Part shown: piece by piece, positions 1-64,000 of the stretch | How positions within the stretch are numbered: position 1 is the stretch's first letter | Layout of the letters: each line of letters starts with the position of its first letter | Made by a program: the position numbers and the translations under genes | Source of the DNA: Sulfurimonas sp. | Lineage (GTDB): Bacteria > Campylobacterota > Campylobacteria > Campylobacterales > Sulfurimonadaceae | NCBI GenBank assembly: GCA_027013295.1 | Contig: JALUXP010000043.1 | Span: forward strand, 12,101 to 76,100 | DNA length: 64,000 bases | Reading direction: 5' to 3' | The notes under the pieces: generated by a model | Databases searched by the model: none | What the model saw: the letters and a program-made list of their open reading frames with translations, nothing else | What the model was told of the DNA's origin: nothing

Positions 1-53
1 AAAAATGACGCTATTGTGTATCTTTTTAAGTACATTCCATACCTTTTTAATGC

Positions 54-404
54 TTATTTTGTTCTTTCTACTATCTCTCTGCAGTCGATGCAGTAAATGG
101 CATGAGGTTTTACTTTGAGTCGCTGAAAACCTATGGGGTCTTCACACATTTCACAAGTTCCATAATCACCATTCGCTATTTTACCCAATGTCACATTAAT
201 CTCTCTTAACTCTTGGTTTTGCTGTGAGACTATTGCACTTTCAATCATAGAATTATTACTATTTGAAGCATGATCTGCTTCATCATTTAATTCTTGAGTA
301 TTTAACTGATTTAACTCTTCATTTACACCATGTATATTTGTATATATTTGATCCCTACGACTCTCAAGAATCTCTTTAAAATAATTCAATTCACTATCTT
401 GCAC
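54..404 (-). CDS. dksA: DksA/TraR-family C4 zinc-finger regulator
   Basis: 116-aa ORF. The C-terminus has CxxC-x17-CxxC ('CEMCEDPIGFQRLKVKPHAIYCIDC') after a helical N-terminal part, the DksA layout. Confidence 0.7.
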   Translation of the reverse strand: MQDSELNYFKEILESRRDQIYTNIHGVNEELNQLNTQELNDEADHASNSNNSMIESAIVSQQNQELREINVTLGKIANGDYGTCEMCEDPIGFQRLKVKPHAIYCIDCREIVERTK

Positions 405-420
405 TTATTAATCCTTAGAC

Positions 421-879
421 TCATTTATGATACGGATGATTACTTAAAATCGAAAAACCTCTATAGATTTGCTCCAAGAGAACTGTTTTAGCAATTTTAT
501 GACTCATAGTAATCTTTCCAAGACTTATAACTTTGTCACTTTTATTTAAAAAAGCATCTTCAAATCCATAAGCACCACCAATGAAAAATTTAATCGCAAT
601 TTTATCATTTAATAGCTTACTAAAAGCATAAGAGTCAATAATTTCTCCATCTGGATGCAATGTGATACTATATCCTTTGCTTATATAAGGATTCATAGCC
701 TTAGTATATGCCCTTTGCGAGGCATCTGGAGAGATAGCGTGTGCTTTGGTTACATCTTTGTTGAAAATATCAATTTCTTCCACTTTTGCAAAACGACTTA
801 TCATTTTTTTTAGTTCATTATTAACATCATCATAAACTGAACGCTCCTTTTTTGCGATTGACACTATGGAAACTTTCAC
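421..879 (-). CDS. rlmH: 23S rRNA (pseudouridine1915-N3)-methyltransferase RlmH (SPOUT)
   Basis: 152 aa. The C-terminal '[35 protein letters not shown]' is the typical RlmH knot region. 4-nt overlap with the upstream gene. Confidence 0.8.
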
Positions 880-1439
880 TTTAACAATCCACTTCCAATA
901 ACTTTATAAGTAATATTTTCAAATTTATCAGCAAGTTTCACTCCCCCGATAACCCCAACAAAGTGTTTGGACTTAGCGGCAATAGTATCTAAAGCATCTC
1001 CTAATACACTTTGGATATCCTTTTTCGTACTTGTATCTCTATAAGCACCTAGACCTATATAGTTTAAGTCCATCTTATTTGCTTGAAGAACTTCAGTTTC
1101 ATTATGTGTTGAGATACCTAGAATTTTGTCTTTTTTTATGACACTTCTTATGATTTTTACTGCTTTAAAGATATCTTCATCAATATGTTTCAGATCCTCT
1201 TGTCCAAGATGCACTCCATCACAATACTCTACAAGCTCATATTTATCATTGATTATCAAAAAACCATCATAGATTTTTCGTATATTTATAAGTTGCTTTT
1301 TAATGAAGGGTATATCTGAGGTTTTATTGCGATATTGTATCACTGTAGCGTTATGAGACTTTGCAATCTCTATATACTCTTGTACAGTGAGAGACTTTAA
1401 ATCTAAAAGTTCTTGATCACATAGAGCGTAAAGTTGCAT
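876..1439 (-). CDS. thiE: Thiamine-phosphate synthase-like protein
   Basis: 187 aa TIM-barrel-like protein with 'GVHLGQEDL', 'GISTHN', 'YIGLGAY' and 'VGVIGGV' motifs, as in ThiE/TenI. Confidence 0.65.
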
Positions 1440-1446
1440 AAGATGT

Positions 1447-2292
1447 TTATGAATTTGGTTTTAAAAATGCTAAGAGGTCGCTCAGGGTTTTTTTAAGCTC
1501 ATTTCTATTTACTATCATATCAATAGCACCTTTTTCAAGTAAGAACTCAGCTCTTTGAAATCCATCTGGAAGTTCTGAACCAATAGTTTGTTCAATAACT
1601 CTAGCACCAGCGAAACCAACGAGTGCTCCAGGTTCAGCAATGATAATGTCACCAAGTGTTGCAAATGAAGCAGAAACCCCACCCATAGTAGGATCAGTCA
1701 GTACTGAAATATATGGAAGATTATGATTTGCTAACCTTGCCAAAGCTGCTGATGTTTTAGTCATTTGAAGTAATGAAAATGTTGATTCTTGCATTCTTGC
1801 ACCACCAGATGCACTCAGTATTATAACACCTTGTTTCTTCTCAATAGCACGAGTGACAGCACGAACAATCTTTTCACCTTCTACAGAACCTAAACTCCCG
1901 CCCATAAAGGCAAAATCAAAGATTACCACCTGTGCATCTACACCATTTATACGCATCTCTCCGCTTACAACAGAAGAGAAACGACCTGTTTTTTTATGTC
2001 CCTCTTCTATACGCTGTTTGTACGATTTCTTATCTACAAACTTGATAGGATCAATTGGTCTTAGCGATTCATCATATTCTACAAATGTCCCTTCATCTGC
2101 CAACAAATCTATACGCTCTTTTACACCAATTCGTAAGTGAAAACCGCACTTAGGGCAAACATAGTTTTGATTTTCGACTTCTTTGTAATACATCAATGAG
2201 TGGCATGATTTACATTTTACCCAATGTGCTGAAGCTTCACTTTTAGTTGGCTGTTTAGCTGTACTTTTAGAAAAAAGGTTAAATAAATTCAA
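1447..2292 (-). CDS. accD: Acetyl-CoA carboxylase carboxyltransferase beta subunit
   Basis: 281 aa. N-terminal Zn ribbon 'CKSCHSLMYYKEVENQNYVCPKCGFH', then the carboxyltransferase core 'FDFAFMGGSLGSVEGEK' and 'SASGGARMQE'. Confidence 0.9.
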   Translation of the reverse strand: MNLFNLFSKSTAKQPTKSEASAHWVKCKSCHSLMYYKEVENQNYVCPKCGFHLRIGVKERIDLLADEGTFVEYDESLRPIDPIKFVDKKSYKQRIEEGHKKTGRFSSVVSGEMRINGVDAQVVIFDFAFMGGSLGSVEGEKIVRAVTRAIEKKQGVIILSASGGARMQESTFSLLQMTKTSAALARLANHNLPYISVLTDPTMGGVSASFATLGDIIIAEPGALVGFAGARVIEQTIGSELPDGFQRAEFLLEKGAIDMIVNRNELKKTLSDLLAFLKPNS

Positions 2293-2461
2293 AAAAAATC
2301 CTTAGAAATAAATATTTATTTAGTATTTTACCAAAAAAAATATAAAATGCTACTTTCTTACTATGCAAGTGATAAAAATGTGAGAAATATACTATTTTAT
2401 AAAAAATATTCAAATAATTATGCTAACATCACAATCACTATTTAATTAAATCTAAGGAGTA

Positions 2462-3178
2462 ATGATGAAAAATAGAATGAAGATAATGGCTATAAGTCTT
2501 ATAGCAGTATTTATGATGAGTGGTTGTGGTGCAATGAGATTAGGTAAAACATATGTATTCGACTTTAACTCAAAAACACAAGATGCTTATTTAGGAATGT
2601 TAGATATAGTAAGTGCAACTGGCGATCCAGCACAAGCTATGATGAAAGAGTGGCTAATTTCTGACAGTGAAATAGCTGAAGAGGATATCTTTGATGACAT
2701 GAAAGATTTAGCTGGTGAGTACAACATGAGATTTGTTGGCGAAAAAAATATGTTTAGACTTCTTGATGTTGAAAAAGAAAACTATAAAAAAGCTGGTTAC
2801 AAGCACCTAATTGTTCATGCTAGAATTGCAGAATTTTGTTCTTTAAGTATTGCTAAAGAGATGTTAAATCACTCTCGTTTTTACGGTGGGTTTATGCCAT
2901 GTCGTGTTATCTATGTTGAATATGAAGATGGTAGAAGATACTTAGTATCTATGGATATGACTCTTGCACTTTATGGTGGAACTGATAAAAAACCAATCAA
3001 TGCTGGCTTAATGAAAAAAATGCAAGCTGTTCAAGTTGCAATGGAAGAGATTCCTATGAAAGCTGCTGGATATGACAGTCAAGTTGAAGCTGATCAAGCA
3101 ATGGCTGATTACTATACTGAACACAAAATTACTGGTGAAAGAGTTAACGCTATCCCAGAAACAAAAGACGCTGATTAA
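2462..3178 (+). CDS. Lipoprotein with DUF302-like C-terminal region
   Basis: Signal peptide with lipobox 'FMMSGC'. The 'GGFMPCRVIYVEYEDGRRYLVSMD' segment resembles the DUF302 core. RBS 'aaggag' lies upstream. Confidence 0.5.
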   Translation: MMKNRMKIMAISLIAVFMMSGCGAMRLGKTYVFDFNSKTQDAYLGMLDIVSATGDPAQAMMKEWLISDSEIAEEDIFDDMKDLAGEYNMRFVGEKNMFRLLDVEKENYKKAGYKHLIVHARIAEFCSLSIAKEMLNHSRFYGGFMPCRVIYVEYEDGRRYLVSMDMTLALYGGTDKKPINAGLMKKMQAVQVAMEEIPMKAAGYDSQVEADQAMADYYTEHKITGERVNAIPETKDAD

Positions 3179-3193
3179 TCTAATCTTTACTTC

Positions 3194-3220
3194 CCCACCA
3201 TCTCGGTGGGAATCTTTTTA
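3194..3220 (+). terminator. Rho-independent terminator candidate after the lipoprotein gene
   Basis: Perfect 6-bp GC-rich stem cccacc(3194-3199)/ggtggg(3205-3210) with a 5-nt loop, followed by 'aatcttttta'. Confidence 0.5.
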
Positions 3221-3377
3221 AACTCCCCTACAAAAAACCTTGCAAATATTTATTTTTTAAAAAAGAGGACTATACTAAAGAATTTATGTTACAATTTAAA
3301 TAAAGAAATAAGTCTTGTAAAAAATTAGGAAAATCTATGAAATTATATAAATTAACTAAGATGGGTAGTTCTACTCA

Positions 3378-3797
3378 ATGATTGAACTAACAAACAACAC
3401 CTCTCTACAAATCAATAAAGAATTTTTAAACGATATCGCTTCTTTTCTAAGTAAAAAAGATATTGAATTATATATTGTTGACAAAGAAGAGATGCTACGA
3501 ATAAATCAAGAACAAAGAGCCGTTACCAAAGAAACAGATGTTCTAAGTTTTCCTTACGAAGAGATGCCAATGGCACCTTTAGGAAGCATTGTCATTTGCG
3601 ATGCATTTGTGTATTCTAAATCTCAAGAATTAAAGCATTCGCAAAATGATGAATTTGCTTTGCTTTTTATTCATGGGATGCTTCACCTAATCGGATTTGA
3701 TCATGAAACTGATGATGGAGAGATGAGAAGCAAAGAAAATGAACTCATTGCAAAGTTTCATCTACCAAAAAGTTTAATACTAAGAACACAAGGATAA
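3378..3797 (+). CDS. ybeY: rRNA maturation endoribonuclease YbeY
   Basis: 139 aa with the zinc motif 'HGMLHLIGFDHE'. Confidence 0.85.
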   Translation: MIELTNNTSLQINKEFLNDIASFLSKKDIELYIVDKEEMLRINQEQRAVTKETDVLSFPYEEMPMAPLGSIVICDAFVYSKSQELKHSQNDEFALLFIHGMLHLIGFDHETDDGEMRSKENELIAKFHLPKSLILRTQG

Positions 3798-3799
3798 TC

Positions 3800-4726
3800 A
3801 TGGATTTTTTAATATTTTTTATAGCAATGGCAGCACTTGTGTATGGTGCAGATTTTATCATCAAAGAGTCAGAAAGAATAGCCCTTCATTTTAATATTTC
3901 CCACTTTGTAATAGGTGCTACCCTAGTAGCATTTGGGACATCTTTACCTGAAATGGCTGCTTCTATGATGGCTGCGAGTGCTCACAAAAGTGATATGGCT
4001 GTTGCCAATGTCGTTGGTAGTGTGATTTTTAATATTACTCTAGTTTTGGGTATAGTGTTTCTCATAGCAAAGAAGATGAATCCCTCTCGTAACCTATTTG
4101 CAAAAGATAGTGCATGGGTAGTTATCCCGCTTGTTCTCTTTTTCATCATGATTCAAGATGGTGTTATAGGTCGTTTTGATGGGTTGCTTTTCCTTTTACT
4201 TATGGTTGCTTATCTCATGTTTTTATTTACTGATTCCAAAGAGGATTTAGAGGGTGAGATAGATGATTCATTAGAAAAAGAAAAATTTAATTGGACGAGA
4301 ACTGTTCTCTTTCTTGGTTTAGGTTTTATATTTACTATTGGTGGTGCAAATTTTGTTATTGATAGTGGTACAAATATAGCAAGAGTATTTGGCATAAGTG
4401 AGTGGATAATTGGGCTATTTCTTATCTCTTTAGGTACATCGTTGCCAGAACTTGTGGTTTCTGTAGTTGCAGTCAAAAAAGGAAATGCTGAGATGGGCAT
4501 AGGAAATATCATAGGGTCAAATGTTGCAAATTTTTCTATGGTTCTTGGTGCATCATCGCTTATAAACCCCTTAAAGATTGACATGGTTTCATCTCAGTTT
4601 GATATGCTTATCATGGGTGGAGCTTCATTAGCACTTCTTTTTATCCTTGCAAATAAGCTTTACAACAAGACAGCAGCAATCATACTGTTGATCATACTCG
4701 CACTCTTCATTCAAAACTCTCTTTAG
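3800..4726 (+). CDS. Ca2+/Na+ antiporter family (CaCA/YrbG-like) membrane protein
   Basis: 308 aa polytopic protein with two alpha-repeat motifs, 'GATLVAFGTSLPEMAAS' and 'GLFLISLGTSLPELVVS'. Confidence 0.75.
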   Translation: MDFLIFFIAMAALVYGADFIIKESERIALHFNISHFVIGATLVAFGTSLPEMAASMMAASAHKSDMAVANVVGSVIFNITLVLGIVFLIAKKMNPSRNLFAKDSAWVVIPLVLFFIMIQDGVIGRFDGLLFLLLMVAYLMFLFTDSKEDLEGEIDDSLEKEKFNWTRTVLFLGLGFIFTIGGANFVIDSGTNIARVFGISEWIIGLFLISLGTSLPELVVSVVAVKKGNAEMGIGNIIGSNVANFSMVLGASSLINPLKIDMVSSQFDMLIMGGASLALLFILANKLYNKTAAIILLIILALFIQNSL

Positions 4727-4762
4727 TCTGAGCTTTAAAAACAATATAGGATTTTAACAAAT

Positions 4763-5884
4763 ATGAAATTTACTTTAGAAAAAACATCTGGCAAAGCTCG
4801 TGCTTGTACTATTGTAACTGCACATTCCACCATCCAAACCCCAGTCTTTATGCCTGTTGGAACACTAGGAAGTGTCAAATCTCTTGATATGGAAGATGTT
4901 GTGCATACTTTAGGTGCTGAAATCATCCTTGCAAATACTTACCACACCTACCTTAGACCAGGGGATAAGACCATAGCAAAGATGGGTAAACTTCATGGCT
5001 TTACCACCTACCCTAAAAGCTTTTTAACAGACAGCGGTGGGTTTCAAGCTTTCTCCCTCTCAGATATAAGCAAACCAAAAACAGATGGTATAGAGTTTAG
5101 AAGTCACATAGATGGAAGCAAACACTTCTTCACACCAAAAAAGGTGATAGATATCCAAACAAATCTCGGTTCTGACATCATGATGATACTTGATGATTTA
5201 GTAGCACTACCCGCCTCGCAAGAGCGTATCAAAGTGAGCATTGAGAGAACCACGGCTTGGGCAAAAGAGTCTATAGACTACTTTAGAGCACAACAAGCTC
5301 AGGGCATCTGCACCGAACAAAACATCTTTGCCATCATCCAAGGGGGAACAGATAAAGCATTTCGTACAAAATCTGCAACAGAGTTATGTGCTATGGATTT
5401 TGATGGCTTTGCCATCGGTGGACTGAGTGTTGGAGAACTTAACAATGAGATGTATGACACAGTTGAGCATACGACACAGTATATGCCAGAGGACAAACCC
5501 CGTTACCTTATGGGCGTAGGAACTCCAGAAGACCTCATAGAAAATATTGAGCGAGGCATCGACATGTTTGACTGTGTTATGCCAACTCGCAATGCAAGAA
5601 ATGGGACACTCTTCACCTCTTTTGGACGCATAAACATCAAAGGTGCAAAGTTCAAAGAGGACCCCTTACCAATAGATCCAGAGTGTGAGTGCCTCACTTG
5701 CAAACGCTATAGCCGTGCCTATATGAACCATCTTTTTCGCGCTAAAGAACTTGCTTACTTTCGTCTCGCAACACTCCACAACCTTCACTACTACCTCAAT
5801 CTCATGCGTGAAGTGAGAGAGGCTATACTTAAAGATAGATTTGCAGAGTTTAAAAAAGAGTTTTACGCAAAGAGACAAAAATGA
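4763..5884 (+). CDS. tgt: Queuine tRNA-ribosyltransferase (tRNA-guanine transglycosylase)
   Basis: 373 aa with 'TPVFMPVGT', 'LTDSGGFQ', '[11 protein letters not shown]', '[11 protein letters not shown]' and the Zn site '[17 protein letters not shown]'. Confidence 0.95.
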
Positions 5885-6708
5885 GCAATATCTTCATCAC
5901 AGACTTAGACCATACTTTCTTACGCAACGATTTGAGCATCAGCGAGTTTTCAAAAAACACTTGGAACAAGATGGCAGAGCATTACACTATGGGTATAGCG
6001 ACAGCAAGAACTTTTCAAAAAGCAGAACAATTGCTTCAGGGGGTAAAACTCAATGCCCCAATGGTTTTACTCGATGGTTCACTCCTTGTTGATAAAAATA
6101 AAAATATCATTGAAGCTAAGTTTATAAGCAAAAGCATGGGTGATGAGATCATCGCTATAGGTGAAAGTTTAAAATTTTACCCCTTTGTCTTAGCCTTGGA
6201 AAAACAAAATGTGCAAAGCGAAATATTTGTCTTTCCAACAAATGGCAATAGCTACCAACAAAACCTTCTTCCGAGATACATAAAAGATGACAATCTCCGC
6301 CAAACAGACTCACCAAAAGCACAAGAAAAAAACTTTAAAATAGTCTATATGGGAGCTAAAGAGGATCTTGAAGAACTTTATGATGCACTACACAAAGTGT
6401 TCAAAGAGCAACTCAAATATATCTTAGCACCAGAAGCATACATGGACTGCTATTTCCTCACACTTTTGCATAAAGATGCAGATAAAGCTCATGCACTTCG
6501 TACCCTCAACGATCATCTCGGACTAGACTTCAAAAACTACACAGTTTTTGGAGACAATCTCAACGACCTTGGGATGTTTGAACTTGCACATACCTCTGTA
6601 GCAGTTGCCAACGCACAAGATGCTCTTAAAAAGAAAGCTTCTTTCATCTCAAAATATACCAATGATGAGGATGCGGTAGCACACTATCTCAAAGGTTTTA
6701 CTTTGTGA
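5881..6708 (+). CDS. HAD-superfamily (Cof-type) phosphatase
   Basis: 275 aa. N-terminal '[11 protein letters not shown]' (DxD motif) and C-terminal '[12 protein letters not shown]'. ATGA overlap with the tgt stop. Confidence 0.7.
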
Positions 6709-7886
6709 TTATCATTGGCATCTTATTTTTTATATTTGGTTTTGTAACTTGGCTCAATGGTTCACTCATCCCTTTTTTAAAGCTCATCTTAAACCTTAGC
6801 GATTTTGAAGCTTTGTTTGTGACTTTTTCTTTTTATATTGCTTATATAGTGATGGCACTACCTATGTCTTACTTACTTAACCGTTATGGTTACAAAAATG
6901 GGATGATGATAGGTCTAGCAATCATGAGTGTCGGCTCCCTCCTTTTCATCCCAGCAGCTCTCTATGCAACCTACTCTCTTTTTTTAACTGCACTTTTTAC
7001 ACTTGGCTCGGGTCTTACCATACTCCAAACTGCATCAAACCCTTTTGTAGTAGCCTTGGGCGATAAAAAAAGTGCCGCAAAACGGATAAGTATCATGGGA
7101 ATCATCAACAAAACAGCAGGGGTACTCGTACCTCTACTCTTTACAGCTCTTATATTTTCAGATATCAACAGTTTCGATACAAGCCATCTTACACAACTCG
7201 ACAAAGATGCACTTGCTTCAAGACTTATCACCCCTTACCTTATCATGGCAATCACCCTTTTTGGGCTTATAGGACTTGTGAAGTTTTCCAACCTTAAAGA
7301 GATAAACTTTCAAGATGATAATGCAGATGCAAAAACCAATATCTTAGCTTATCCTCAAGTTATTTTAGGTGCAATAGCTCTATTTTTCTATGTTGGCATA
7401 GAGGTGATAGCTGGGGACACCATCGGTCTTTATGGTGCTTCTTTGGGTTTAGAAAACTACACTATGTTTACCTCTATTACCATGGTTTTCATGGTCATAG
7501 GCTATACTCTTGGAATCTTTTTGATACCTAAGTTCCTTTCTCAAGAAAAAGCCCTGCTACTTTCTGCTCTCTTTGGAATACTCTTTTTAGTTGGGGTACT
7601 AAGCACCGATGGTGTAACAAGCCTGTTTTTTGTAGCCACACTAGGACTCTCCAACGCACTCATCTGGCCTACTATTTGGCCACTTGCTCTTGATGGCTTA
7701 GGCAAACATACCGCCCAAGGGAGTGCCATGCTTATCATGGGGATAGCTGGAGGGGCAGTTCTCCCCCTACTCTTTGGCAAGATTGCAGATATGAGTTCCA
7801 TAGAGTATGGATACACCTTAGGATTTGTCTCGTATGGGTTTATACTCTATTATGCTCTAAGTGCTCATAAAAAAAGGTCTTGGTAA
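6705..7886 (+). CDS. MFS sugar transporter (FucP/GluP glucose-galactose type)
   Basis: 393 aa, about 12 TM segments. The N-terminal 'FGFVTWLNGSLIPFLKLILNLS' resembles the FucP/GluP family. GTG start overlaps the upstream TGA. Confidence 0.7.
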   Translation: MIIIGILFFIFGFVTWLNGSLIPFLKLILNLSDFEALFVTFSFYIAYIVMALPMSYLLNRYGYKNGMMIGLAIMSVGSLLFIPAALYATYSLFLTALFTLGSGLTILQTASNPFVVALGDKKSAAKRISIMGIINKTAGVLVPLLFTALIFSDINSFDTSHLTQLDKDALASRLITPYLIMAITLFGLIGLVKFSNLKEINFQDDNADAKTNILAYPQVILGAIALFFYVGIEVIAGDTIGLYGASLGLENYTMFTSITMVFMVIGYTLGIFLIPKFLSQEKALLLSALFGILFLVGVLSTDGVTSLFFVATLGLSNALIWPTIWPLALDGLGKHTAQGSAMLIMGIAGGAVLPLLFGKIADMSSIEYGYTLGFVSYGFILYYALSAHKKRSW

Positions 7887-7924
7887 AAAGATTTGTATGC
7901 TATAATTTTACAAAGAGAGATTTA

Positions 7925-9325
7925 ATGTATATATATGATTCAACGAAAAAAGTAAAACTACAGTTTATACCACTCGAAGAGGCAAAGGCTTCACTCTATG
8001 TATGTGGACCAACTGTCTATGATGATGCCCATCTAGGTCATGCAAAATCCGCCCTTGTTTTTGACCTGCTCACTCGGGTACTTCGTGCAAATGGTTATGA
8101 GGTGACTTACGCGAGAAACATCACAGATATTGATGATAAGATTATTGCCAAAGCTATCATAGAGAAAAAAACCATTCACGAGATTACAGATTTTTATACA
8201 GACTCATTTCATAATGAGATGGCAAAACTTGGTGTTAAAAGACCAGATATCGAACCAAAAGCTACAGAAAATTTAGAAGCGATGTATGATCTCATACAAA
8301 AACTCCTAGACAAAGGTCATGCTTATGAGACCAAGGAGGGCGATGTTTACTTTGACACTGCAAGTGATAAACACTACCTGACACTCTCAAGCAGAGTTCA
8401 AGAGGATGAGGATAGACAAGAGAGAGTAACATCTTCACAGCTCAAGAAACATCAAGCAGATTTTGCCCTATGGAAAAGTGTCAAGGATGACACCATCACC
8501 TACCAAAGCCCTTTTGGAGCTGGACGACCAGGATGGCATCTTGAGTGTTCTGCTATGATAGAAAAACACCTTGCAAAACCAAATGCAAAGTTTGCAGTAG
8601 ATATCCATGGAGGTGGTGCGGATCTACTTTTCCCACACCATGAAAATGAAGCAGCACAAACAAGATGTGCAACTAACCACTCCCTTGCTGCTTACTGGAT
8701 GCATAACGGCTTTGTCAACATAGATGGACGAAAAATGTCCAAGTCTTTAAACAATAGCTTTTTTCTCAAAGATGCACTCAAAGAGTATGATGGTGAGGTG
8801 CTTCGCTACTACTTACTCTCTACACACTACCGTTCAAACTTCAACTTCAATGAAGAGGATTTGCAAACTGCAAAAAAAAGACTAGATAAGATCTATAGAC
8901 TGAAAAAACGACTTTTTTCTTTAGCAACTTACGAGGAACGAACAGAGTTTCAAGATGCTCTTTTAAAAGCTCTTAGTGATGATCTCAACATCTCCTTAGC
9001 TTTAGCACTCATAGATGCGATGCTCTCAAAAACCAATGAGATACTAGATAGTGCTGGCAAACACAAGCAGCTCAAAAAAGAAACCATGGCAAATCTTGGC
9101 TTCATTGAGAGCATCTTAGGTTTTGGTGTAAAAAACCCTTACGATTACTTTCAGTTTGGGGTAGATGAAAAAACAAAAGCCGAGCTAGAAAGACTTATAA
9201 TCCTGAGAAAACAGGCAAAAAAAGATAAAAACTTTGATTTATCCGATAAACTAAGAGATGAGATACTTAGCTATGATGTTCAGATTATGGATACCCCACA
9301 AGGTACATTTTGGGAAAAAGTCTAA
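7925..9325 (+). CDS. cysS: Cysteine--tRNA ligase
   Basis: 'CGPTVYDDAHLGHA' (HIGH) and 'KMSKS' motifs. I prefer the ATG at 7925 ('MYIYDSTKK') over the track start at 7880, which would overlap the transporter gene. Confidence 0.9.
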   Translation: MYIYDSTKKVKLQFIPLEEAKASLYVCGPTVYDDAHLGHAKSALVFDLLTRVLRANGYEVTYARNITDIDDKIIAKAIIEKKTIHEITDFYTDSFHNEMAKLGVKRPDIEPKATENLEAMYDLIQKLLDKGHAYETKEGDVYFDTASDKHYLTLSSRVQEDEDRQERVTSSQLKKHQADFALWKSVKDDTITYQSPFGAGRPGWHLECSAMIEKHLAKPNAKFAVDIHGGGADLLFPHHENEAAQTRCATNHSLAAYWMHNGFVNIDGRKMSKSLNNSFFLKDALKEYDGEVLRYYLLSTHYRSNFNFNEEDLQTAKKRLDKIYRLKKRLFSLATYEERTEFQDALLKALSDDLNISLALALIDAMLSKTNEILDSAGKHKQLKKETMANLGFIESILGFGVKNPYDYFQFGVDEKTKAELERLIILRKQAKKDKNFDLSDKLRDEILSYDVQIMDTPQGTFWEKV

Positions 9326-9328
9326 AGC

Positions 9329-9916
9329 ATGTCTCTCAAAGATAAGACTAAGTGGGATAAAAAGTATCAAAACAAACCACAATTACTTGAGTTTCGAGAT
9401 GCAAGTGCAAAACTGATAGATGCACTTAAAAACATCCCAAAAGGTGATGCGCTTGATCTTGCTTGTGGGACAGGAAGAAATGCTCTTTATTTAGCACAAA
9501 ATGGGTTTGAGGTTGATGCACTTGACATCGCACAAGTAGCTCTTAACACCCTCACCCAAGATGCACAAAGACTAGATGTCGCAAATCTCATACACGCTAA
9601 ACTTACCGACCTAGACAACTACACTATCAAGAAACAGTACGACCTCATTGTGATGTGTAATTTTCTTGATAGGGCTTTACTCCAAAAGACTAAAAACTCT
9701 CTCAACAGTGGCGGTTTTTATTTTGTAGAGACCTATATGCTCGATGCTAGCAATGAAAAAGAAAATTCTGATAAAAATAACCTTTTAGAAAAAAAAGAAC
9801 TCCAAAAAATATTTGATGATTTTGAGATTGTATATTATGATGAGTTTGACAATGAAAAGCATGAGATCTACTCTATGAAAAAGCAAGTAATCCTTGCAAA
9901 AAAGTTGCTCCCTTAA
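9329..9916 (+). CDS. Class I SAM-dependent methyltransferase (TehB-like)
   Basis: 195 aa with motif I 'ALDLACGTGRNALYLAQNGFEVDALD'. Confidence 0.7.
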   Translation: MSLKDKTKWDKKYQNKPQLLEFRDASAKLIDALKNIPKGDALDLACGTGRNALYLAQNGFEVDALDIAQVALNTLTQDAQRLDVANLIHAKLTDLDNYTIKKQYDLIVMCNFLDRALLQKTKNSLNSGGFYFVETYMLDASNEKENSDKNNLLEKKELQKIFDDFEIVYYDEFDNEKHEIYSMKKQVILAKKLLP

Positions 9917-9996
9917 AAATTTTAGCACATCAAAACAACGATTAATTATATTTAGGTAAACTTATACAAATTATCCCAAATTATCAAAGGATAGCT

Positions 9997-10455
9997 ATGT
10001 TTGAAAATGTAAAATTACCAGAGGGTATCGACCCAGAAATGATGAATCACATCATGAATCCAAGAAATTATGGAAAACTTGAAAGTGCCAATGGCATCGG
10101 TGTTGCAACAGATAAAAAAACTGCTGAGTATGTTATCTTTTATACTGAGCTTGAAAACTCTGTAGTCAAAGATGTGATGTATGCTACAAATGGTTGTCAA
10201 GATACTGTTGTCATAGGATCTATGTTTACAGAGATGATCAAAGGCAATGGCGTTGAGTATGCACAAAAGGCAGTTGAAAAAATGCATGAAAAACTTGGCG
10301 ATATGACACCTGAGCAACAAGTTTGTGCAGATATTGTATTTACTGCATTTTCAGCTTCGCTCATTAACTTTAACAACAAGCTTGATGGTAAAGATGAAGA
10401 GATGCATCTACTAACCATGAAAGAAAGTTGTACACCAAAGGAAAACAATGAATAA
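9997..10455 (+). CDS. IscU/NifU-N-like Fe-S scaffold homologue (degenerate)
   Basis: 152 aa. 'NPRNYG', 'TNGCQDTVVIGS' and 'QQVCADIVFTAF' align to IscU, but the first 'CGD' cysteine/aspartate is replaced ('KKTAEY'). Confidence 0.6.
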   Translation: MFENVKLPEGIDPEMMNHIMNPRNYGKLESANGIGVATDKKTAEYVIFYTELENSVVKDVMYATNGCQDTVVIGSMFTEMIKGNGVEYAQKAVEKMHEKLGDMTPEQQVCADIVFTAFSASLINFNNKLDGKDEEMHLLTMKESCTPKENNE

Positions 10456-11257
10456 ACTTTATCAAAAAAAACATGAGTTGTGGCTTCACATCACTTTTGC
10501 CTCATTTGCCATCAATGATGAAAGCATCAAGTCAAGACTTTATGAGTTTTCACTCATAGCATTTCGGCACATGAAATGGATGGGTACAGATATCTTAGAA
10601 CGCGGTGATGATTATAATTATGATAGAAATATGCAACTTTATAAAACCAAATCTGTCTTTGAAGTGATTAAGGCACTCCAAAGTGTTGTTACCTCAACAC
10701 AAGCACTTTATCCTGATACCATCTTAGGCACAAGAGCCAAAACTGATGACAACTACCTACTTGAGTATCTTCGCCAAATATTAGCAGATGATACCAACAA
10801 CCAAGAGATTACCGCTTTTAATATGCAAAGAATTTGGAACAATGGCGAATTAGATGCAAGTCAAACTGATGCACTTACTCTATTTTTATTTGAGGAACTT
10901 TACAAAGAGTATGAACTCATCCTAGTCTATGCTTATATGCAAGAGAGAACTTCAAATGCCCTCCACTTCAATGTTTTTCAAGACCTCATAGATGAATCAC
11001 ATTTTCACCTTAAATCTTTTGGAAACATGATGGCAAAGCTTGGCATCTTGGCACTTCCTCGTGAACTTCATGAGATGACCTACATAGTCAAAGATTTAGA
11101 AAAGTTTGTTCATGATGGCATAGCAGAAGAGGAAGCTGCAAAAGAGATGTGTAAACAACTCAGCGAATCAATTCATGAAGAGAAACTCTCTAAGTTTTTT
11201 GACTTCATAAATTACCAAGAGAGTTACCATATAGAGCTTATGAAAAAACTTTTATAA
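10448..11257 (+). CDS. Hypothetical protein, possibly ferritin-like four-helix-bundle
   Basis: 269 aa helical protein with E/H-rich helices ('FRHMKWMG', 'EELYKEYE', 'DESHFHLK', 'YQESYHIELM'). 8-nt overlap with the IscU-like gene. Confidence 0.35.
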   Translation: MNKLYQKKHELWLHITFASFAINDESIKSRLYEFSLIAFRHMKWMGTDILERGDDYNYDRNMQLYKTKSVFEVIKALQSVVTSTQALYPDTILGTRAKTDDNYLLEYLRQILADDTNNQEITAFNMQRIWNNGELDASQTDALTLFLFEELYKEYELILVYAYMQERTSNALHFNVFQDLIDESHFHLKSFGNMMAKLGILALPRELHEMTYIVKDLEKFVHDGIAEEEAAKEMCKQLSESIHEEKLSKFFDFINYQESYHIELMKKLL

Positions 11258-11286
11258 TGAACTCATCTTTGGATAAGTGCCTCTTT

Positions 11287-11304
11287 AACCCAAATTATGC
11301 AATA
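11287..11304. repeat. 18-nt intergenic motif aacccaaattatgcaata (copy 1)
   Basis: Identical 18-mer recurs at 44501-44518. Both copies lie just 3' of a minus-strand gene stop. Confidence 0.8.
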
Positions 11305-11327
11305 GAAAATTAAAAGAAAAAGTTTTA

Positions 11328-12257
11328 TCACTTAAACATCTTAATCATCTCATTAAGTAGTTTCAAATCAACATGATTATTCATATTTTTTTTCATCAAC
11401 TTAAGTGCATCAAAAGTGCTCATGGCTGTCTTATAGCTTCGTTCACTTGTAAGTGCATCAAAAATATCACATAGAGCAATGATACGGGCAAAAAGTGGGA
11501 TACTCTCTCCTCTGAGTTTTGAGGGGTACCCACTGCCATCCATCTTTTCTTGATGATGCCTTATGCCGTACAATATATTTTTATCTTTGATACCCATTCC
11601 GACTGCAAGATGAAAGCCAAGTTCTGGATGTTTTTTTACCTTATTGAACTCTTCATCTGTAAGCTTTCCATTTTTATTGATAATCTCTTTTGCAATCTTA
11701 CTTTTACCAAGATCATGCAAAAGTGCAGATTCTCCAAGTAAAGCGAGTTCCTTTTTACTGAGTTTCAAATGAGCACCTAAACTAAGAGCATAAACTGAAA
11801 CATTTAAGGAGTGTGTATGGGTATAGTAATCATGCGTAGCAATTTTCATCAATGAATGCATAGTAAAGTTGTCATCAAGTATGTTATGAACCAGATCATT
11901 AACAATATCTTTTGTTTTTTCGTATCCACCTAAAGTTTCTGGGTTGTGATATATCTCATCTATAATACTCGTTGCTTTTGTATATAATTTTTTTGTATTC
12001 TCTTCATACTGTTCTTTACTTTTTAAAGAGTTTTGCAACTCACAAAATTCTCTATACTGATCTCTATCTGTCTCTAAAATATACAAAGCTTTTTTTGAAG
12101 TCACAACTCTTCTCTTCCCTTCTACTAAGGGGATACCCTTTTCGATGAGACATTCCATCTGAGAACTTAATTCTGTTGGATAATAGATGCTAAAGAGAGC
12201 AACCTCTTCCTTACAAACCAAACTTTTATCTATTCTTATAAATTTATCTTGTGACAT
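11328..12257 (-). CDS. HD-GYP domain phosphodiesterase-like protein
   Basis: 309 aa with 'HSLNVS', 'LLHDLGK' and 'HHQEKMDGSGYP' (HD and GYP motifs). Confidence 0.8.
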   Translation of the reverse strand: MSQDKFIRIDKSLVCKEEVALFSIYYPTELSSQMECLIEKGIPLVEGKRRVVTSKKALYILETDRDQYREFCELQNSLKSKEQYEENTKKLYTKATSIIDEIYHNPETLGGYEKTKDIVNDLVHNILDDNFTMHSLMKIATHDYYTHTHSLNVSVYALSLGAHLKLSKKELALLGESALLHDLGKSKIAKEIINKNGKLTDEEFNKVKKHPELGFHLAVGMGIKDKNILYGIRHHQEKMDGSGYPSKLRGESIPLFARIIALCDIFDALTSERSYKTAMSTFDALKLMKKNMNNHVDLKLLNEMIKMFK

Positions 12258-12316
12258 TAAGCAAGTACCTATCCATCCATAAATAATAATTCATAACCAA
12301 ACCTTTACTTTATCTC

Positions 12317-12324
12317 TGTATAAT
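12317..12324 (+). promoter_or_regulatory. Extended -10 candidate (TGTATAAT) for pyrD
   Basis: 'tgtataat' lies 28 nt upstream of the pyrD ATG. Consensus match only. Confidence 0.3.
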
Positions 12325-12352
12325 ATCAAAATTTTAAATAATTGGACATTAA

Positions 12353-13411
12353 ATGAATATATATAAAAATCTTAAACCATTTTTATTTAAGCTTGAACCT
12401 GAGAGTGCTCACCATTTAGCTGAAAGTGTTTTAAAGCTACCAGCTATCTGCCCTTGGGCTTTTAATCGATACAAAAAATCGCACTTCATTGATGATGCTA
12501 TTTTATCGCAGAATCTTTTTTCAAAAACATTTGCCAATCCCATAGGACTTGGAGCTGGGTTTGATAAAAATGCTACTATGATAAAAGGGATAGAGACTTT
12601 AGGCTTTGGCTTTAGCGAGATAGGGACACTCACACCCCTCCCGCAAAAGGGCAATCCAAAACCTCGTATGTTTCGACACATACAAGAGGAGTCTATCCAA
12701 AATGCGATGGGCTTCAACAATGACGGGATGCTCGCAGCTAAAGAACGCCTCATAAATAATTATCCGTACAATACTCCCCTAGGGATAAACATCGGCAAAA
12801 ATAAAATCACCTCCCAAGAAGATGCACTCAATGACTACACAACACTCATCAAAGAGTTAGCGCATCTTGGTGATTATGTTGTTATCAATATCTCTTCTCC
12901 AAACACACCAGGACTCCGTGACTTGCAAAATGAAGAGTTTATATCTGAGCTTTTTAGCCAAGCAAAAAAACTCACTTCTAAACCCATCTTACTAAAAATT
13001 GCACCAGATATGTCCAAAGAGGATGCAGTATCACTTACAAAAATGGCAGTTGAGAAAGGTGCAGATGGCATCATCGCTACAAACACAACTATAGACTATT
13101 CGCTTGTGAGTAATCCAAAAGATATCGGTGGTATCAGCGGAGCTGTACTCACAGAAAAAAGTTTTGAGATATTTGAAGCGATAGCAAAAGAACTCTATGG
13201 AAAAACTATACTTATTTCTGTGGGTGGCATCAACTCAGCACATGAGGTTTATAGACGCCTCAAAGCTGGAGCTTCTCTTGTTCAAATCCTTAGCGGACTT
13301 ATATTTCATGGTCCAGACATGATTATGAACATCAACAAAGAACTTGTAGCACTTCTCAAAGCAGATGGATATACAAACATCACAGAAGCTATCGGAGCAG
13401 ATAGAAAATGA
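12353..13411 (+). CDS. pyrD: Dihydroorotate dehydrogenase (quinone), class 2
   Basis: 352 aa with 'GLGAGFDKN', 'EIGTLTP', 'NISSPNTPGLR' and 'IIATNTT'. Confidence 0.9.
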   Translation: MNIYKNLKPFLFKLEPESAHHLAESVLKLPAICPWAFNRYKKSHFIDDAILSQNLFSKTFANPIGLGAGFDKNATMIKGIETLGFGFSEIGTLTPLPQKGNPKPRMFRHIQEESIQNAMGFNNDGMLAAKERLINNYPYNTPLGINIGKNKITSQEDALNDYTTLIKELAHLGDYVVINISSPNTPGLRDLQNEEFISELFSQAKKLTSKPILLKIAPDMSKEDAVSLTKMAVEKGADGIIATNTTIDYSLVSNPKDIGGISGAVLTEKSFEIFEAIAKELYGKTILISVGGINSAHEVYRRLKAGASLVQILSGLIFHGPDMIMNINKELVALLKADGYTNITEAIGADRK

Positions 13412-14715
13412 TACATAAAATACTTTTAATACTTACACTAAGCATAGGAACACTCATGGCAACAACACTCCCAAAATATGAAACAAAAACTTTAGAAAAC
13501 GGACTTGAGATTGTAGTCATTCCACTAGACAATGGCACAGATGTAATCAGTACAGATATTTTTTATAAGGTTGGAAGTCGCAATGAAGTGATGGGTAAAA
13601 CTGGTATCGCACATATGCTAGAACACATGAACTTCAAATCAACAAAAAACCTCGCTGCGGGTGAGTTTGACAAAGAGGTAAAGAGCATCGGTGGTGTCAA
13701 CAATGCATCAACGAGTTTCGACTATACACACTACTATATCAAATCTTCGACTGACAATCTTGGCAAATCACTTGAACTCTTTGCAGAACTTATGCAAAAC
13801 CTCAATCTTAAAGATGAAGAGTTCCAACCAGAACGCGATGTTGTAGCAGAGGAGCGTAGATGGCGTACAGACAACTCACCAGTAGGCTATCTCTACTTTA
13901 AAATGTTTAACAATGCTTATGTCTATCACCCTTACCACTGGACACCTATTGGTTTTATGAACGATATCCAAACATGGACTATAGACGATATCAGAAATTT
14001 TCATGCAACTTACTACCAACCAAACAATGCTCTTTTAATGGTAACTGGGGATGTCAATGCAAGTGAGGTCTTTGAGAGAGCCAAAAAAGAGTTTGGTACA
14101 ATAAAAAATAAAGTAAAAATCCCAAAAGTCCTAGCAATAGAACCAGAGCAAGATGGTGCAAAACGCATCATGATAAAAAGAGATTCTCAGGTAGAGATAG
14201 TTGCTATCGCTTTTCATATACCAAATTTTCAAGATGAAGATCAAGCAACACTCAGTGCCATCAGCGAGATACTTTACTCTGGAAAGAGCTCAAGACTTTA
14301 TAAAACTCTTATTGAACAAAAGCATATGGTCAATCAAGTCTATGCCTACAATATGGAGAACACAGACCCAGGTCTTTTTATCTTTTTAGCATCTTGTAAC
14401 CCAGGAGTTAAGGCTGAAGATGTAGAGAAAGAACTTGTCAAACAGATAGAACTTTTAAAAACAACTCCCGTAAGTACTGAAGAGTTAGATAAAGTAAAAA
14501 TAAATACGAGAGCTGATTTTATCTACTCACTAGAGAGCTCAACTTCCATCGCTTCTCTTTTTGGTGGATACTTGGTAAGAGGAGATATAAAACCTCTTGA
14601 GAACTACGAAGAACGCATCAACAGCCTTGATGCTAAAGAGATAAAAAAAGTAGCACAAAAGTATTTTAACTTCGACAAATCAACAACGATGATTTTAAAA
14701 GACGATAAAAAATAG
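13408..14715 (+). CDS. M16-family zinc peptidase (pitrilysin-like)
   Basis: 435 aa. Signal-like N-terminus, inverted zinc motif 'HMLEHM' and downstream 'VVAEERR'. Confidence 0.8.
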   Translation: MIHKILLILTLSIGTLMATTLPKYETKTLENGLEIVVIPLDNGTDVISTDIFYKVGSRNEVMGKTGIAHMLEHMNFKSTKNLAAGEFDKEVKSIGGVNNASTSFDYTHYYIKSSTDNLGKSLELFAELMQNLNLKDEEFQPERDVVAEERRWRTDNSPVGYLYFKMFNNAYVYHPYHWTPIGFMNDIQTWTIDDIRNFHATYYQPNNALLMVTGDVNASEVFERAKKEFGTIKNKVKIPKVLAIEPEQDGAKRIMIKRDSQVEIVAIAFHIPNFQDEDQATLSAISEILYSGKSSRLYKTLIEQKHMVNQVYAYNMENTDPGLFIFLASCNPGVKAEDVEKELVKQIELLKTTPVSTEELDKVKINTRADFIYSLESSTSIASLFGGYLVRGDIKPLENYEERINSLDAKEIKKVAQKYFNFDKSTTMILKDDKK

Positions 14716-14781
14716 ATTGAAAAAAATTGTTTTAAAGCTATTTAGATATAATTTCAAAATTATAAATATGAAGGTATAGAT

Positions 14782-15675
14782 ATGAATTTGGTTCTTGGTT
14801 CAACAACTGCACTAATCACTCCATTTAAAAATGGAAAACTCGATGAGCAAACCTACGCAAATCTCATCAAAAGACAGATAGACAATGGTATGGATGCAGT
14901 CTGTCCTGTTGGAACAACTGGGGAGAGTGCTACACTCACACCAGATGAAGATATCCGCTGTATGGAGATAGCTGTTGCAGTTTGTAAAGGTACAAACACT
15001 AAGGTGCTTGCAGGAGCAGGAAGTAACTCAACTGCCGAAGCAATAAATACCGCTAAACGCGCAGAAGCTTGTGGCGTTGATGCGATATTTTCAGTCTCAC
15101 CTTACTATAACAAACCCTCTCAAGAGGGACTCTACCAACACTATAAAACTATCGCAGAATCTGTACCTGATTTGCCTTTTATGCTTTACAATGTACCAGG
15201 TCGTACAGCTACTGACATCTCTGTAGAAACTACTATTAGACTTTTTGATGATGTTGAGAGCATCTATGGTGTGAAAGAAGCTACTGGAAGTTTAGAACGC
15301 GTTGTAGAGCTTCTTTCACTTCGCCCTGACCTCAAAGTATTTTCAGGTGATGATGCCATCGACTATCCCATCCTTGCAAATGGTGGTGCTGGTATCACTT
15401 CTGTGACATCAAACCTTATGCCAGATCTTAAAAGTGAGTTAGTAAGATTAGCTCTTGCTGGTGATTTTGCAGGAGCAAAAGTACTCAATGATAAACTTTA
15501 CCCTCTCAACTCAGTAATGTTTTGTGAAGCCAATCCTATGCCTATCAAAGCTGCTATGTATATAGCTGGACTCATAGATACACTAGAATATAGACTTCCT
15601 CTCGTAGCTCCAAGTAAAGAGAGTATGAAAAAAATCGAAAATGTAATGAAAAACTACAACATCAAAGGACTATAA
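14782..15675 (+). CDS. dapA: 4-hydroxy-tetrahydrodipicolinate synthase
   Basis: 297 aa with 'PVGTTGES', 'YYNKP', 'YNVPGRT' and 'GVKEATG' (active-site Lys). Confidence 0.9.
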   Translation: MNLVLGSTTALITPFKNGKLDEQTYANLIKRQIDNGMDAVCPVGTTGESATLTPDEDIRCMEIAVAVCKGTNTKVLAGAGSNSTAEAINTAKRAEACGVDAIFSVSPYYNKPSQEGLYQHYKTIAESVPDLPFMLYNVPGRTATDISVETTIRLFDDVESIYGVKEATGSLERVVELLSLRPDLKVFSGDDAIDYPILANGGAGITSVTSNLMPDLKSELVRLALAGDFAGAKVLNDKLYPLNSVMFCEANPMPIKAAMYIAGLIDTLEYRLPLVAPSKESMKKIENVMKNYNIKGL

Positions 15676-15676
15676 C

Positions 15677-16462
15677 ATGAGTGAAAAGACTATGACAGGA
15701 AAGACACTTTTTGTAAGTGGTGGGACAAGAGGGATTGGAAAAGCTATTGTTTATGCTTTTGCTAAGCGTGGTTGTGATGTAGCATTTACTTATGCTTCAA
15801 GTGCAGATACTGCCCAAGAAATAATTGCAGATGTTGAGTCTCAGTATGGTATCAAGTCTCGTGCTTATAGACTCGATATACTAGAGCCTACTACATACAA
15901 AGATGTCTTTAGTGCCTTTGATGAAGATTTTGATTCACTTGATTTTTTCATCTCAAATGCTATCATCTCTGGTCGTGCTGTTGTTGGTGGTTTTGCTCCA
16001 TTTATGAGGCTCAAACCAAAAGGTCTTACAAACATCTATACTGCAACAGTATCAGCTTTTGTTGTTGGAGCTCAAGAAGCTACAAAACGGATTGAAAAAG
16101 GTGGCAAAGGTGGAAGCATCATCTCTATGAGTTCTACTGGAAATCTTGTCTATACACCAAACTACTCTGGTCATGGGACGAACAAAGCAGCAGTTGAAAC
16201 TATGGTTCGTTACGCGGCAGCTGAACTTGGTGAGAAAAACATCCGTGTTAATGCAGTCTCAGGTGGGCCAATAGACACAGATGCTCTCAAAGCATTCCCT
16301 AACTACGAAGAGGTAAAAGATGAAGTTATCAAACGCTCTCCACTCTCTCGCATGGGTGAACCTACCGACTTAACTGGTGCATGTCTTTTCTTATGTGGAG
16401 ATGCATCATCGTGGCTTACAGGTCAAACCATTGTTGTTGATGGTGGAACAACTTTCCAATAG
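15677..16462 (+). CDS. Short-chain dehydrogenase/reductase (enoyl-ACP-reductase-like)
   Basis: 261 aa with 'VSGGTRGIGKA', 'SSTG' and 'Y..GHGTNKAA' (YxxxK-type catalytic region). Confidence 0.65.
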   Translation: MSEKTMTGKTLFVSGGTRGIGKAIVYAFAKRGCDVAFTYASSADTAQEIIADVESQYGIKSRAYRLDILEPTTYKDVFSAFDEDFDSLDFFISNAIISGRAVVGGFAPFMRLKPKGLTNIYTATVSAFVVGAQEATKRIEKGGKGGSIISMSSTGNLVYTPNYSGHGTNKAAVETMVRYAAAELGEKNIRVNAVSGGPIDTDALKAFPNYEEVKDEVIKRSPLSRMGEPTDLTGACLFLCGDASSWLTGQTIVVDGGTTFQ

Positions 16463-16476
16463 ATAAAGAGGTTTTT

Positions 16477-17037
16477 TTGTTCAATCTACCAAATACTTTA
16501 GCATTTTTACGCATACTCTTAGCACCACTCCTTTTTTGGGTTATCTTAAATCCTGATTGGTTTGTTGCACATGGTTACCACATCACATGGAACTATTATG
16601 GGGCAGCACTCCTTTTTGTTTTAGCTGCAATAACAGACTTTTTTGATGGCTATATCGCAAGAGAGTGGGATCAGATGACACTTCTTGGTGGCATCATAGA
16701 CCCACTTGCAGACAAGATGCTAACCCTTGCTGGTTTTTTAGGACTTATGGTGATCGGCGAAGCCTCTGCCTGGGCTATCTATATCATCATCGTTCGTGAA
16801 CTTTTCATCACAGGTTTACGAACAGTTGCTGTAACAGAGGGTTTAGATGTCAAAGCATCTCTTGGGGGTAAGATAAAAACAGTTGTACAGATGTTTGCCA
16901 TCGGCTTTCTCATTATGCGATGGGACTATGGTACAGAGATATTATGGTTTGCAGCATTTTTAACAGTTTACTCAGGACTTGAGTATCTTTGGGGGTTTAG
17001 ACGAGAACTCCTTAAACATGAATTGGATCAATTTTAA
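16477..17037 (+). CDS. pgsA: CDP-diacylglycerol--glycerol-3-phosphate 3-phosphatidyltransferase
   Basis: 186 aa with the CDP-alcohol phosphotransferase motif 'DFFDGYIAREWDQMTLLGGIIDPLADK'. TTG start. Confidence 0.85.
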   Translation: MFNLPNTLAFLRILLAPLLFWVILNPDWFVAHGYHITWNYYGAALLFVLAAITDFFDGYIAREWDQMTLLGGIIDPLADKMLTLAGFLGLMVIGEASAWAIYIIIVRELFITGLRTVAVTEGLDVKASLGGKIKTVVQMFAIGFLIMRWDYGTEILWFAAFLTVYSGLEYLWGFRRELLKHELDQF

Positions 17038-18089
17038 TGAGTATTTTAGTTTCCCTTTTAGTCCTCTCGGCACTTATATTTTTTCATGAGTTAGGACACT
17101 TCAGTGCTGCAAAGCTCATGGGTGTCTTCGTAGAAGTATTTAGCATAGGTTTTGGTAAAAAAGTTTTTTCATTTCACAAATGGGGTACACAGTGGAGCAT
17201 CTCAGCTATTCCACTGGGTGGCTATGTAAAGATGAAAGGGCAAGATGACTCTGACCCTACAAAAAGAAGCTCTGATGCAGATAGCTACAACTCAAAAACA
17301 CCCGTACAAAGAATCTTTATCTTACTTGCTGGTCCATTTGCCAACTTTATCTTAGCGTTTTTTCTCTACTTTATCATTGCCCTTGGTGGACCACAGATAC
17401 TCTCCCCTGTGATAGGTAAAGTGGTTCAAGATTCCCCAGCTATGCAAGCTGGTCTCCGTACAAATGATGTAGTCAAATCTATCAACAATGTAAAGACAAC
17501 TACATGGAAAGAGATGGCAGAGCAGATTCAAGCCTCACAAGGGACACTTGACTTTACTGTTCAAAGAGATGGTTTCTTAGAGCATATCCTCCTCACTCCA
17601 AAAGTATCTCAATCAACCAATATGTTCAATGAAGTGATACAAAAGAAGATGATAGGCGTTGGAAGTGCTGGAGTATCTCACAAGCTTGATTTAGCTGTGA
17701 CAGACACTCTTTCTTATGCGTATGAGCAAACTGTATTTGCTTCAACAATGATTTTCACAGGACTTAAAAAACTTATCCTTGGAGAGGTGGAGTCTAAAGA
17801 ACTAGGTGGGGTGATAAGCATTGTCAAACTCACATCAGATGCGACAGCAGCGGGATGGATGAGTGTGCTCTTTTTTGCAGCCCTCATCTCTGTTAACTTA
17901 GGTGTGCTTAACCTCCTTCCCATTCCAGCTCTTGATGGTGGACATATCATGTTCAATCTCTATGAACTCATAACTAAGCGTGCTCCAAGTGAAGCAGTAC
18001 TCATCAATCTTACTATAGCAGGTTGGGTTGTGCTTTTTGGGCTTATGGGATTGGGGTTATATAACGATATCAATAGGTTGATTGGATGA
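17037..18089 (+). CDS. rseP: RIP site-2 metalloprotease (M50, RseP-like)
   Basis: 350 aa with 'FFHELGHF' (HExxH), an internal PDZ-like segment and 'NLLPIPALDGGH'. Confidence 0.8.
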   Translation: MSILVSLLVLSALIFFHELGHFSAAKLMGVFVEVFSIGFGKKVFSFHKWGTQWSISAIPLGGYVKMKGQDDSDPTKRSSDADSYNSKTPVQRIFILLAGPFANFILAFFLYFIIALGGPQILSPVIGKVVQDSPAMQAGLRTNDVVKSINNVKTTTWKEMAEQIQASQGTLDFTVQRDGFLEHILLTPKVSQSTNMFNEVIQKKMIGVGSAGVSHKLDLAVTDTLSYAYEQTVFASTMIFTGLKKLILGEVESKELGGVISIVKLTSDATAAGWMSVLFFAALISVNLGVLNLLPIPALDGGHIMFNLYELITKRAPSEAVLINLTIAGWVVLFGLMGLGLYNDINRLIG

Positions 18090-18769
18090 ATAATTTAGAA
18101 TATAAAATATATATTGACGATGTAATTCGCAGAGTTGAGAAAGCTCGTGTCAAAGTGAGTGCACATCATATAGTTAAGATAGTAGCTGTGAGTAAATACT
18201 CTACAAGTGATGAGATAGAAAAACTCTACAACATAGGACAACGAGCTTTTGGTGAAAACAAAGTTCAAGACCTTAAACTCAAGTCAAAAGAGCTTGAAGC
18301 GTTACCACTAGAATGGCACTTTATTGGTAATCTTCAAAAGAACAAGATAAACAATCTTTTAGATATCAACCCTACCCTCTTTCATGGACTTGACTCTCTT
18401 GAACTTGCACGAGAACTTCAAAAAAAACTTCTCTTGCGAGATATGACTTTAGATGCTCTCTTGCAGATAAACTCTGCAGATGAAGCAACAAAGAGTGGTG
18501 TAAGTATAGCTGATGCACTCAGTGTTTATGAACAAATAACTCAAGAATGCCCAAATATCAATCTTCGCGGTGTCATGAGCATCGGTGCACACTCTGATGA
18601 TAAAACGCTCATCAAAGAGAGCTTTATCAAAACTCACAATATCTATACGCAACTCAAAAATGCAGACATTTGTTCTATGGGTATGAGTGGAGATTTTGAA
18701 CTTGCTATCGAGTGTGGCTCAAATATGGTAAGACTCGGTTCCATTGTATTTCCTAAAGAGACAACTTAA
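18086..18769 (+). CDS. yggS: YggS-family pyridoxal-phosphate homeostasis protein
   Basis: 227 aa with 'VAVSKY' (PLP Lys), 'FGENKVQD', 'WHFIGNLQKNK' and 'SMGMSGDFE'. Confidence 0.85.
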   Translation: MNNLEYKIYIDDVIRRVEKARVKVSAHHIVKIVAVSKYSTSDEIEKLYNIGQRAFGENKVQDLKLKSKELEALPLEWHFIGNLQKNKINNLLDINPTLFHGLDSLELARELQKKLLLRDMTLDALLQINSADEATKSGVSIADALSVYEQITQECPNINLRGVMSIGAHSDDKTLIKESFIKTHNIYTQLKNADICSMGMSGDFELAIECGSNMVRLGSIVFPKETT

Positions 18770-18774
18770 AATCA

Positions 18775-21700
18775 CTACATATTTAGCTCAACTGCTTCAA
18801 ACTCATCATCAAGATTTTTCTTAAATCTATAGTATTTGATATAATCTGGTTTAGAGTATGTTGGTTCAGGTGTTACAAATACTATGCCAAACCCTTTTGA
18901 ATTTGCAAACTCTCTGAGGCGTTCTTGATTTGCACTATGTAGACGCGAGACTTCATCTACTATGAGAAAAAATGGCGTATCATCCTCCTTGACAAAGAGC
19001 TTGAGGATGGAGATGGCTATAGCGATTTTGAGGAGGATGCTCCCCCCTGTTGAACTTTCATTTTTGAGTTGTGCTACTTGGCTGACATGTTTTCCATTTT
19101 CATTGAAAGAAAGGCTCAAGTCTAAGGTATCACGCAGAGAGATAGCACTTCCTTTAAGTTCCCCTTTTATCATTGCAAACTTATCTTCAAGAGAGTCAAG
19201 CTCGTCCATCACATCTTTTTTATCATAAAAAAGAGAGCCTTCACTAAGTAATGAGCTAAGGTTAGATACATTTGCTTCTAAATCTTTAAGTATCCTAGCT
19301 ATAGACTTTTTATCTGTCGTTTTTGTATCGATACGAATATCTTTGATAACCCCAAAATCAACTTTTGAAAGATTTTTATTGATTTTTGCCACTTGAGTAA
19401 AAAATTTATCCTCAGAATCAGAAAAAATGGACATTTTTGTTGGTAGTAGGTTGTTGACAAAATTCACAAAGTCTTTATGTCCATTCTCTTTAACTATCTC
19501 TAAAGTTTTGTTCTTAAACTCTACTATCTCATCTATCTTTGTTAAAATATTTGGTGCTAGAGATATAAAAAAGTCATTTTCTAACTCCTCTATCTTGAAG
19601 TTAATATCTATCTCACCTTGGATGTTTTTGAGGATGTTTATTCTGTTGAGCATCGAGCCTAGTTTTGTTTTTTTCGCTTCATAGGTGATAAGTTTTTTAT
19701 CATACTTAGAGAGTACATCATCCAAAAACTCATCACTTTGTTTTGATGCAACATCCTCTAAGTCAAGCTCCATCTCATCATAACGAGATAAACCCTCATC
19801 ATAATTTTTTATCTTTAAAGTTATCTCTTTTTTCTCTAACACTAAATCTTTTTCATTTTGAGATAAGACTTTGATTTTAAGTTCAAGTTTGTCTTTAAAC
19901 TCTTTAGTTTTAAACCGAACTCTCTCAAGCTTCACAACAAGCTTATCTAAAGAGGTGATTTTAGATTCTACTTTTGCATATTCACTCAGATATTCAATTG
20001 CCCTATCACTAAGTCTTAACTCTTCATGTTTATTTCTCAACTCCACTTCAAGATGCACTATCTGCTCATCTTGTGTCGTTTCAAATTTCTTTGCTTCTTT
20101 GATCCGTATCTTTGCATCGAGAGATTTTCTCTCCTCATTGAGCCATCTTTGAATATTTTCTTTTAAAATAAAAAGATTTTTTTCATAACTTGAGTGGAGT
20201 GTATTTATATATTGTTTTGAATTTGTTTTTTCTTTTTCCATACTTTGATGCAGAGCATCTATACTATTTTGGCACTCTTCACTCTCAATACTCAACTTTT
20301 CAAGAAGTTTATTTTGTTGTGCATCATCCTCTTTATACTGAGCATTGGTATCCATCGTTTGACTTAAAAAGATCTTTTGTACCTCTATGAGTTTTTGCTC
20401 ACTCTCTTTTATAGCAACAAGCTTTAACTCTATCTCTTTTTCATTGAGTTGTATTTTAAGTTCTAGCTCTCTTGAATCATCTTCAAACTTCACTTTGAGG
20501 GTTTTGATGCTCTGCTTATACACCTCCTCCGCCATTTTGAGTTTGTTTTGCACAAGTTCTATCTCTATCTCTGCTTCATCACGAGTGAGTATCTTTTTAA
20601 GCTTATCATAGGAAATAGATATCCCAAAAAGCTTACTTGCTTCATGCAAAGAAGGGTTTAATTCTTTGACATCCATCTCTAAAAGTTTTGTATCGAGGAT
20701 GGGAAAAAGCTCACTCTCCCAGCCATCTACCTCTTCATTGAGGTACTCTTTAAACGAACCCTCTTTGGAGTAAATCATACTCTCAAAGGTTTCTATCTGC
20801 GAAGACAACCTTTGTTTTTCTTCTTCAAATTCCTCATCTTTTACCCGCATATCTCGGTTAAGTTTGTATCGTAAGTTTTCTACACTATTTGCTATGTTTT
20901 TGTTTTCAAACTCAAACTTACTTATGGTTTGATTCGCCAAAGAGACAGACTCTTCTTCTTTGAGTATATCTGCATCCTTTTGGAGTTTAAGTACCCTTAG
21001 GTCATCACTGAGTTTAGTATTTAAGCGTTCTTTTTCTTTTTTTATTGCTTGAGATTTTTGTTCCTTAGAGATGATATTTTGTTTATGCAGGGCTATCTCA
21101 TGATCCATCTTTTCTACAAAGAGTTTTAACTCTAGTTCACTTTTGTTAGTAGCTGATTCTAACTCATTTTTAAATAAAATCTTCTGATTAAACTCCTTGT
21201 CTTCCGCCTCACGAGCAAGCTCTTTATCGCGTCTATACTCAAGAGTTTTGATCTCTTTTTCTATGTTTTGGAGAGCATCTTCAAAACCAGATTTAAGTTT
21301 TACATAACTACTATTAAGTGCATCTAAACTCTCTTTTATCTCTGTATATCTATCTGCTAAATCTTTATTTTTTAAGATATTTTGACTTGAAAATTTCTCT
21401 TTTAGTCGTGATATCTCTTCTATATCTAAACTTAAAGAGTTCATAAGTTTGGTTGATTTATCTTGATAGCATCTGAGTTTTTTTTCTATCGACCTTTTAG
21501 TTTCTTTAACCCTATCTTGCTCTTTGAGTATCACCCCATCTCTTTTGAGTGCAAGACTTAATAACTCTTCTTCTTTTGGGTACAGATACTTTATCTTCTC
21601 TTTGAGGTGATGCACAGAACTCTCTAGCTCTAAAAGTTCCCCTTTTAAAACATAAGATGCATCTATGGAGCTTTTCTGTCTTTCAAACTCTCTAAAAAAT

Positions 21701-22350
21701 TTATATTTTGATTGAAAATCATATATTTTTTGCAAATACTCATCATAATTAAAGTCAATAACTTCTTTTTCAACATCAAGTGTTGTCTGGATCGCTTTTT
21801 TGATACTTTTAGAATCGATGATAGATTTATCTATATTAAATATCTCATTAAAAAGCCCTATAAAAATATCGCTATTTTTTATCTTAGTGAAGCAAAAATC
21901 ACTATATTTGCTATCGTGTCCATAGATAATATTCCTATATTCACTTAAAGATTTTACTGTTTTTTTAAGGTTTGGCTCTTTTGTGTATCTTTTTATCTCT
22001 GAGAGTTCTGAGAGGTTTCCATCGCTATCTACTATGCGTGTTTTATCAAAGGTTTGTTTTGAAAAAAGTTTTACTATCTCTCCACTGGCTTTATACATCA
22101 AGATGAAAAAATCATCAAACACATAGATCATATAGGAATTTTGATATCTAAAATAATACTCTTTAAAGCCATCTTTATCTGTTGGGATGCCTAGGTTTCG
22201 CACATCTCCACTAAAGAGATAGTGTATCGCACGGATAACAGTTGTTTTTCCACTTCCATTGTCCCCCAGAAAGAACAAGTCTTTTGACATATCGACTTCA
22301 AGGTAATTAAAATTTGCACTATTTATGAGTATGATTTTCTTTAAGTTCAT
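18775..22350 (-). CDS. SMC-like ABC ATPase with long coiled coil (JetC/MksB-like candidate)
   Basis: 1191 aa. Walker A 'GDNGSGKTT' at residues 29-37, then hundreds of K/E/L-rich coiled-coil-like residues. C-terminal signature-like 'SSTGGS' and Walker B/D-loop 'FFLIVDEVSRL'. RBS GGAGGG lies inside the upstream gene's end. Confidence 0.7.
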   Translation of the reverse strand: MNLKKIILINSANFNYLEVDMSKDLFFLGDNGSGKTTVIRAIHYLFSGDVRNLGIPTDKDGFKEYYFRYQNSYMIYVFDDFFILMYKASGEIVKLFSKQTFDKTRIVDSDGNLSELSEIKRYTKEPNLKKTVKSLSEYRNIIYGHDSKYSDFCFTKIKNSDIFIGLFNEIFNIDKSIIDSKSIKKAIQTTLDVEKEVIDFNYDEYLQKIYDFQSKYKFFREFERQKSSIDASYVLKGELLELESSVHHLKEKIKYLYPKEEELLSLALKRDGVILKEQDRVKETKRSIEKKLRCYQDKSTKLMNSLSLDIEEISRLKEKFSSQNILKNKDLADRYTEIKESLDALNSSYVKLKSGFEDALQNIEKEIKTLEYRRDKELAREAEDKEFNQKILFKNELESATNKSELELKLFVEKMDHEIALHKQNIISKEQKSQAIKKEKERLNTKLSDDLRVLKLQKDADILKEEESVSLANQTISKFEFENKNIANSVENLRYKLNRDMRVKDEEFEEEKQRLSSQIETFESMIYSKEGSFKEYLNEEVDGWESELFPILDTKLLEMDVKELNPSLHEASKLFGISISYDKLKKILTRDEAEIEIELVQNKLKMAEEVYKQSIKTLKVKFEDDSRELELKIQLNEKEIELKLVAIKESEQKLIEVQKIFLSQTMDTNAQYKEDDAQQNKLLEKLSIESEECQNSIDALHQSMEKEKTNSKQYINTLHSSYEKNLFILKENIQRWLNEERKSLDAKIRIKEAKKFETTQDEQIVHLEVELRNKHEELRLSDRAIEYLSEYAKVESKITSLDKLVVKLERVRFKTKEFKDKLELKIKVLSQNEKDLVLEKKEITLKIKNYDEGLSRYDEMELDLEDVASKQSDEFLDDVLSKYDKKLITYEAKKTKLGSMLNRINILKNIQGEIDINFKIEELENDFFISLAPNILTKIDEIVEFKNKTLEIVKENGHKDFVNFVNNLLPTKMSIFSDSEDKFFTQVAKINKNLSKVDFGVIKDIRIDTKTTDKKSIARILKDLEANVSNLSSLLSEGSLFYDKKDVMDELDSLEDKFAMIKGELKGSAISLRDTLDLSLSFNENGKHVSQVAQLKNESSTGGSILLKIAIAISILKLFVKEDDTPFFLIVDEVSRLHSANQERLREFANSKGFGIVFVTPEPTYSKPDYIKYYRFKKNLDDEFEAVELNM

Positions 22351-22354
22351 TGTC

Positions 22355-22888
22355 CTATCCCTCCACTACGCTTTGTACTATTTTTGTATAGTATTCTAAG
22401 CTGTTAAGTACCAAATATTCATCTTTTGAGTCGCTATTTTTAAGCTCAAAAAGATTATGTTTTGTGAGCAAGTCAAAAAACTTCTCCACTGCATCAAGGA
22501 GATCTTTGGTGTTGAAAAGATACTCAAGTTTTTGCTCAAAAGAGACATCATCTTTTTGTTTGAGAAGGTGGGTAAAGTCAGTTTGTTTGATGATGTCTCC
22601 CCTATCTACATAGGGATAAAGTTGTTTGAGTAGAGCTATAGCTATGAAGATATTTTTATGTGTGTTCATAAAAGCACTTACCTCTGTGTCACCGAGTTTC
22701 TCTTTTTTACTGATGAAGAAATATCCGTTTTCACCCACAAGAGTAAAACCTAGCTTTTTGAGTATCTCACTCAGCTCATCATAGTTTTCATCTATCATCA
22801 AAAACTTTGCTTCATTAAGATACTTTTGTGAATTTATACTCACCATGATGCCCTTACTAAGGACTTTAAAAACTTCATCTATTCCCAT
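22355..22888 (-). CDS. Hypothetical small protein, KITE-position (JetB/MksE-like candidate)
   Basis: 177 aa. Sits between a mid-sized protein and the SMC-like ATPase with a 10-nt overlap upstream and a 4-nt gap downstream. The call rests on position and size; no diagnostic motif was readable. Confidence 0.4.
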   Translation of the reverse strand: MGIDEVFKVLSKGIMVSINSQKYLNEAKFLMIDENYDELSEILKKLGFTLVGENGYFFISKKEKLGDTEVSAFMNTHKNIFIAIALLKQLYPYVDRGDIIKQTDFTHLLKQKDDVSFEQKLEYLFNTKDLLDAVEKFFDLLTKHNLFELKNSDSKDEYLVLNSLEYYTKIVQSVVEG

Positions 22889-23973
22889 TTTGCTACCTTT
22901 ATACCAAACTCATTAAACTCATCTTGAAAATGCAATTTTTCATGCGTAGTGATTTGCAAGTAAAGTTTAAACGCTTCTTCTTTTAATTTTAGCCCTTCAT
23001 ATATGGTCAACTCTTTATGATTGTGGATATATACAAAGATATCATCGCATTTTGTTGCATCTAAACCTTTGAGTATATCTTCTATGTTGATGATGTCCAA
23101 TTTTTGTGTTTGCTGAGGCTTTATGGTCGAAGACTTTATCTTCTTTTTCACTTCAAAACCATCTAAGAGAACTTTAGCAGCCTTATTGACCTTGTAAATA
23201 TCTCTATCGCTTGGATAAGTGATCACTCTATGTCTTTGATTTTTAACGATGGTATGATAGAGATGTTTTTTATGTAAAAGTAAGTATTCATCAAGCTCTT
23301 GTGTTTTTTCATCTAAGATTTGGTTTGCGAGTTTTGAGAGTTTTTTATTTTGGAGGCGTCTGTTTTTTGTCTGAATCAAAAAGGCACTTATCTGTTTGAT
23401 GTAACTTTCTATATTTTGAATATATTTTAAAATATCTACACTTATGCTTGAGAGTAGTGCATCTACTTCTGCATCTATATCTCGAAGATCTTCACGAAAA
23501 AGTTTCCCTATTTTTGTATTTGCTTCTATGAGTTCATCAATTTTTTCAAGTATATCATTTGCATTTTGTATCAGTATATCTATATCTAGTGAGGTGTCAT
23601 TTTCAACTCGTAGGAGAAGTACTTGTATCTCACGGTCACGGTTAAAAAACTTAAAAAATAGACTCTCTATGAGATCAATGAGCTGGTTTTTGTAGTGCTC
23701 ATTTTTGTTTTCTAAAAAGCGATTTTTATTTTTGACAAGCTCTTTGTACTCTTTTTCATAATCCCCAAAGATGATGCTGTAATCCACCCTTTGCAAGACT
23801 GAATCGACAAAGTTCAGATAGTTTTTGTTAAGTTTGTAAGTACCACTTATCTTTATAAAAAGTGAAGAGTCACTAAGCTCCTCTTCAACAGAGTCTATAC
23901 TACCATCACGATATACTCTATCTATGAGTTCTTTATTGTCATGAACAAGTTTTAAGAGTTCTAAGTGTTTCAT
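22879..23973 (-). CDS. Hypothetical protein, kleisin-position (JetA/MksF-like candidate)
   Basis: 364 aa, largely helical. ATGA overlap with the methyltransferase stop. The call rests on operon position ahead of the small protein and the SMC-like ATPase. Confidence 0.35.
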   Translation of the reverse strand: MKHLELLKLVHDNKELIDRVYRDGSIDSVEEELSDSSLFIKISGTYKLNKNYLNFVDSVLQRVDYSIIFGDYEKEYKELVKNKNRFLENKNEHYKNQLIDLIESLFFKFFNRDREIQVLLLRVENDTSLDIDILIQNANDILEKIDELIEANTKIGKLFREDLRDIDAEVDALLSSISVDILKYIQNIESYIKQISAFLIQTKNRRLQNKKLSKLANQILDEKTQELDEYLLLHKKHLYHTIVKNQRHRVITYPSDRDIYKVNKAAKVLLDGFEVKKKIKSSTIKPQQTQKLDIINIEDILKGLDATKCDDIFVYIHNHKELTIYEGLKLKEEAFKLYLQITTHEKLHFQDEFNEFGIKVAKWE

Positions 23974-26900
23974 CTGTTCGTACTCTCTTGTATAAGTTGT
24001 ATCTCTTTTGGACTTAAGTCATAAAGTTTATAAACTAGAGCATCTATCTCATCTTCTAAATGTTGTGTCTCTTCTTTTTTCTCTTTTAGTTTTATGATTT
24101 TATCTACTAAGGTTTCAAATGGTTTTGTATCTTCATGAGAATATATAGGTATCTTCATAAATTGATTTTTATCAATTTGAAGTAATTCTCCAGTATGTTT
24201 CAACCTCTCGCTCATATAAAAATAGATTAATGTTGAGTTAAGAAGTGCTGTCATATACTTTAAATTAATTCTTGATGATTTTATAAAAAATAGATTTCTC
24301 GAACCATAAAAAGCTTTTTCAGTATATGCAAAATCACCTTTTCTACTTCTAGAAGCAAAAATAATTTTAGCCCCATCTTTAAAAAACTCTTCATTTCTTT
24401 CTCTATGTAAATAATAGTAAGGCTTATTTGGTGTTTTGTAACTTATTTTCTTTTCTATTAAAAGTTTTTTATTTGCTTTAAAATAATCTTTAATATTAAA
24501 AAAATTATTGATATTTTTATCGCTAAAGTTATTTTTATGAATATAGATTATATATTTATCGCTATCCTTTGTAAAATACTTATGTGTATTTGTATGAAGC
24601 ATTTTAATATACTCTTTTTCTTCTATATTAAATTTATTCAACTCATTCTTTTTAACTATAAAAGCTTTATCGGGTGCTCCTATTATTCCTTGAATAATCT
24701 CTTTTTTTGCATCAAATTCAAAATTCTTTTTATTATCAATTTTTGTTAAAATAATTTCATTTTCTAAAGATGAAAAAGTTAGATTATGACTTGCATCATA
24801 ATTTTTATCTATGCTTTTCACTTCAAATTTTAAATTATAGTTTTCTAATTTTTTCTTAATTTTTTCAATACTTTGTTGTTCAAATTTTATATACTTTATA
24901 TTATGCGTTTTATTGTTTTTATTTTTTGTAGCTAAGAACATCATCGTTTGAACATCAGCATTTTCAAATATTAAGTTTGAACCGAAGTCTATGATATACT
25001 TCAATTCTGTATTTTTATATAGTGATGCTCTCATTTTAGATGCTGATGCACTACTAAACCATTGATTTTTCGCTATAAAAGACACGCTTGCATTTTCTTT
25101 TAAAAGCTCTATAGCTTTGCAAGTAAATATATGCCAGATATCTGTTTTGCCTTGATAACAATCCAGCTGATGCAATCCTTCAAAAGCCTGTTTGTTTTCA
25201 TCTTCCATAATATACGGCGGATTCCCTATAATCAAATCAAACCCACCCCTATCCATAACCTCTTTGAAGAACATTTTATATAAAAATATTTTATTTGAAT
25301 AGTGATTTTTATACATATCATGCAAAATATTTACTATGAGGTTAGCTGTTTTTGCTTCTTGCATCTCTTGCTTTGTTACGCCAATGAGTCCAAGTTGCTT
25401 TGAATACTTTTTTAGACCCTCATCAAAAAGAGTTTTTAAATTGAGATTTATCTTTGTTCTGAGTCCATCTTTTTTATGTTTATTGTGTTCATCATAATAT
25501 TGGCGAAACTGTTCATCGAGTTTCTTAAGAGTCTCAACTCTAATTTGCTCAGCTTTTGAACCTTTTTTTCTCTCTTTCATCAGGTCAAAACCATTAGCAG
25601 TCTCTATCAAACTATTGCCAACCATAATCTTATAAAAAAGGTTTGGTAATGGCTTTGGCTCTACTTCATCTACTACGATGCTCAGCCAAAACCTAAGTTT
25701 TGCGATCTCTACTGCACTCTCCTCTATGTCTATGCCGTAGATGTTGTTTTCTATAATCTCTCTTTTCATTTGAGAGAGCGGTGTAGTATCCCCTAAAACT
25801 AACCTTGCATCTACTATCTCGTGCAAAACTCCCATAGGAAACGCACCAGAACCGATGGCTGGATCTAAAACCTTTATGGCTCTAAGCTTGGATTTCATGA
25901 TATCTTTTAGTTTATCTTGGGATAGTGTTGAGTTATTAAGTAGCTTATTGATAGTTTGGTTGTAGTAGTCTTTATCTCTTAAAAATGCTTTTAATGTAAA
26001 GTTTGTTATACTATTGATCTTAAAAGAGTTGTGAAACGCGGAAAGTCCTTTTTGGACAACTGCTTGCCGCGGAAGCTCTCCTTCATCTTGAAGTGGTTCT
26101 GCATAGAGGGAACGGCAGTCCTCTCTCAACTCTTTTATATCTTCATAAACATCACCATTAAATACAAAATTATCCTTCGAGATATCCTCAAATGAGTTAG
26201 AGAGCTTTTTTAACTTCTTTTGTATGTTTTTATATCTCATTGGAAATATTGTCGTTAACTCTAAATCACCCCAAATATTTGGAAGAAAAGCTAATGCAAA
26301 GTATTGCTCATCAATCTGTATATACTTAAGTATTGTTGGATATTTATATGATTTTTTTAACCGTATCTCTTTACTTGAGCCAAAACTAACCCCGATTGGC
26401 TTATACTCTTTTTTTAAAATTTTACTCCATATTTGAGCCGTGACCTCAGGATGACCTTTTGAATGCACTTGTTTTTTTGTTCTAGTTCCATCACTATTTA
26501 GGAGCAAACCTCTCAACTTGGTCACCATATAAAAATCAACAACTAAACTCTTATATGGCAACATTAAAGTAAAATAATTTTCAATTTTTATAAATTTTAT
26601 GGGATGCTTTTCATAAAAATTTAAAATTTCACTATCGCTTAGAGTGGTCTTTTCTAAAAATTCCTCTGTATTAAAAAGATAACTGTACTCTTTTAGCTCA
26701 CTCTCAAGATGGTTATGTATAGATCTCTTTGCCATAAAATGAACTATCTCTCGTGGGGTATAAAAAGCACCTTTTTCCTTTCTATCTTCAAGGAGATCTT
26801 CAAAAACACGGCCTAACATTTCAGGGTCTATAGCTACTTCGCTCTCATGAGGAGTGTCCTCTATGATGGTAAAGTTATAACTACTAAAGGTATCAAATAT

Positions 26901-27845
26901 ATTTTTAAAAACCTCATTACTAAGCATCACAACTGGGTTTTGCTTAGAGTCTTCATCAAATTTACTTGGAGTAAAAAGTCCACCATTTAGAAACGGTATC
27001 TTACATTCCAAAGGTTTAAAATAATCATTTTCTCTAGCACTATTTAATGCTCTGAAAAATAAAGGGTTGAGTATGTCCCCATAAAAATCATTGGCGTTGT
27101 CATAGGAAGTGTACTCATGATAAAGTTTGTTTAAAAACTCTCTGTCCCCATCACCCCACTCTTTTTTTGAGCCTAACCAACCTTTTTTTTGCAAAAAATA
27201 CAAAAAAACGATGCGACCTAAAAGCTTTTTAGCAAATAGCCTCAAGTGAGCATCACTACCATAGAACAAAGCAATCTCAGGCTTTAGCGTTTCCATCAAA
27301 TCAAAATAAAGTTTTTTATACTCATCAAAAAACTTATTAGAGACTCTCTCAACCGAGAAAATATCTTGCAAATCTTTTATGGTTCTTGCACTGGGTAATT
27401 GCCCCAACTGCTCAAGTGCAGTTTTTTGAACTATATTTTTACCGATCTCAAAGGTATATCTTTGTGGTTTTGTTTTGAGCTCTTTTTTGTTTGCATCTGT
27501 AAATTCTATATTTACAAATGACAATCTCCATGTATCACTTTTTGGGTGAAAAATAGCCACTATTGCACCATCAAACGAGTATTTAGCTGGAACAAGCGAA
27601 GATATAAACTTGTTAAATCCAACTCTAACATAATCTATATTTTTATTTTTAGCTTCAAAGATAAAAAAGTCTATACTATCTTTGTGCAACTTAGTATAAG
27701 CTACTCTTTGATATGATGAGATATACTTGTCATTCTCTACTTCATGAAGTGTCGCATCCACAAAAGTAGCGTTTAAACTCTCTTTTATAAACGAGATAAA
27801 ATTAGATTTATTGAAATTTTGATTTATTATATTTTCTAACTTCAT
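23970..27845 (-). CDS. Large gamma-class N6-adenine DNA methyltransferase (Eco57I/PglX/DrmMI-like)
   Basis: 1291 aa. 'GAFYTPREIV' (aa 359-368), 'VLDPAIGSGAFP' (aa 659-670), 'VGNSL' (aa 742-746) and 'IIGNPPYI' (aa 872-879; NPPY at nt 25212-25223). Helical 'LLGRIVFLYFLQKKGWLG'. C-terminal 'VYKLYDLSPKEIQLIQE' is typical of the family. Confidence 0.85.
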   Translation of the reverse strand: MKLENIINQNFNKSNFISFIKESLNATFVDATLHEVENDKYISSYQRVAYTKLHKDSIDFFIFEAKNKNIDYVRVGFNKFISSLVPAKYSFDGAIVAIFHPKSDTWRLSFVNIEFTDANKKELKTKPQRYTFEIGKNIVQKTALEQLGQLPSARTIKDLQDIFSVERVSNKFFDEYKKLYFDLMETLKPEIALFYGSDAHLRLFAKKLLGRIVFLYFLQKKGWLGSKKEWGDGDREFLNKLYHEYTSYDNANDFYGDILNPLFFRALNSARENDYFKPLECKIPFLNGGLFTPSKFDEDSKQNPVVMLSNEVFKNIFDTFSSYNFTIIEDTPHESEVAIDPEMLGRVFEDLLEDRKEKGAFYTPREIVHFMAKRSIHNHLESELKEYSYLFNTEEFLEKTTLSDSEILNFYEKHPIKFIKIENYFTLMLPYKSLVVDFYMVTKLRGLLLNSDGTRTKKQVHSKGHPEVTAQIWSKILKKEYKPIGVSFGSSKEIRLKKSYKYPTILKYIQIDEQYFALAFLPNIWGDLELTTIFPMRYKNIQKKLKKLSNSFEDISKDNFVFNGDVYEDIKELREDCRSLYAEPLQDEGELPRQAVVQKGLSAFHNSFKINSITNFTLKAFLRDKDYYNQTINKLLNNSTLSQDKLKDIMKSKLRAIKVLDPAIGSGAFPMGVLHEIVDARLVLGDTTPLSQMKREIIENNIYGIDIEESAVEIAKLRFWLSIVVDEVEPKPLPNLFYKIMVGNSLIETANGFDLMKERKKGSKAEQIRVETLKKLDEQFRQYYDEHNKHKKDGLRTKINLNLKTLFDEGLKKYSKQLGLIGVTKQEMQEAKTANLIVNILHDMYKNHYSNKIFLYKMFFKEVMDRGGFDLIIGNPPYIMEDENKQAFEGLHQLDCYQGKTDIWHIFTCKAIELLKENASVSFIAKNQWFSSASASKMRASLYKNTELKYIIDFGSNLIFENADVQTMMFLATKNKNNKTHNIKYIKFEQQSIEKIKKKLENYNLKFEVKSIDKNYDASHNLTFSSLENEIILTKIDNKKNFEFDAKKEIIQGIIGAPDKAFIVKKNELNKFNIEEKEYIKMLHTNTHKYFTKDSDKYIIYIHKNNFSDKNINNFFNIKDYFKANKKLLIEKKISYKTPNKPYYYLHRERNEEFFKDGAKIIFASRSRKGDFAYTEKAFYGSRNLFFIKSSRINLKYMTALLNSTLIYFYMSERLKHTGELLQIDKNQFMKIPIYSHEDTKPFETLVDKIIKLKEKKEETQHLEDEIDALVYKLYDLSPKEIQLIQESTNR

Positions 27846-30800
27846 CTAAACCTCTTGAAATTTTACAGATAAGATATTTTTTATTTTATCTATATTTAGA
27901 TTATTTTGATCTGTTTTTTGTCTATTTCCTATTTTATCTTTTATTATTTCCTCTATATTCTCATCATTGGATCTCAATATATCAGAACTTAGAGTTGAAA
28001 ACACTCCATCCTCCATAAGCTCTATCGCCTCATCAAGCATAGCATCACTGAGTATATCTTTTTTATTGTAATTTCTAAGCTTTATTTTTGCTTTATTGTC
28101 GTTAAGAGATGCTTGATTGTCCCCTTTTGTTTTTTTCATTGCATCTAGTGCATCTTGATATTTTCGCATATTTTTAGAGATAGCATCATCTATATTTGTA
28201 TTATCCATTCTCTTGAGGTCTTGACCTCTTAACGCCTTAGCCATCTCTAAAAAATCTATTTCAAAACTTTGTTTATCAAGCACTTTGTAAAATTTTCCCG
28301 TATGCTCATATTTTAGATATGAATATGTAGAGGCATCTCTCTTGGCATCATAGAAACTTAATTTAAGGTTGAATGGTAATCTCTTTATCTCTAGGTACTG
28401 CGTATAATGATGTTTTCTAAAATCTCTTATCTCCTGTAAAAAGAACAACTCTTCATCTAAAACTTCTCGTTCTTCATAAACATTAAATAAGCTTTTTGAA
28501 CCAACTTGTTCATCATTTGTATATATCTTATTATCTTCACCTAGCATATCATGAAAAGCTTGCAGTTTGTTAAAGGCATTGTTTGAGAGTTTTATAAGCT
28601 CTTCACTTTTAGCAACTGGCTTAAAGTTATAGACATCGTAACTCGTTTCACTCATTCCAATACGATTTATACGCCCTATTCTCTGCATCAGTTTTGTAGC
28701 ATTCCATGGAATATCGTAATTATAGATAATATTACTTCTATGGAGGTTTACACCCTCAGCAAGGGTATCTGTTGTCACAATGATGTTGTAATCATCTTTT
28801 TGATTTTCATAATTAGCATCAAAATTTTCTGCAATAGTTTCTAAAAGAAAATCTCGTGAACTTCCATCTACACACAAAAGTTTTTCTAACTTCAAATTAT
28901 CTTTCAAATACAATGCAGTATCTTTTGACTCGGTAAAGACTACTATTTTTTTACCCTTATGATCTGCTAGAATGGTTTTTAATTTTTCTATTTTTGGATC
29001 TTTATTTTCATCTACCCACTCAGACCAAAGTAGTTCTAAAAGTTTTAAATCCTCTTTGAGCAACTCTAAGTAATCATCATAAAAATCATCTTTATTGAAG
29101 ATATGCCCTTTTAACTTTCGCTTCTCTCTACTCTTTGCAAAATTAAGTTTCACTTCATACTCAATCTTATCATCAACTATTTGAAACTTACTATCATTGT
29201 CATCTAAAAATTCATTTGATCTATCACCGAGATAGATAATATCTTTCTCAAAATATTTTATAAACTTTTCTAATCTTTTTTTGTGCCTATAAAGGGAGAG
29301 TTTAAAGGCATAAAAGGAACTTTCAAACCTCTTGATGAGTAAAATTTGCATTAATTTTGCCAGTGGGTTATCATGAAATACATTGGCACTGATAGTTGGA
29401 TTTAAGCTTTTATATTTAAGCTTTCCCTTATCATTAAGCTGATTGAGTGCCTTAAATCTTGCATATTTCAAGGTACCAGAGATGAGATCTGCTGTTTTTT
29501 CATACTTTTTCGTGAGGGTATTATCCATCTCGTAATTACATTCTATTAACTCTGAGAGTTTTGGAAAGTTATCTATATCTTGTTTATACATTTTATGAGT
29601 TATTATATCTTCTCGGGTTCTTCTTATCATCACATGTTTCAATATGTCATTTTTTATAGCCTCTGATGGGTTAGAGACTGCATCAATGTTTGCTTTATCC
29701 ATCAAGAGATCAAACTCATCGGAGCGTTTTTTAAAATAGCTCTCCAAATCAGGAACAGTTCCAATGGTAGAATTTCTCCGCTCTTGGAACAGATAAAGTT
29801 GGTTTGCTATATCTTTTGGATGATTGTTTTGTGGTGTTGCTGAGAGTAGCATAACTTTTTTTTGTGATGGCAATTTACAGAGATTCTCAACCTCTTTATA
29901 TCTGGAGGTATCACTATTTCTAAATTTATGAGACTCATCTATGATAATAAACTTTTTATCTGTACTTTTTGGTATCTTACCTATAGATACTATCTCAAAA
30001 TTTTCTACACCAAACTCCACAAAAGCCTTTTTCCACTGTGGGATGATAGCTGGAGGGGAGATTACAAGTGTGCTGATATTGAGTTTTTTAACTATGAGTG
30101 TAGCTACTATTGTCTTTCCCAATCCAACTACATCTGATAGAAAGAAACCATTATGTTGATAAAGTTTATTGATACCATCATTGACCGCATCGCTTTGGTA
30201 TCTAAACTCTTTAAAATTTGCTGGGGTATGTTGCATATCCAATGAATAACTCTCAATTCTATCTCCAAAATAAGAGATTAAAAACTTCATATATATCTTA
30301 TCTAAGGTAAGTTCATATTGCTTTTGAACTTTCTTATTGATGTAAGGAAGTATATAGTGAGCAATATCTTTTTGAGTAAATTCTCTTGATTCATTCTCCC
30401 AAATATCATTAAATATCTTTACAGCTTCAACTATATCTTCACCTTGATTGAGCTCTATATTTATCTCCCTGTTTCCCTCACTACTAAGCCCATTATGTGT
30501 CAGATTAGATGAACCTGTTATCACTGAACCCATATAATTTATGGAGTCTTGCTTTTGTTTTGCTTTTGTTCTTAAGATATACATTTTTGCGTGTAAATTA
30601 TTGCGATTGAAAATCCTCATCTCTATCTGAGATGACAACAGTTTTTGCGATAAAATATCTATGTAGGTGCTATCTAAATTCGTACTATTTAGTATCTCTA
30701 TCTGCTCATTTGAAAACTCTTGTTTTATTTTTTTATAATTGTCATACGCCTCAAATACTGAGTCATCAATATCTATCCCTACTAAAATTTTAAGTTTTTT

Positions 30801-30959
30801 TACATGAGACAAAGTATCAATGATCTTATTAAAACCACTGATTCTAAAATATCCTATCATAAATTCTAAATATTCTATATACTCATCATCTAAAATATCG
30901 TTGAGCCTTTTTTCTAGACTATCTGTTTTGTCTTTATTTGTAAAAAATTTTGAACTCAT
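27846..30959 (-). CDS. PLD-like nuclease domain fused to SNF2-family helicase
   Basis: 1037 aa. N-terminal single HKD-type motif 'LHAKMYIL...GSVITGSSNLTHNG' (H123/K125). Helicase motifs 'DVVGLGKT' (I), 'IIIDESHKFRN' (II), 'LLSATPQNN' (III) and 'QRIGRINRIG' (VI). Confidence 0.85.
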   Translation of the reverse strand: MSSKFFTNKDKTDSLEKRLNDILDDEYIEYLEFMIGYFRISGFNKIIDTLSHVKKLKILVGIDIDDSVFEAYDNYKKIKQEFSNEQIEILNSTNLDSTYIDILSQKLLSSQIEMRIFNRNNLHAKMYILRTKAKQKQDSINYMGSVITGSSNLTHNGLSSEGNREINIELNQGEDIVEAVKIFNDIWENESREFTQKDIAHYILPYINKKVQKQYELTLDKIYMKFLISYFGDRIESYSLDMQHTPANFKEFRYQSDAVNDGINKLYQHNGFFLSDVVGLGKTIVATLIVKKLNISTLVISPPAIIPQWKKAFVEFGVENFEIVSIGKIPKSTDKKFIIIDESHKFRNSDTSRYKEVENLCKLPSQKKVMLLSATPQNNHPKDIANQLYLFQERRNSTIGTVPDLESYFKKRSDEFDLLMDKANIDAVSNPSEAIKNDILKHVMIRRTREDIITHKMYKQDIDNFPKLSELIECNYEMDNTLTKKYEKTADLISGTLKYARFKALNQLNDKGKLKYKSLNPTISANVFHDNPLAKLMQILLIKRFESSFYAFKLSLYRHKKRLEKFIKYFEKDIIYLGDRSNEFLDDNDSKFQIVDDKIEYEVKLNFAKSREKRKLKGHIFNKDDFYDDYLELLKEDLKLLELLWSEWVDENKDPKIEKLKTILADHKGKKIVVFTESKDTALYLKDNLKLEKLLCVDGSSRDFLLETIAENFDANYENQKDDYNIIVTTDTLAEGVNLHRSNIIYNYDIPWNATKLMQRIGRINRIGMSETSYDVYNFKPVAKSEELIKLSNNAFNKLQAFHDMLGEDNKIYTNDEQVGSKSLFNVYEEREVLDEELFFLQEIRDFRKHHYTQYLEIKRLPFNLKLSFYDAKRDASTYSYLKYEHTGKFYKVLDKQSFEIDFLEMAKALRGQDLKRMDNTNIDDAISKNMRKYQDALDAMKKTKGDNQASLNDNKAKIKLRNYNKKDILSDAMLDEAIELMEDGVFSTLSSDILRSNDENIEEIIKDKIGNRQKTDQNNLNIDKIKNILSVKFQEV

Positions 30960-31729
30960 CTACAAACCTCTTGTTCAACTACGGTGTTATACTTTTTTAT
31001 GATACCAAGTATCACTTTAACTCTTACATCATAACTTGGTTTTAGATTTTTTATCTGCTTTTTATAGAGATTGGTATTTTGATATTTTTCAAAAAGCTCT
31101 TCAATATTTTTTGGTATAAAAAATGACTTTTCCTTACATTTAAAACTCTCAAAAATATTCATACCCTCTATATCAAAATCTAAAAAAAACTCCACTTTTT
31201 TATCTTTTAAAAATTCTATTGTCAGGGAGTTTGAATATCCACCTAGGTATATAAAGCTATCATATTTAAATTGTGATGCTATGGTCTCTATATTTAAAAA
31301 ACTCTCGCCATTTTCTACAGCTACCAATCCCTCTACATCCTTAAAGTTTTGCAAATCTTTATTTTGCAAAAGTTGGGCAACTTCACCAGCTTTTTTCAAC
31401 ACAACTACATTGTCAAATACTCGAACATAGTTTGTCTTAGAATCACCACTGTATTTGATGTTATCTTCTCGTGTATCAGCACGCACAATTTTTTTTACAT
31501 CATCAAAGCATCTCACTTTTTTGCCATTTAAAAGTTCACTTGATACAAATTCAAAAAACAATTCCAAGTCCTCAATACTTGCTTTTTGTCCTCTCTTTGC
31601 ACTAAAAAAATAGCAACTATTGTCCTCTTGATACTTCACAATCATCTCGTTTAAATCCCGAACTATACTAAAGACAGGCTGTGTCTTTTCAAATCGTAAA
31701 ACTTGATTGAGAAGTTTTTTATGTATCAT
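30956..31729 (-). CDS. Toprim-fold protein resembling the JetD/MksG C-terminal (DUF2220) domain
   Basis: 257 aa with 'VAVENGESFLNI ... IYLGGYSN ... FFLDFDIEGMNIFE' (E ... GG ... DxD pattern). ATG directly follows the dnaE stop; ATGA overlap with the helicase gene. Confidence 0.55.
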   Translation of the reverse strand: MIHKKLLNQVLRFEKTQPVFSIVRDLNEMIVKYQEDNSCYFFSAKRGQKASIEDLELFFEFVSSELLNGKKVRCFDDVKKIVRADTREDNIKYSGDSKTNYVRVFDNVVVLKKAGEVAQLLQNKDLQNFKDVEGLVAVENGESFLNIETIASQFKYDSFIYLGGYSNSLTIEFLKDKKVEFFLDFDIEGMNIFESFKCKEKSFFIPKNIEELFEKYQNTNLYKKQIKNLKPSYDVRVKVILGIIKKYNTVVEQEVCR

Positions 31730-34700
31730 TTATAATATATCCACATTAACATTACCATCAAGGGCTTGGATGATGGAGGAGTTTACTCTTATGCCTGAGT
31801 TTATCACTACATTTTGCAGTTTAGAAGTGATAATGAGTTTGAGTTCGCGTCCCCCCGGATGTTGTCGGATGAGAGTGTAAAGCTCTTCAAGTATCTGTGT
31901 ACTTTCATCAAGTTTTATAGAGAGGGAGAGTGGTCCTTGTGGTATCTCTCTTACCTCTTTTTTGACTTTTTTCGTCTCTTTTGCAGCTTCTCTTAAAGTC
32001 ATAATCTTTGTAACACCTATGCGAGTGAACATCTCGGTATGTGTTATCTTAGCCTTAAAAGCGATGGGTTCATCAGTATTCATCTCTTTGAGTTGCTCTA
32101 ACTTATCTGAAAAAAGCATAATCTCTACATTGCCATGAAAGTCCATAAGGTTGACTATGGCAAACTGGTTGCCTTTTTTGCTTATCTTTGTCTCAATACT
32201 CTCGACTTTTCCTATGAAGACCACAAAACTATCATCTTTGACACCCTCTATCTCAGAGGAAAGTGTATAGTTTAACTCACCTATCTTTTCTCGGTACTCA
32301 TCAAGCGGATGCCCACTTACATAGAACCCTAAAGTATCCTTTTCAAACTCTAAAATCTCTTTAAGTCCATACTCCTCTGAGTTATTAAGCACCAACTCTA
32401 CTGTTGTGATCTCTTCATCATCCCCAAAGAGACTTCCCACTGCATTTTTCTTTGCTTCACTCGCTTTTTTTGCAGTATCGACTATGAGTTCTATCTGATC
32501 TAAGAGTGCTTTTCTTGAGTATCCAAACCTATCAAACCCCCCTGCTTTGACAGCGGATTCTATCACACGCTTGTTGACTTTTGATGGCTCAATTCTGTTG
32601 ACAAAATCTTGCAAAGAGAGATACTCACCATTTACCTCTCTCTCTTTGAGCATTGCCTCAATTGCTGCTCCACCGACCCCTTTTATAGCACCAAGACCAA
32701 AAAGAATGGTCTCCTGTCCATCTTTGTTTATCGCTGAAAATTCTAACTGTGAGTCACTAATATCTGGAGGGCTAAGCTCTATCCCCATCCGCTTTACTTC
32801 ATCTATGTAACGGACAACTTTATCTGTGTTGTCCTTATCTGAAGTAAGTAAAGCTGCCATAAACTCATTTGGATAGTAAGTTTTTAACCATGCTGTCTGA
32901 AAGGTTACCATCGCATACGCAGCGGAGTGAGACTTGTTGAAACCATACCCAGCAAACTTCTCAATAAGGTCAAAGAGTGCAGAAGCTAACTTATAGTCAA
33001 GCCCAAGTTTTTGTGCACCTTCTGAAAAAAGTTTATTATATTTCTCCATCTCTTCAACTTTTTTCTTACCCATAGCTCGACGGACAATATCTGCTCCACC
33101 AAGACTCATACCACCTATGATCTGAACTATCTGCATAACCTGTTCTTGATAAACAATCATCCCATAAGTTGGACCAAGCGTATCTTTTAGGAGGTCAAAA
33201 CTTACCTCTTCAAAAGGATAAAATACTTTTTTACGCCCATGCTTACGCTCAATAAAATCATCCAGCATTCCTGATTCCATCGGACCTGGTCTGTAGAGTG
33301 CTAAAACCGCAATCAAATCCTCAAAACTATCTGGCTTTAAACGCTTGTTCAAGTCTTGCATACCAGAGGACTCTATCTGAAACATCCCCACCGTATCACC
33401 CGTTTGTATCACTTCGTATACTTTAGGGTCATTTTCATCTATCTTGTGCCAATCAATATCTTTATCATAACGACGCTTTATCAGCTTTGTAGCATTTTGA
33501 ATAACATCGAGTGTTTTCAGTCCAAGGAAGTCAAACTTGATAAGGTCAACATCTTCAAGATAGTTGAGTGAATACTGAGTGACAAAGGTATCTTCACCTG
33601 CTGGCTTGTAGATGGGTGTTTTTTTCCATAACTCTTCATTTGAGATCACTACTCCCGCAGCATGGATGCCAGAATTTCGCTTCAAACCCTCAAGTTTTTT
33701 AGCAAATTCCCACACTCGTTTTGCAGAAGGGTCACTCTCAACCAACTCAACAAGCTTTGGTTCTTTTTGGTAAGCACCATCTATGTACTCACCTCTTTTC
33801 TCTTTCCCATTGAGTGTGATACCAAGTTCATCTGGAATCAGTTTTGCCATTTTGTCAGCCTGAGAGAGTGGCATATCAAGCACTCGAGCCACATCACGGA
33901 TCACTCCTTTTGCCAGAAGTGACCCAAAAGTGATGATCTGTGCAACTTGATTTCGTCCATACTTTTTAACTACATAGTCTATAACCTCGCCACGACGAGC
34001 CTGCATAAAGTCCATATCGATATCTGGCATACTTACTCGTTCAGGATTTAAAAAACGCTCAAATAGTAGGTCATATTTCAGGGGGTCTATATCGGTGATA
34101 TCGAGAGAGTAAGCTACTAAACTCCCTGCAGCTGAACCTCGACCAGGACCAACAGCAATATCCATCTCTTTTGCCACTTTCACAAAATCCCAAACTATCA
34201 TCATATATCCAGGAAATTTCATAGAGTTGATGATATCCATCTCAAACTCTAATCGCTCTTTATACTCTTCATGTCTCTCTTGTGGGACAATTTTTAGTCG
34301 CTTTTGTAAACCTTCTCTACATTTATAAACAAAATAAGCGGCATCATTTTTATCGGCACAAAGCATATGCTTTTTCTTTTGTTCTTCACTTGCATCTGAT
34401 GGAAGAGGAGGATCATCTTGAAAGTCAATATCTAAGCCCTCCTCTTTTGCATACTCTAAAGTAAACTTAAAGTTTGGAGGTGTTGGAGTTTTTACAACTG
34501 GTACGAACTCTTCTATCTTATCTACTATCTCTTGTGTGTGGGTTATCGCTTCTGGAATATCTGCAAAAAGTAAGGCCATCTGCTCGGGTGACTTGAGATA
34601 AAACTCATGTACGGAGTGACGCATACGATTTGGGTCATCAAAGAGCTTATTCATCCCGATACACATAAATGCTTCATGATACTGAGCATCATTTTCAAAT

Positions 34701-35356
34701 GTATAGTGTGTATCGTTTGTTGCAACAACTTTTATATCTAACTCTTTTGAGATTTTGAGTATCTGCTCATCTATAAAAAGCTGATCCCCTATCCCATGAC
34801 GCATAAGCTCTAAGTAGAAGTCATCCCCAAAGATATCTTTGTACTCCTGAGCAACTGCTAATGCACCATTGTATCCTAAGGCTCCATTTTTTACATTTCG
34901 CTCATTTTGAAGGTTTAAGTGCCAGTTAACTTCCCCTTGCAAACAAGCTGAACTACAGATGATGCCCTCGCTATGTTCACGGAGTTCATTTTTATTGATA
35001 CGAGGGAAGTAGTACATTCCCTCGATAAATGCTTTAGAAGAGAGATACATGAGGTTTTCATAGCCTATCTTATTTTTCGCAAATAAACAGATATGAAATC
35101 TTTGTTTGGTTGATTTATCGTCAAGGGTCTCACCATTGTGGATATAACCCTCCATCCCAATGATAGGTTTGATGTCCGCCGCTTTCATCTGATGGTAAAA
35201 ATCAATAGCACCAAACATATTTCCATGGTCAGTCATCGCCACCGAAGTCATACCTAATTTTTTAACTTGTTTGACTAAATTTGTTAGTTTATTTGCTCCA
35301 TCTAGGAGGGAGTATTCTGTATGTAAATGTAAGTGAGTAAATGGTTGTACGCTCAT
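31730..35356 (-). CDS. dnaE: DNA polymerase III alpha subunit
   Basis: 1208 aa. PHP N-terminus 'FTHLHLHTEYSLLDG', 'MTDHGNMFG', palm 'MPDIDMDF', 'GLLKMDFLGL'-type 'IKFDFLGLKTL', and an OB fold near the C-terminus. Confidence 0.95.
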   Translation of the reverse strand: MSVQPFTHLHLHTEYSLLDGANKLTNLVKQVKKLGMTSVAMTDHGNMFGAIDFYHQMKAADIKPIIGMEGYIHNGETLDDKSTKQRFHICLFAKNKIGYENLMYLSSKAFIEGMYYFPRINKNELREHSEGIICSSACLQGEVNWHLNLQNERNVKNGALGYNGALAVAQEYKDIFGDDFYLELMRHGIGDQLFIDEQILKISKELDIKVVATNDTHYTFENDAQYHEAFMCIGMNKLFDDPNRMRHSVHEFYLKSPEQMALLFADIPEAITHTQEIVDKIEEFVPVVKTPTPPNFKFTLEYAKEEGLDIDFQDDPPLPSDASEEQKKKHMLCADKNDAAYFVYKCREGLQKRLKIVPQERHEEYKERLEFEMDIINSMKFPGYMMIVWDFVKVAKEMDIAVGPGRGSAAGSLVAYSLDITDIDPLKYDLLFERFLNPERVSMPDIDMDFMQARRGEVIDYVVKKYGRNQVAQIITFGSLLAKGVIRDVARVLDMPLSQADKMAKLIPDELGITLNGKEKRGEYIDGAYQKEPKLVELVESDPSAKRVWEFAKKLEGLKRNSGIHAAGVVISNEELWKKTPIYKPAGEDTFVTQYSLNYLEDVDLIKFDFLGLKTLDVIQNATKLIKRRYDKDIDWHKIDENDPKVYEVIQTGDTVGMFQIESSGMQDLNKRLKPDSFEDLIAVLALYRPGPMESGMLDDFIERKHGRKKVFYPFEEVSFDLLKDTLGPTYGMIVYQEQVMQIVQIIGGMSLGGADIVRRAMGKKKVEEMEKYNKLFSEGAQKLGLDYKLASALFDLIEKFAGYGFNKSHSAAYAMVTFQTAWLKTYYPNEFMAALLTSDKDNTDKVVRYIDEVKRMGIELSPPDISDSQLEFSAINKDGQETILFGLGAIKGVGGAAIEAMLKEREVNGEYLSLQDFVNRIEPSKVNKRVIESAVKAGGFDRFGYSRKALLDQIELIVDTAKKASEAKKNAVGSLFGDDEEITTVELVLNNSEEYGLKEILEFEKDTLGFYVSGHPLDEYREKIGELNYTLSSEIEGVKDDSFVVFIGKVESIETKISKKGNQFAIVNLMDFHGNVEIMLFSDKLEQLKEMNTDEPIAFKAKITHTEMFTRIGVTKIMTLREAAKETKKVKKEVREIPQGPLSLSIKLDESTQILEELYTLIRQHPGGRELKLIITSKLQNVVINSGIRVNSSIIQALDGNVNVDIL

Positions 35357-35445
35357 AAAAGTTGCCTAAAATAATATTTTAATTATTATAGTGCAACTAT
35401 GCTAACTTTATCTTTATAGTCTTACAAAAAGAATTTATTTCAACT

Positions 35446-35526
35446 CGTTCCTATCGTCCCCGATGGGAATGCATACCACTAAAATAATTCATAAAGTATG
35501 CGTTCCAAAGCTGGAGCTTAGGAACG
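35446..35526. other. GC-enriched nested inverted-repeat element (possible structured RNA or REP-like element)
   Basis: Outer arms cgttccta(35446-35453)/taggaacg(35519-35526). Inner arms ggaatgcatac(35466-35476)/gtatgcgttcc(35496-35506) give 11 bp with one G-U. The hexamer cgttcc/ggaacg occurs three times. Confidence 0.5.
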
Positions 35527-35550
35527 AAGAAGGTTTTTGCTACTTTAAAG

Positions 35551-35883
35551 CTAATGATTTCTTATCTCTTCTTGAACAATTTTCTTTAGCTTTTCAGTTA
35601 AAATATTATCTTGCTCAGTTTTTGAATACATCGTAACCAAATATAAAGTATCATCAGTTTTATAATAGGTAATTACCCTAAATCCTCCACTTTTACCTGT
35701 TGGTATTGATGAATTTTGAATTTTAATTTTAAATATATTTTCACCTAAGTGAATCCCTAATTCAGGGTTTAATTGTAAATCATTTGTTAATGCCAGTAAG
35801 TCAGTTTTAATCTTTGGAAATTTCTTTTTTAGCTTTTTAGCATCTTTCTCAAATCTAGGGATTGTTTCAATATTAAAGTTCAT
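35551..35883 (-). CDS. Type II toxin, RelE/ParE superfamily
   Basis: 110 aa with 'RFEKDAKKL', 'GKSGGFRVITYY' and 'LYLVTMYSKTEQ', typical of RelE/ParE-like addiction toxins. 11-nt overlap with the upstream small gene. Confidence 0.65.
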   Translation of the reverse strand: MNFNIETIPRFEKDAKKLKKKFPKIKTDLLALTNDLQLNPELGIHLGENIFKIKIQNSSIPTGKSGGFRVITYYKTDDTLYLVTMYSKTEQDNILTEKLKKIVQEEIRNH

Positions 35884-36088
35884 TTAAAAATTCTTGAACT
35901 GGTCTTGAGGTTAATTTTCCTTGCTTTAAGAGTGATATTTCTTTTAATCCATCTTTAAAATTATTGATAATATCATCATTTGTATTATCTAGTTTAACAA
36001 CTTCTACACCATCATTTTTAAAATGTTCTAACATCCATAAAACTTTTTGTGCTATTGTTTCATTTTGAAAATTTACTGCTATTTGCAT
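35873..36088 (-). CDS. Putative cognate antitoxin
   Basis: 71-aa ORF immediately upstream of and overlapping the toxin, with RBS 'gaggag' 5 nt upstream. The family was not recognised. Confidence 0.45.
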   Translation of the reverse strand: MQIAVNFQNETIAQKVLWMLEHFKNDGVEVVKLDNTNDDIINNFKDGLKEISLLKQGKLTSRPVQEFLNEL

Positions 36089-36113
36089 TTTTACTCCTCA
36101 AATTCATTACTCT

Positions 36114-36119
36114 ATTATA
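36114..36119 (-). promoter_or_regulatory. -10 box candidate (TATAAT) for the toxin-antitoxin operon
   Basis: The minus strand reads 'tttttagaTATAATagagtaatgaatttGAGGAGtaaaaATG'. Consensus match only. Confidence 0.3.
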
Positions 36120-36421
36120 TCTAAAAATATAAAATTTTAGAAAAGATATTTTATCCCAAACTCATAATTTAAAAAATCATTATGCTTTTCTATTTTTTTA
36201 ATTAAGTCGAATTTTAGCTATCAAACCATAAAGCACGGAGTGAAAATGAGGATTTTATAGAAATTTAGTAGAATTGAGATAAAATACAACAAATATATCT
36301 TAACCCAGATTTTTTTAATCTTAAAAGTCAGGATAAGAATAGATTAGTCGCTTGTGTAGGTTTGAATTTGCAAGTGGCTCTATAGTATAAAAATAGGAGA
36401 TTGAGGAAGATTATTGAATCT

Positions 36422-36441
36422 GAAACCTCAAAGGAGGTTTC
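36422..36441 (-). terminator. Hairpin downstream of efp (weak terminator candidate)
   Basis: gaaacctc/gaggtttc 8-bp perfect stem with a 4-nt loop, 8 nt after the efp stop. There is no strong U-tract. Confidence 0.35.
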
Positions 36442-36448
36442 AATAGGT

Positions 36449-37015
36449 TTATTTTACTTTACCTAAAAATTCACACTCTACAGTATTTACTTTGACTAAG
36501 TCATCAACAAGAACATGATAAGGAACTTGGACAACAGCACCTGTTTCAAGTGTAGCAGGTTTTTTACTTCCACTTGAAGTATCGCCCTTAAAGTTTGGAG
36601 GAGTATCTACAACAACTAACTCCATAAATTCTGGAGCTGCAACTGAGATAGCTTTTCCTTTATAAAAGATAATCTCTACATTGATACCATCTTTGAGCCA
36701 CTTTGAAGCTTCATCACACTGCTCATAAGTAAGACCTATCTGATCATAAGTCTCTGTATCCATAAATTGGTACATATCACCATCATCATAAAGGTACTGC
36801 ATAGTAGCGTATGTGATCTCTGGAACTTCAAACTTATCTCCCGCATGTACAGTTTTCTCAACTATCTTACCATTGAGATAGCTTTTCGCTTTCATACGAA
36901 CGAAGGCCGCACCTTTTCCTGGTTTTACATGTTGAAACTCTACAATTTTACAAGGTACTTCACCTACAATTAAACGAACATTTTTCTTGATATCACTCAT
37001 TCCGATGGTTGCCAT
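36449..37015 (-). CDS. efp: Elongation factor P
   Basis: 188 aa with 'VKPGKGAAFVRMKAK' (the conserved Lys loop) and 'VVDTPPNFKGDTSSG'. Confidence 0.95.
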   Translation of the reverse strand: MATIGMSDIKKNVRLIVGEVPCKIVEFQHVKPGKGAAFVRMKAKSYLNGKIVEKTVHAGDKFEVPEITYATMQYLYDDGDMYQFMDTETYDQIGLTYEQCDEASKWLKDGINVEIIFYKGKAISVAAPEFMELVVVDTPPNFKGDTSSGSKKPATLETGAVVQVPYHVLVDDLVKVNTVECEFLGKVK

Positions 37016-37123
37016 ATCTGACCTTTATTTAACTTATTTTTGAAATTCTACACTAAATATACCTATATTCAGATAAAACTGATTGCGAGATTACCCACAA
37101 ACCATCTTTTAGATTTAAAGAGG

Positions 37124-38905
37124 TTATTTTATATATTTCAACTCTAAAAGTTTATCATATATCCTTGAGACAATATAACCAGCGGCTGCACCACCATGTC
37201 CACCATGTTCAACCATAGCTAAAACGACATACTGTGGGTTTTTGTAAGGACCATAAGTTGAAAACCAAGCGTGTGAGCGTGTATAGTATTGCATATCATG
37301 CTCAAGTACCCTATGTTTAATATCTTGCATAATCCCAATAACTTGTGCTGTTCCAGTCTTTCCAGCTATACGCACTTTTGGATTAATATAATGTGTAGCT
37401 GTTCCTTTTGGATGGTTGCAAACTTCGTACATGGCTTTTTGAATAATTGGAATTCTTTTTTTCTCTAGGGGCGTTAAAACATCTCTAAAGCTTGGTTTGA
37501 CAACTTCATCTCCTATTTGCTTTGCCACATAAGGCTTTGGCAGTTTTTTTGTAGCTATCAAGGCAGTATATTGAGCCATCTGCATAGGTGTGACTAAAAA
37601 ATCACCTTGACCTATTGAGGTATTTACTGTTTCTCCTATATACCAAGAACGATTATATTTTCTCATCTTCCACTCTCTTGAAGGTACAGTTCCAATAAAT
37701 TCATTTGGTAGATCGATACCTGTCTTTTTACCTAACCCAAAACGCATAAGACTCTCACTCATCTTTTTAATCCCAACTTTGAGGCTTCCCTTATAAAAAT
37801 AATCATCACAACTCTCTCTGATAGCTTTTACAATACTAGTTTTATGATGCCCACCCTTTTTCCAGCATCTAAACACTCGCTTTCCAAGTGGCATCTCTGC
37901 TGTACAATACACACTTGAATATGGTTTTAATTCCGTAGTGATGTAGATAAGTCCTAATCCTGGTTTTATAGTTGATCCTGGTGGGTATAGACCATGAATA
38001 ATTTTGTTTGTAAAAGGCTTATCGAGGCTCGTTGAAAGCTTATTCCATGCATCATGAGATACACCAGATACAAAAGTATTTAAGCTATATTCAGGAAAAC
38101 TACTCGCTGAGAGTATCGCTCCATCAACACGCATAACAATAACAACTCCTGTCTTTTTTGCAAACAAAGAAGATATATATTTTTGCAACTCTATATCAAT
38201 ATTAAGAATAAGTTTTCTATCCTCTTTCGCACTTACATAAGAGAGTTCTTCAATTTGCTGATTATTAGCATTCACTTTTATCTTTTTTTGACCAGCTTCA
38301 CCTTGCAAATAGGTATTGTAATATTTTTCAACACCACTTTTACCAACATAACCAATAAGCTTAAGTATATTGTCTTTGCGAATATCTTTAGTATTTGCTC
38401 GTGACACATAACCAATGGTGTGTGCAGCAATTTTTCCATAGGGGTAGTATCTTTTAGGTGCGGAAAGGATTTTTATATTTTGTCGTAAATTCAAAATTGT
38501 ATAGATAGGCATAATCTTTTCATAAGAGATAAAATCAACGATATCTATAAAATCATGATTGTAATAAGAATCATGCTTTTTATATTTTTTGATGATCTCT
38601 TCTCTATCTAAATCAGGTATTAAAGAGATGAGTTTTGAAATCTCCTCATTAAATATCTTTATGTTTTTCTTTCGTGCTAGATGTGGTCTCAATTGGATTT
38701 TAAAGCCAAGTTTATTAATGGCAATCGGTCTATGCTTTACATCTTCAATTTCTCCACGCACGGGTGCTATTTTTTCTATCTTAATAGTATTATTAAGTGA
38801 AAGTTTCTCATAATAAGTATTTGATTCAATAGCTAAGAAAAAAACTCTTGTGATGAGGGCTAACCACATCATGGTAAAAACGACTAAAATAAATTTAATT
38901 TTCAT
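37124..38905 (-). CDS. mrdA: Penicillin-binding protein 2 (elongation transpeptidase)
   Basis: 593 aa. N-terminal TM, 'PPGSTIKP' (SxxK), 'SIGQG' region and 'GKTGTAQV' (KTG). Confidence 0.85.
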   Translation of the reverse strand: MKIKFILVVFTMMWLALITRVFFLAIESNTYYEKLSLNNTIKIEKIAPVRGEIEDVKHRPIAINKLGFKIQLRPHLARKKNIKIFNEEISKLISLIPDLDREEIIKKYKKHDSYYNHDFIDIVDFISYEKIMPIYTILNLRQNIKILSAPKRYYPYGKIAAHTIGYVSRANTKDIRKDNILKLIGYVGKSGVEKYYNTYLQGEAGQKKIKVNANNQQIEELSYVSAKEDRKLILNIDIELQKYISSLFAKKTGVVIVMRVDGAILSASSFPEYSLNTFVSGVSHDAWNKLSTSLDKPFTNKIIHGLYPPGSTIKPGLGLIYITTELKPYSSVYCTAEMPLGKRVFRCWKKGGHHKTSIVKAIRESCDDYFYKGSLKVGIKKMSESLMRFGLGKKTGIDLPNEFIGTVPSREWKMRKYNRSWYIGETVNTSIGQGDFLVTPMQMAQYTALIATKKLPKPYVAKQIGDEVVKPSFRDVLTPLEKKRIPIIQKAMYEVCNHPKGTATHYINPKVRIAGKTGTAQVIGIMQDIKHRVLEHDMQYYTRSHAWFSTYGPYKNPQYVVLAMVEHGGHGGAAAGYIVSRIYDKLLELKYIK

Positions 38906-39354
38906 AAAATGCTCACTATAAGAAATTCTAAAATTATATAATAGATAACATAATAATTTATAGACGGCATGGGCGTTAAAAATATATTGCTTAGTATAGA
39001 GTTAAAAAAATAAAAGCCTAAATAGGCCAATAAAACAATTGAGATTTTAATACAGGGTGAACAAGAAAAATTTTGCATAATCTTTGGCAATACAAGTTTG
39101 TAAACTAACACAAAATAAATCACAGCACTAAAGGCAGGATAGCCCTGTTGAGATTCAAAGACAACTATACAAAATACAATCAAAAATGTAGCTAATGAGT
39201 CCTCGTTATCAAGCGAATTGATGAACAATAAAAAAAGCACACCAAAAAGAGGAGGTAAAAAGAGATAGATACTACTCAGACTTTCATATATAACAAAAAG
39301 TGCTACATATAAAAATGGAGTTAAAGATTTTTTATGAGTGATACTTCGTTGCAT
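38902..39354 (-). CDS. Small polytopic membrane protein (possibly MreD-like)
   Basis: 150 aa, 4-5 hydrophobic segments. Located immediately upstream of and overlapping mrdA. The functional call is positional only. Confidence 0.4.
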   Translation of the reverse strand: MQRSITHKKSLTPFLYVALFVIYESLSSIYLFLPPLFGVLFLLFINSLDNEDSLATFLIVFCIVVFESQQGYPAFSAVIYFVLVYKLVLPKIMQNFSCSPCIKISIVLLAYLGFYFFNSILSNIFLTPMPSINYYVIYYIILEFLIVSIL

Positions 39355-39782
39355 ACTGGAAAATGTTTACATTTGATACAATCAGCCCAGATTTTATGCT
39401 CTGGGAGGGACTCTTTGGGGATTTCTACAAAATCCAGGCGTTCAAAAAAAGACTGTCTATAAGTAAGAGCTAGCACTTTTTGTAAACCTAAGGATTTAGC
39501 TTCTTCAAGGACACATTTAACCAAGCCTTCGCCTATCTTTAAACCTCTTTTATCTTCTTTTACTATCAATGATCGAATCTCAGCTAAAGAGGGTGCATGA
39601 ATATGTAAAGCACAAAAACCTAAAAGTTCATTCTCTGCAATAGCAAGCATATAGGAACGAATATTTGTAGCTATTTCATCATTGTTTCTAATAAGGATTA
39701 CCCCAGATTCAACTTCTGGTGCAACAAGTTTTTGCATACGAGGGATATCACAAAGTTTAGCTTTTATAAATTCAATTTTCAT
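39321..39782 (-). CDS. GNAT-family N-acetyltransferase (short ArgA-like)
   Basis: 153 aa with the acetyl-CoA motif 'VKEDKRGLKIGEGLV' and a Cys-rich tail 'CIKCKHFPVC'. Confidence 0.7.
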   Translation of the reverse strand: MKIEFIKAKLCDIPRMQKLVAPEVESGVILIRNNDEIATNIRSYMLAIAENELLGFCALHIHAPSLAEIRSLIVKEDKRGLKIGEGLVKCVLEEAKSLGLQKVLALTYRQSFFERLDFVEIPKESLPEHKIWADCIKCKHFPVCNEVSLIKNL

Positions 39783-40377
39783 TGAGTATATCGTATATAA
39801 TTTTATTTACTTTTTGCAAACCTCGTTTTTTAGAACTAGAAAGCATAATAGCCGAGGGAAACTCTTTGCGAAGTTTATTTTGCTCCTTTTGATTTAACTT
39901 ATCAATTTTTGTAAAAACTTGAAGGATAAATTGTGATTCATCAATGTGTTCTAATAGAAAGTCACTTACAGATTTATCTATGTCCAAATGGGGATGCCTA
40001 CAATCTACAAGATGAATAAATATTTTTATATTTTGTCTTTGTTCTATATAGTCTGTTAAGTTTTTTTCCCAATCACTTTTAATACTTTTAGAAACTTTTG
40101 CATAACCAAAGCCAGGTAAGTCAACAAATTTTGCATTAATTTTGCTAGAATCTTCTCTGTCCATCAAAGTTACATCAAAGTAGTTGATCAACCTTGTTTT
40201 ACCGGGAGAAGAGGAGACTTTTGCAAGTCCTTTATGATTTGTCAGAGCATTAAGAAGTGAACTTTTACCAACATTGGATCTAGCCATAAACACTATCTCA
40301 TCTTGTTCTTGTGAAGGTGGCGCCATTTTAATATTTGGTGCAGAAATTATAAATTTTGATGCAACTATATCAATCAT
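39772..40377 (-). CDS. engB: Ribosome-biogenesis GTPase YihA/EngB
   Basis: 201 aa with G1 'ARSNVGKSSLLNAL', G3 'DLPGFGYA' and G4 'TKIDK'. Confidence 0.85.
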   Translation of the reverse strand: MIDIVASKFIISAPNIKMAPPSQEQDEIVFMARSNVGKSSLLNALTNHKGLAKVSSSPGKTRLINYFDVTLMDREDSSKINAKFVDLPGFGYAKVSKSIKSDWEKNLTDYIEQRQNIKIFIHLVDCRHPHLDIDKSVSDFLLEHIDESQFILQVFTKIDKLNQKEQNKLRKEFPSAIMLSSSKKRGLQKVNKIIYDILNEN

Positions 40378-40837
40378 CTTTTTTCTCCTCCTCTAGGTCA
40401 AAAATCATTATAACTGGCTTGTTCGACTTACTTTTTGCATAAGCCTTTCCATCTATCGATCTAAGAACCACTTCATCACCAATGATCTCTTTATTTTCAC
40501 CAATTTGTCTTAAATGAACATCTTTGTAGAAAAAATACTCTTTTGTTTTTGGTATGTAAATAGTTTTTTGTGCCTCTCCTCTATAAGAAGCACCATCTTG
40601 TGTTGAAATCACAAAAGAAACATTTCCCTCTGCTATAAACTTAGTAGGCTGTTGATTTTGATCTGTATATACGATAACTTCAGATGCATTAAGCTCATCA
40701 TTTTCTTTTATGATATTTACATTACCTTTAAAGATAGATATCCCTTTTTTTTGATCACTATCAAAAGTTTTTGCTTTTATTTTTAATTCTTGTGAATGAA
40801 GTGCTAAAGTAAATAGTATAAGTATAAATATTTTCAT
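40370..40837 (-). CDS. lptA: LPS transport periplasmic protein LptA (OstA-like)
   Basis: 155 aa. Signal peptide and OstA-N-like beta-jellyroll repeats ('FKGNVNII', 'AEGNVSF'). Located in a kdsC-lptC-lptA context. Confidence 0.65.
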   Translation of the reverse strand: MKIFILILFTLALHSQELKIKAKTFDSDQKKGISIFKGNVNIIKENDELNASEVIVYTDQNQQPTKFIAEGNVSFVISTQDGASYRGEAQKTIYIPKTKEYFFYKDVHLRQIGENKEIIGDEVVLRSIDGKAYAKSKSNKPVIMIFDLEEEKKDD

Positions 40838-41358
40838 GGATTCTCTTTAAAGTTATATATTGCATATATATTTTTTGACTTCATTGTATTATTTTTATTG
40901 TCAACAAGAAGAGTGCTTCCAGAGAGCTGACTCATTCCCATTGTCGCTACATAATCAACATCACTCAAGGCTATTTCTGTTTTTTTATTATACACTGCTT
41001 TTTGGGAAAAATATCTTAATCCATCAACTCTAGTAAAAAAAACATCCCCATTTAAGTAAACTATCTCTTTTTTGTAAAGACCATGCTTTGCTTTCATGTT
41101 TGAAGCAAACTCTTTAGAGTTATCAGTATAGTCAATATCGCTTACATCATACCTATCTGAGTATCTTTTTGCTTTTGAACCATTCATTAAAGTTATCAAA
41201 CCATTGGCATCTAATTCATGAAGAGTAAAATTATCTAAACTAAATAAAGGTATCTCTTTAGAGTTGATTTGTTTTATATCCATCGGATGAAAAAAAACAT
41301 AAATCATTATTAATGCAAGAAAGATAAAAGAGAAAAAATAATTTATATTCATCGCCAC
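40834..41358 (-). CDS. LptC-like membrane-anchored protein
   Basis: 174 aa with an N-terminal TM anchor. Position between kdsC and lptA, with overlaps on both sides. Confidence 0.45.
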   Translation of the reverse strand: MAMNINYFFSFIFLALIMIYVFFHPMDIKQINSKEIPLFSLDNFTLHELDANGLITLMNGSKAKRYSDRYDVSDIDYTDNSKEFASNMKAKHGLYKKEIVYLNGDVFFTRVDGLRYFSQKAVYNKKTEIALSDVDYVATMGMSQLSGSTLLVDNKNNTMKSKNIYAIYNFKENP

Positions 41359-41843
41359 ATACTTATAAAGTGTTCAGTTTGATCATTTTCTTTTACAAGA
41401 ATATCTATCATCTCTCGCACTGCCCCACTACCACCTTTTACTTTTAAAACTGTGTCAACAAGATCTTGAATTATTGGCACGCCATTGCAAGGGGTAAAGC
41501 TTCGCCCTACACTTTGCAACATCTCGTAGTCATTCAGGTCATCACCTATGGCAGCAACTTCGTAAGGCTTAAGGGCAAGAGCTTGGATCAATTCATTAAA
41601 AGTAGTTTTTTTATCTTTTATACCCTGATATATGTGTTTGATGCCTAACTCTGTCGCTCTTTTTTGTACCATAGTGGAACTTTTACCTGTTATGATAGCT
41701 ATCTCATTACCTATTTTTTGCCAAGTACTCATCCCTAGACCATCTTTGACATTAAAAGATTTTGATTCTACCCCATTAGAATCATAGACTAAAGAGCCAT
41801 CAGTAAGGCAACCATCTACATCTAAGATCAATAGTTTAATCAT
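41349..41843 (-). CDS. kdsC: KDO 8-phosphate phosphatase (HAD)
   Basis: 164 aa with 'LILDVDGCLTDG', 'FNVKDG' and 'AIGDDLND'. Confidence 0.8.
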   Translation of the reverse strand: MIKLLILDVDGCLTDGSLVYDSNGVESKSFNVKDGLGMSTWQKIGNEIAIITGKSSTMVQKRATELGIKHIYQGIKDKKTTFNELIQALALKPYEVAAIGDDLNDYEMLQSVGRSFTPCNGVPIIQDLVDTVLKVKGGSGAVREMIDILVKENDQTEHFISMWR

Positions 41844-42412
41844 AAAACATCTTTTGTACTTGGAATACCAATACGCTCATTCTTTTGTATTGCGCGTCTT
41901 ATGGCAACAGCTATAGATTTAAAGGCTGCTTCAATAATATGGTGCTTATTTGAACCTCTTTTTTGTACTATATGAGCACTAATCCCTGCATTTAAGATCA
42001 AAGCTCTAAAAAATTCTTCCGTGAGCTCTGTATCAAATTGTCCCACTTTTCCAGATATATTAAGTGAAAAATACAAAAATGGTCTGTTGCTAAGATCCAA
42101 ATCACACTCTACACATGCCTCATCCATAACAATACTCGCACTAGCAAATCTTTCTATGGATTTAGCTGGATAGATAGCTTCATTGAGCAGTGAACCAAGC
42201 ACGATTCCAATATCTTCAACTGAATGGTGATCATCTATATGGGTATCTCCAACACATTTGATCTCCAAATCAATCAAAGAGTGTTTAGAAAAACTCTCAA
42301 GCATATGATCTAAAAACCCTACTCCTGTTTCTATATGAGACTCTCCATTGCCATAAAGATTAAGCGATATCTCTATATCTGTTTCTTTAGTTTTTCTTGT
42401 TTTCGTTAACAT
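41840..42412 (-). CDS. hisB: Imidazoleglycerol-phosphate dehydratase
   Basis: 190 aa with 'RKTKETDI', 'GVGFLDHML', 'GDTHIDDHHSVED' and 'NKHHIIEAAFK'. Confidence 0.9.
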   Translation of the reverse strand: MLTKTRKTKETDIEISLNLYGNGESHIETGVGFLDHMLESFSKHSLIDLEIKCVGDTHIDDHHSVEDIGIVLGSLLNEAIYPAKSIERFASASIVMDEACVECDLDLSNRPFLYFSLNISGKVGQFDTELTEEFFRALILNAGISAHIVQKRGSNKHHIIEAAFKSIAVAIRRAIQKNERIGIPSTKDVL

Positions 42413-43225
42413 CTAATTATCCCTTACAATAAATGAATTTTGAAATATACTTGTTGACTTATAGTCCCTCGCCTCTTTTTCACTTTTAAAACCACTAAGC
42501 CAAACTTTAAACATTCGTAAACCACCAGTATCTACATCTTTAATCATAGTGCTATAACCATCTAGTTTGTCATACTGTTCTTGTGTTTGGAGTGCTCCTT
42601 CAAAACTAGAAAAAGAACCTATCTGTAAAGCATATGCCGCCTCTTGAGTTCCTTGCGGCTTTGTTCTCAAGTGCTTTATACTTGATATTTTTTTAGCACC
42701 TTTAGATTCAAATCCTAGAACTTCTATTGTGACAGGGGCTGTCCCTTTGCCTACCATATTTATTTTGTGAGCTGCAGCATTAGAGAGATCTATAATCCTA
42801 GTTGCGACAAAAGGTCCTCTGTCATTAATCCTTACTATAGTAGAAAGACCATTGGATTCATTTGTCACTTTTACTATAGTATTCATAGGAAGTGTTTTAT
42901 GAGCAGCTGTCATTGCATACATATTGTATGTTTCTCCATTTGAAGTAAGTTTTCCATGAAAATCTGGACCATACCAACTTGCGACTCCACTAAATTCATC
43001 CCCTACATTTACAACAGTAGGGTAGTATTTGATCCCTCTGACAACATAGGGTTTCATCGTTGGATGTGAGTAGGTCTTTTTACTTGTCTTATCATTATAT
43101 CTGCTTGAGTCATGTGAATAGGATTGCTGCGATCTATAATGAGAATACACTTTTGGTCCTCTTGTACTACAACCACTCAACAAAGCTATCAATAAAACTA
43201 CAATGAAGTAATTTTGTTTATTCAT
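42413..43225 (-). CDS. rlpA: Septal ring lytic transglycosylase RlpA (DPBB + SPOR)
   Basis: 270 aa. Lipobox 'LLSGC', DPBB 'ASWYGPDFHGKLTSNGETY ... AHKTLPMNTIVKVTN ... RINDRGPF', and a SPOR-like C-terminus. Confidence 0.85.
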   Translation of the reverse strand: MNKQNYFIVVLLIALLSGCSTRGPKVYSHYRSQQSYSHDSSRYNDKTSKKTYSHPTMKPYVVRGIKYYPTVVNVGDEFSGVASWYGPDFHGKLTSNGETYNMYAMTAAHKTLPMNTIVKVTNESNGLSTIVRINDRGPFVATRIIDLSNAAAHKINMVGKGTAPVTIEVLGFESKGAKKISSIKHLRTKPQGTQEAAYALQIGSFSSFEGALQTQEQYDKLDGYSTMIKDVDTGGLRMFKVWLSGFKSEKEARDYKSTSIFQNSFIVRDN

Positions 43226-44447
43226 ATATTCTTAATCTTTCGCCAATTTTAATTTTAGTACCCCTGAGACGATTATGATATTGAATATTTCTTATTGTCA
43301 CCTTATGTGCTCTTGAGATTGACTCTAAAGTATCGCCCTTTTTTACTAAGTAATAATACCTATGATCAACCTTTCTCGGCCTCACTTTTGTTGTGATAGG
43401 AATGATTAATTTTTGTTTTAAGCTTAATTTTGAACTTCTGAGATGATTGAAGTCCATAATAATTCTATAAGGAACACGATATTTTTCCCCTATTGAACTT
43501 AGATTATCGCCTCTAGCAACAACATGAATCTTATAAATATTTTTAATATTTCCTTTTTTATAATGCTGTTTAAATTCAGCTAACTTGACATAAGGTATAT
43601 AGACTTGGTAGCCTTTTTTGTATGGAGGTACAAAATCATATTTTAGATGTCTGTTTAACTTTTTAAGTGTCTTAAGTGGAATATCAATAATCTTAGCTAG
43701 TCGTTTTAATGATTCACCACTAGAAAGGGTTATGGTTGACATTGAGTATGCATTAGCACGGTTAAGAAGATGTCCATATTCACTATTGAGTAAAAATCTA
43801 TCATCATTACCAAGAAGCGATAGAGCAATAATCTTTCTAATATATCTTCTACTCTCTCTTGGTATATATGCTTTTCTTGAATTTAGAAGAACATCAAGGT
43901 CATCCGTTCCTGCTCTTCGTATCCCCTTTGCGAGTCTACCGCCACCACAATTATAAGCGATAGCTGCAAGATACCATTTACCAAATCTTTTATGAAGATG
44001 TGATAGGTATTTCGCAGCAGCCTTTGTTGATTTGATAGGATCACGCCTCTCGTCTACATAATCATCTATTTTAAGTCCAAACCCTTTTGCTGTACGAGGC
44101 ATAAACTGCCATAGCCCAGATGCTCTTTTATGTGAGTAAGCTCTATTTGAAAAATTTGATTCAGCCATAGCCAGATACAAAAATTCTGGTGGAATTTCAT
44201 ACTCAGCTAAAATATTTTTAATCGTAGGAATATAGATAAAAGCATTATCCATAGCTCTAAAAAAATGTTTATTTTTATAAATTGCTTTGTTGCTGTTTCT
44301 TAACTTGTTTACCATTGGGTCAAGCAAAAAGGAAGCATCTATATCAAAAGAGTCCAGAAGTTCTATCTCTTTGTTGTAATTATATGCGTAATTCAAATTT
44401 GCAAAAAGAACGAAAGGCAGTAATAACAAAAATATAATTTTTTTCAT
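43218..44447 (-). CDS. Membrane-bound lytic murein transglycosylase with LysM repeats (MltD-like)
   Basis: 409 aa. SLT core 'AESNF ... ASGLWQFMPRTA ... AYNCGGG'. Two to three LysM-like repeats ('HVVARGDNLSSIGEKY', 'YLVKKGDTLESISRAH'). Confidence 0.85.
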   Translation of the reverse strand: MKKIIFLLLLPFVLFANLNYAYNYNKEIELLDSFDIDASFLLDPMVNKLRNSNKAIYKNKHFFRAMDNAFIYIPTIKNILAEYEIPPEFLYLAMAESNFSNRAYSHKRASGLWQFMPRTAKGFGLKIDDYVDERRDPIKSTKAAAKYLSHLHKRFGKWYLAAIAYNCGGGRLAKGIRRAGTDDLDVLLNSRKAYIPRESRRYIRKIIALSLLGNDDRFLLNSEYGHLLNRANAYSMSTITLSSGESLKRLAKIIDIPLKTLKKLNRHLKYDFVPPYKKGYQVYIPYVKLAEFKQHYKKGNIKNIYKIHVVARGDNLSSIGEKYRVPYRIIMDFNHLRSSKLSLKQKLIIPITTKVRPRKVDHRYYYLVKKGDTLESISRAHKVTIRNIQYHNRLRGTKIKIGERLRIYE

Positions 44448-44500
44448 GAATCTCTTTGCTTATTGAATTTAAAGAATAGATTCTATCCTAATAAACATTA

Positions 44501-44518
44501 AACCCAAATTATGCAATA
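44501..44518. repeat. 18-nt intergenic motif aacccaaattatgcaata (copy 2)
   Basis: Identical to 11287-11304. It abuts the tatD stop codon (44519-44521). Confidence 0.8.
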
Positions 44519-45301
44519 TTATCTACTTTTAATATCAAATAATTTATGAGCATTTCTTGTCGTGATAGTGCTTATTTCTTCTGTATTTTTTTCAAGAATC
44601 ATAGCAATTTTTTGTGCAACAAGTTGGCAATAGAGTGGTTCATTTCTCTCTCCTCTGTGTGGTGAAGGTGTCAAGTATGGGCCATCTGTTTCAATAAGTA
44701 ACTTCTCAAGTGGAATTTTTGGTAATACATTGAGAAGTTTTTTTGCATTCTTAAAAGTCACAACACCACCTACCCCAAAATAAAAGTTTTCATCTGCCAA
44801 AGAGAGCAATTCTTCATCTGCATTATAGCAGTGCAATACACCCCCAACTTGACCTGCTCCATTCTCTAAAAGGATTTTTTTTGCATCCCTAGATGCATCT
44901 CTAATATGGACAATGAGTGGTTTATTGTATTTTTTTGCTAATGCAATCTGTTTGACAAAAACTTTTTTTTGCTTTTGCTTTTGGATCTCTTTTTCTTCAT
45001 CATCACCCTCTAGGCGAAAATAATCAAGTCCACATTCCCCTATTGCCACGCATTTATCATGTTTTATGTATTGTAACAGTGCATCTGCCGAAAATTTCTC
45101 CAAATCATAAGGATGTACCCCAACTGCGAAAAAAACTTCTGAGTAATATTCTGCAATCTTTAGAGCTTTTTTAAGTGTATCTGGATCTGCTCCTGGTATT
45201 ATAAATTTCTCTATGCCACCTTTAACTGCCCTTTGAACCACTTTCTCTAAATCATCTTCGTATCGATGGTCATCTAGGTGAATATGTGTATCTACAATCA
45301 T
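44519..45301 (-). CDS. tatD: TatD-family metal-dependent hydrolase/DNase
   Basis: 260 aa with 'DTHIHLD', 'GECGLDY', 'IVHIRDA', 'LHCY' and 'LIETDGPYL'. Confidence 0.85.
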   Translation of the reverse strand: MIVDTHIHLDDHRYEDDLEKVVQRAVKGGIEKFIIPGADPDTLKKALKIAEYYSEVFFAVGVHPYDLEKFSADALLQYIKHDKCVAIGECGLDYFRLEGDDEEKEIQKQKQKKVFVKQIALAKKYNKPLIVHIRDASRDAKKILLENGAGQVGGVLHCYNADEELLSLADENFYFGVGGVVTFKNAKKLLNVLPKIPLEKLLIETDGPYLTPSPHRGERNEPLYCQLVAQKIAMILEKNTEEISTITTRNAHKLFDIKSR

Positions 45302-46833
45302 CTATTTGTCTCCAACAACTCTTTAGCAAAAGATTTTGCTTCATTAGTAATATTTTCTCCAGATATTATTCTTGCTATTTCATCTATTTTTTCAAACTCT
45401 TGCAGCTCTTTAACCTTAGAAATATCCCCCTCTTTATATACTAAAAAATGTTGCTCTCCCATAGAGGTCAATTGTGGTTGATGTGATATTACGAAAATCT
45501 GAAAGTATTTTGAGAGTTGTCGCAACACTTTAGCTACACTCATCGATTCTTCTCCACTTAAGTTTGCATCAATCTCATCAAGCATGAGTACCCCTCCGCT
45601 ATCTAACATAAACTCTGATTTAAGAGCTAAAATGGCTAGTCTCAACCTGTTAAATTCACCTGTACTTATTTTCTGAAGTTCGGTTGAATTAAGAACTAGA
45701 TGAAGCTTATCTTTTCCAATTTCAGTGTACTGTGCATCTGCAATACTAAGATTTGCATCTCGCAAATAAAGCTCTTTAAGATAGGTATTGAGACTCTTTT
45801 GAAATAGGGGTAATTCTTTATTTCTTAAATCGCTCAGAACCTGTGCTAAAATCTCTATATTTTGATTGAGCTCTAAAACTCTTTTTTGTAAATCACCTTT
45901 TGTATTTTCAATATTTTCATATTGTTGCAACTCTAATATTTTTTGTTCTTTATATTTTAATGCTTCTTCTATTGAGCCATAGCGTCTTTGGAGTTCTGTT
46001 ACCTCTTGAAGCCTATTGAGGATCTCCTCTATATCTACATCATCTAAGGCACTAAACTTTTCCTGTGCTCCATCAAGAACAGCCCGAAGTTCATTCATAG
46101 CATCACTAAAAAAAGCATTTTCAACATCAAGAGCATCTAAAGCATTAAATACATACTGCTCGTTTTCAAACAACATATTTGCTGATTCAAGCGACTCAAG
46201 CACTTTTTCCTTTTTAGAGAGCTCTTTTTTGATTCGTAAGAGTTCTTCATCTTCCCCAATAACTGGATTAATTTTTTGAATTTTTTGAATCTCATATTCG
46301 GCATATTCTTTTAACTCTAACACTTTTTTTTCTTCTAGCTCTATCTCTTGAAGCTGGGCATACAAAAGTTTATGTTCAAGAAATGCTTTTTTGTATTGTG
46401 CTTTTATCTCTAAAACTGATCTATTTTTTTGCAAGATTCGCTCATCAAGCATAGAGATAAGATTTTCATTTTCAAAATCACTAAAATCTTTTAGACTTAG
46501 ATACTTAATATGCTCACTAGCAATCACACTCATCACTTTTTTTGACACACTTTGATTGTTAATAAAATATCTGGATTTTTCTTTTTTCGTATGCTTAAAA
46601 ACATTAATATCATCATTTTCAAGACCAACACTACCTCCATCAAATTCCCACCCTGTTGTAGATTCACACACCGTAGCTTCACAAGTCTCCAAGCCTACTG
46701 AAGAAAGGATAGAACTCATTAGGATCGATTTGCCACTACCACTTGGTCCAGTAAAGACAACAAGCCCATTTGTTGGGGAGAGATCAACCTCTTTAAAACT
46801 AAGATAATCTTTTAGATAAAATCGTTCAATCAT
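45298..46833 (-). CDS. recN: DNA repair protein RecN
   Basis: 511 aa. Walker A 'GPSGSGKS', central coiled coil, 'STGEFNRL' signature and 'LMLDEIDANLSGE' Walker B. Confidence 0.85.
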   Translation of the reverse strand: MIERFYLKDYLSFKEVDLSPTNGLVVFTGPSGSGKSILMSSILSSVGLETCEATVCESTTGWEFDGGSVGLENDDINVFKHTKKEKSRYFINNQSVSKKVMSVIASEHIKYLSLKDFSDFENENLISMLDERILQKNRSVLEIKAQYKKAFLEHKLLYAQLQEIELEEKKVLELKEYAEYEIQKIQKINPVIGEDEELLRIKKELSKKEKVLESLESANMLFENEQYVFNALDALDVENAFFSDAMNELRAVLDGAQEKFSALDDVDIEEILNRLQEVTELQRRYGSIEEALKYKEQKILELQQYENIENTKGDLQKRVLELNQNIEILAQVLSDLRNKELPLFQKSLNTYLKELYLRDANLSIADAQYTEIGKDKLHLVLNSTELQKISTGEFNRLRLAILALKSEFMLDSGGVLMLDEIDANLSGEESMSVAKVLRQLSKYFQIFVISHQPQLTSMGEQHFLVYKEGDISKVKELQEFEKIDEIARIISGENITNEAKSFAKELLETNR

Positions 46834-47687
46834 TACTCACCCCAACTAAGTTTTTCTTTAAGCACTTCAAAATAATTAAACTCTTCTCGATGTATCAACC
46901 TGACACGCTTTGCAGAGAGTCTTACATGGAGACTTTCTCCAAGCCTCAACTCATGCTTGTCTTGTCCATCAACAATGATAAGAGCCTTTTCATCGGAGGT
47001 TCTCATCTCTATTGCGTACTCACCAGGTAGAACCACGGGTCTTTGTGTAAGCGAATGTGGGCAAATAGGCGTGAGTGCAAAAACATTTGTAAGTGGGAAA
47101 AGTACAGGTCCTCCTGCTGCCAAATTGTAAGCAGTAGATCCTGTTGGTGTAGAGATAATAACTCCATCACCATGATAAGTATTGAAAGCTTTTGAATCTA
47201 CAAGTGTCTCTATATGAATCATTGTTGAGACTGATGACCTTGTGAGCACGACATCGTTAAATGCATACATACTCAACTCCTCTTTATCTTTTTTAATAAC
47301 AGCTTTAAGTATAGCTCTCTCATCCATTCTACATTTGCCTTGTATCATATTTGCTACAAATTCATCAAGTTCTTGCAGGTTCACATCAGCCAAAAAACCA
47401 AGATTCCCCGCATAGACACCCAAGACAGGTATATCATAATCAAAAGATCGTCTCACAGCAGAGATAAGAGTTCCATCCCCGCCCACAGTAACTAGAGCAT
47501 CATTAGTTTTACAAAGTTGGGAAAACTCTATACCCTTTTCATTTATCATACTTGCACTACTAGCATCGAGGCTTACTTCAATATTATACTTGTTAAATAT
47601 ATTTTTAAGGATAAAGTAGCTTTTTCTAAGCTTGGGTGTAGCAGGTCTTAATATGACACCAATTTTTTTAATATTTAAATTTAGCAA
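46833..47687 (-). CDS. nadK: NAD+ kinase
   Basis: 284 aa with 'VGGDGTL', 'NLGFLAD', 'NDVV' and 'STPTGSTAYNLAAGGP'. Apparent TTG start. Confidence 0.85.
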   Translation of the reverse strand: MLNLNIKKIGVILRPATPKLRKSYFILKNIFNKYNIEVSLDASSASMINEKGIEFSQLCKTNDALVTVGGDGTLISAVRRSFDYDIPVLGVYAGNLGFLADVNLQELDEFVANMIQGKCRMDERAILKAVIKKDKEELSMYAFNDVVLTRSSVSTMIHIETLVDSKAFNTYHGDGVIISTPTGSTAYNLAAGGPVLFPLTNVFALTPICPHSLTQRPVVLPGEYAIEMRTSDEKALIIVDGQDKHELRLGESLHVRLSAKRVRLIHREEFNYFEVLKEKLSWGE

Positions 47688-47718
47688 ATTAACTCTTTAT
47701 TAAAATTTTATCTTATTG

Positions 47719-47734
47719 TCTCAACTTTCGCACA
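47719..47734 (+). repeat. 16-nt repeat tctcaactttcgcaca (copy 1)
   Basis: The same 16-mer occurs at 48492-48507, and its 15-nt core is inverted at 48527-48541. Confidence 0.8.
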
Positions 47735-47968
47735 TACTAAAGCCAAGTTTAACCCCAAAAAACAGGCACTTTAAAGTATAATTCTTTACCATAAAACCTA
47801 TACAGAGGTGAGTTTATGAATTATACGAATACTATCACAAATGAAATAAACACTAAGTTAAATAATCCAATTTTAAAAACATTAAAAGAGATAAAGATTA
47901 CTTCTTTATTGAAAAAAAGTTCCTTTAGTAAAAAAGATGGTGCAAGCAACTATACAATTTTTCTGCAC

Positions 47969-48484
47969 TTAACCATATTTAACTTCCCAATGCCCACGAG
48001 TCCCACCAACTCTCTCTATCATTCCAAGTTTTTTAAGTTTAGCGATATTTTCTTCTATCTTTCTAACAGAGATTCCTACTTCTTCAGATAGTAGTTTAGC
48101 ACTAGCTTTGGAGTTATCTTTCATTATTTGAATTATTGTCATTTGATTTTCAGTAAGATTACCGACCTTATTACCGACTTCTTTACCGACCTTTATTATT
48201 GACTCCAATATCATTTCAAGCATAAACTCTATAAAGGGGGTACTTTCTCCTAGAGATGTTGCATCTTCAAGTGCCTTATAGTACTCTTGCTGATGATCTC
48301 TTACAATACTTTCAATTGGTAATGATGAAAAGAGTGGATTGTACGCATGTAACATAACACTTTGCCATAGTCTTCCCATACGACCATTTCCATCACTAAA
48401 GGGATGAATAAACTCAAATTCATAGTGGAATATACATGACTGTAGTACCATGTGCTCATCACTCTCTTGTAGCCATTTAAATAT
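47969..48484 (-). pseudogene. 5'-truncated Fic-domain gene remnant
   Basis: Contains the Fic motif 'HPFSDGNGRMGR' and a C-terminal wHTH-like tail. The open frame begins only about 35 codons upstream of the motif, after the in-frame stop at 48485-48487, whereas Fic proteins carry a much longer N-terminal region. Confidence 0.7.
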
Positions 48485-48491
48485 TTAATTA

Positions 48492-48541
48492 TCTCAACTT
48501 TCGCACACAAAATTCTCTTGGATTTATGTGCGAAAGTTGAG
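48492..48541. repeat. Perfect 15-bp inverted repeat (ctcaactttcgcaca / tgtgcgaaagttgag), 19-nt spacer
   Basis: Arms at 48493-48507 and 48527-48541. The left arm is a direct copy of 47720-47734. It lies 8 nt from the truncation point of the Fic remnant. Confidence 0.8.
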
Positions 48542-48675
48542 TTATTATACAATTTTATCATTAAAAACTAAAAAATATGGCAAAATGTCATGTTTTAAAT
48601 TTAAAAACTGACCTTACGCACCAAGAGCATATATACTCTGGGTGCGTAAGGTTATTTATGGAGAGGCACTTATAT

Positions 48676-49110
48676 ATGAGAAAAATTATTTTACTTTTAG
48701 CTCTTGGTCTTAGTTTGTATGCATTGGAGATAGATAACTTTGCATCAAAAATGGGCTACTATAGAGACTATAACATGGCTTTAAATACTGCTAAGAAACA
48801 ACATAAACCTTTAATGCTTTTAGTAGGGACTGACTATTGTCCTTGGTGTAGAAAGTTTGAAAGAAAAACACTTCACTATCCTAAAGTAGTTACAGTGATA
48901 AAACAAAAATTTGTAGCTGTTGTTATAGACAAAAACAAAGATAAGGGTAGCTACCCAAACTCATACAAGTCACCTATGACTCCAGCAGTATTTTTCATAA
49001 ATCCAAACAATGGTAATGTGCTTGACACCAGTGTTGGATATATTAGAAAAAATGATTATTTAGAAAAACTTGAGAGTGTTTTGTTCTTGTATTCTCAAAA
49101 AGGCAAGTGA
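48676..49110 (+). CDS. Periplasmic thioredoxin-fold protein
   Basis: Signal peptide 'MRKIILLLALGLSLYA' and 'GTDYCPWCRKFE' (CxxC). I prefer the ATG at 48676 with RBS 'ggagagg' over the track start at 48577. Confidence 0.65.
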   Translation: MRKIILLLALGLSLYALEIDNFASKMGYYRDYNMALNTAKKQHKPLMLLVGTDYCPWCRKFERKTLHYPKVVTVIKQKFVAVVIDKNKDKGSYPNSYKSPMTPAVFFINPNNGNVLDTSVGYIRKNDYLEKLESVLFLYSQKGK

Positions 49111-49553
49111 TGCTAAAGTTACTTCTTAGTCTCATGTTTTTGATAACACTAGCTTCCGCTAAACCTTTACCCTACACTCTTGAAAACCTAAAAAAATTAA
49201 ATCTTTATTATGTAGACAGATCAGGTCTTTTTAGTAAAAAAGAGCAACAAGAGATAAAAAAACATATAAAAAGCAGATTGCAGGCAAGTGGTTTTGATCT
49301 TCATGCTGATGACCCTAGTACCTTGGTTGTCAAAATTCAAACAATAGATATAGATGATAGTGTGGTAGCATATATTGCTTTACTTGTTGGTGAAGAGGTC
49401 ATAACAAAAAGAGATGGCAATATAGAAACGATGGCACTCACCTATCAACAATCAGATTTCCTTGAACTTGATGATCCAGAGATAGATATAAAAGAGGTTG
49501 TTTATCGTTTGTTAGAAGAGTTTTTACAACTTTACTCTGAAGATATGGAGTAA
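49107..49553 (+). CDS. Hypothetical secreted protein
   Basis: 148 aa. Signal peptide 'MMLKLLLSLMFLITLASA'. 4-nt overlap with the thioredoxin-like gene. Confidence 0.5.
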   Translation: MMLKLLLSLMFLITLASAKPLPYTLENLKKLNLYYVDRSGLFSKKEQQEIKKHIKSRLQASGFDLHADDPSTLVVKIQTIDIDDSVVAYIALLVGEEVITKRDGNIETMALTYQQSDFLELDDPEIDIKEVVYRLLEEFLQLYSEDME

Positions 49554-49614
49554 AAGCAAGCGATAAGCCAAAATAGGATACAATCGCGAAAATTTTTTAT
49601 AGGACTCTATATTT

Positions 49615-51372
49615 ATGAGAAGTCATTATTGTACAGATGTAAGTGAAGTAAATGTTGGCCAAGAAGTTACGCTGACAGGTTGGGCAAATAGTTACCGTGA
49701 TCATGGTGGAATTATCTTTATTGATCTAAGAGATAAGAGTGGGTTAATTCAGCTTACATGTGATCCAGAAGACAGTGCATCTGCACATAAAATTGCTGAT
49801 GAAGTTCGTGATGAATTTGTTTTGATAGCAAAAGGTACAGTAAGGCACAGGGGGGAAGGCTTAGTTAATCCAAGATTGAAAACTGGGGCTATTGAAGTGA
49901 TAGTTAAAGAGCTTGTTATAGAAAACAGATCAGCACCTATCCCTTTTACACTTAACGATGATAATGTGAGTGAAGAGGTAAGATTAAAATATAGATATTT
50001 AGAGCTTCGTAAGCCAAGTATGTATGAAACATTTCGTCTTCGTTCAAAAGCTGCTATAGCAGCAAGAAACTCACTTGACTCAAATGGATTTTTAGAAGTA
50101 GAAACTCCAATCCTTACAAAATCAACACCTGAGGGAGCCAGAGACTATCTAGTCCCGTCTCGTGTCCATGATGGAGAATTTTACGCACTACCTCAGTCTC
50201 CCCAGCTTTTTAAACAACTTTTAATGGTTGGAGGATTTGATAGGTATTTTCAAATAGCTAAATGTTTCCGTGATGAAGACTTGCGTGCAGATAGACAGCC
50301 AGAGTTTACTCAGATAGATGTTGAGATGAGCTTTTGTACCCAAGAGGATGTCATAAATGTTGCTGAAGACCTTTTAAAGTCGATGTTTCGTGCTTGTGAC
50401 ATAGAGGTAAAAATCCCTTTTAACCGCATGAAATATAGCGATGCAATGGAGTGGTATGGCTCAGATAAGCCAGATTTAAGATACGATCTTAAGATGGTAG
50501 ATGTTATTGATATTTTTGAAAGATGTGATAATGAAATTTTTACAAACATAGCAAAAAAACCACATACAAATCGTATCAAAGCATTGAAAGTTCCTGGAGC
50601 TGATCTTGTCTTTTCAAAGCGTGAAATGAAAGGGTTTGAGGAGTTTGTCCGTAAATTTGGAGCTCATGGTCTTGGTTATTTTCAAATGAAAGAAGATGGG
50701 TTAAAAGGTCCACTTATTAAATTCTTTTCAGAGGATGATATTGCACTTTTAATCGAAAGACTTAGTATGGAAGTTGGTGATGTCGTATTTTTTGGTGCTG
50801 GTGAGAAAAAAGTTGTTTGGGATTATATGGGAAGATTTAGAAACTTCATCGCTGAACATGAAAAAATGAACCTAATCGATCCGAATGCTTATGAGTTTGT
50901 ATGGGTAGTGGACTTCCCAATGTTTGAAGTGGAAGATGGACGCGTCAAAGCACTGCATCATCCATTTACACAACCAGTTGATACAGATAAAGAGGATGTT
51001 CAAGAGATAGAATCTATCGCTTACGATATCGTCCTCAATGGTACAGAACTTGGGGGTGGATCTATGCGTATCCACAAAGAAGAAGTGCAAGAAGAGGTAT
51101 TTAGACTTCTTGGCATAGAGGAGGAAGAAGCACAAGAGAAATTTGGTTTCTTGCTTGATGCTCTTAAGTTCGGTGCACCTCCACATGGTGGTTTCGCACT
51201 TGGTTTTGATAGACTTATGATGCTTATCTCAAAAAAAGCAAGTATTCGTGATGTTATCGCTTTTCCTAAAACTCAAAAAGCTTCTTGTGTACTTACAAAG
51301 GCACCAAGTGAGGTTGACAATACTCAACTTCGTGATCTTCACATTAGACTTCGCGAACAAAAAAAATCATAA
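49615..51372 (+). CDS. aspS: Aspartate--tRNA ligase
   Basis: 585 aa. OB N-domain and class II motifs '[18 protein letters not shown]' and 'GGGSMRIH ... [15 protein letters not shown]'. Confidence 0.95.
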
Positions 51373-51944
51373 TGCAAAATCCTAAAAAACTTTTCCTTAT
51401 TATCGGAGCTCCAGGCTCTGGTAAAACCACAGATGCCCAGCTTATAGCACAGAGCAATGAAAAAATAACACACTATTCCACTGGGGATATGCTTAGAGCG
51501 GAAGTTACAAGCAAAAGCGAGCTTGGTAAAGAGATAGACAAGTTCATCTCAAATGGTTCAATAGTCCCTATAAAAATTGCGATAGCCACTATCATAAATG
51601 CTATTAAAAATGCACCTACAAACATTATCTTGCTCGATGGCTACCCAAGAAGCATGGAGCAACTTGATGCTTTAGAAGATTATTTGGATCATACTTTAGA
51701 ACTCAAAAGTGTTATTGAGGTAGCTGTTAGTGAGCAGACTGCCAGAGATAGAGTTTTAGGTAGAAACCGTGGTGCAGATGACAAAGTAGAAGTGTTTAAT
51801 AATCGCATGAAAGTCTATAACGAACCTTTAAAAGAGATTCAAAACTTCTATAATAAAAAAAATATCTTAAAAGTTATTAGTGGAGAAGGTAGTATTGAAG
51901 AGGTCGTTGAGAATATGCAGAGTTTCATAAACTCTAAAATTTAG
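51372..51944 (+). CDS. adk: Adenylate kinase, short (lid-less) epsilonproteobacterial type
   Basis: 190 aa with '[12 protein letters not shown]', 'STGDMLRAE', 'LDGYPRS' and '[10 protein letters not shown]'. Closely resembles the Helicobacter Adk as I recall it. 1-nt overlap (TAATG) with aspS. Confidence 0.85.
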
Positions 51945-51966
51945 TGAAGGACTTAAGAGCCTTCAC
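51944..51966. terminator. Hairpin between the two convergent adk genes (bidirectional terminator candidate)
   Basis: gtgaagg(51944-51950)/ccttcac(51960-51966) form a 7-bp perfect stem with a 9-nt loop. The hairpin fills the whole 22-nt gap between the two stop codons. Confidence 0.45.
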
Positions 51967-52617
<651 letters not shown>

Positions 52618-52655
52618 TTATTCCTAATTATTTTATAGATGAAATTATAGCTAAA

Positions 52656-52925
52656 TTATTTTTCTTCTTCACTTTCTTCTTGTGCCTCTAAGATATCATC
52701 AATCATCTCTTTGCACTCATCCTCTTCCATCTCTCCTGTTGCAATATCATCAAGCACATCTTTTAGGTCATCTTTAAATTCACGAAGTTCTTCAATCTCC
52801 TCTTTTTGCGCATCATTTGCATTTTTTTCATCTGCAATCTCTTCAAATATTTCATCTAATCTATCATCTATATCTGGGATAACCTCTTGAGTAAGAAGTT
52901 CTTCAAGTTTTTTTGCATAAGACAT
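52656..52925 (-). CDS. Hyper-acidic small protein of unknown function
   Basis: 89 aa, dominated by D/E (e.g. 'EIEELREFKDDLKDVLDDIATGEMEEDECKEMIDDILEAQEESEEEK'). It lies 41 nt upstream of the second adk on the same strand. Confidence 0.55.
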   Translation of the reverse strand: MSYAKKLEELLTQEVIPDIDDRLDEIFEEIADEKNANDAQKEEIEELREFKDDLKDVLDDIATGEMEEDECKEMIDDILEAQEESEEEK

Positions 52926-53090
52926 AAGTTCTTTTCCTTTTTAGTTTGAATTTCCTAATAATAGCAAAAAATAATGATTTTATATTAATGCAATATTAAT
53001 TAGTGCCGATATTAGTAAAAATCAAAGAATTATACAAACTAGATTTGGTTTATATGATATTATTTCAAATAAAATATTTACTTATTTCAT

Positions 53091-53098
53091 TGTATAAT
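53091..53098 (+). promoter_or_regulatory. Extended -10 candidate (TGTATAAT)
   Basis: 'tgtataat' lies 27 nt upstream of the ATG at 53126, and RBS 'agaggaa' precedes the start. Consensus match only. Confidence 0.3.
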
Positions 53099-53125
53099 TA
53101 TTTAAAAAAATAAAAAAGAGGAACT

Positions 53126-53737
53126 ATGTCTATTATAAGAAGCAATCATGTATTTAAAGGGCACAAAGCTCTACTTGGAAATAGGTATGTAACTTATGGT
53201 GAAGTAGAGTTACCTGTAAGATATGAGGAGTTTCCTAAGTCAAACAATGGTTTTGATTGGGGAGTAAACAGTTCTGGTTCTCAGCAGTTGGCTTTTTCTA
53301 TCCTTCGTCAATTTAGTGATAGTGAATTTTCAAAAGAATATACGATGCAGTTTTCAAATGATATTGTGGCTTTTTTAAATTCTCGAGACTGGGTACTAAG
53401 TGCTTTAGAGGTTCAAGAGTGGATGAAAAAAAACACTTCAATAAATGAGAATGAGCCTAAAGAAGATAAAAAAATACCTACACAGCTTACACTCAAACCA
53501 AAAAATAAAAAAAATAAAAAAAATGTAGTAAAAACTGTATGTAAAGAGCTTTCAATCACACAAAAAGAACTCGCTCGCATACTAGAGGTTCCAGAGGGGA
53601 CCATAAGTAGCTGGGCAGTAAAAAATGAAATTCCAAGATTGGGAAAAAAGGCGATTGAATTTTATATACTCAATGCTAAAAACCAACAGGTTGTTGATAG
53701 TTATAAAAACTTTATAACTTTATTAAACGCTTCTTAA
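53126..53737 (+). CDS. Hypothetical protein with C-terminal helix-turn-helix
   Basis: 203 aa. C-terminal 'ITQKELARILEVPEGTISSWAVKNEIP' is HTH-like. A K/N-rich linker is encoded by A-tracts. The N-terminal domain was not recognised. Confidence 0.5.
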   Translation: MSIIRSNHVFKGHKALLGNRYVTYGEVELPVRYEEFPKSNNGFDWGVNSSGSQQLAFSILRQFSDSEFSKEYTMQFSNDIVAFLNSRDWVLSALEVQEWMKKNTSINENEPKEDKKIPTQLTLKPKNKKNKKNVVKTVCKELSITQKELARILEVPEGTISSWAVKNEIPRLGKKAIEFYILNAKNQQVVDSYKNFITLLNAS

Positions 53738-53772
53738 GTAGCTCATCATGAAAACAAGTACAAGCGATTAGT

Positions 53773-54642
53773 ATGCTACTTAGAACAATATTATTTTTCT
53801 TTATCTCTTTTCATCTTTATGCTCAAACAACTTTAAAAGAGGTGTATTCAATCAAAAACAATGAGGTACATCTGAGTGATTTATTCCCTCAAATACAAAA
53901 AGATCAGATTTTATTTACTGTTGATAATTATAAACATTCCAAAAGAATAAAAAGTAAAGATCTACTTGCTATTCTTAAAAAACTAGGTATCAAAGAGGTT
54001 AAAACATCCTCTTATTATGTAAACTTTCAAATATCTAGTCCTATTGACACAACACCCCTACATAAATTTTTAGATAACTATTATAAGGAAAAATACCCTA
54101 CAATCATATTTAACAATATTCAAGTTCACTCTCGTGGCTATATAGATAAACTACCAAATAATTATAGTATAGAGATACGCGAGAACAGTTACCTTCGTAG
54201 CAAAAACATTATAAATATCAAAAGTGATACTGGTAAAAAACTTTTTTTTAACTACTCTATACATGCTTCAATCAAAGTGCTCATTACAAAAAAAACTATT
54301 CAGAGACACGGTGAACTTTCTCTACTCAATACAAAGTTTAAAACAATAAAATTTGATAATTTTAGAGCTTTGCCAATCATGGAATTTCATAAAAAAAGTT
54401 ATCAGGTAGCCCGAACTATGAAGATGGATAAGATTCTTACAATCAGAGATATACAAAAATTAGATTTGGTGCGTAGAAATAGCATGGTAAGTGTAGAACT
54501 TGACAATAATGGAATATTTATCACTTTTCAAGCAAAAGCCTTGCAAAGTGGAACTTTAGGCGATATAATCACTATTCAAAAAACAAATTTAAAAAGATTA
54601 CAAGCCAGAGTAATTGGTAGAAAAAGGGTTCAAATACAATGA
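53773..54642 (+). CDS. flgA: Flagellar basal-body P-ring formation chaperone FlgA
   Basis: 289 aa. Signal peptide, SAF-like segment 'ILTIRDIQKLDLVRRNSMVSV' and the typical C-terminus 'GTLGDIITIQKTNLKRLQARVIGRKRVQI'. Confidence 0.7.
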   Translation: MLLRTILFFFISFHLYAQTTLKEVYSIKNNEVHLSDLFPQIQKDQILFTVDNYKHSKRIKSKDLLAILKKLGIKEVKTSSYYVNFQISSPIDTTPLHKFLDNYYKEKYPTIIFNNIQVHSRGYIDKLPNNYSIEIRENSYLRSKNIINIKSDTGKKLFFNYSIHASIKVLITKKTIQRHGELSLLNTKFKTIKFDNFRALPIMEFHKKSYQVARTMKMDKILTIRDIQKLDLVRRNSMVSVELDNNGIFITFQAKALQSGTLGDIITIQKTNLKRLQARVIGRKRVQIQ

Positions 54643-55163
54643 TAAAAAAAATTATCCTTGCAACCAGTGGTGCTAGTGGCATAAACTTAGGTATAAAAGC
54701 TCTTAAACTTTTTCCAACTCAACTAGATATCCATTTTATACAAACTAAAAATTCTCAAATTGTTCAAGAAAAAGAACTTGGGATAACAATCCATAAAGAT
54801 GATGATATATCTGCAAGTATTGCTTCAGGATCATTTGGGAGTGATGCTATGCTTATTGCTCCATGTAGCATGAATACTTTGGCTAAAATAGCTTGTGGGA
54901 TATCTGACAACCTTGTAACAAGATGTGCTAGTGTTATGATAAAAGAGCAAAAAAAGCTTATTTTAGCCCCTAGAGAGATGCCATTTTCTGCTATTGCTTT
55001 AGAAAATATGCAAAAATTAGCACAACTTGGAGTTATTATAGCACCCCCTGTGATGGCTTACTACTCAGAACAACAAACGCTCCAAGAGATGGAAAACTTT
55101 ATCATTGGTAAGTGGTTTGATTTGTTAGGCATAGAAAATAATTTATATAAAAGATGGGAATAA
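54639..55163 (+). CDS. ubiX: Flavin prenyltransferase UbiX
   Basis: 174 aa with 'ATSGASG', 'IAPCSMNTLAKIACGISDNLVTR' and 'LILAPREMP'. Confidence 0.85.
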   Translation: MIKKIILATSGASGINLGIKALKLFPTQLDIHFIQTKNSQIVQEKELGITIHKDDDISASIASGSFGSDAMLIAPCSMNTLAKIACGISDNLVTRCASVMIKEQKKLILAPREMPFSAIALENMQKLAQLGVIIAPPVMAYYSEQQTLQEMENFIIGKWFDLLGIENNLYKRWE

Positions 55164-55657
55164 CTTTGAAAAAAATCGCACTCTATCCAGGAACATTTGA
55201 CCCAATCACAAATGGTCATTACGATATTATAAAAAGAGCACTCAACCTTTTTGATGAAGTGATCGTGGCTGTTGCCATTTCACACGATAAAAAGCCTATG
55301 TTTAGCCTTAATGAGCGTATAGAGATGACAACGAAAGCCACTCAAAATTTTCAAAATGTTCATGTTGTTGGATTTGACAACCTCACAGTTGAGTTAGCTA
55401 AACAACACGATGCTTCTGTGCTTATCCGAGGACTACGAGCGGTTAGTGACTTTGAATATGAATTACAGATTGGGTACTTAAACAACTCACTTGATGACAC
55501 AATAGAAACCGTTTATCTTATGCCAACATTGCAACATGCTTTTATTAGCTCTTCCATCGTCAGAGGTTTATTAAAGTTCAATGCAAAAACAGAGCATTTA
55601 TTGCCATCAGAAGTACAAAAAATCATAGGAAGTATGGATCCATGTACATTGCAATAG
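55154..55657 (+). CDS. coaD: Phosphopantetheine adenylyltransferase
   Basis: 167 aa with 'YPGTFDPITNGHYDII', 'RGLRAVSDFEYE' and 'ISSSIVR'. Confidence 0.9.
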   Translation: MGITLKKIALYPGTFDPITNGHYDIIKRALNLFDEVIVAVAISHDKKPMFSLNERIEMTTKATQNFQNVHVVGFDNLTVELAKQHDASVLIRGLRAVSDFEYELQIGYLNNSLDDTIETVYLMPTLQHAFISSSIVRGLLKFNAKTEHLLPSEVQKIIGSMDPCTLQ

Positions 55658-56211
55658 AGGGGATAGATACAGCAGGGAAAAGCACTCAGATAGCTCTTCT
55701 TGAACGAAAATTTCCAGATGCGCTCATCACCAAAGAGCCAGGAGCTACTGCTGTAGGCAAAGAGATAAGAGATATCGTACTGAATGCTCGAGCAAAAAGT
55801 AAAAAAGCTGAGTTTCTTCTCTTTTTAGCTGACCGTGCTGAGCATGTAGATGAAGTGATCAAACCAAACATTAACAAAATGATCATCTCAGATAGAAGTG
55901 CTGTAAGTGGTGTAGCATATGCTCTAACACAAGGAGATATAGATAAAAAACATTTAGTAGCGTTCAACCATTTTGCAACAGATTCCTATCTTCCAAAGAA
56001 AGTTTTTTTACTTTATCTTACGAAAAAAGAATTAGAGTTTAGGCTCTCCCAAAAAGAACTTGATGGCATTGAACTTCGCGGATGTGAATATCTTTTAAAG
56101 ATTCAAGATGCCATGATTGAATCATGTAAACTTCTAAATATTGATTTAGTCCAAATAGATGCTACAGAGACAATCGAAAATATTTCAAAAAACATACTGA
56201 GTTTTCTTTAA
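55642..56211 (+). CDS. tmk: Thymidylate kinase
   Basis: 189 aa with 'IAIEGIDTAGKSTQ', 'LADR' and 'ISDRS'. Confidence 0.85.
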   Translation: MYIAIEGIDTAGKSTQIALLERKFPDALITKEPGATAVGKEIRDIVLNARAKSKKAEFLLFLADRAEHVDEVIKPNINKMIISDRSAVSGVAYALTQGDIDKKHLVAFNHFATDSYLPKKVFLLYLTKKELEFRLSQKELDGIELRGCEYLLKIQDAMIESCKLLNIDLVQIDATETIENISKNILSFL

Positions 56212-56272
56212 AATAAAGTTTTATTATCAATAAAAAATGGTATCCTTATAAAAATAATTTTGAGGAAACTAA

Positions 56273-57484
56273 ATGATTAACTCTTTAAGAGGTATGAATG
56301 ACATCCTAAGTGATGATTATGAAAGATTTACTTACTTCATCAATACAGCCACAACTATAGCACAGAGATATGGATTTCATTTTATAGAGACTCCACTTTT
56401 AGAAGAAACTGCTCTCTTTAAAAGAGGTGTTGGAGAGTCAAGCGATATCGTTGGTAAAGAGATGTATCAGTTTACTGATAAAGGTGATAATGATGTTTGT
56501 CTTCGACCTGAGGGCACAGCGGGAGTTGTTCGTGCTTTCATACAAAAAAAACTCGATAAGGCTGGTGGTACACATAGATTTTTTTATCATGGAGCAATGT
56601 TTCGCTATGAGCGACCACAAAAAGGTCGGCTAAGACAATTTCATCAGTTTGGTGTAGAGAGTTTTGGAGTTGAGAGTGTTTATGAAGATGCTTCCATGAT
56701 TATGATGGTTCATGATATATTAAAGGCTTGTGGGATTGGGCATAGACTGCAACTAAACTCTTTAGGATGTAGCACTTGTATGTCGCCATACCGCCAAAAA
56801 CTCATCAACTTTGTAAAAGATGTTGAAGATAAAGTTTGCCAAGATTGTGCCCGTCGTCTCCAAACCAATCCTATTCGTGTACTTGATTGTAAAAATACTA
56901 CTTGTCAATCTCTTTACACAGATGCACCAAAGCTTATAAATAATTTGTGTAGTGAATGTGAAGATGATTTTGCAAACTTAAAAACTATTTTAGACCAAAA
57001 TAATATAAAATACGAAATAGATACAAATTTAGTTCGAGGCTTAGACTACTATTCAAAAACAGCTTTTGAATTTGTAAGTGACAACATAGGAAGTCAAAGT
57101 GCTATTGCAGGAGGGGGAAGATATGATCGACTTGTTGAATTTTTAGATGGCAAAGCCACACCTGCTGTTGGATTTGCTATGGGTATTGAACGACTTATGG
57201 AACTCATAGTGATGCCAGAGAAAACTAGAACTGGCTACTACATCGGAGCGATGGATGAGAATGCACTCAGCCTAATCGTAAAAATCACTCATAAAAAACG
57301 CTCTACTGACAAGGTAAGTCTTGACTACAAAGCAAAAAATTTACAAAAACATCTTAAAGCAGCAGATAAAGTAAATGCAAAGTTTTGTGCGATTATTGGT
57401 TCAAACGAGTTAAAAGATGCTACTATTTGGGTGAAAGACTTAGAAAACAAAACTGAGTCAACAATTAAACTAGAGGAGTTTTGA
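56273..57484 (+). CDS. hisS: Histidine--tRNA ligase
   Basis: 403 aa with 'GMNDILS', 'LRPEGTAG', 'FRYERPQKGRLRQFHQ', 'GGGRYDRL' and 'AVGFAMGIERL'. Confidence 0.9.
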   Translation: MINSLRGMNDILSDDYERFTYFINTATTIAQRYGFHFIETPLLEETALFKRGVGESSDIVGKEMYQFTDKGDNDVCLRPEGTAGVVRAFIQKKLDKAGGTHRFFYHGAMFRYERPQKGRLRQFHQFGVESFGVESVYEDASMIMMVHDILKACGIGHRLQLNSLGCSTCMSPYRQKLINFVKDVEDKVCQDCARRLQTNPIRVLDCKNTTCQSLYTDAPKLINNLCSECEDDFANLKTILDQNNIKYEIDTNLVRGLDYYSKTAFEFVSDNIGSQSAIAGGGRYDRLVEFLDGKATPAVGFAMGIERLMELIVMPEKTRTGYYIGAMDENALSLIVKITHKKRSTDKVSLDYKAKNLQKHLKAADKVNAKFCAIIGSNELKDATIWVKDLENKTESTIKLEEF

Positions 57485-59217
57485 TTATGGACACTATACA
57501 CTTTTTATGGAATATATTTATAAATTTTATTGAATTTTTTATACTTGCTGGGCTTATTGCTCTTGTTATGCTTTTTGTCTATGATAAATATGTGCAAAGA
57601 AAACATGCTTTACTTATCAACTACCCTATCATAGGAAGATTTCGCTACCTTTTTGAGTCGCTTCGTGAGCCTCTTAGACAGTATTTTGCAGAAGAAACAT
57701 TTTATGAATCAAAAGACAAGGTTGATTGGGTTTACACTGCAGCTAAAGATAAACCAAACTACCAATCTTTTTCCGTTTCTCAACCATTTAATGGTTCAAG
57801 ATTTATTATTAAACACTCCACCAATGTCCTCAACCAAGATGAAGTTGAAGATGATACAAGCGTTGTTTTTGGTAAAGATAGAGAGATTCCATTTGTTTCT
57901 AAAACACCTGTTGTGCGTTCAGCGATGAGTGATGGGGCGCTTAGTCCAGAGGCTGTTCGAGCTTTTTCAATTGCTGGAGCAAAGTCAGGTTTAACTATCA
58001 ACACTGGAGAAGGTTCACTTACATCAAACCATCTTTTTACACATAAACCAGATCTTAATGCTTGTGATTATCTTGAAATTATTAAAAGTACACCATATGC
58101 AGAATTTGTTTTTCGTATGGGAGAGATATTTTTTAACCGCTCTATTGCACTAAAATGGTATAGACAAGCCCTTTTAGGAGACAATAAAGAGAAAAACACC
58201 TATATCTATGATACAAAAAATCATGTTCTTTTTCGTGTCAATTGGAATGCTCCACTAGATACATTTCCAAAAACCGTGCCAGAAGATATACCAAATACCA
58301 TTTTTCAAATGAGTTCGGGACTCTATGGCGTTCGAGATCAAAATGGAGATTTTGATGAACTTCGCTACCAAAAAGTGATGAAATTTTGTCGTATGACAGA
58401 GATAAAAATAGCCCAAGGTGCGAAACAAACTGGTGGTAAACTCGGAGCCTCAAAGGTAAGTGCTGACATCGCTTACTATCGTGGAGTTCCAGAGGGTAAA
58501 GATATATTTTCACCAAATCGTTTCCCTTTTGCTGACACTACTACACATCTTCTTAATTTTGTTGAAAAACTTCAAAAACTCTCAAAAAAACCTGTTGGCT
58601 ACAAGATAGTTGTCTCAGATGCTAAAGCAGTGGAAGAGATGGTACAAGAGATAGCTGATAGGGATAGTGAGGGAAGATCTATCCCCGACTTCATAACTAT
58701 AGACAGTGGAGAGGGTGGAAGTGCTACAGCTCCGCTTGAACTAATGGAGTCAGTCGGTCTTACAACACAAAATGCTCTCTATGTAGTTGATACACTACTC
58801 AAAAAATACAACTTACGAGAGAAGATAAAACTTATAGCTAGTGGAAAAGTTTTAACTCCAGATGATCTTGTTATAACTATGTGTATGGGTGCTGATGCAG
58901 TAGGAATTGCTCGTGGTTTTATGATGAGTGGTGGGTGTATTCGTGCACGCATGTGTTCAGGTTTTGGTTCACATGTTTGTCCTGTTGGAATGGCTACACA
59001 AGATGAGAAAAAAAGGGCATCGTTCCTTGTTGTTAAAGAGGGAAGAGACATAGGTAATTACCATAAAAATCTCATAAAAAGTATGAAAGTTGTTATGGCA
59101 GTTATGGCTGTTAAGAACATAAATGGTTTAAATAAAAGTTTACTTACATTTAAAAATCAAAATGGAGAGATCTATTTTGATATAGACAAACATTTCCACA
59201 ACAAGCTCCATATATAG
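57481..59217 (+). CDS. Glutamate-synthase-related FMN-binding protein (GltB domain 2 family) with N-terminal TM anchor
   Basis: 578 aa with 'MSDGALSPEA', 'NTGEGS', 'EIKIAQGAKQTGGKL', 'ITIDSGEGGSATAP' and 'ASGKV ... GADAVGIARG'. The ATG at 57487 is an alternative to the TTG at 57481. Confidence 0.7.
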   Translation: MIMDTIHFLWNIFINFIEFFILAGLIALVMLFVYDKYVQRKHALLINYPIIGRFRYLFESLREPLRQYFAEETFYESKDKVDWVYTAAKDKPNYQSFSVSQPFNGSRFIIKHSTNVLNQDEVEDDTSVVFGKDREIPFVSKTPVVRSAMSDGALSPEAVRAFSIAGAKSGLTINTGEGSLTSNHLFTHKPDLNACDYLEIIKSTPYAEFVFRMGEIFFNRSIALKWYRQALLGDNKEKNTYIYDTKNHVLFRVNWNAPLDTFPKTVPEDIPNTIFQMSSGLYGVRDQNGDFDELRYQKVMKFCRMTEIKIAQGAKQTGGKLGASKVSADIAYYRGVPEGKDIFSPNRFPFADTTTHLLNFVEKLQKLSKKPVGYKIVVSDAKAVEEMVQEIADRDSEGRSIPDFITIDSGEGGSATAPLELMESVGLTTQNALYVVDTLLKKYNLREKIKLIASGKVLTPDDLVITMCMGADAVGIARGFMMSGGCIRARMCSGFGSHVCPVGMATQDEKKRASFLVVKEGRDIGNYHKNLIKSMKVVMAVMAVKNINGLNKSLLTFKNQNGEIYFDIDKHFHNKLHI

Positions 59218-59223
59218 AGTAAG

Positions 59224-61053
59224 ATGGATACTTTTGGACTAAATGTATGGGCACAAAATAATTTTAAAGAGCATAGTGGGCTTTTAAGAGTAAACTATAA
59301 AAGCTCCCCCTCTCTTTTAGATATTATAGAAAAAGTGCGTCAGGATGGAACGCGAGGACCTATTCTTCTTCGATTTCCACATCTTATTAAAAAACAAATC
59401 AAAAGCTTGTACTCTCATTTTGACAATGCTATCAAAGAAAATAATTATGGAGGCTCTTTTAACGCCGTTTTTCCCCTTAAAGTTAATCAGTTTCCTTATC
59501 TCATCAAAGCGACTTTAGCTCAAGGTAAAAAATATAACTATGGTTTAGAGGCTGGAAGTAAAGCAGAACTTGTTTTAGCGATGGGTAAATCTCAACTAGA
59601 AACACCCATCACCGTTAATGGCTTTAAAGATAAAGAGATGATAACTCTAGGCTTTATGGCTGCTCACAGTGGTCACAATATCACTCTAACCATAGAGGGC
59701 ATCAATGAACTTGAAACCATTTTAGAGATAACAAAAGAAACAAGATTAAAAACACCAAAAATTGGTATTCGAGTAAGACTTCATAGTGGTGGCAGTGGCT
59801 CATGGGCAAAAAGTGGTGGCATGGATGCAAAATTTGGTCTCACATCAACTGAGATCATAGAGGCAATCAAACTTTTAAAAGAACATCATCTCATAGATAA
59901 TTTAGAGATGATTCATTTTCACATAGGCTCACAGATGAGTGATATAGCACCACTTAAAAAAGCACTCAGAGAGGCTGGAAACATCTACGGTGAACTTAAA
60001 AAAATGGGTGCAAACAAACTTAACAGTATCAATATAGGTGGTGGTCTCGCTGTAGAATATAATCAAAATAAAGATTCAAAGACTCTCAATTATTCCATAG
60101 AGGAGTTTGCAAGTAGTGTTGTTTTTTTACTTGGTGAGATTATGGATACTAAAGGGGTACTACACCCAAATATTTTCACAGAATCAGGAAGATATGTAGT
60201 TGCTTCACATGCAGTGCTTATAGCCCCTGTGCTTGAACTATTTTCTCAAGACTATCAAGAAAAATTATTGAAGTTCAAGAAAAAAAATCCCCCTCTCATA
60301 GAAGAACTTCGGGAGTTAAATAAACTTTTAACAAGCAAAAATGCCATAGAATATATGCATGATGCTCTTGACCATAGTGAATCACTTCTCACCCTTTTTG
60401 ATCTAGGATACATAGACCTACAAGACCGTTCAAATGCAGAAATTTTAGTTCACAATATCATAAAAAAAGCTCTTTACCTTTCTAGTTCGCTCAATATGAA
60501 TGAACTTCAAGACTTACAAGCGAGAGTACAAGAAAGATATCTTATCAATGCTTCTATATTTCAAAGTTTGCCTGATTTTTGGGGTATTAAACAAAAATTT
60601 CCCATTGTTCCACTCAATCATTTAGATAAAACACCCCTCAGAGCAGCTTCGTTGTGGGATATCACTTGTGATAGTGATGGAGAGATAGCATTTGACACAT
60701 CACACCCCTTGTATCTTCATGATATAGACTTAGAAAAAGAAGAGTATTATTTAGGATTCTTCAATGTTGGTGCTTACCAAGAAACACTAGGGATGAACCA
60801 CAATCTATTTACACACCCAAATGAATATACTATAGATATTGACAAAGATACTTACACAATAAAAAATAGTGTAAAATCAAAATCAATATTAGAAATTTTA
60901 TCTTCCATTGGTTATGATGCATCTTCGCTACATAAAAAACTTAATTTAAAACTTCAAAAGAGTGACTTTATCACAGAAAAAGAAAAAAATGATACACTTG
61001 CAAAACTTGAAACACTTTTAAAACAAAATGGCTATTTAAGAACTACAAATTAA
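59224..61053 (+). CDS. speA: Biosynthetic arginine decarboxylase
   Basis: 609 aa with 'FPLKVNQ' (PLP Lys), 'HFHIGSQ', 'NIGGGLAVEY' and 'TCDSDGEI'. Confidence 0.85.
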   Translation: MDTFGLNVWAQNNFKEHSGLLRVNYKSSPSLLDIIEKVRQDGTRGPILLRFPHLIKKQIKSLYSHFDNAIKENNYGGSFNAVFPLKVNQFPYLIKATLAQGKKYNYGLEAGSKAELVLAMGKSQLETPITVNGFKDKEMITLGFMAAHSGHNITLTIEGINELETILEITKETRLKTPKIGIRVRLHSGGSGSWAKSGGMDAKFGLTSTEIIEAIKLLKEHHLIDNLEMIHFHIGSQMSDIAPLKKALREAGNIYGELKKMGANKLNSINIGGGLAVEYNQNKDSKTLNYSIEEFASSVVFLLGEIMDTKGVLHPNIFTESGRYVVASHAVLIAPVLELFSQDYQEKLLKFKKKNPPLIEELRELNKLLTSKNAIEYMHDALDHSESLLTLFDLGYIDLQDRSNAEILVHNIIKKALYLSSSLNMNELQDLQARVQERYLINASIFQSLPDFWGIKQKFPIVPLNHLDKTPLRAASLWDITCDSDGEIAFDTSHPLYLHDIDLEKEEYYLGFFNVGAYQETLGMNHNLFTHPNEYTIDIDKDTYTIKNSVKSKSILEILSSIGYDASSLHKKLNLKLQKSDFITEKEKNDTLAKLETLLKQNGYLRTTN

Positions 61054-61062
61054 GGTTGTAAA

Positions 61063-61764
61063 GTGAGCTTATATTCTCAAATAAAAGAAGATTTTTCAAA
61101 TGCATATAAAAATGATCCAGCATTAAACTCAGTTGTCGATTTTTTATTTAATTATCGTGGGGTATGGGCAGTATTTTGGTATAGAATTTCCCATGCTTTA
61201 TATCTTAGAAACTACAAACGAACTGCTCGAATTATCTCTGGTTTTTCACAATGGTTTACAAATATTGAGATCCACCCTGCTGCGTGTATAGGTAGCAGAG
61301 TCTTTATTGACCATGGCATGGGTGTAGTTATTGGTGAGACTACTATCATCGAAGAGGATGTACTCATCTACCAAGGGGTCACACTTGGAGGAGTATCACT
61401 AGTTCCAGGAAAGCGTCATCCAACCATCAAAAGAGGTGCTGTAATAGGCGCAGGAGCAAAGGTTCTAGGAAATATCATCGTTGGTGAATATGCAAAGATT
61501 GGTGCTAATTCTGTAGTAGTAAAAGAGGTTCCAGACAATGCAACAGCTATTGGAATCCCTGCCAATGTCATTGAAAAAGGTCGCTGTAAAGATCCATTTA
61601 TGCATAATATGCTTCCAGATATAAACAAAGAGATGTTTGAATATCTCCTCAAAAGGGTAGCTATTTTAGAACACATATTACGCGAAGACAACAAAGAGGT
61701 ATTAGAACAAGATATACAACTTGAACATATCTATGAAACTTTTATCAAAGCGATGAAAAATTAA
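61063..61764 (+). CDS. cysE: Serine O-acetyltransferase
   Basis: 233 aa. Left-handed beta-helix hexapeptide repeats ('IHPAACIGSRVFIDHGMGVVIGETTII', 'GVTLGG', 'HPTIKRGAVIGAGAKVLGNI'). GTG start. Confidence 0.85.
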   Translation: MSLYSQIKEDFSNAYKNDPALNSVVDFLFNYRGVWAVFWYRISHALYLRNYKRTARIISGFSQWFTNIEIHPAACIGSRVFIDHGMGVVIGETTIIEEDVLIYQGVTLGGVSLVPGKRHPTIKRGAVIGAGAKVLGNIIVGEYAKIGANSVVVKEVPDNATAIGIPANVIEKGRCKDPFMHNMLPDINKEMFEYLLKRVAILEHILREDNKEVLEQDIQLEHIYETFIKAMKN

Positions 61765-61823
61765 TATAAATTTGTTTGTTTTTTAGTATAATTTCATTTA
61801 TATTATACATTACAAGGCTTACT

Positions 61824-63014
61824 ATGTTAACAAATCGTATCAATACACTTTCCGAATCTATTACTATAGCTATCACAACACTTGCAGGTGAACTCAAAGC
61901 ACAAGGTAAAGACATACTAAGTTTCTCAGCAGGGGAACCTGATTTTGGTACGCCACGAGTCATTAGAGATGCTGCGATTAAAGCGATCAATGATGGTTTT
62001 ACAAAATATACTGCTGTTGATGGAATTCCCGAATTAAAAACTGCCATTGCCAACAAACTTAAACGAGATAATAATCTTACTTATGCATCAAATCAAATCA
62101 TAGTGAGCAATGGTGCAAAACACTCTTTATTTAATCTCTTCTCAGTTCTTATAGATAATGGTGATGAAGTGATTATCCCTGCACCCTACTGGGTTACCTA
62201 TCCAGAGATTGTAAAGTACTGTGGCGGTAAAGTAGTAGAGATAGAGACACATGATGTCAGTGGTTTTAAAATAACTCCTGAGCAACTTAAATGTGCCATT
62301 ACACCCAATACAAAAATGTTAGTTCTAACAACTCCTTCAAATCCAACTGGTTCAATTTATTCAAAAGAGGAGCTTACGCAATTAGGGAAAGTTTTAGAAG
62401 GCACTAAAATAATAGTTGCAAGTGATGAGATGTATGAAAAACTTATCTACGAGGGTGCATTTACCTCATGTGCAGCCATCAGTGAAGATATGTTTAAAAG
62501 AACAATCACCATCAATGGACTAAGTAAATCAGTAGCAATGACAGGATGGAGATTTGGTTATATGGCTGCGTACAACACAGAGATCATCAAAGCAACTAAA
62601 AAACTTCAAAGTCAGAGTACATCAAACATTAATTCTATCACTCAAAAAGCAGCTATAGTTGGTTTAGATGGTGCGGCTGATGAGGATATTGAAATGATGA
62701 GAAAAGAGTTTTCAGCTCGTCGTGATGAAGCAGTAAAGCTTTTCAATAACATAGAGGGATTAAGTGTACTTAAACCAGATGGTGCTTTCTACCTATTTGT
62801 AAATATTTCAAAAATCAGTAATGATTCACTCAATTTTGCAAAAGATTTACTAGATAAAAAACTTGTAGCTGTAGTCCCAGGTGTTGGGTTTGGTAGTGAA
62901 GGTTACTTTAGATTTAGTTTTGCAACCGACATCGACTCTATCCGTACAGGGATCAAAAGGATAGAAGAGTTTGTAAAAGAAAACTATCCCAAACTCAAAA
63001 AATTAAACAAGTAA
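61824..63014 (+). CDS. aspC: Aspartate aminotransferase (class I PLP aminotransferase)
   Basis: 'GEPDFGTP', 'NGAKH', 'PAPYWVTYPE', 'TPSNPTG' and 'NGLSKSVAMTGWRFGY' (PLP Lys). I prefer the ATG at 61824 ('MLTNRIN') with RBS 'aagg' over the track start at 61776. Confidence 0.85.
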   Translation: MLTNRINTLSESITIAITTLAGELKAQGKDILSFSAGEPDFGTPRVIRDAAIKAINDGFTKYTAVDGIPELKTAIANKLKRDNNLTYASNQIIVSNGAKHSLFNLFSVLIDNGDEVIIPAPYWVTYPEIVKYCGGKVVEIETHDVSGFKITPEQLKCAITPNTKMLVLTTPSNPTGSIYSKEELTQLGKVLEGTKIIVASDEMYEKLIYEGAFTSCAAISEDMFKRTITINGLSKSVAMTGWRFGYMAAYNTEIIKATKKLQSQSTSNINSITQKAAIVGLDGAADEDIEMMRKEFSARRDEAVKLFNNIEGLSVLKPDGAFYLFVNISKISNDSLNFAKDLLDKKLVAVVPGVGFGSEGYFRFSFATDIDSIRTGIKRIEEFVKENYPKLKKLNK

Positions 63015-63029
63015 ATTTTAAAGAATTTT

Positions 63030-64000
63030 TCAAACTTGCATGACAAAAAATGAAACAAATGTCCCACATACTATCTGCCACGCAAATCCTATGTCAAAAC
63101 CGAGAGTATAGGATTGCATTAGAAGTACCGTTAAAAAACCTGCCACTAAAGCAAAAGGTACACTTGTTGCACTCCCTCTTTTGGTAAAGATAGCTGAGAT
63201 AAATACACCAAGTAATCCTGAATAAGCAAAAGCCATCACCCCGAGGGCAAAACTTATGAGTGGCATGTCACTCGCTTGATGCACTACAAAACTCAAAAGT
63301 GCCATAAGTGAGAGCATCACAGCAAAAACAAAGACCCCTACCCTTGCTGCCTTTACAAAATGCATCTCTGAAGTTGTTGCTTGTTTTTGAAGTTTATAGG
63401 GCTTGTACAAATCCTCTATGGCTACTGAACTCATTGCACCTAAAACTGAGTTTGTGCTTGAGAGTGCTGCAGCTATAGCACCTACAGTCACCAAGCCTTT
63501 GAGTCCTGAGGGCATCTCATTGAGGATGTAGTACATAAAGATGGTGATGCTCTCTCCCGCAAAACTTTGCGTAACTTGATGCTCTTGATAAAACAAAAAG
63601 AGTAGTAAGCCTATGATGAGAAAGAGCATCACCACTGGGATGCTCACAAGGGTAGAAAGATACAAAGAGCGAGAGGCTTCATCCTTATCTTTACAGGAGA
63701 GTACCCTTTGTGTAAGGTCTTGATCTAGTCCAAAAGCTGCGATGTTGAGAAGCAACCAACCGCTCAATAAGCCAAAGAGATTAAACTTACCATCTGAAGT
63801 AAAACTTAAATCATAATCTATAAACTGGAGTTTATCTTTTTGAGCGAGAGCATGGACTATCTTAGCATACGACATATCAAGAGAACTATAAAGGTAAAAC
63901 ACTACCGCAAGACCAGCTCCAATATATGTAACAGCTTGGATAATATCGCTAAAAACAACAGACTTTACACCACCAAAATAAGTAAAAACCAAAGCACCGA
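63030..64000 (-). CDS. Sodium:solute symporter family protein (partial; 5' end beyond the window)
   Basis: At least 320 aa polytopic protein. 'GGVKSVVFSDIIQ' and 'AAALSSTNSVLGAMSS' are typical of SSF transporters. The ORF is still open at the window edge. Confidence 0.65.
   Translation of the reverse strand, partial: GALVFTYFGGVKSVVFSDIIQAVTYIGAGLAVVFYLYSSLDMSYAKIVHALAQKDKLQFIDYDLSFTSDGKFNLFGLLSGWLLLNIAAFGLDQDLTQRVLSCKDKDEASRSLYLSTLVSIPVVMLFLIIGLLLFLFYQEHQVTQSFAGESITIFMYYILNEMPSGLKGLVTVGAIAAALSSTNSVLGAMSSVAIEDLYKPYKLQKQATTSEMHFVKAARVGVFVFAVMLSLMALLSFVVHQASDMPLISFALGVMAFAYSGLLGVFISAIFTKRGSATSVPFALVAGFLTVLLMQSYTLGFDIGFAWQIVCGTFVSFFVMQV

Follow-up and report, generated by a model that had tools for sequence, protein, structure and literature searches.

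The described systems closest to the locus analysed here are Wadjet (JetABCD) and MksBEFG, whose translationally coupled genes encode an SMC-like ABC ATPase with a long coiled coil (DUF3584), its kleisin-like and KITE (Pfam MksE) partners, and a Toprim nuclease that has a topoisomerase VI-A-like fold and retains the E and DxD residues. Payne et al. (2024, bioRxiv 10.1101/2024.01.29.577857) described defence genes embedded in the same orientation within multi-gene defence operons of the Hma, BREX, DISARM and Type I restriction-modification (R-M) types; Wadjet is named there solely where systems that contain ABC ATPases are listed. In a 64,000-nucleotide stretch of a Sulfurimonas sp. contig (hereafter, the window), we identified a module that shares all the above features of Wadjet/MksBEFG but differs in the gene order (D-A-B-C instead of the A-B-C-D of Wadjet), the small size of the nuclease (only 257 aa), the restriction to Campylobacterota (in a pattern-based scan), the anchoring to dnaE, and the presence of nested cargo, namely, a helicase-methyltransferase cassette. 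We consider it probable that this block consists of two nested defence modules, in a case of defence-in-defence embedding, and is not an obligate six-protein machine.

Organization of the locus

The ~13-kb block (18775-31729) contains six minus-strand ORFs with exactly the layout, lengths and junctions of the original prediction, and the motifs quoted there are all found in the translations (Table 1). As read in the sequence, genes 1 and 2 overlap by ATGA (30956-30959), genes 2 and 3 abut (TAG/ATG, 27843-27848), genes 3 and 4 overlap by ATGA (23970-23973), genes 4 and 5 share 10 nt (22879-22888), and genes 5 and 6 are separated by a 4-nt gap (22351-22354) preceded by GGAGGG. The 1208-aa ORF of dnaE, which had been overlooked, ends with a TAA codon that abuts the ATG of gene 1 with zero gap, so that the tightly packed run comprises seven genes, the first of which is a housekeeping gene. 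In most related loci, dnaE is located upstream of the D-A-B-C module and anchors a conserved chromosomal position. The tight packing is no chance ORF pattern because the same genes and overlaps recur in dozens of related loci.

Table 1 Features of the locus in window coordinates
Feature	Coordinates	Strand	Description	Basis
dnaE (DNA polymerase III alpha)	31730..35356	-	1208 aa	Translation and Pfam annotation of orthologues
Gene 1	30956..31729	-	257 aa, JetD/MksG-like Toprim nuclease, topoisomerase VI-A-like fold	
Gene 2	27846..30959	-	1037 aa, PLD-SNF2 helicase, putative restriction subunit	
Gene 3	23970..27845	-	1291 aa, Eco57I/MmeI-type N6-adenine methyltransferase with TaqI_C-type TRD	
Gene 4	22879..23973	-	364 aa, kleisin-like (JetA/MksF/MukF-like) subunit	
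Gene 5	22355..22888	-	177 aa, MksE/JetB-type KITE subunit	
Gene 6	18775..22350	-	1191 aa, SMC-like ABC ATPase (MksB/JetC/MukB-like), long coiled coil	
Embedded helicase and methylase cassette	23974..30955	-		blastn against L005 and junction sequences
Gene 3 insertion domain	25926..26663	-	~250 aa (aa ~395-640)	Alignment

The resident D-A-B-C module

Genes 1, 4, 5 and 6 are a compact, highly divergent Wadjet/MksBEFG-class module, in which the Toprim nuclease gene precedes those for the kleisin-like, KITE (MksE) and SMC-like ATPase subunits, in agreement with the JetD-like and JetA/B/C-like roles originally proposed for these genes. The product of gene 5 matches the Pfam family MksE over its full length (3.1e-14; 54 bits vs a cutoff of 27), and that of gene 6 matches DUF3584, a JetC/MukB-like family (5.4e-12, residues 237-1150), along with AAA_23 and SMC_N at the N-terminus, where 50 residues also match the PADLOC JetC model (2.8e-7). 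The 257-aa product of gene 1 matches DUF7281 (3.1e-8) and JetD_C (6.5e-5), both above the Pfam gathering score, and the PADLOC JetD model (1.1e-5). In a Foldseek search, its AF2 model (pLDDT 91) matches topoisomerase VI-A (1.3e-5) and the Corynebacterium glutamicum MksG nuclease (8b7f, 1.3e-3), and the residues E139, D184xD186 and E252-Q-E254 are invariant across 26 homologues. The assignment of gene 4, for which there was no family match in Pfam, PADLOC or NCBIfam, comes from the weak similarity of its AF2 model (pLDDT 75) to MukF (9gm7_C, 1e-3) and JetA (8q72_E, 4e-3), the top two PDB fold matches, and from its position directly upstream of MksE in every related locus compared. The PADLOC JetA and JetB models produced no match in the module, and its proteins have neither a sequence match in the PDB nor NCBIfam names. 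The module is found downstream of dnaE in many Sulfurimonadaceae and related Campylobacterota, and D-A-B-C is the native gene order of this lineage; hence, the D-like gene has not been moved to the front as originally surmised.

The helicase-methyltransferase cassette

The identification of genes 2 and 3 as a PLD-SNF2 helicase and an Eco57I/MmeI-type methylase was upheld by the Pfam and PADLOC searches. The gene 2 protein combines a PLD nuclease domain with a single HKD motif at its N-terminus and an SNF2-type translocase in one polypeptide (Pfam PLDc_2, SNF2-rel_dom and Helicase_C), and the motifs HxK...GSSN, GLGKT, DESH, SATP and QRIGRINR are kept in 11 homologues. The protein matches the PADLOC model C3a139 'HKD+Snf2' (6.7e-41), which stems from a survey of genes accessory to type III CRISPR systems (PMC6546367). 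Homologues of this protein are very numerous (5,782 clusters at E<=1e-30, with 8,000 candidates scored). The cassette resembles Class 1 DISARM in having an SNF2 helicase (DrmD-like), a PLD domain (DrmC-like) and a large N6A methylase (DrmMI-like), but PLD and SNF2 are joined in one protein, the DrmA/DrmB (DUF1998) core is missing, and gene 2 scores far under the NCBIfam cutoff for DrmD (128 vs 610 bits). No DISARM or BREX core genes were detected among the six genes, their immediate neighbours and those larger ORFs of the window that were scanned, as originally stated. Hma (HmaABC) follows a similar helicase, methylase and ATPase logic and also tends to embed, but it is built from other protein families (DUF3883/NOV_C, DUF1156 and DUF499), which bear no relation to those of genes 2 and 3.

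Gene 3 encodes a putative modification and specificity subunit that matches Eco57I (2.4e-33), MmeI_Mtase and TaqI_C in Pfam and REase_MTase_IIG in PADLOC (1.2e-97). It shares with the Type IIG/IIL R-M enzymes of the Eco57I and MmeI families the gamma-class N6A core (DPAIGSG...NPPY), these methylase domains, a TaqI_C-type target recognition domain (TRD) and TRD swapping, but differs from them in that the alignment shows no conservation of the D..ExK-like motif at the N-terminus within the gene 3 family. Therefore, DNA cleavage is probably the task of the separate PLD-SNF2 protein, which implies an ATP-dependent system of two or three components. Between close relatives, the TRD is swapped (29% identity vs 82-87% over the remaining protein), and neither cassette protein has lost its catalytic motifs; together, these features are typical of an autonomous R-M component that diversifies its specificity.

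Outside the Mks context, the helicase gene is widespread beside the same type of methylase. In six of the seven sampled non-nested Campylobacterota-type contexts (L032, L033, L072, L073, L076 and L077), a dedicated SMC_N-type ABC ATPase completes the pair to a triad. In Sulfurovum, Nitratiruptor, Nitrosophilus and other hosts, the first two genes of this unnamed triad (PADLOC C3a139 'HKD+Snf2') show 40-53% identity to genes 2 and 3, with the same order and overlapping junctions, whereas all four nested copies, that of the window included, lack the third gene, which encodes an SMC_N/AAA_23 ABC ATPase of 457-700 aa. Another difference from the triad methylases is a ~250-aa insertion between the motifs FYTPREIVH and DPAIGSG that, in our alignment, is present in 4/4 nested methylases and 0/6 triad methylases. 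This domain is rare (16 representatives at E<=1e-3 among 1.84 billion) and 59-67% identical among the nested copies, with the L079 methylase aligning across the insertion.

The insertion site and related loci

The cassette is placed exactly at the start/stop overlap between the first two genes of the module (the D/A junction) and is bounded by the direct repeat AGATGA (30956-30961 and 23970-23975; repeat-to-repeat distance, 6,986 bp), so that translational coupling is kept on each side. The closest relative, L005 (~90% nucleotide identity; 97% and 93% amino acid identity for dnaE and gene 4, respectively), lacks the cassette: its blastn alignment with the window covers 35424-30956 and then jumps to 23977-22860, breaking exactly at the two AGATGA repeats. 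Among the related loci, 46 distinct ones had a readable D/A junction. Of these, 40, including L005, have the D-A-B-C genes as one contiguous, overlapping four-gene unit; four junctions contain the helicase-methylase cassette, and two contain toxin-like cargo (Fic, HipA). The nested cassettes represent two divergent lineages. In one of these (the window, L030/L031 and L079), the cassette co-diverged with the host module (identities of 70-80% for gene 2, 82-83% for gene 4 and 75% for gene 6), whereas the nested helicase of L007 is only 41% identical to that of the window and closer to the non-nested helicases. The D/A and A/B junctions of this operon family also gather other selfish or defence cargo: Fic with an HTH protein, translationally overlapped, at D/A (L012/L055), HipA with an HTH protein at D/A (L043), a DUF1016/YhcG nuclease at A/B (L015), RES-Xre at A/B on the opposite strand (L022), and, as other junction cargo, a RhuM-family gene (L007).

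Two nested modules or one machine

Given the contiguity of D and A in most loci and the occurrence of the helicase-methylase pair on its own elsewhere, usually with its own ATPase, the two halves of the block are independent in most genomes and, contrary to the original interpretation, the module does not include the pair as an integral component. They co-occur, however, in three other nested loci (L030/L031, L079 and L007). A one-off event that brought two unrelated systems together by chance in this genome alone would account for the lack of the cassette in the closest relative but is rejected by this recurrence and appears extremely improbable. An integrated hybrid, in which the pair lost its own ABC ATPase and uses the kleisin/KITE/SMC complex instead, such that an SMC loop-extruder would be coupled to methylation-based self/non-self marking with the PLD and Toprim nucleases as effectors, seems unlikely to us; it corresponds in essence to the original proposal. 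The ATPase is confined to the non-nested copies (6/7 vs 0/4), the methylase stop overlaps the start of the next gene alike in the nested copies (gene 4, 4/4) and in the triads (the ATPase), two divergent helicase lineages occupy the identical junction, the cassette stayed intact while the host module diverged, and all nested methylases have the rare insertion domain. All these sample sizes are small, however, and 40/46 host modules do without the pair, the nearest relative included. Furthermore, unrelated cargo (Fic, HipA, RES-Xre, DUF1016) occupies the same junctions and, because Fic is also translationally overlapped, tight coupling is no evidence of joint function. In addition, a helicase-methylase pair without a co-oriented ATPase is found on a Prevotella plasmid, and the insertion domain also occurs in methylases with a triad-type C-terminal tail, with a remnant in the triad locus L077. 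The recurrence of the nested cassette, without the ATPase, with the rare insertion and with the methylase stop overlapping the start of gene 4, counts against embedding and fits a functional link.

Another scenario, which we regard as quite improbable, casts the module mainly as a housekeeping condensin of the MksBEF type that is co-expressed with dnaE in Sulfurimonadaceae, rather than as a defence system, with the nested cassette and the other cargo exploiting a well-expressed operon. The position right after dnaE is indeed conserved in many species, at times with zero or few intergenic bases, six loci retain A-B-C without the nuclease gene, and the PADLOC and NCBIfam models would give no Wadjet call. 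Nevertheless, the module has a lower GC content (0.30-0.34) than the housekeeping genes on either side (0.36-0.41), its distribution appears patchy (25 loci, all from Campylobacterota, in a pattern-based and hence incomplete scan of one genome per species), and the L025 locus is decayed by frameshifts. Moreover, the Toprim catalytic residues are invariant wherever the gene is present, and toxin-antitoxin and defence cargo is drawn to the locus, as in defence islands.

The variety of cargo at the D/A and A/B junctions makes embedding the best reading of the arrangement. Of the originally proposed single operon, the observation and the domain calls stand, but the block is best seen as a composite of two units rather than as one new machine. 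If the host works like JetABCD and MksBEFG, its A-B-C complex would load on DNA, extrude loops and license cleavage of small foreign DNA circles by the Toprim subunit. The 6,986-bp guest would function as an ATP-dependent R-M-like cassette, in which the methyltransferase-TRD protein would read a sequence motif and put m6A on the host DNA, and the PLD-SNF2 protein would translocate on unmarked DNA and cut it via the HKD domain, probably as a dimer. As in the described embedded systems (Payne et al. 2024), a complete or nearly complete cassette is inserted between genes in the same orientation, and the junction cargo is diverse across relatives. Such embedding would give the guest and the host co-transcription and co-inheritance and, with a Wadjet/Mks-like operon as the host and an R-M-like system as the guest, the usual embedding roles would be reversed.

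Layout of the block and its flanks

Each of the six minus-strand ORFs lies exactly where the original prediction put it, and the five junctions that it listed were confirmed base by base. Its domain-level reading was right as well, with matches to MksE, DUF3584, JetD_C, PLD-SNF2 and Eco57I/MmeI-type families; what it overlooked is the next upstream ORF, dnaE. Housekeeping genes flank the block on both sides, namely peptidase M16, dapA, an enoyl-ACP-reductase-like gene, pgsA, rseP and yggS on one side, and dnaE, efp and PBP2 on the other. The GC content is 0.30-0.34 over the six genes vs 0.36-0.41 for the housekeeping neighbours. A scan for promoters and terminators returned the same counts as shuffled controls.

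Two other features of the window were recorded. A RelE-family toxin ORF, with an overlapping 71-aa ORF upstream that could be the antitoxin, lies within a segment of about 1 kb between efp and dnaE that is missing from L005, the closest relative. Farther away, an SMC_N/AAA_23 protein, most likely RecN, bears no relation to the block.

Coordinates of features in the window and in related loci (L-numbers)
Feature	Locus	Coordinates	Strand	Remarks
dnaE	Window	31730-35356	minus	1208 aa; TAA stop, then directly the gene 1 ATG
Six-gene block	Window	18775-31729	minus	
Junction, genes 1 and 2	Window	30956-30959	minus	ATGA overlap
Junction, genes 2 and 3	Window	27843-27848	minus	TAG followed by ATG
Junction, genes 3 and 4	Window	23970-23973	minus	ATGA overlap
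Junction, genes 4 and 5	Window	22879-22888	minus	10-nt overlap
Junction, genes 5 and 6	Window	22351-22354	minus	4-nt gap after GGAGGG
AGATGA copies	Window	30956-30961; 23970-23975		Ends of the segment missing from L005
Segments aligned to L005	Window	35424-30956; 23977-22860		
TRD	Window	23970-25170	minus	C-terminal third of gene 3
RelE-family toxin ORF	Window	35551-36088	minus	110 aa; Pfam RelE, 8e-7
efp-dnaE segment	Window	~35424-36443		
SMC_N/AAA_23 protein	Window	45298-46833	minus	511 aa
M16-to-yggS series	Window	13408-18769		Peptidase M16, dapA, adh_short-family gene, pgsA, rseP, yggS
M16-to-yggS series	L076	2593-7979		Nitrosophilus labii AP022826.1
YoeB/ParE-type toxin gene	L076	11167-11642		With small upstream ORF
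Insertion fragment	L077	14723-14872		50 codons
Decayed four-gene module	L025	1560-7462		
Permuted loci	L065; L067; L068	1-2346; 1-2602; 1-2260		

A divergent Wadjet/Mks-like module

Genes 1, 4, 5 and 6 form the host module. The gene 6 product matches Pfam DUF3584 (JetC/MukB-like) over residues 237-1150 (5e-12, 44.5 bits vs a cutoff of 31) and AAA_23 and SMC_N at its N-terminus; the sequence has Walker A, signature-like and Walker B motifs and a long coiled coil. Gene 5 yields a full-length match to Pfam MksE (3.1e-14, 54 bits vs a cutoff of 27) and no match to the PADLOC JetB models. Gene 1 scores 33.9 bits with DUF7281 (cutoff 27) and marginally passes JetD_C (22.8 bits, cutoff 22). Its AlphaFold model, built from an alignment of 26 homologues (pLDDT 91), has topoisomerase VI-A and the Corynebacterium glutamicum MksG nuclease (8b7f) as the best PDB fold matches, and the Toprim residues E139 and DxD (D184, D186) are invariant. 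Gene 4 matches no sequence family in Pfam, PADLOC, NCBIfam or a PDB-chain profile search. The top two PDB matches of its AF2 model (pLDDT 75) are MukF and JetA, both weak (E 1e-3 and 4e-3; TM 0.22-0.26), and its placement upstream of MksE is invariant.

Sequence searches of PDB chains with genes 1, 5 and 6 and the gene 4 profile produced nothing meaningful, fold searches alone being informative. All six proteins score below the NCBIfam cutoffs, and the PADLOC Wadjet models would not call this locus. Thus, the host module is a very divergent system of the Wadjet/MksBEFG class, in which the SMC-like ATPase, the KITE subunit and the Toprim nuclease with its E and DxD motifs are all present. Unlike canonical Wadjet, with the order A-B-C-D, the window and most of the related loci that carry D show the order D-A-B-C. 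PADLOC also reports weak matches to the MADS components mad2 and mad3. Nothing relevant was found in the literature on DUF7281, or on Wadjet together with a methylase and SNF2.

The module in relatives and the boundaries of the cassette

The gene 4 family comprises 84 clusters, nearly all from Sulfurimonas and other Campylobacterales. A gene 4 profile scan (one genome per species plus JGI metagenomes), together with targeted look-ups, gave 56 distinct loci after removal of duplicates, the window included; the D-A junction is readable in 46. In 40 of these, gene 1 runs directly into gene 4 or overlaps it, with genes 5 and 6 after them; D-A-B-C is thus the native order of the four genes, which usually lie downstream of dnaE. 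The PLD-SNF2 helicase and methylase are found between D and A in four of the 46 (the window, L030/L031, L079 and L007), and toxin-type cargo in two (Fic+HTH in L012/L055, where it overlaps the stop of gene 1, and HipA+HTH in L043). The A-B junction carries a DUF1016/YhcG nuclease in L015 and, on the opposite strand, a RES-Xre toxin-antitoxin pair in L022. RhuM-family genes lie in the D-A gap of L007 and directly upstream of gene 4 in L010. Six loci have genes 4-6 without gene 1 upstream (L010/L040, L011, L020, L027/L058, L064, L066); in these, RhuM, PIN, deaminase or DUF1016 genes replace or adjoin gene 1, or else dnaE is directly upstream. The four-gene module of L025 is decayed, with gene 1 in three frames and genes 4 and 6 fragmented by frameshifts. 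In the most distant clade (L065, L067, L068; gene 4 identity 35-37%), a gene 6-like 3' end lies directly upstream of gene 1, which is followed by gene 4 and by no gene 5 or 6; the operon order appears to be permuted (…C-D-A).

The boundaries of the cassette can be traced by comparison with L005 (protein identity 97% for dnaE and 93% for gene 4; nucleotide identity about 90%), the alignment of which to the window jumps over 6,986 bp. The hexamer AGATGA at both ends of this segment is the stop/start overlap itself, and is present in L005 in a single copy that joins gene 1 to gene 4. Interconversion of the four-gene and six-gene states, whether via deletion between the repeats or via homologous recombination in the flanking genes (allelic replacement), would leave translational coupling undisturbed.

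The cassette and its stand-alone counterpart

In the gene 2 product, a PLD domain with a single HKD motif is joined to an SNF2 translocase; gene 3 encodes an N6-adenine methyltransferase of the Eco57I/MmeI type with a TaqI_C-type target-recognition domain (TRD; Pfam Eco57I, MmeI_Mtase and TaqI_C). As in Type IIG R-M enzymes, methyltransferase and TRD reside in one chain, and PADLOC REase_MTase_IIG matches gene 3 at 1.2e-97. The gene 3 product matches no nuclease Pfam domain; its N-terminal D..FEAK is variable among nine aligned family members at E (V/L) and at K (L/S/T).

Homologues of gene 2 fall into 5,782 clusters at E<=1e-30 among 8,000 candidates scored. We examined seven contexts in which the helicase is not nested, from Nitratiruptor, Nitrosophilus, Sulfurovum and metagenomic Campylobacterota. 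Six of these are triads in which the helicase is followed by a methylase of the same type and a 457-700-aa SMC_N/AAA_23 ABC ATPase, the start of which overlaps the methylase stop in most cases; the seventh is a decayed locus. Genes 2 and 3 share the order of the triad and are 40-53% identical to its first two genes, whereas the place of the third, the ABC ATPase, is taken in the window by gene 4. An ATPase of this type is absent from the nested loci (window, L030, L079, L007). A distant helicase-methylase pair without a co-oriented ATPase is carried by a Prevotella nigrescens plasmid. In PADLOC, the triad helicase corresponds to C3a139 'HKD+Snf2', a model derived from a survey of accessory genes of type III CRISPR systems (PMC6546367). 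We found no name for the triad, which may be described in the ABC-ATPase survey of Krishnan et al. 2020.

The series of genes from M16 to yggS that precedes the Mks module in the window precedes a stand-alone triad in N. labii, which suggests a defence-gene hot spot just after yggS common to Campylobacterota families. Within the N. labii triad, a YoeB/ParE-type toxin gene separates helicase and methylase, a further example of embedding, here with the R-M-like unit as the host.

All four nested methylases, and none of the six triad methylases, contain an insertion of about 250 aa between motifs X and I; in a set of 1.84 billion protein clusters, this domain has only 16 representatives. Because the insertion also occurs in methylases with a triad-type C-terminal tail, and a fragment 64% identical to that of gene 3 lies between methylase and ABC ATPase in the triad locus L077, it is not demonstrably specific to Mks-nested methylases; with this remnant and distant insertion-bearing methylases at hand, exclusivity is unsupported. 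The L077 fragment may have been left behind by an exchange of methylase alleles. We also rejected the idea that nested methylases specifically lost an ATPase-binding C-terminal tail, since presence of the tail follows TRD type, and some methylases have both the tail and the insertion. The TRDs of the window and L030 are 29% identical, against 78-87% over the rest of the protein. The TRDs form a mosaic, those of L030 and L007 being 67% identical and that of the window being nearest to N. labii (36%).

Class 1 DISARM was rejected, with no DrmA/DrmB (DUF1998) core, DrmD, DrmMI or DrmC genes among the six genes or flanks (NCBIfam DrmD equivalog, 128 bits vs a cutoff of 610), as was BREX, with PglZ and BrxC absent from block and flanks and the PglX model at 95 bits vs a cutoff of 500. 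The triad, too, is neither DISARM nor BREX. Nor can the helicase-methylase(-ATPase) unit be filed as Hma, because Hma consists of a DUF3883/NOV_C helicase, a DUF1156 methylase (predicted m5C) and a DUF499 ATPase (PMC11232893), none of which was found; the PADLOC HmaA model matches no more than the generic C-terminal region of helicases. Also unrelated are the 'BREX-related' systems centred on DUF499 (PMC12839542).

Embedding or functional coupling

The most economical reading, which we consider probable, takes the block as a resident Wadjet/Mks-like operon with an R-M-like cassette embedded in it; embedding of this kind is on record for hosts of the Hma, BREX, DISARM and Type I R-M types (bioRxiv 10.1101/2024.01.29.577857). 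The finding in the original prediction is real and its annotation largely correct, but a unitary six-gene system that maps to nothing named was an overstatement. By analogy, the SMC complex would combine loop-extrusion sensing with Toprim cleavage, and the cassette would mark self DNA with m6A and direct SNF2-driven PLD cleavage at DNA that lacks the mark.

An alternative worth testing, although we regard it as unlikely, is a hybrid, with the SMC complex taking over the role of the ABC ATPase that the cassette lacks. The nested state recurs: in the clade of the window, L030 and L079, the cassette co-diverged with the host module (gene 2 70-80%, gene 4 82-83%, gene 6 75% identity), and the L007 helicase, with an identity of only 41% to that of the window but 59% to the triad helicase of Nitratiruptor and 73% to a non-nested clade, indicates a separate capture. 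All four nested cassettes lack the ABC ATPase and share the rare methylase insertion. However, the pair is missing from most host modules, that of the nearest relative included, the same junctions are also occupied by unrelated cargo, and the cassette looks autonomous, given that its catalytic motifs are conserved and the TRD was swapped between the window and L030. The fuller version, in which an ATP-dependent R-M-like system (PLD-SNF2 protein plus m6A methylase-TRD) in a subset of Sulfurimonadaceae swapped its ABC ATPase for a kleisin/KITE/SMC loop-extruder plus Toprim, with the methylase insertion as an adaptor, is likewise unlikely. If true, it would be the first SMC-coupled restriction-modification system, one that joins the sensing of DNA topology or size to epigenetic marking of self.

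Implications

The host module represents a very divergent Wadjet/Mks lineage with D-first order and a minimal 257-aa Toprim subunit, confined to Campylobacterota, that current defence-finder models would miss. We know of no earlier description of embedding in SMC-type systems; 'guilt-by-embedding' is extended to SMC-type defence operons, the junctions of which could be mined for new cargo. The four-gene and six-gene alleles, with about 90% nucleotide identity and exact AGATGA breakpoints, constitute a natural presence/absence series, so that dependence of an R-M-like pair lacking its usual ATPase on an SMC complex is directly testable. If there is no such dependence, the locus is a case of ordinary, if tidy, defence-island nesting; a real dependence would connect loop extrusion with the epigenetic recognition of self.
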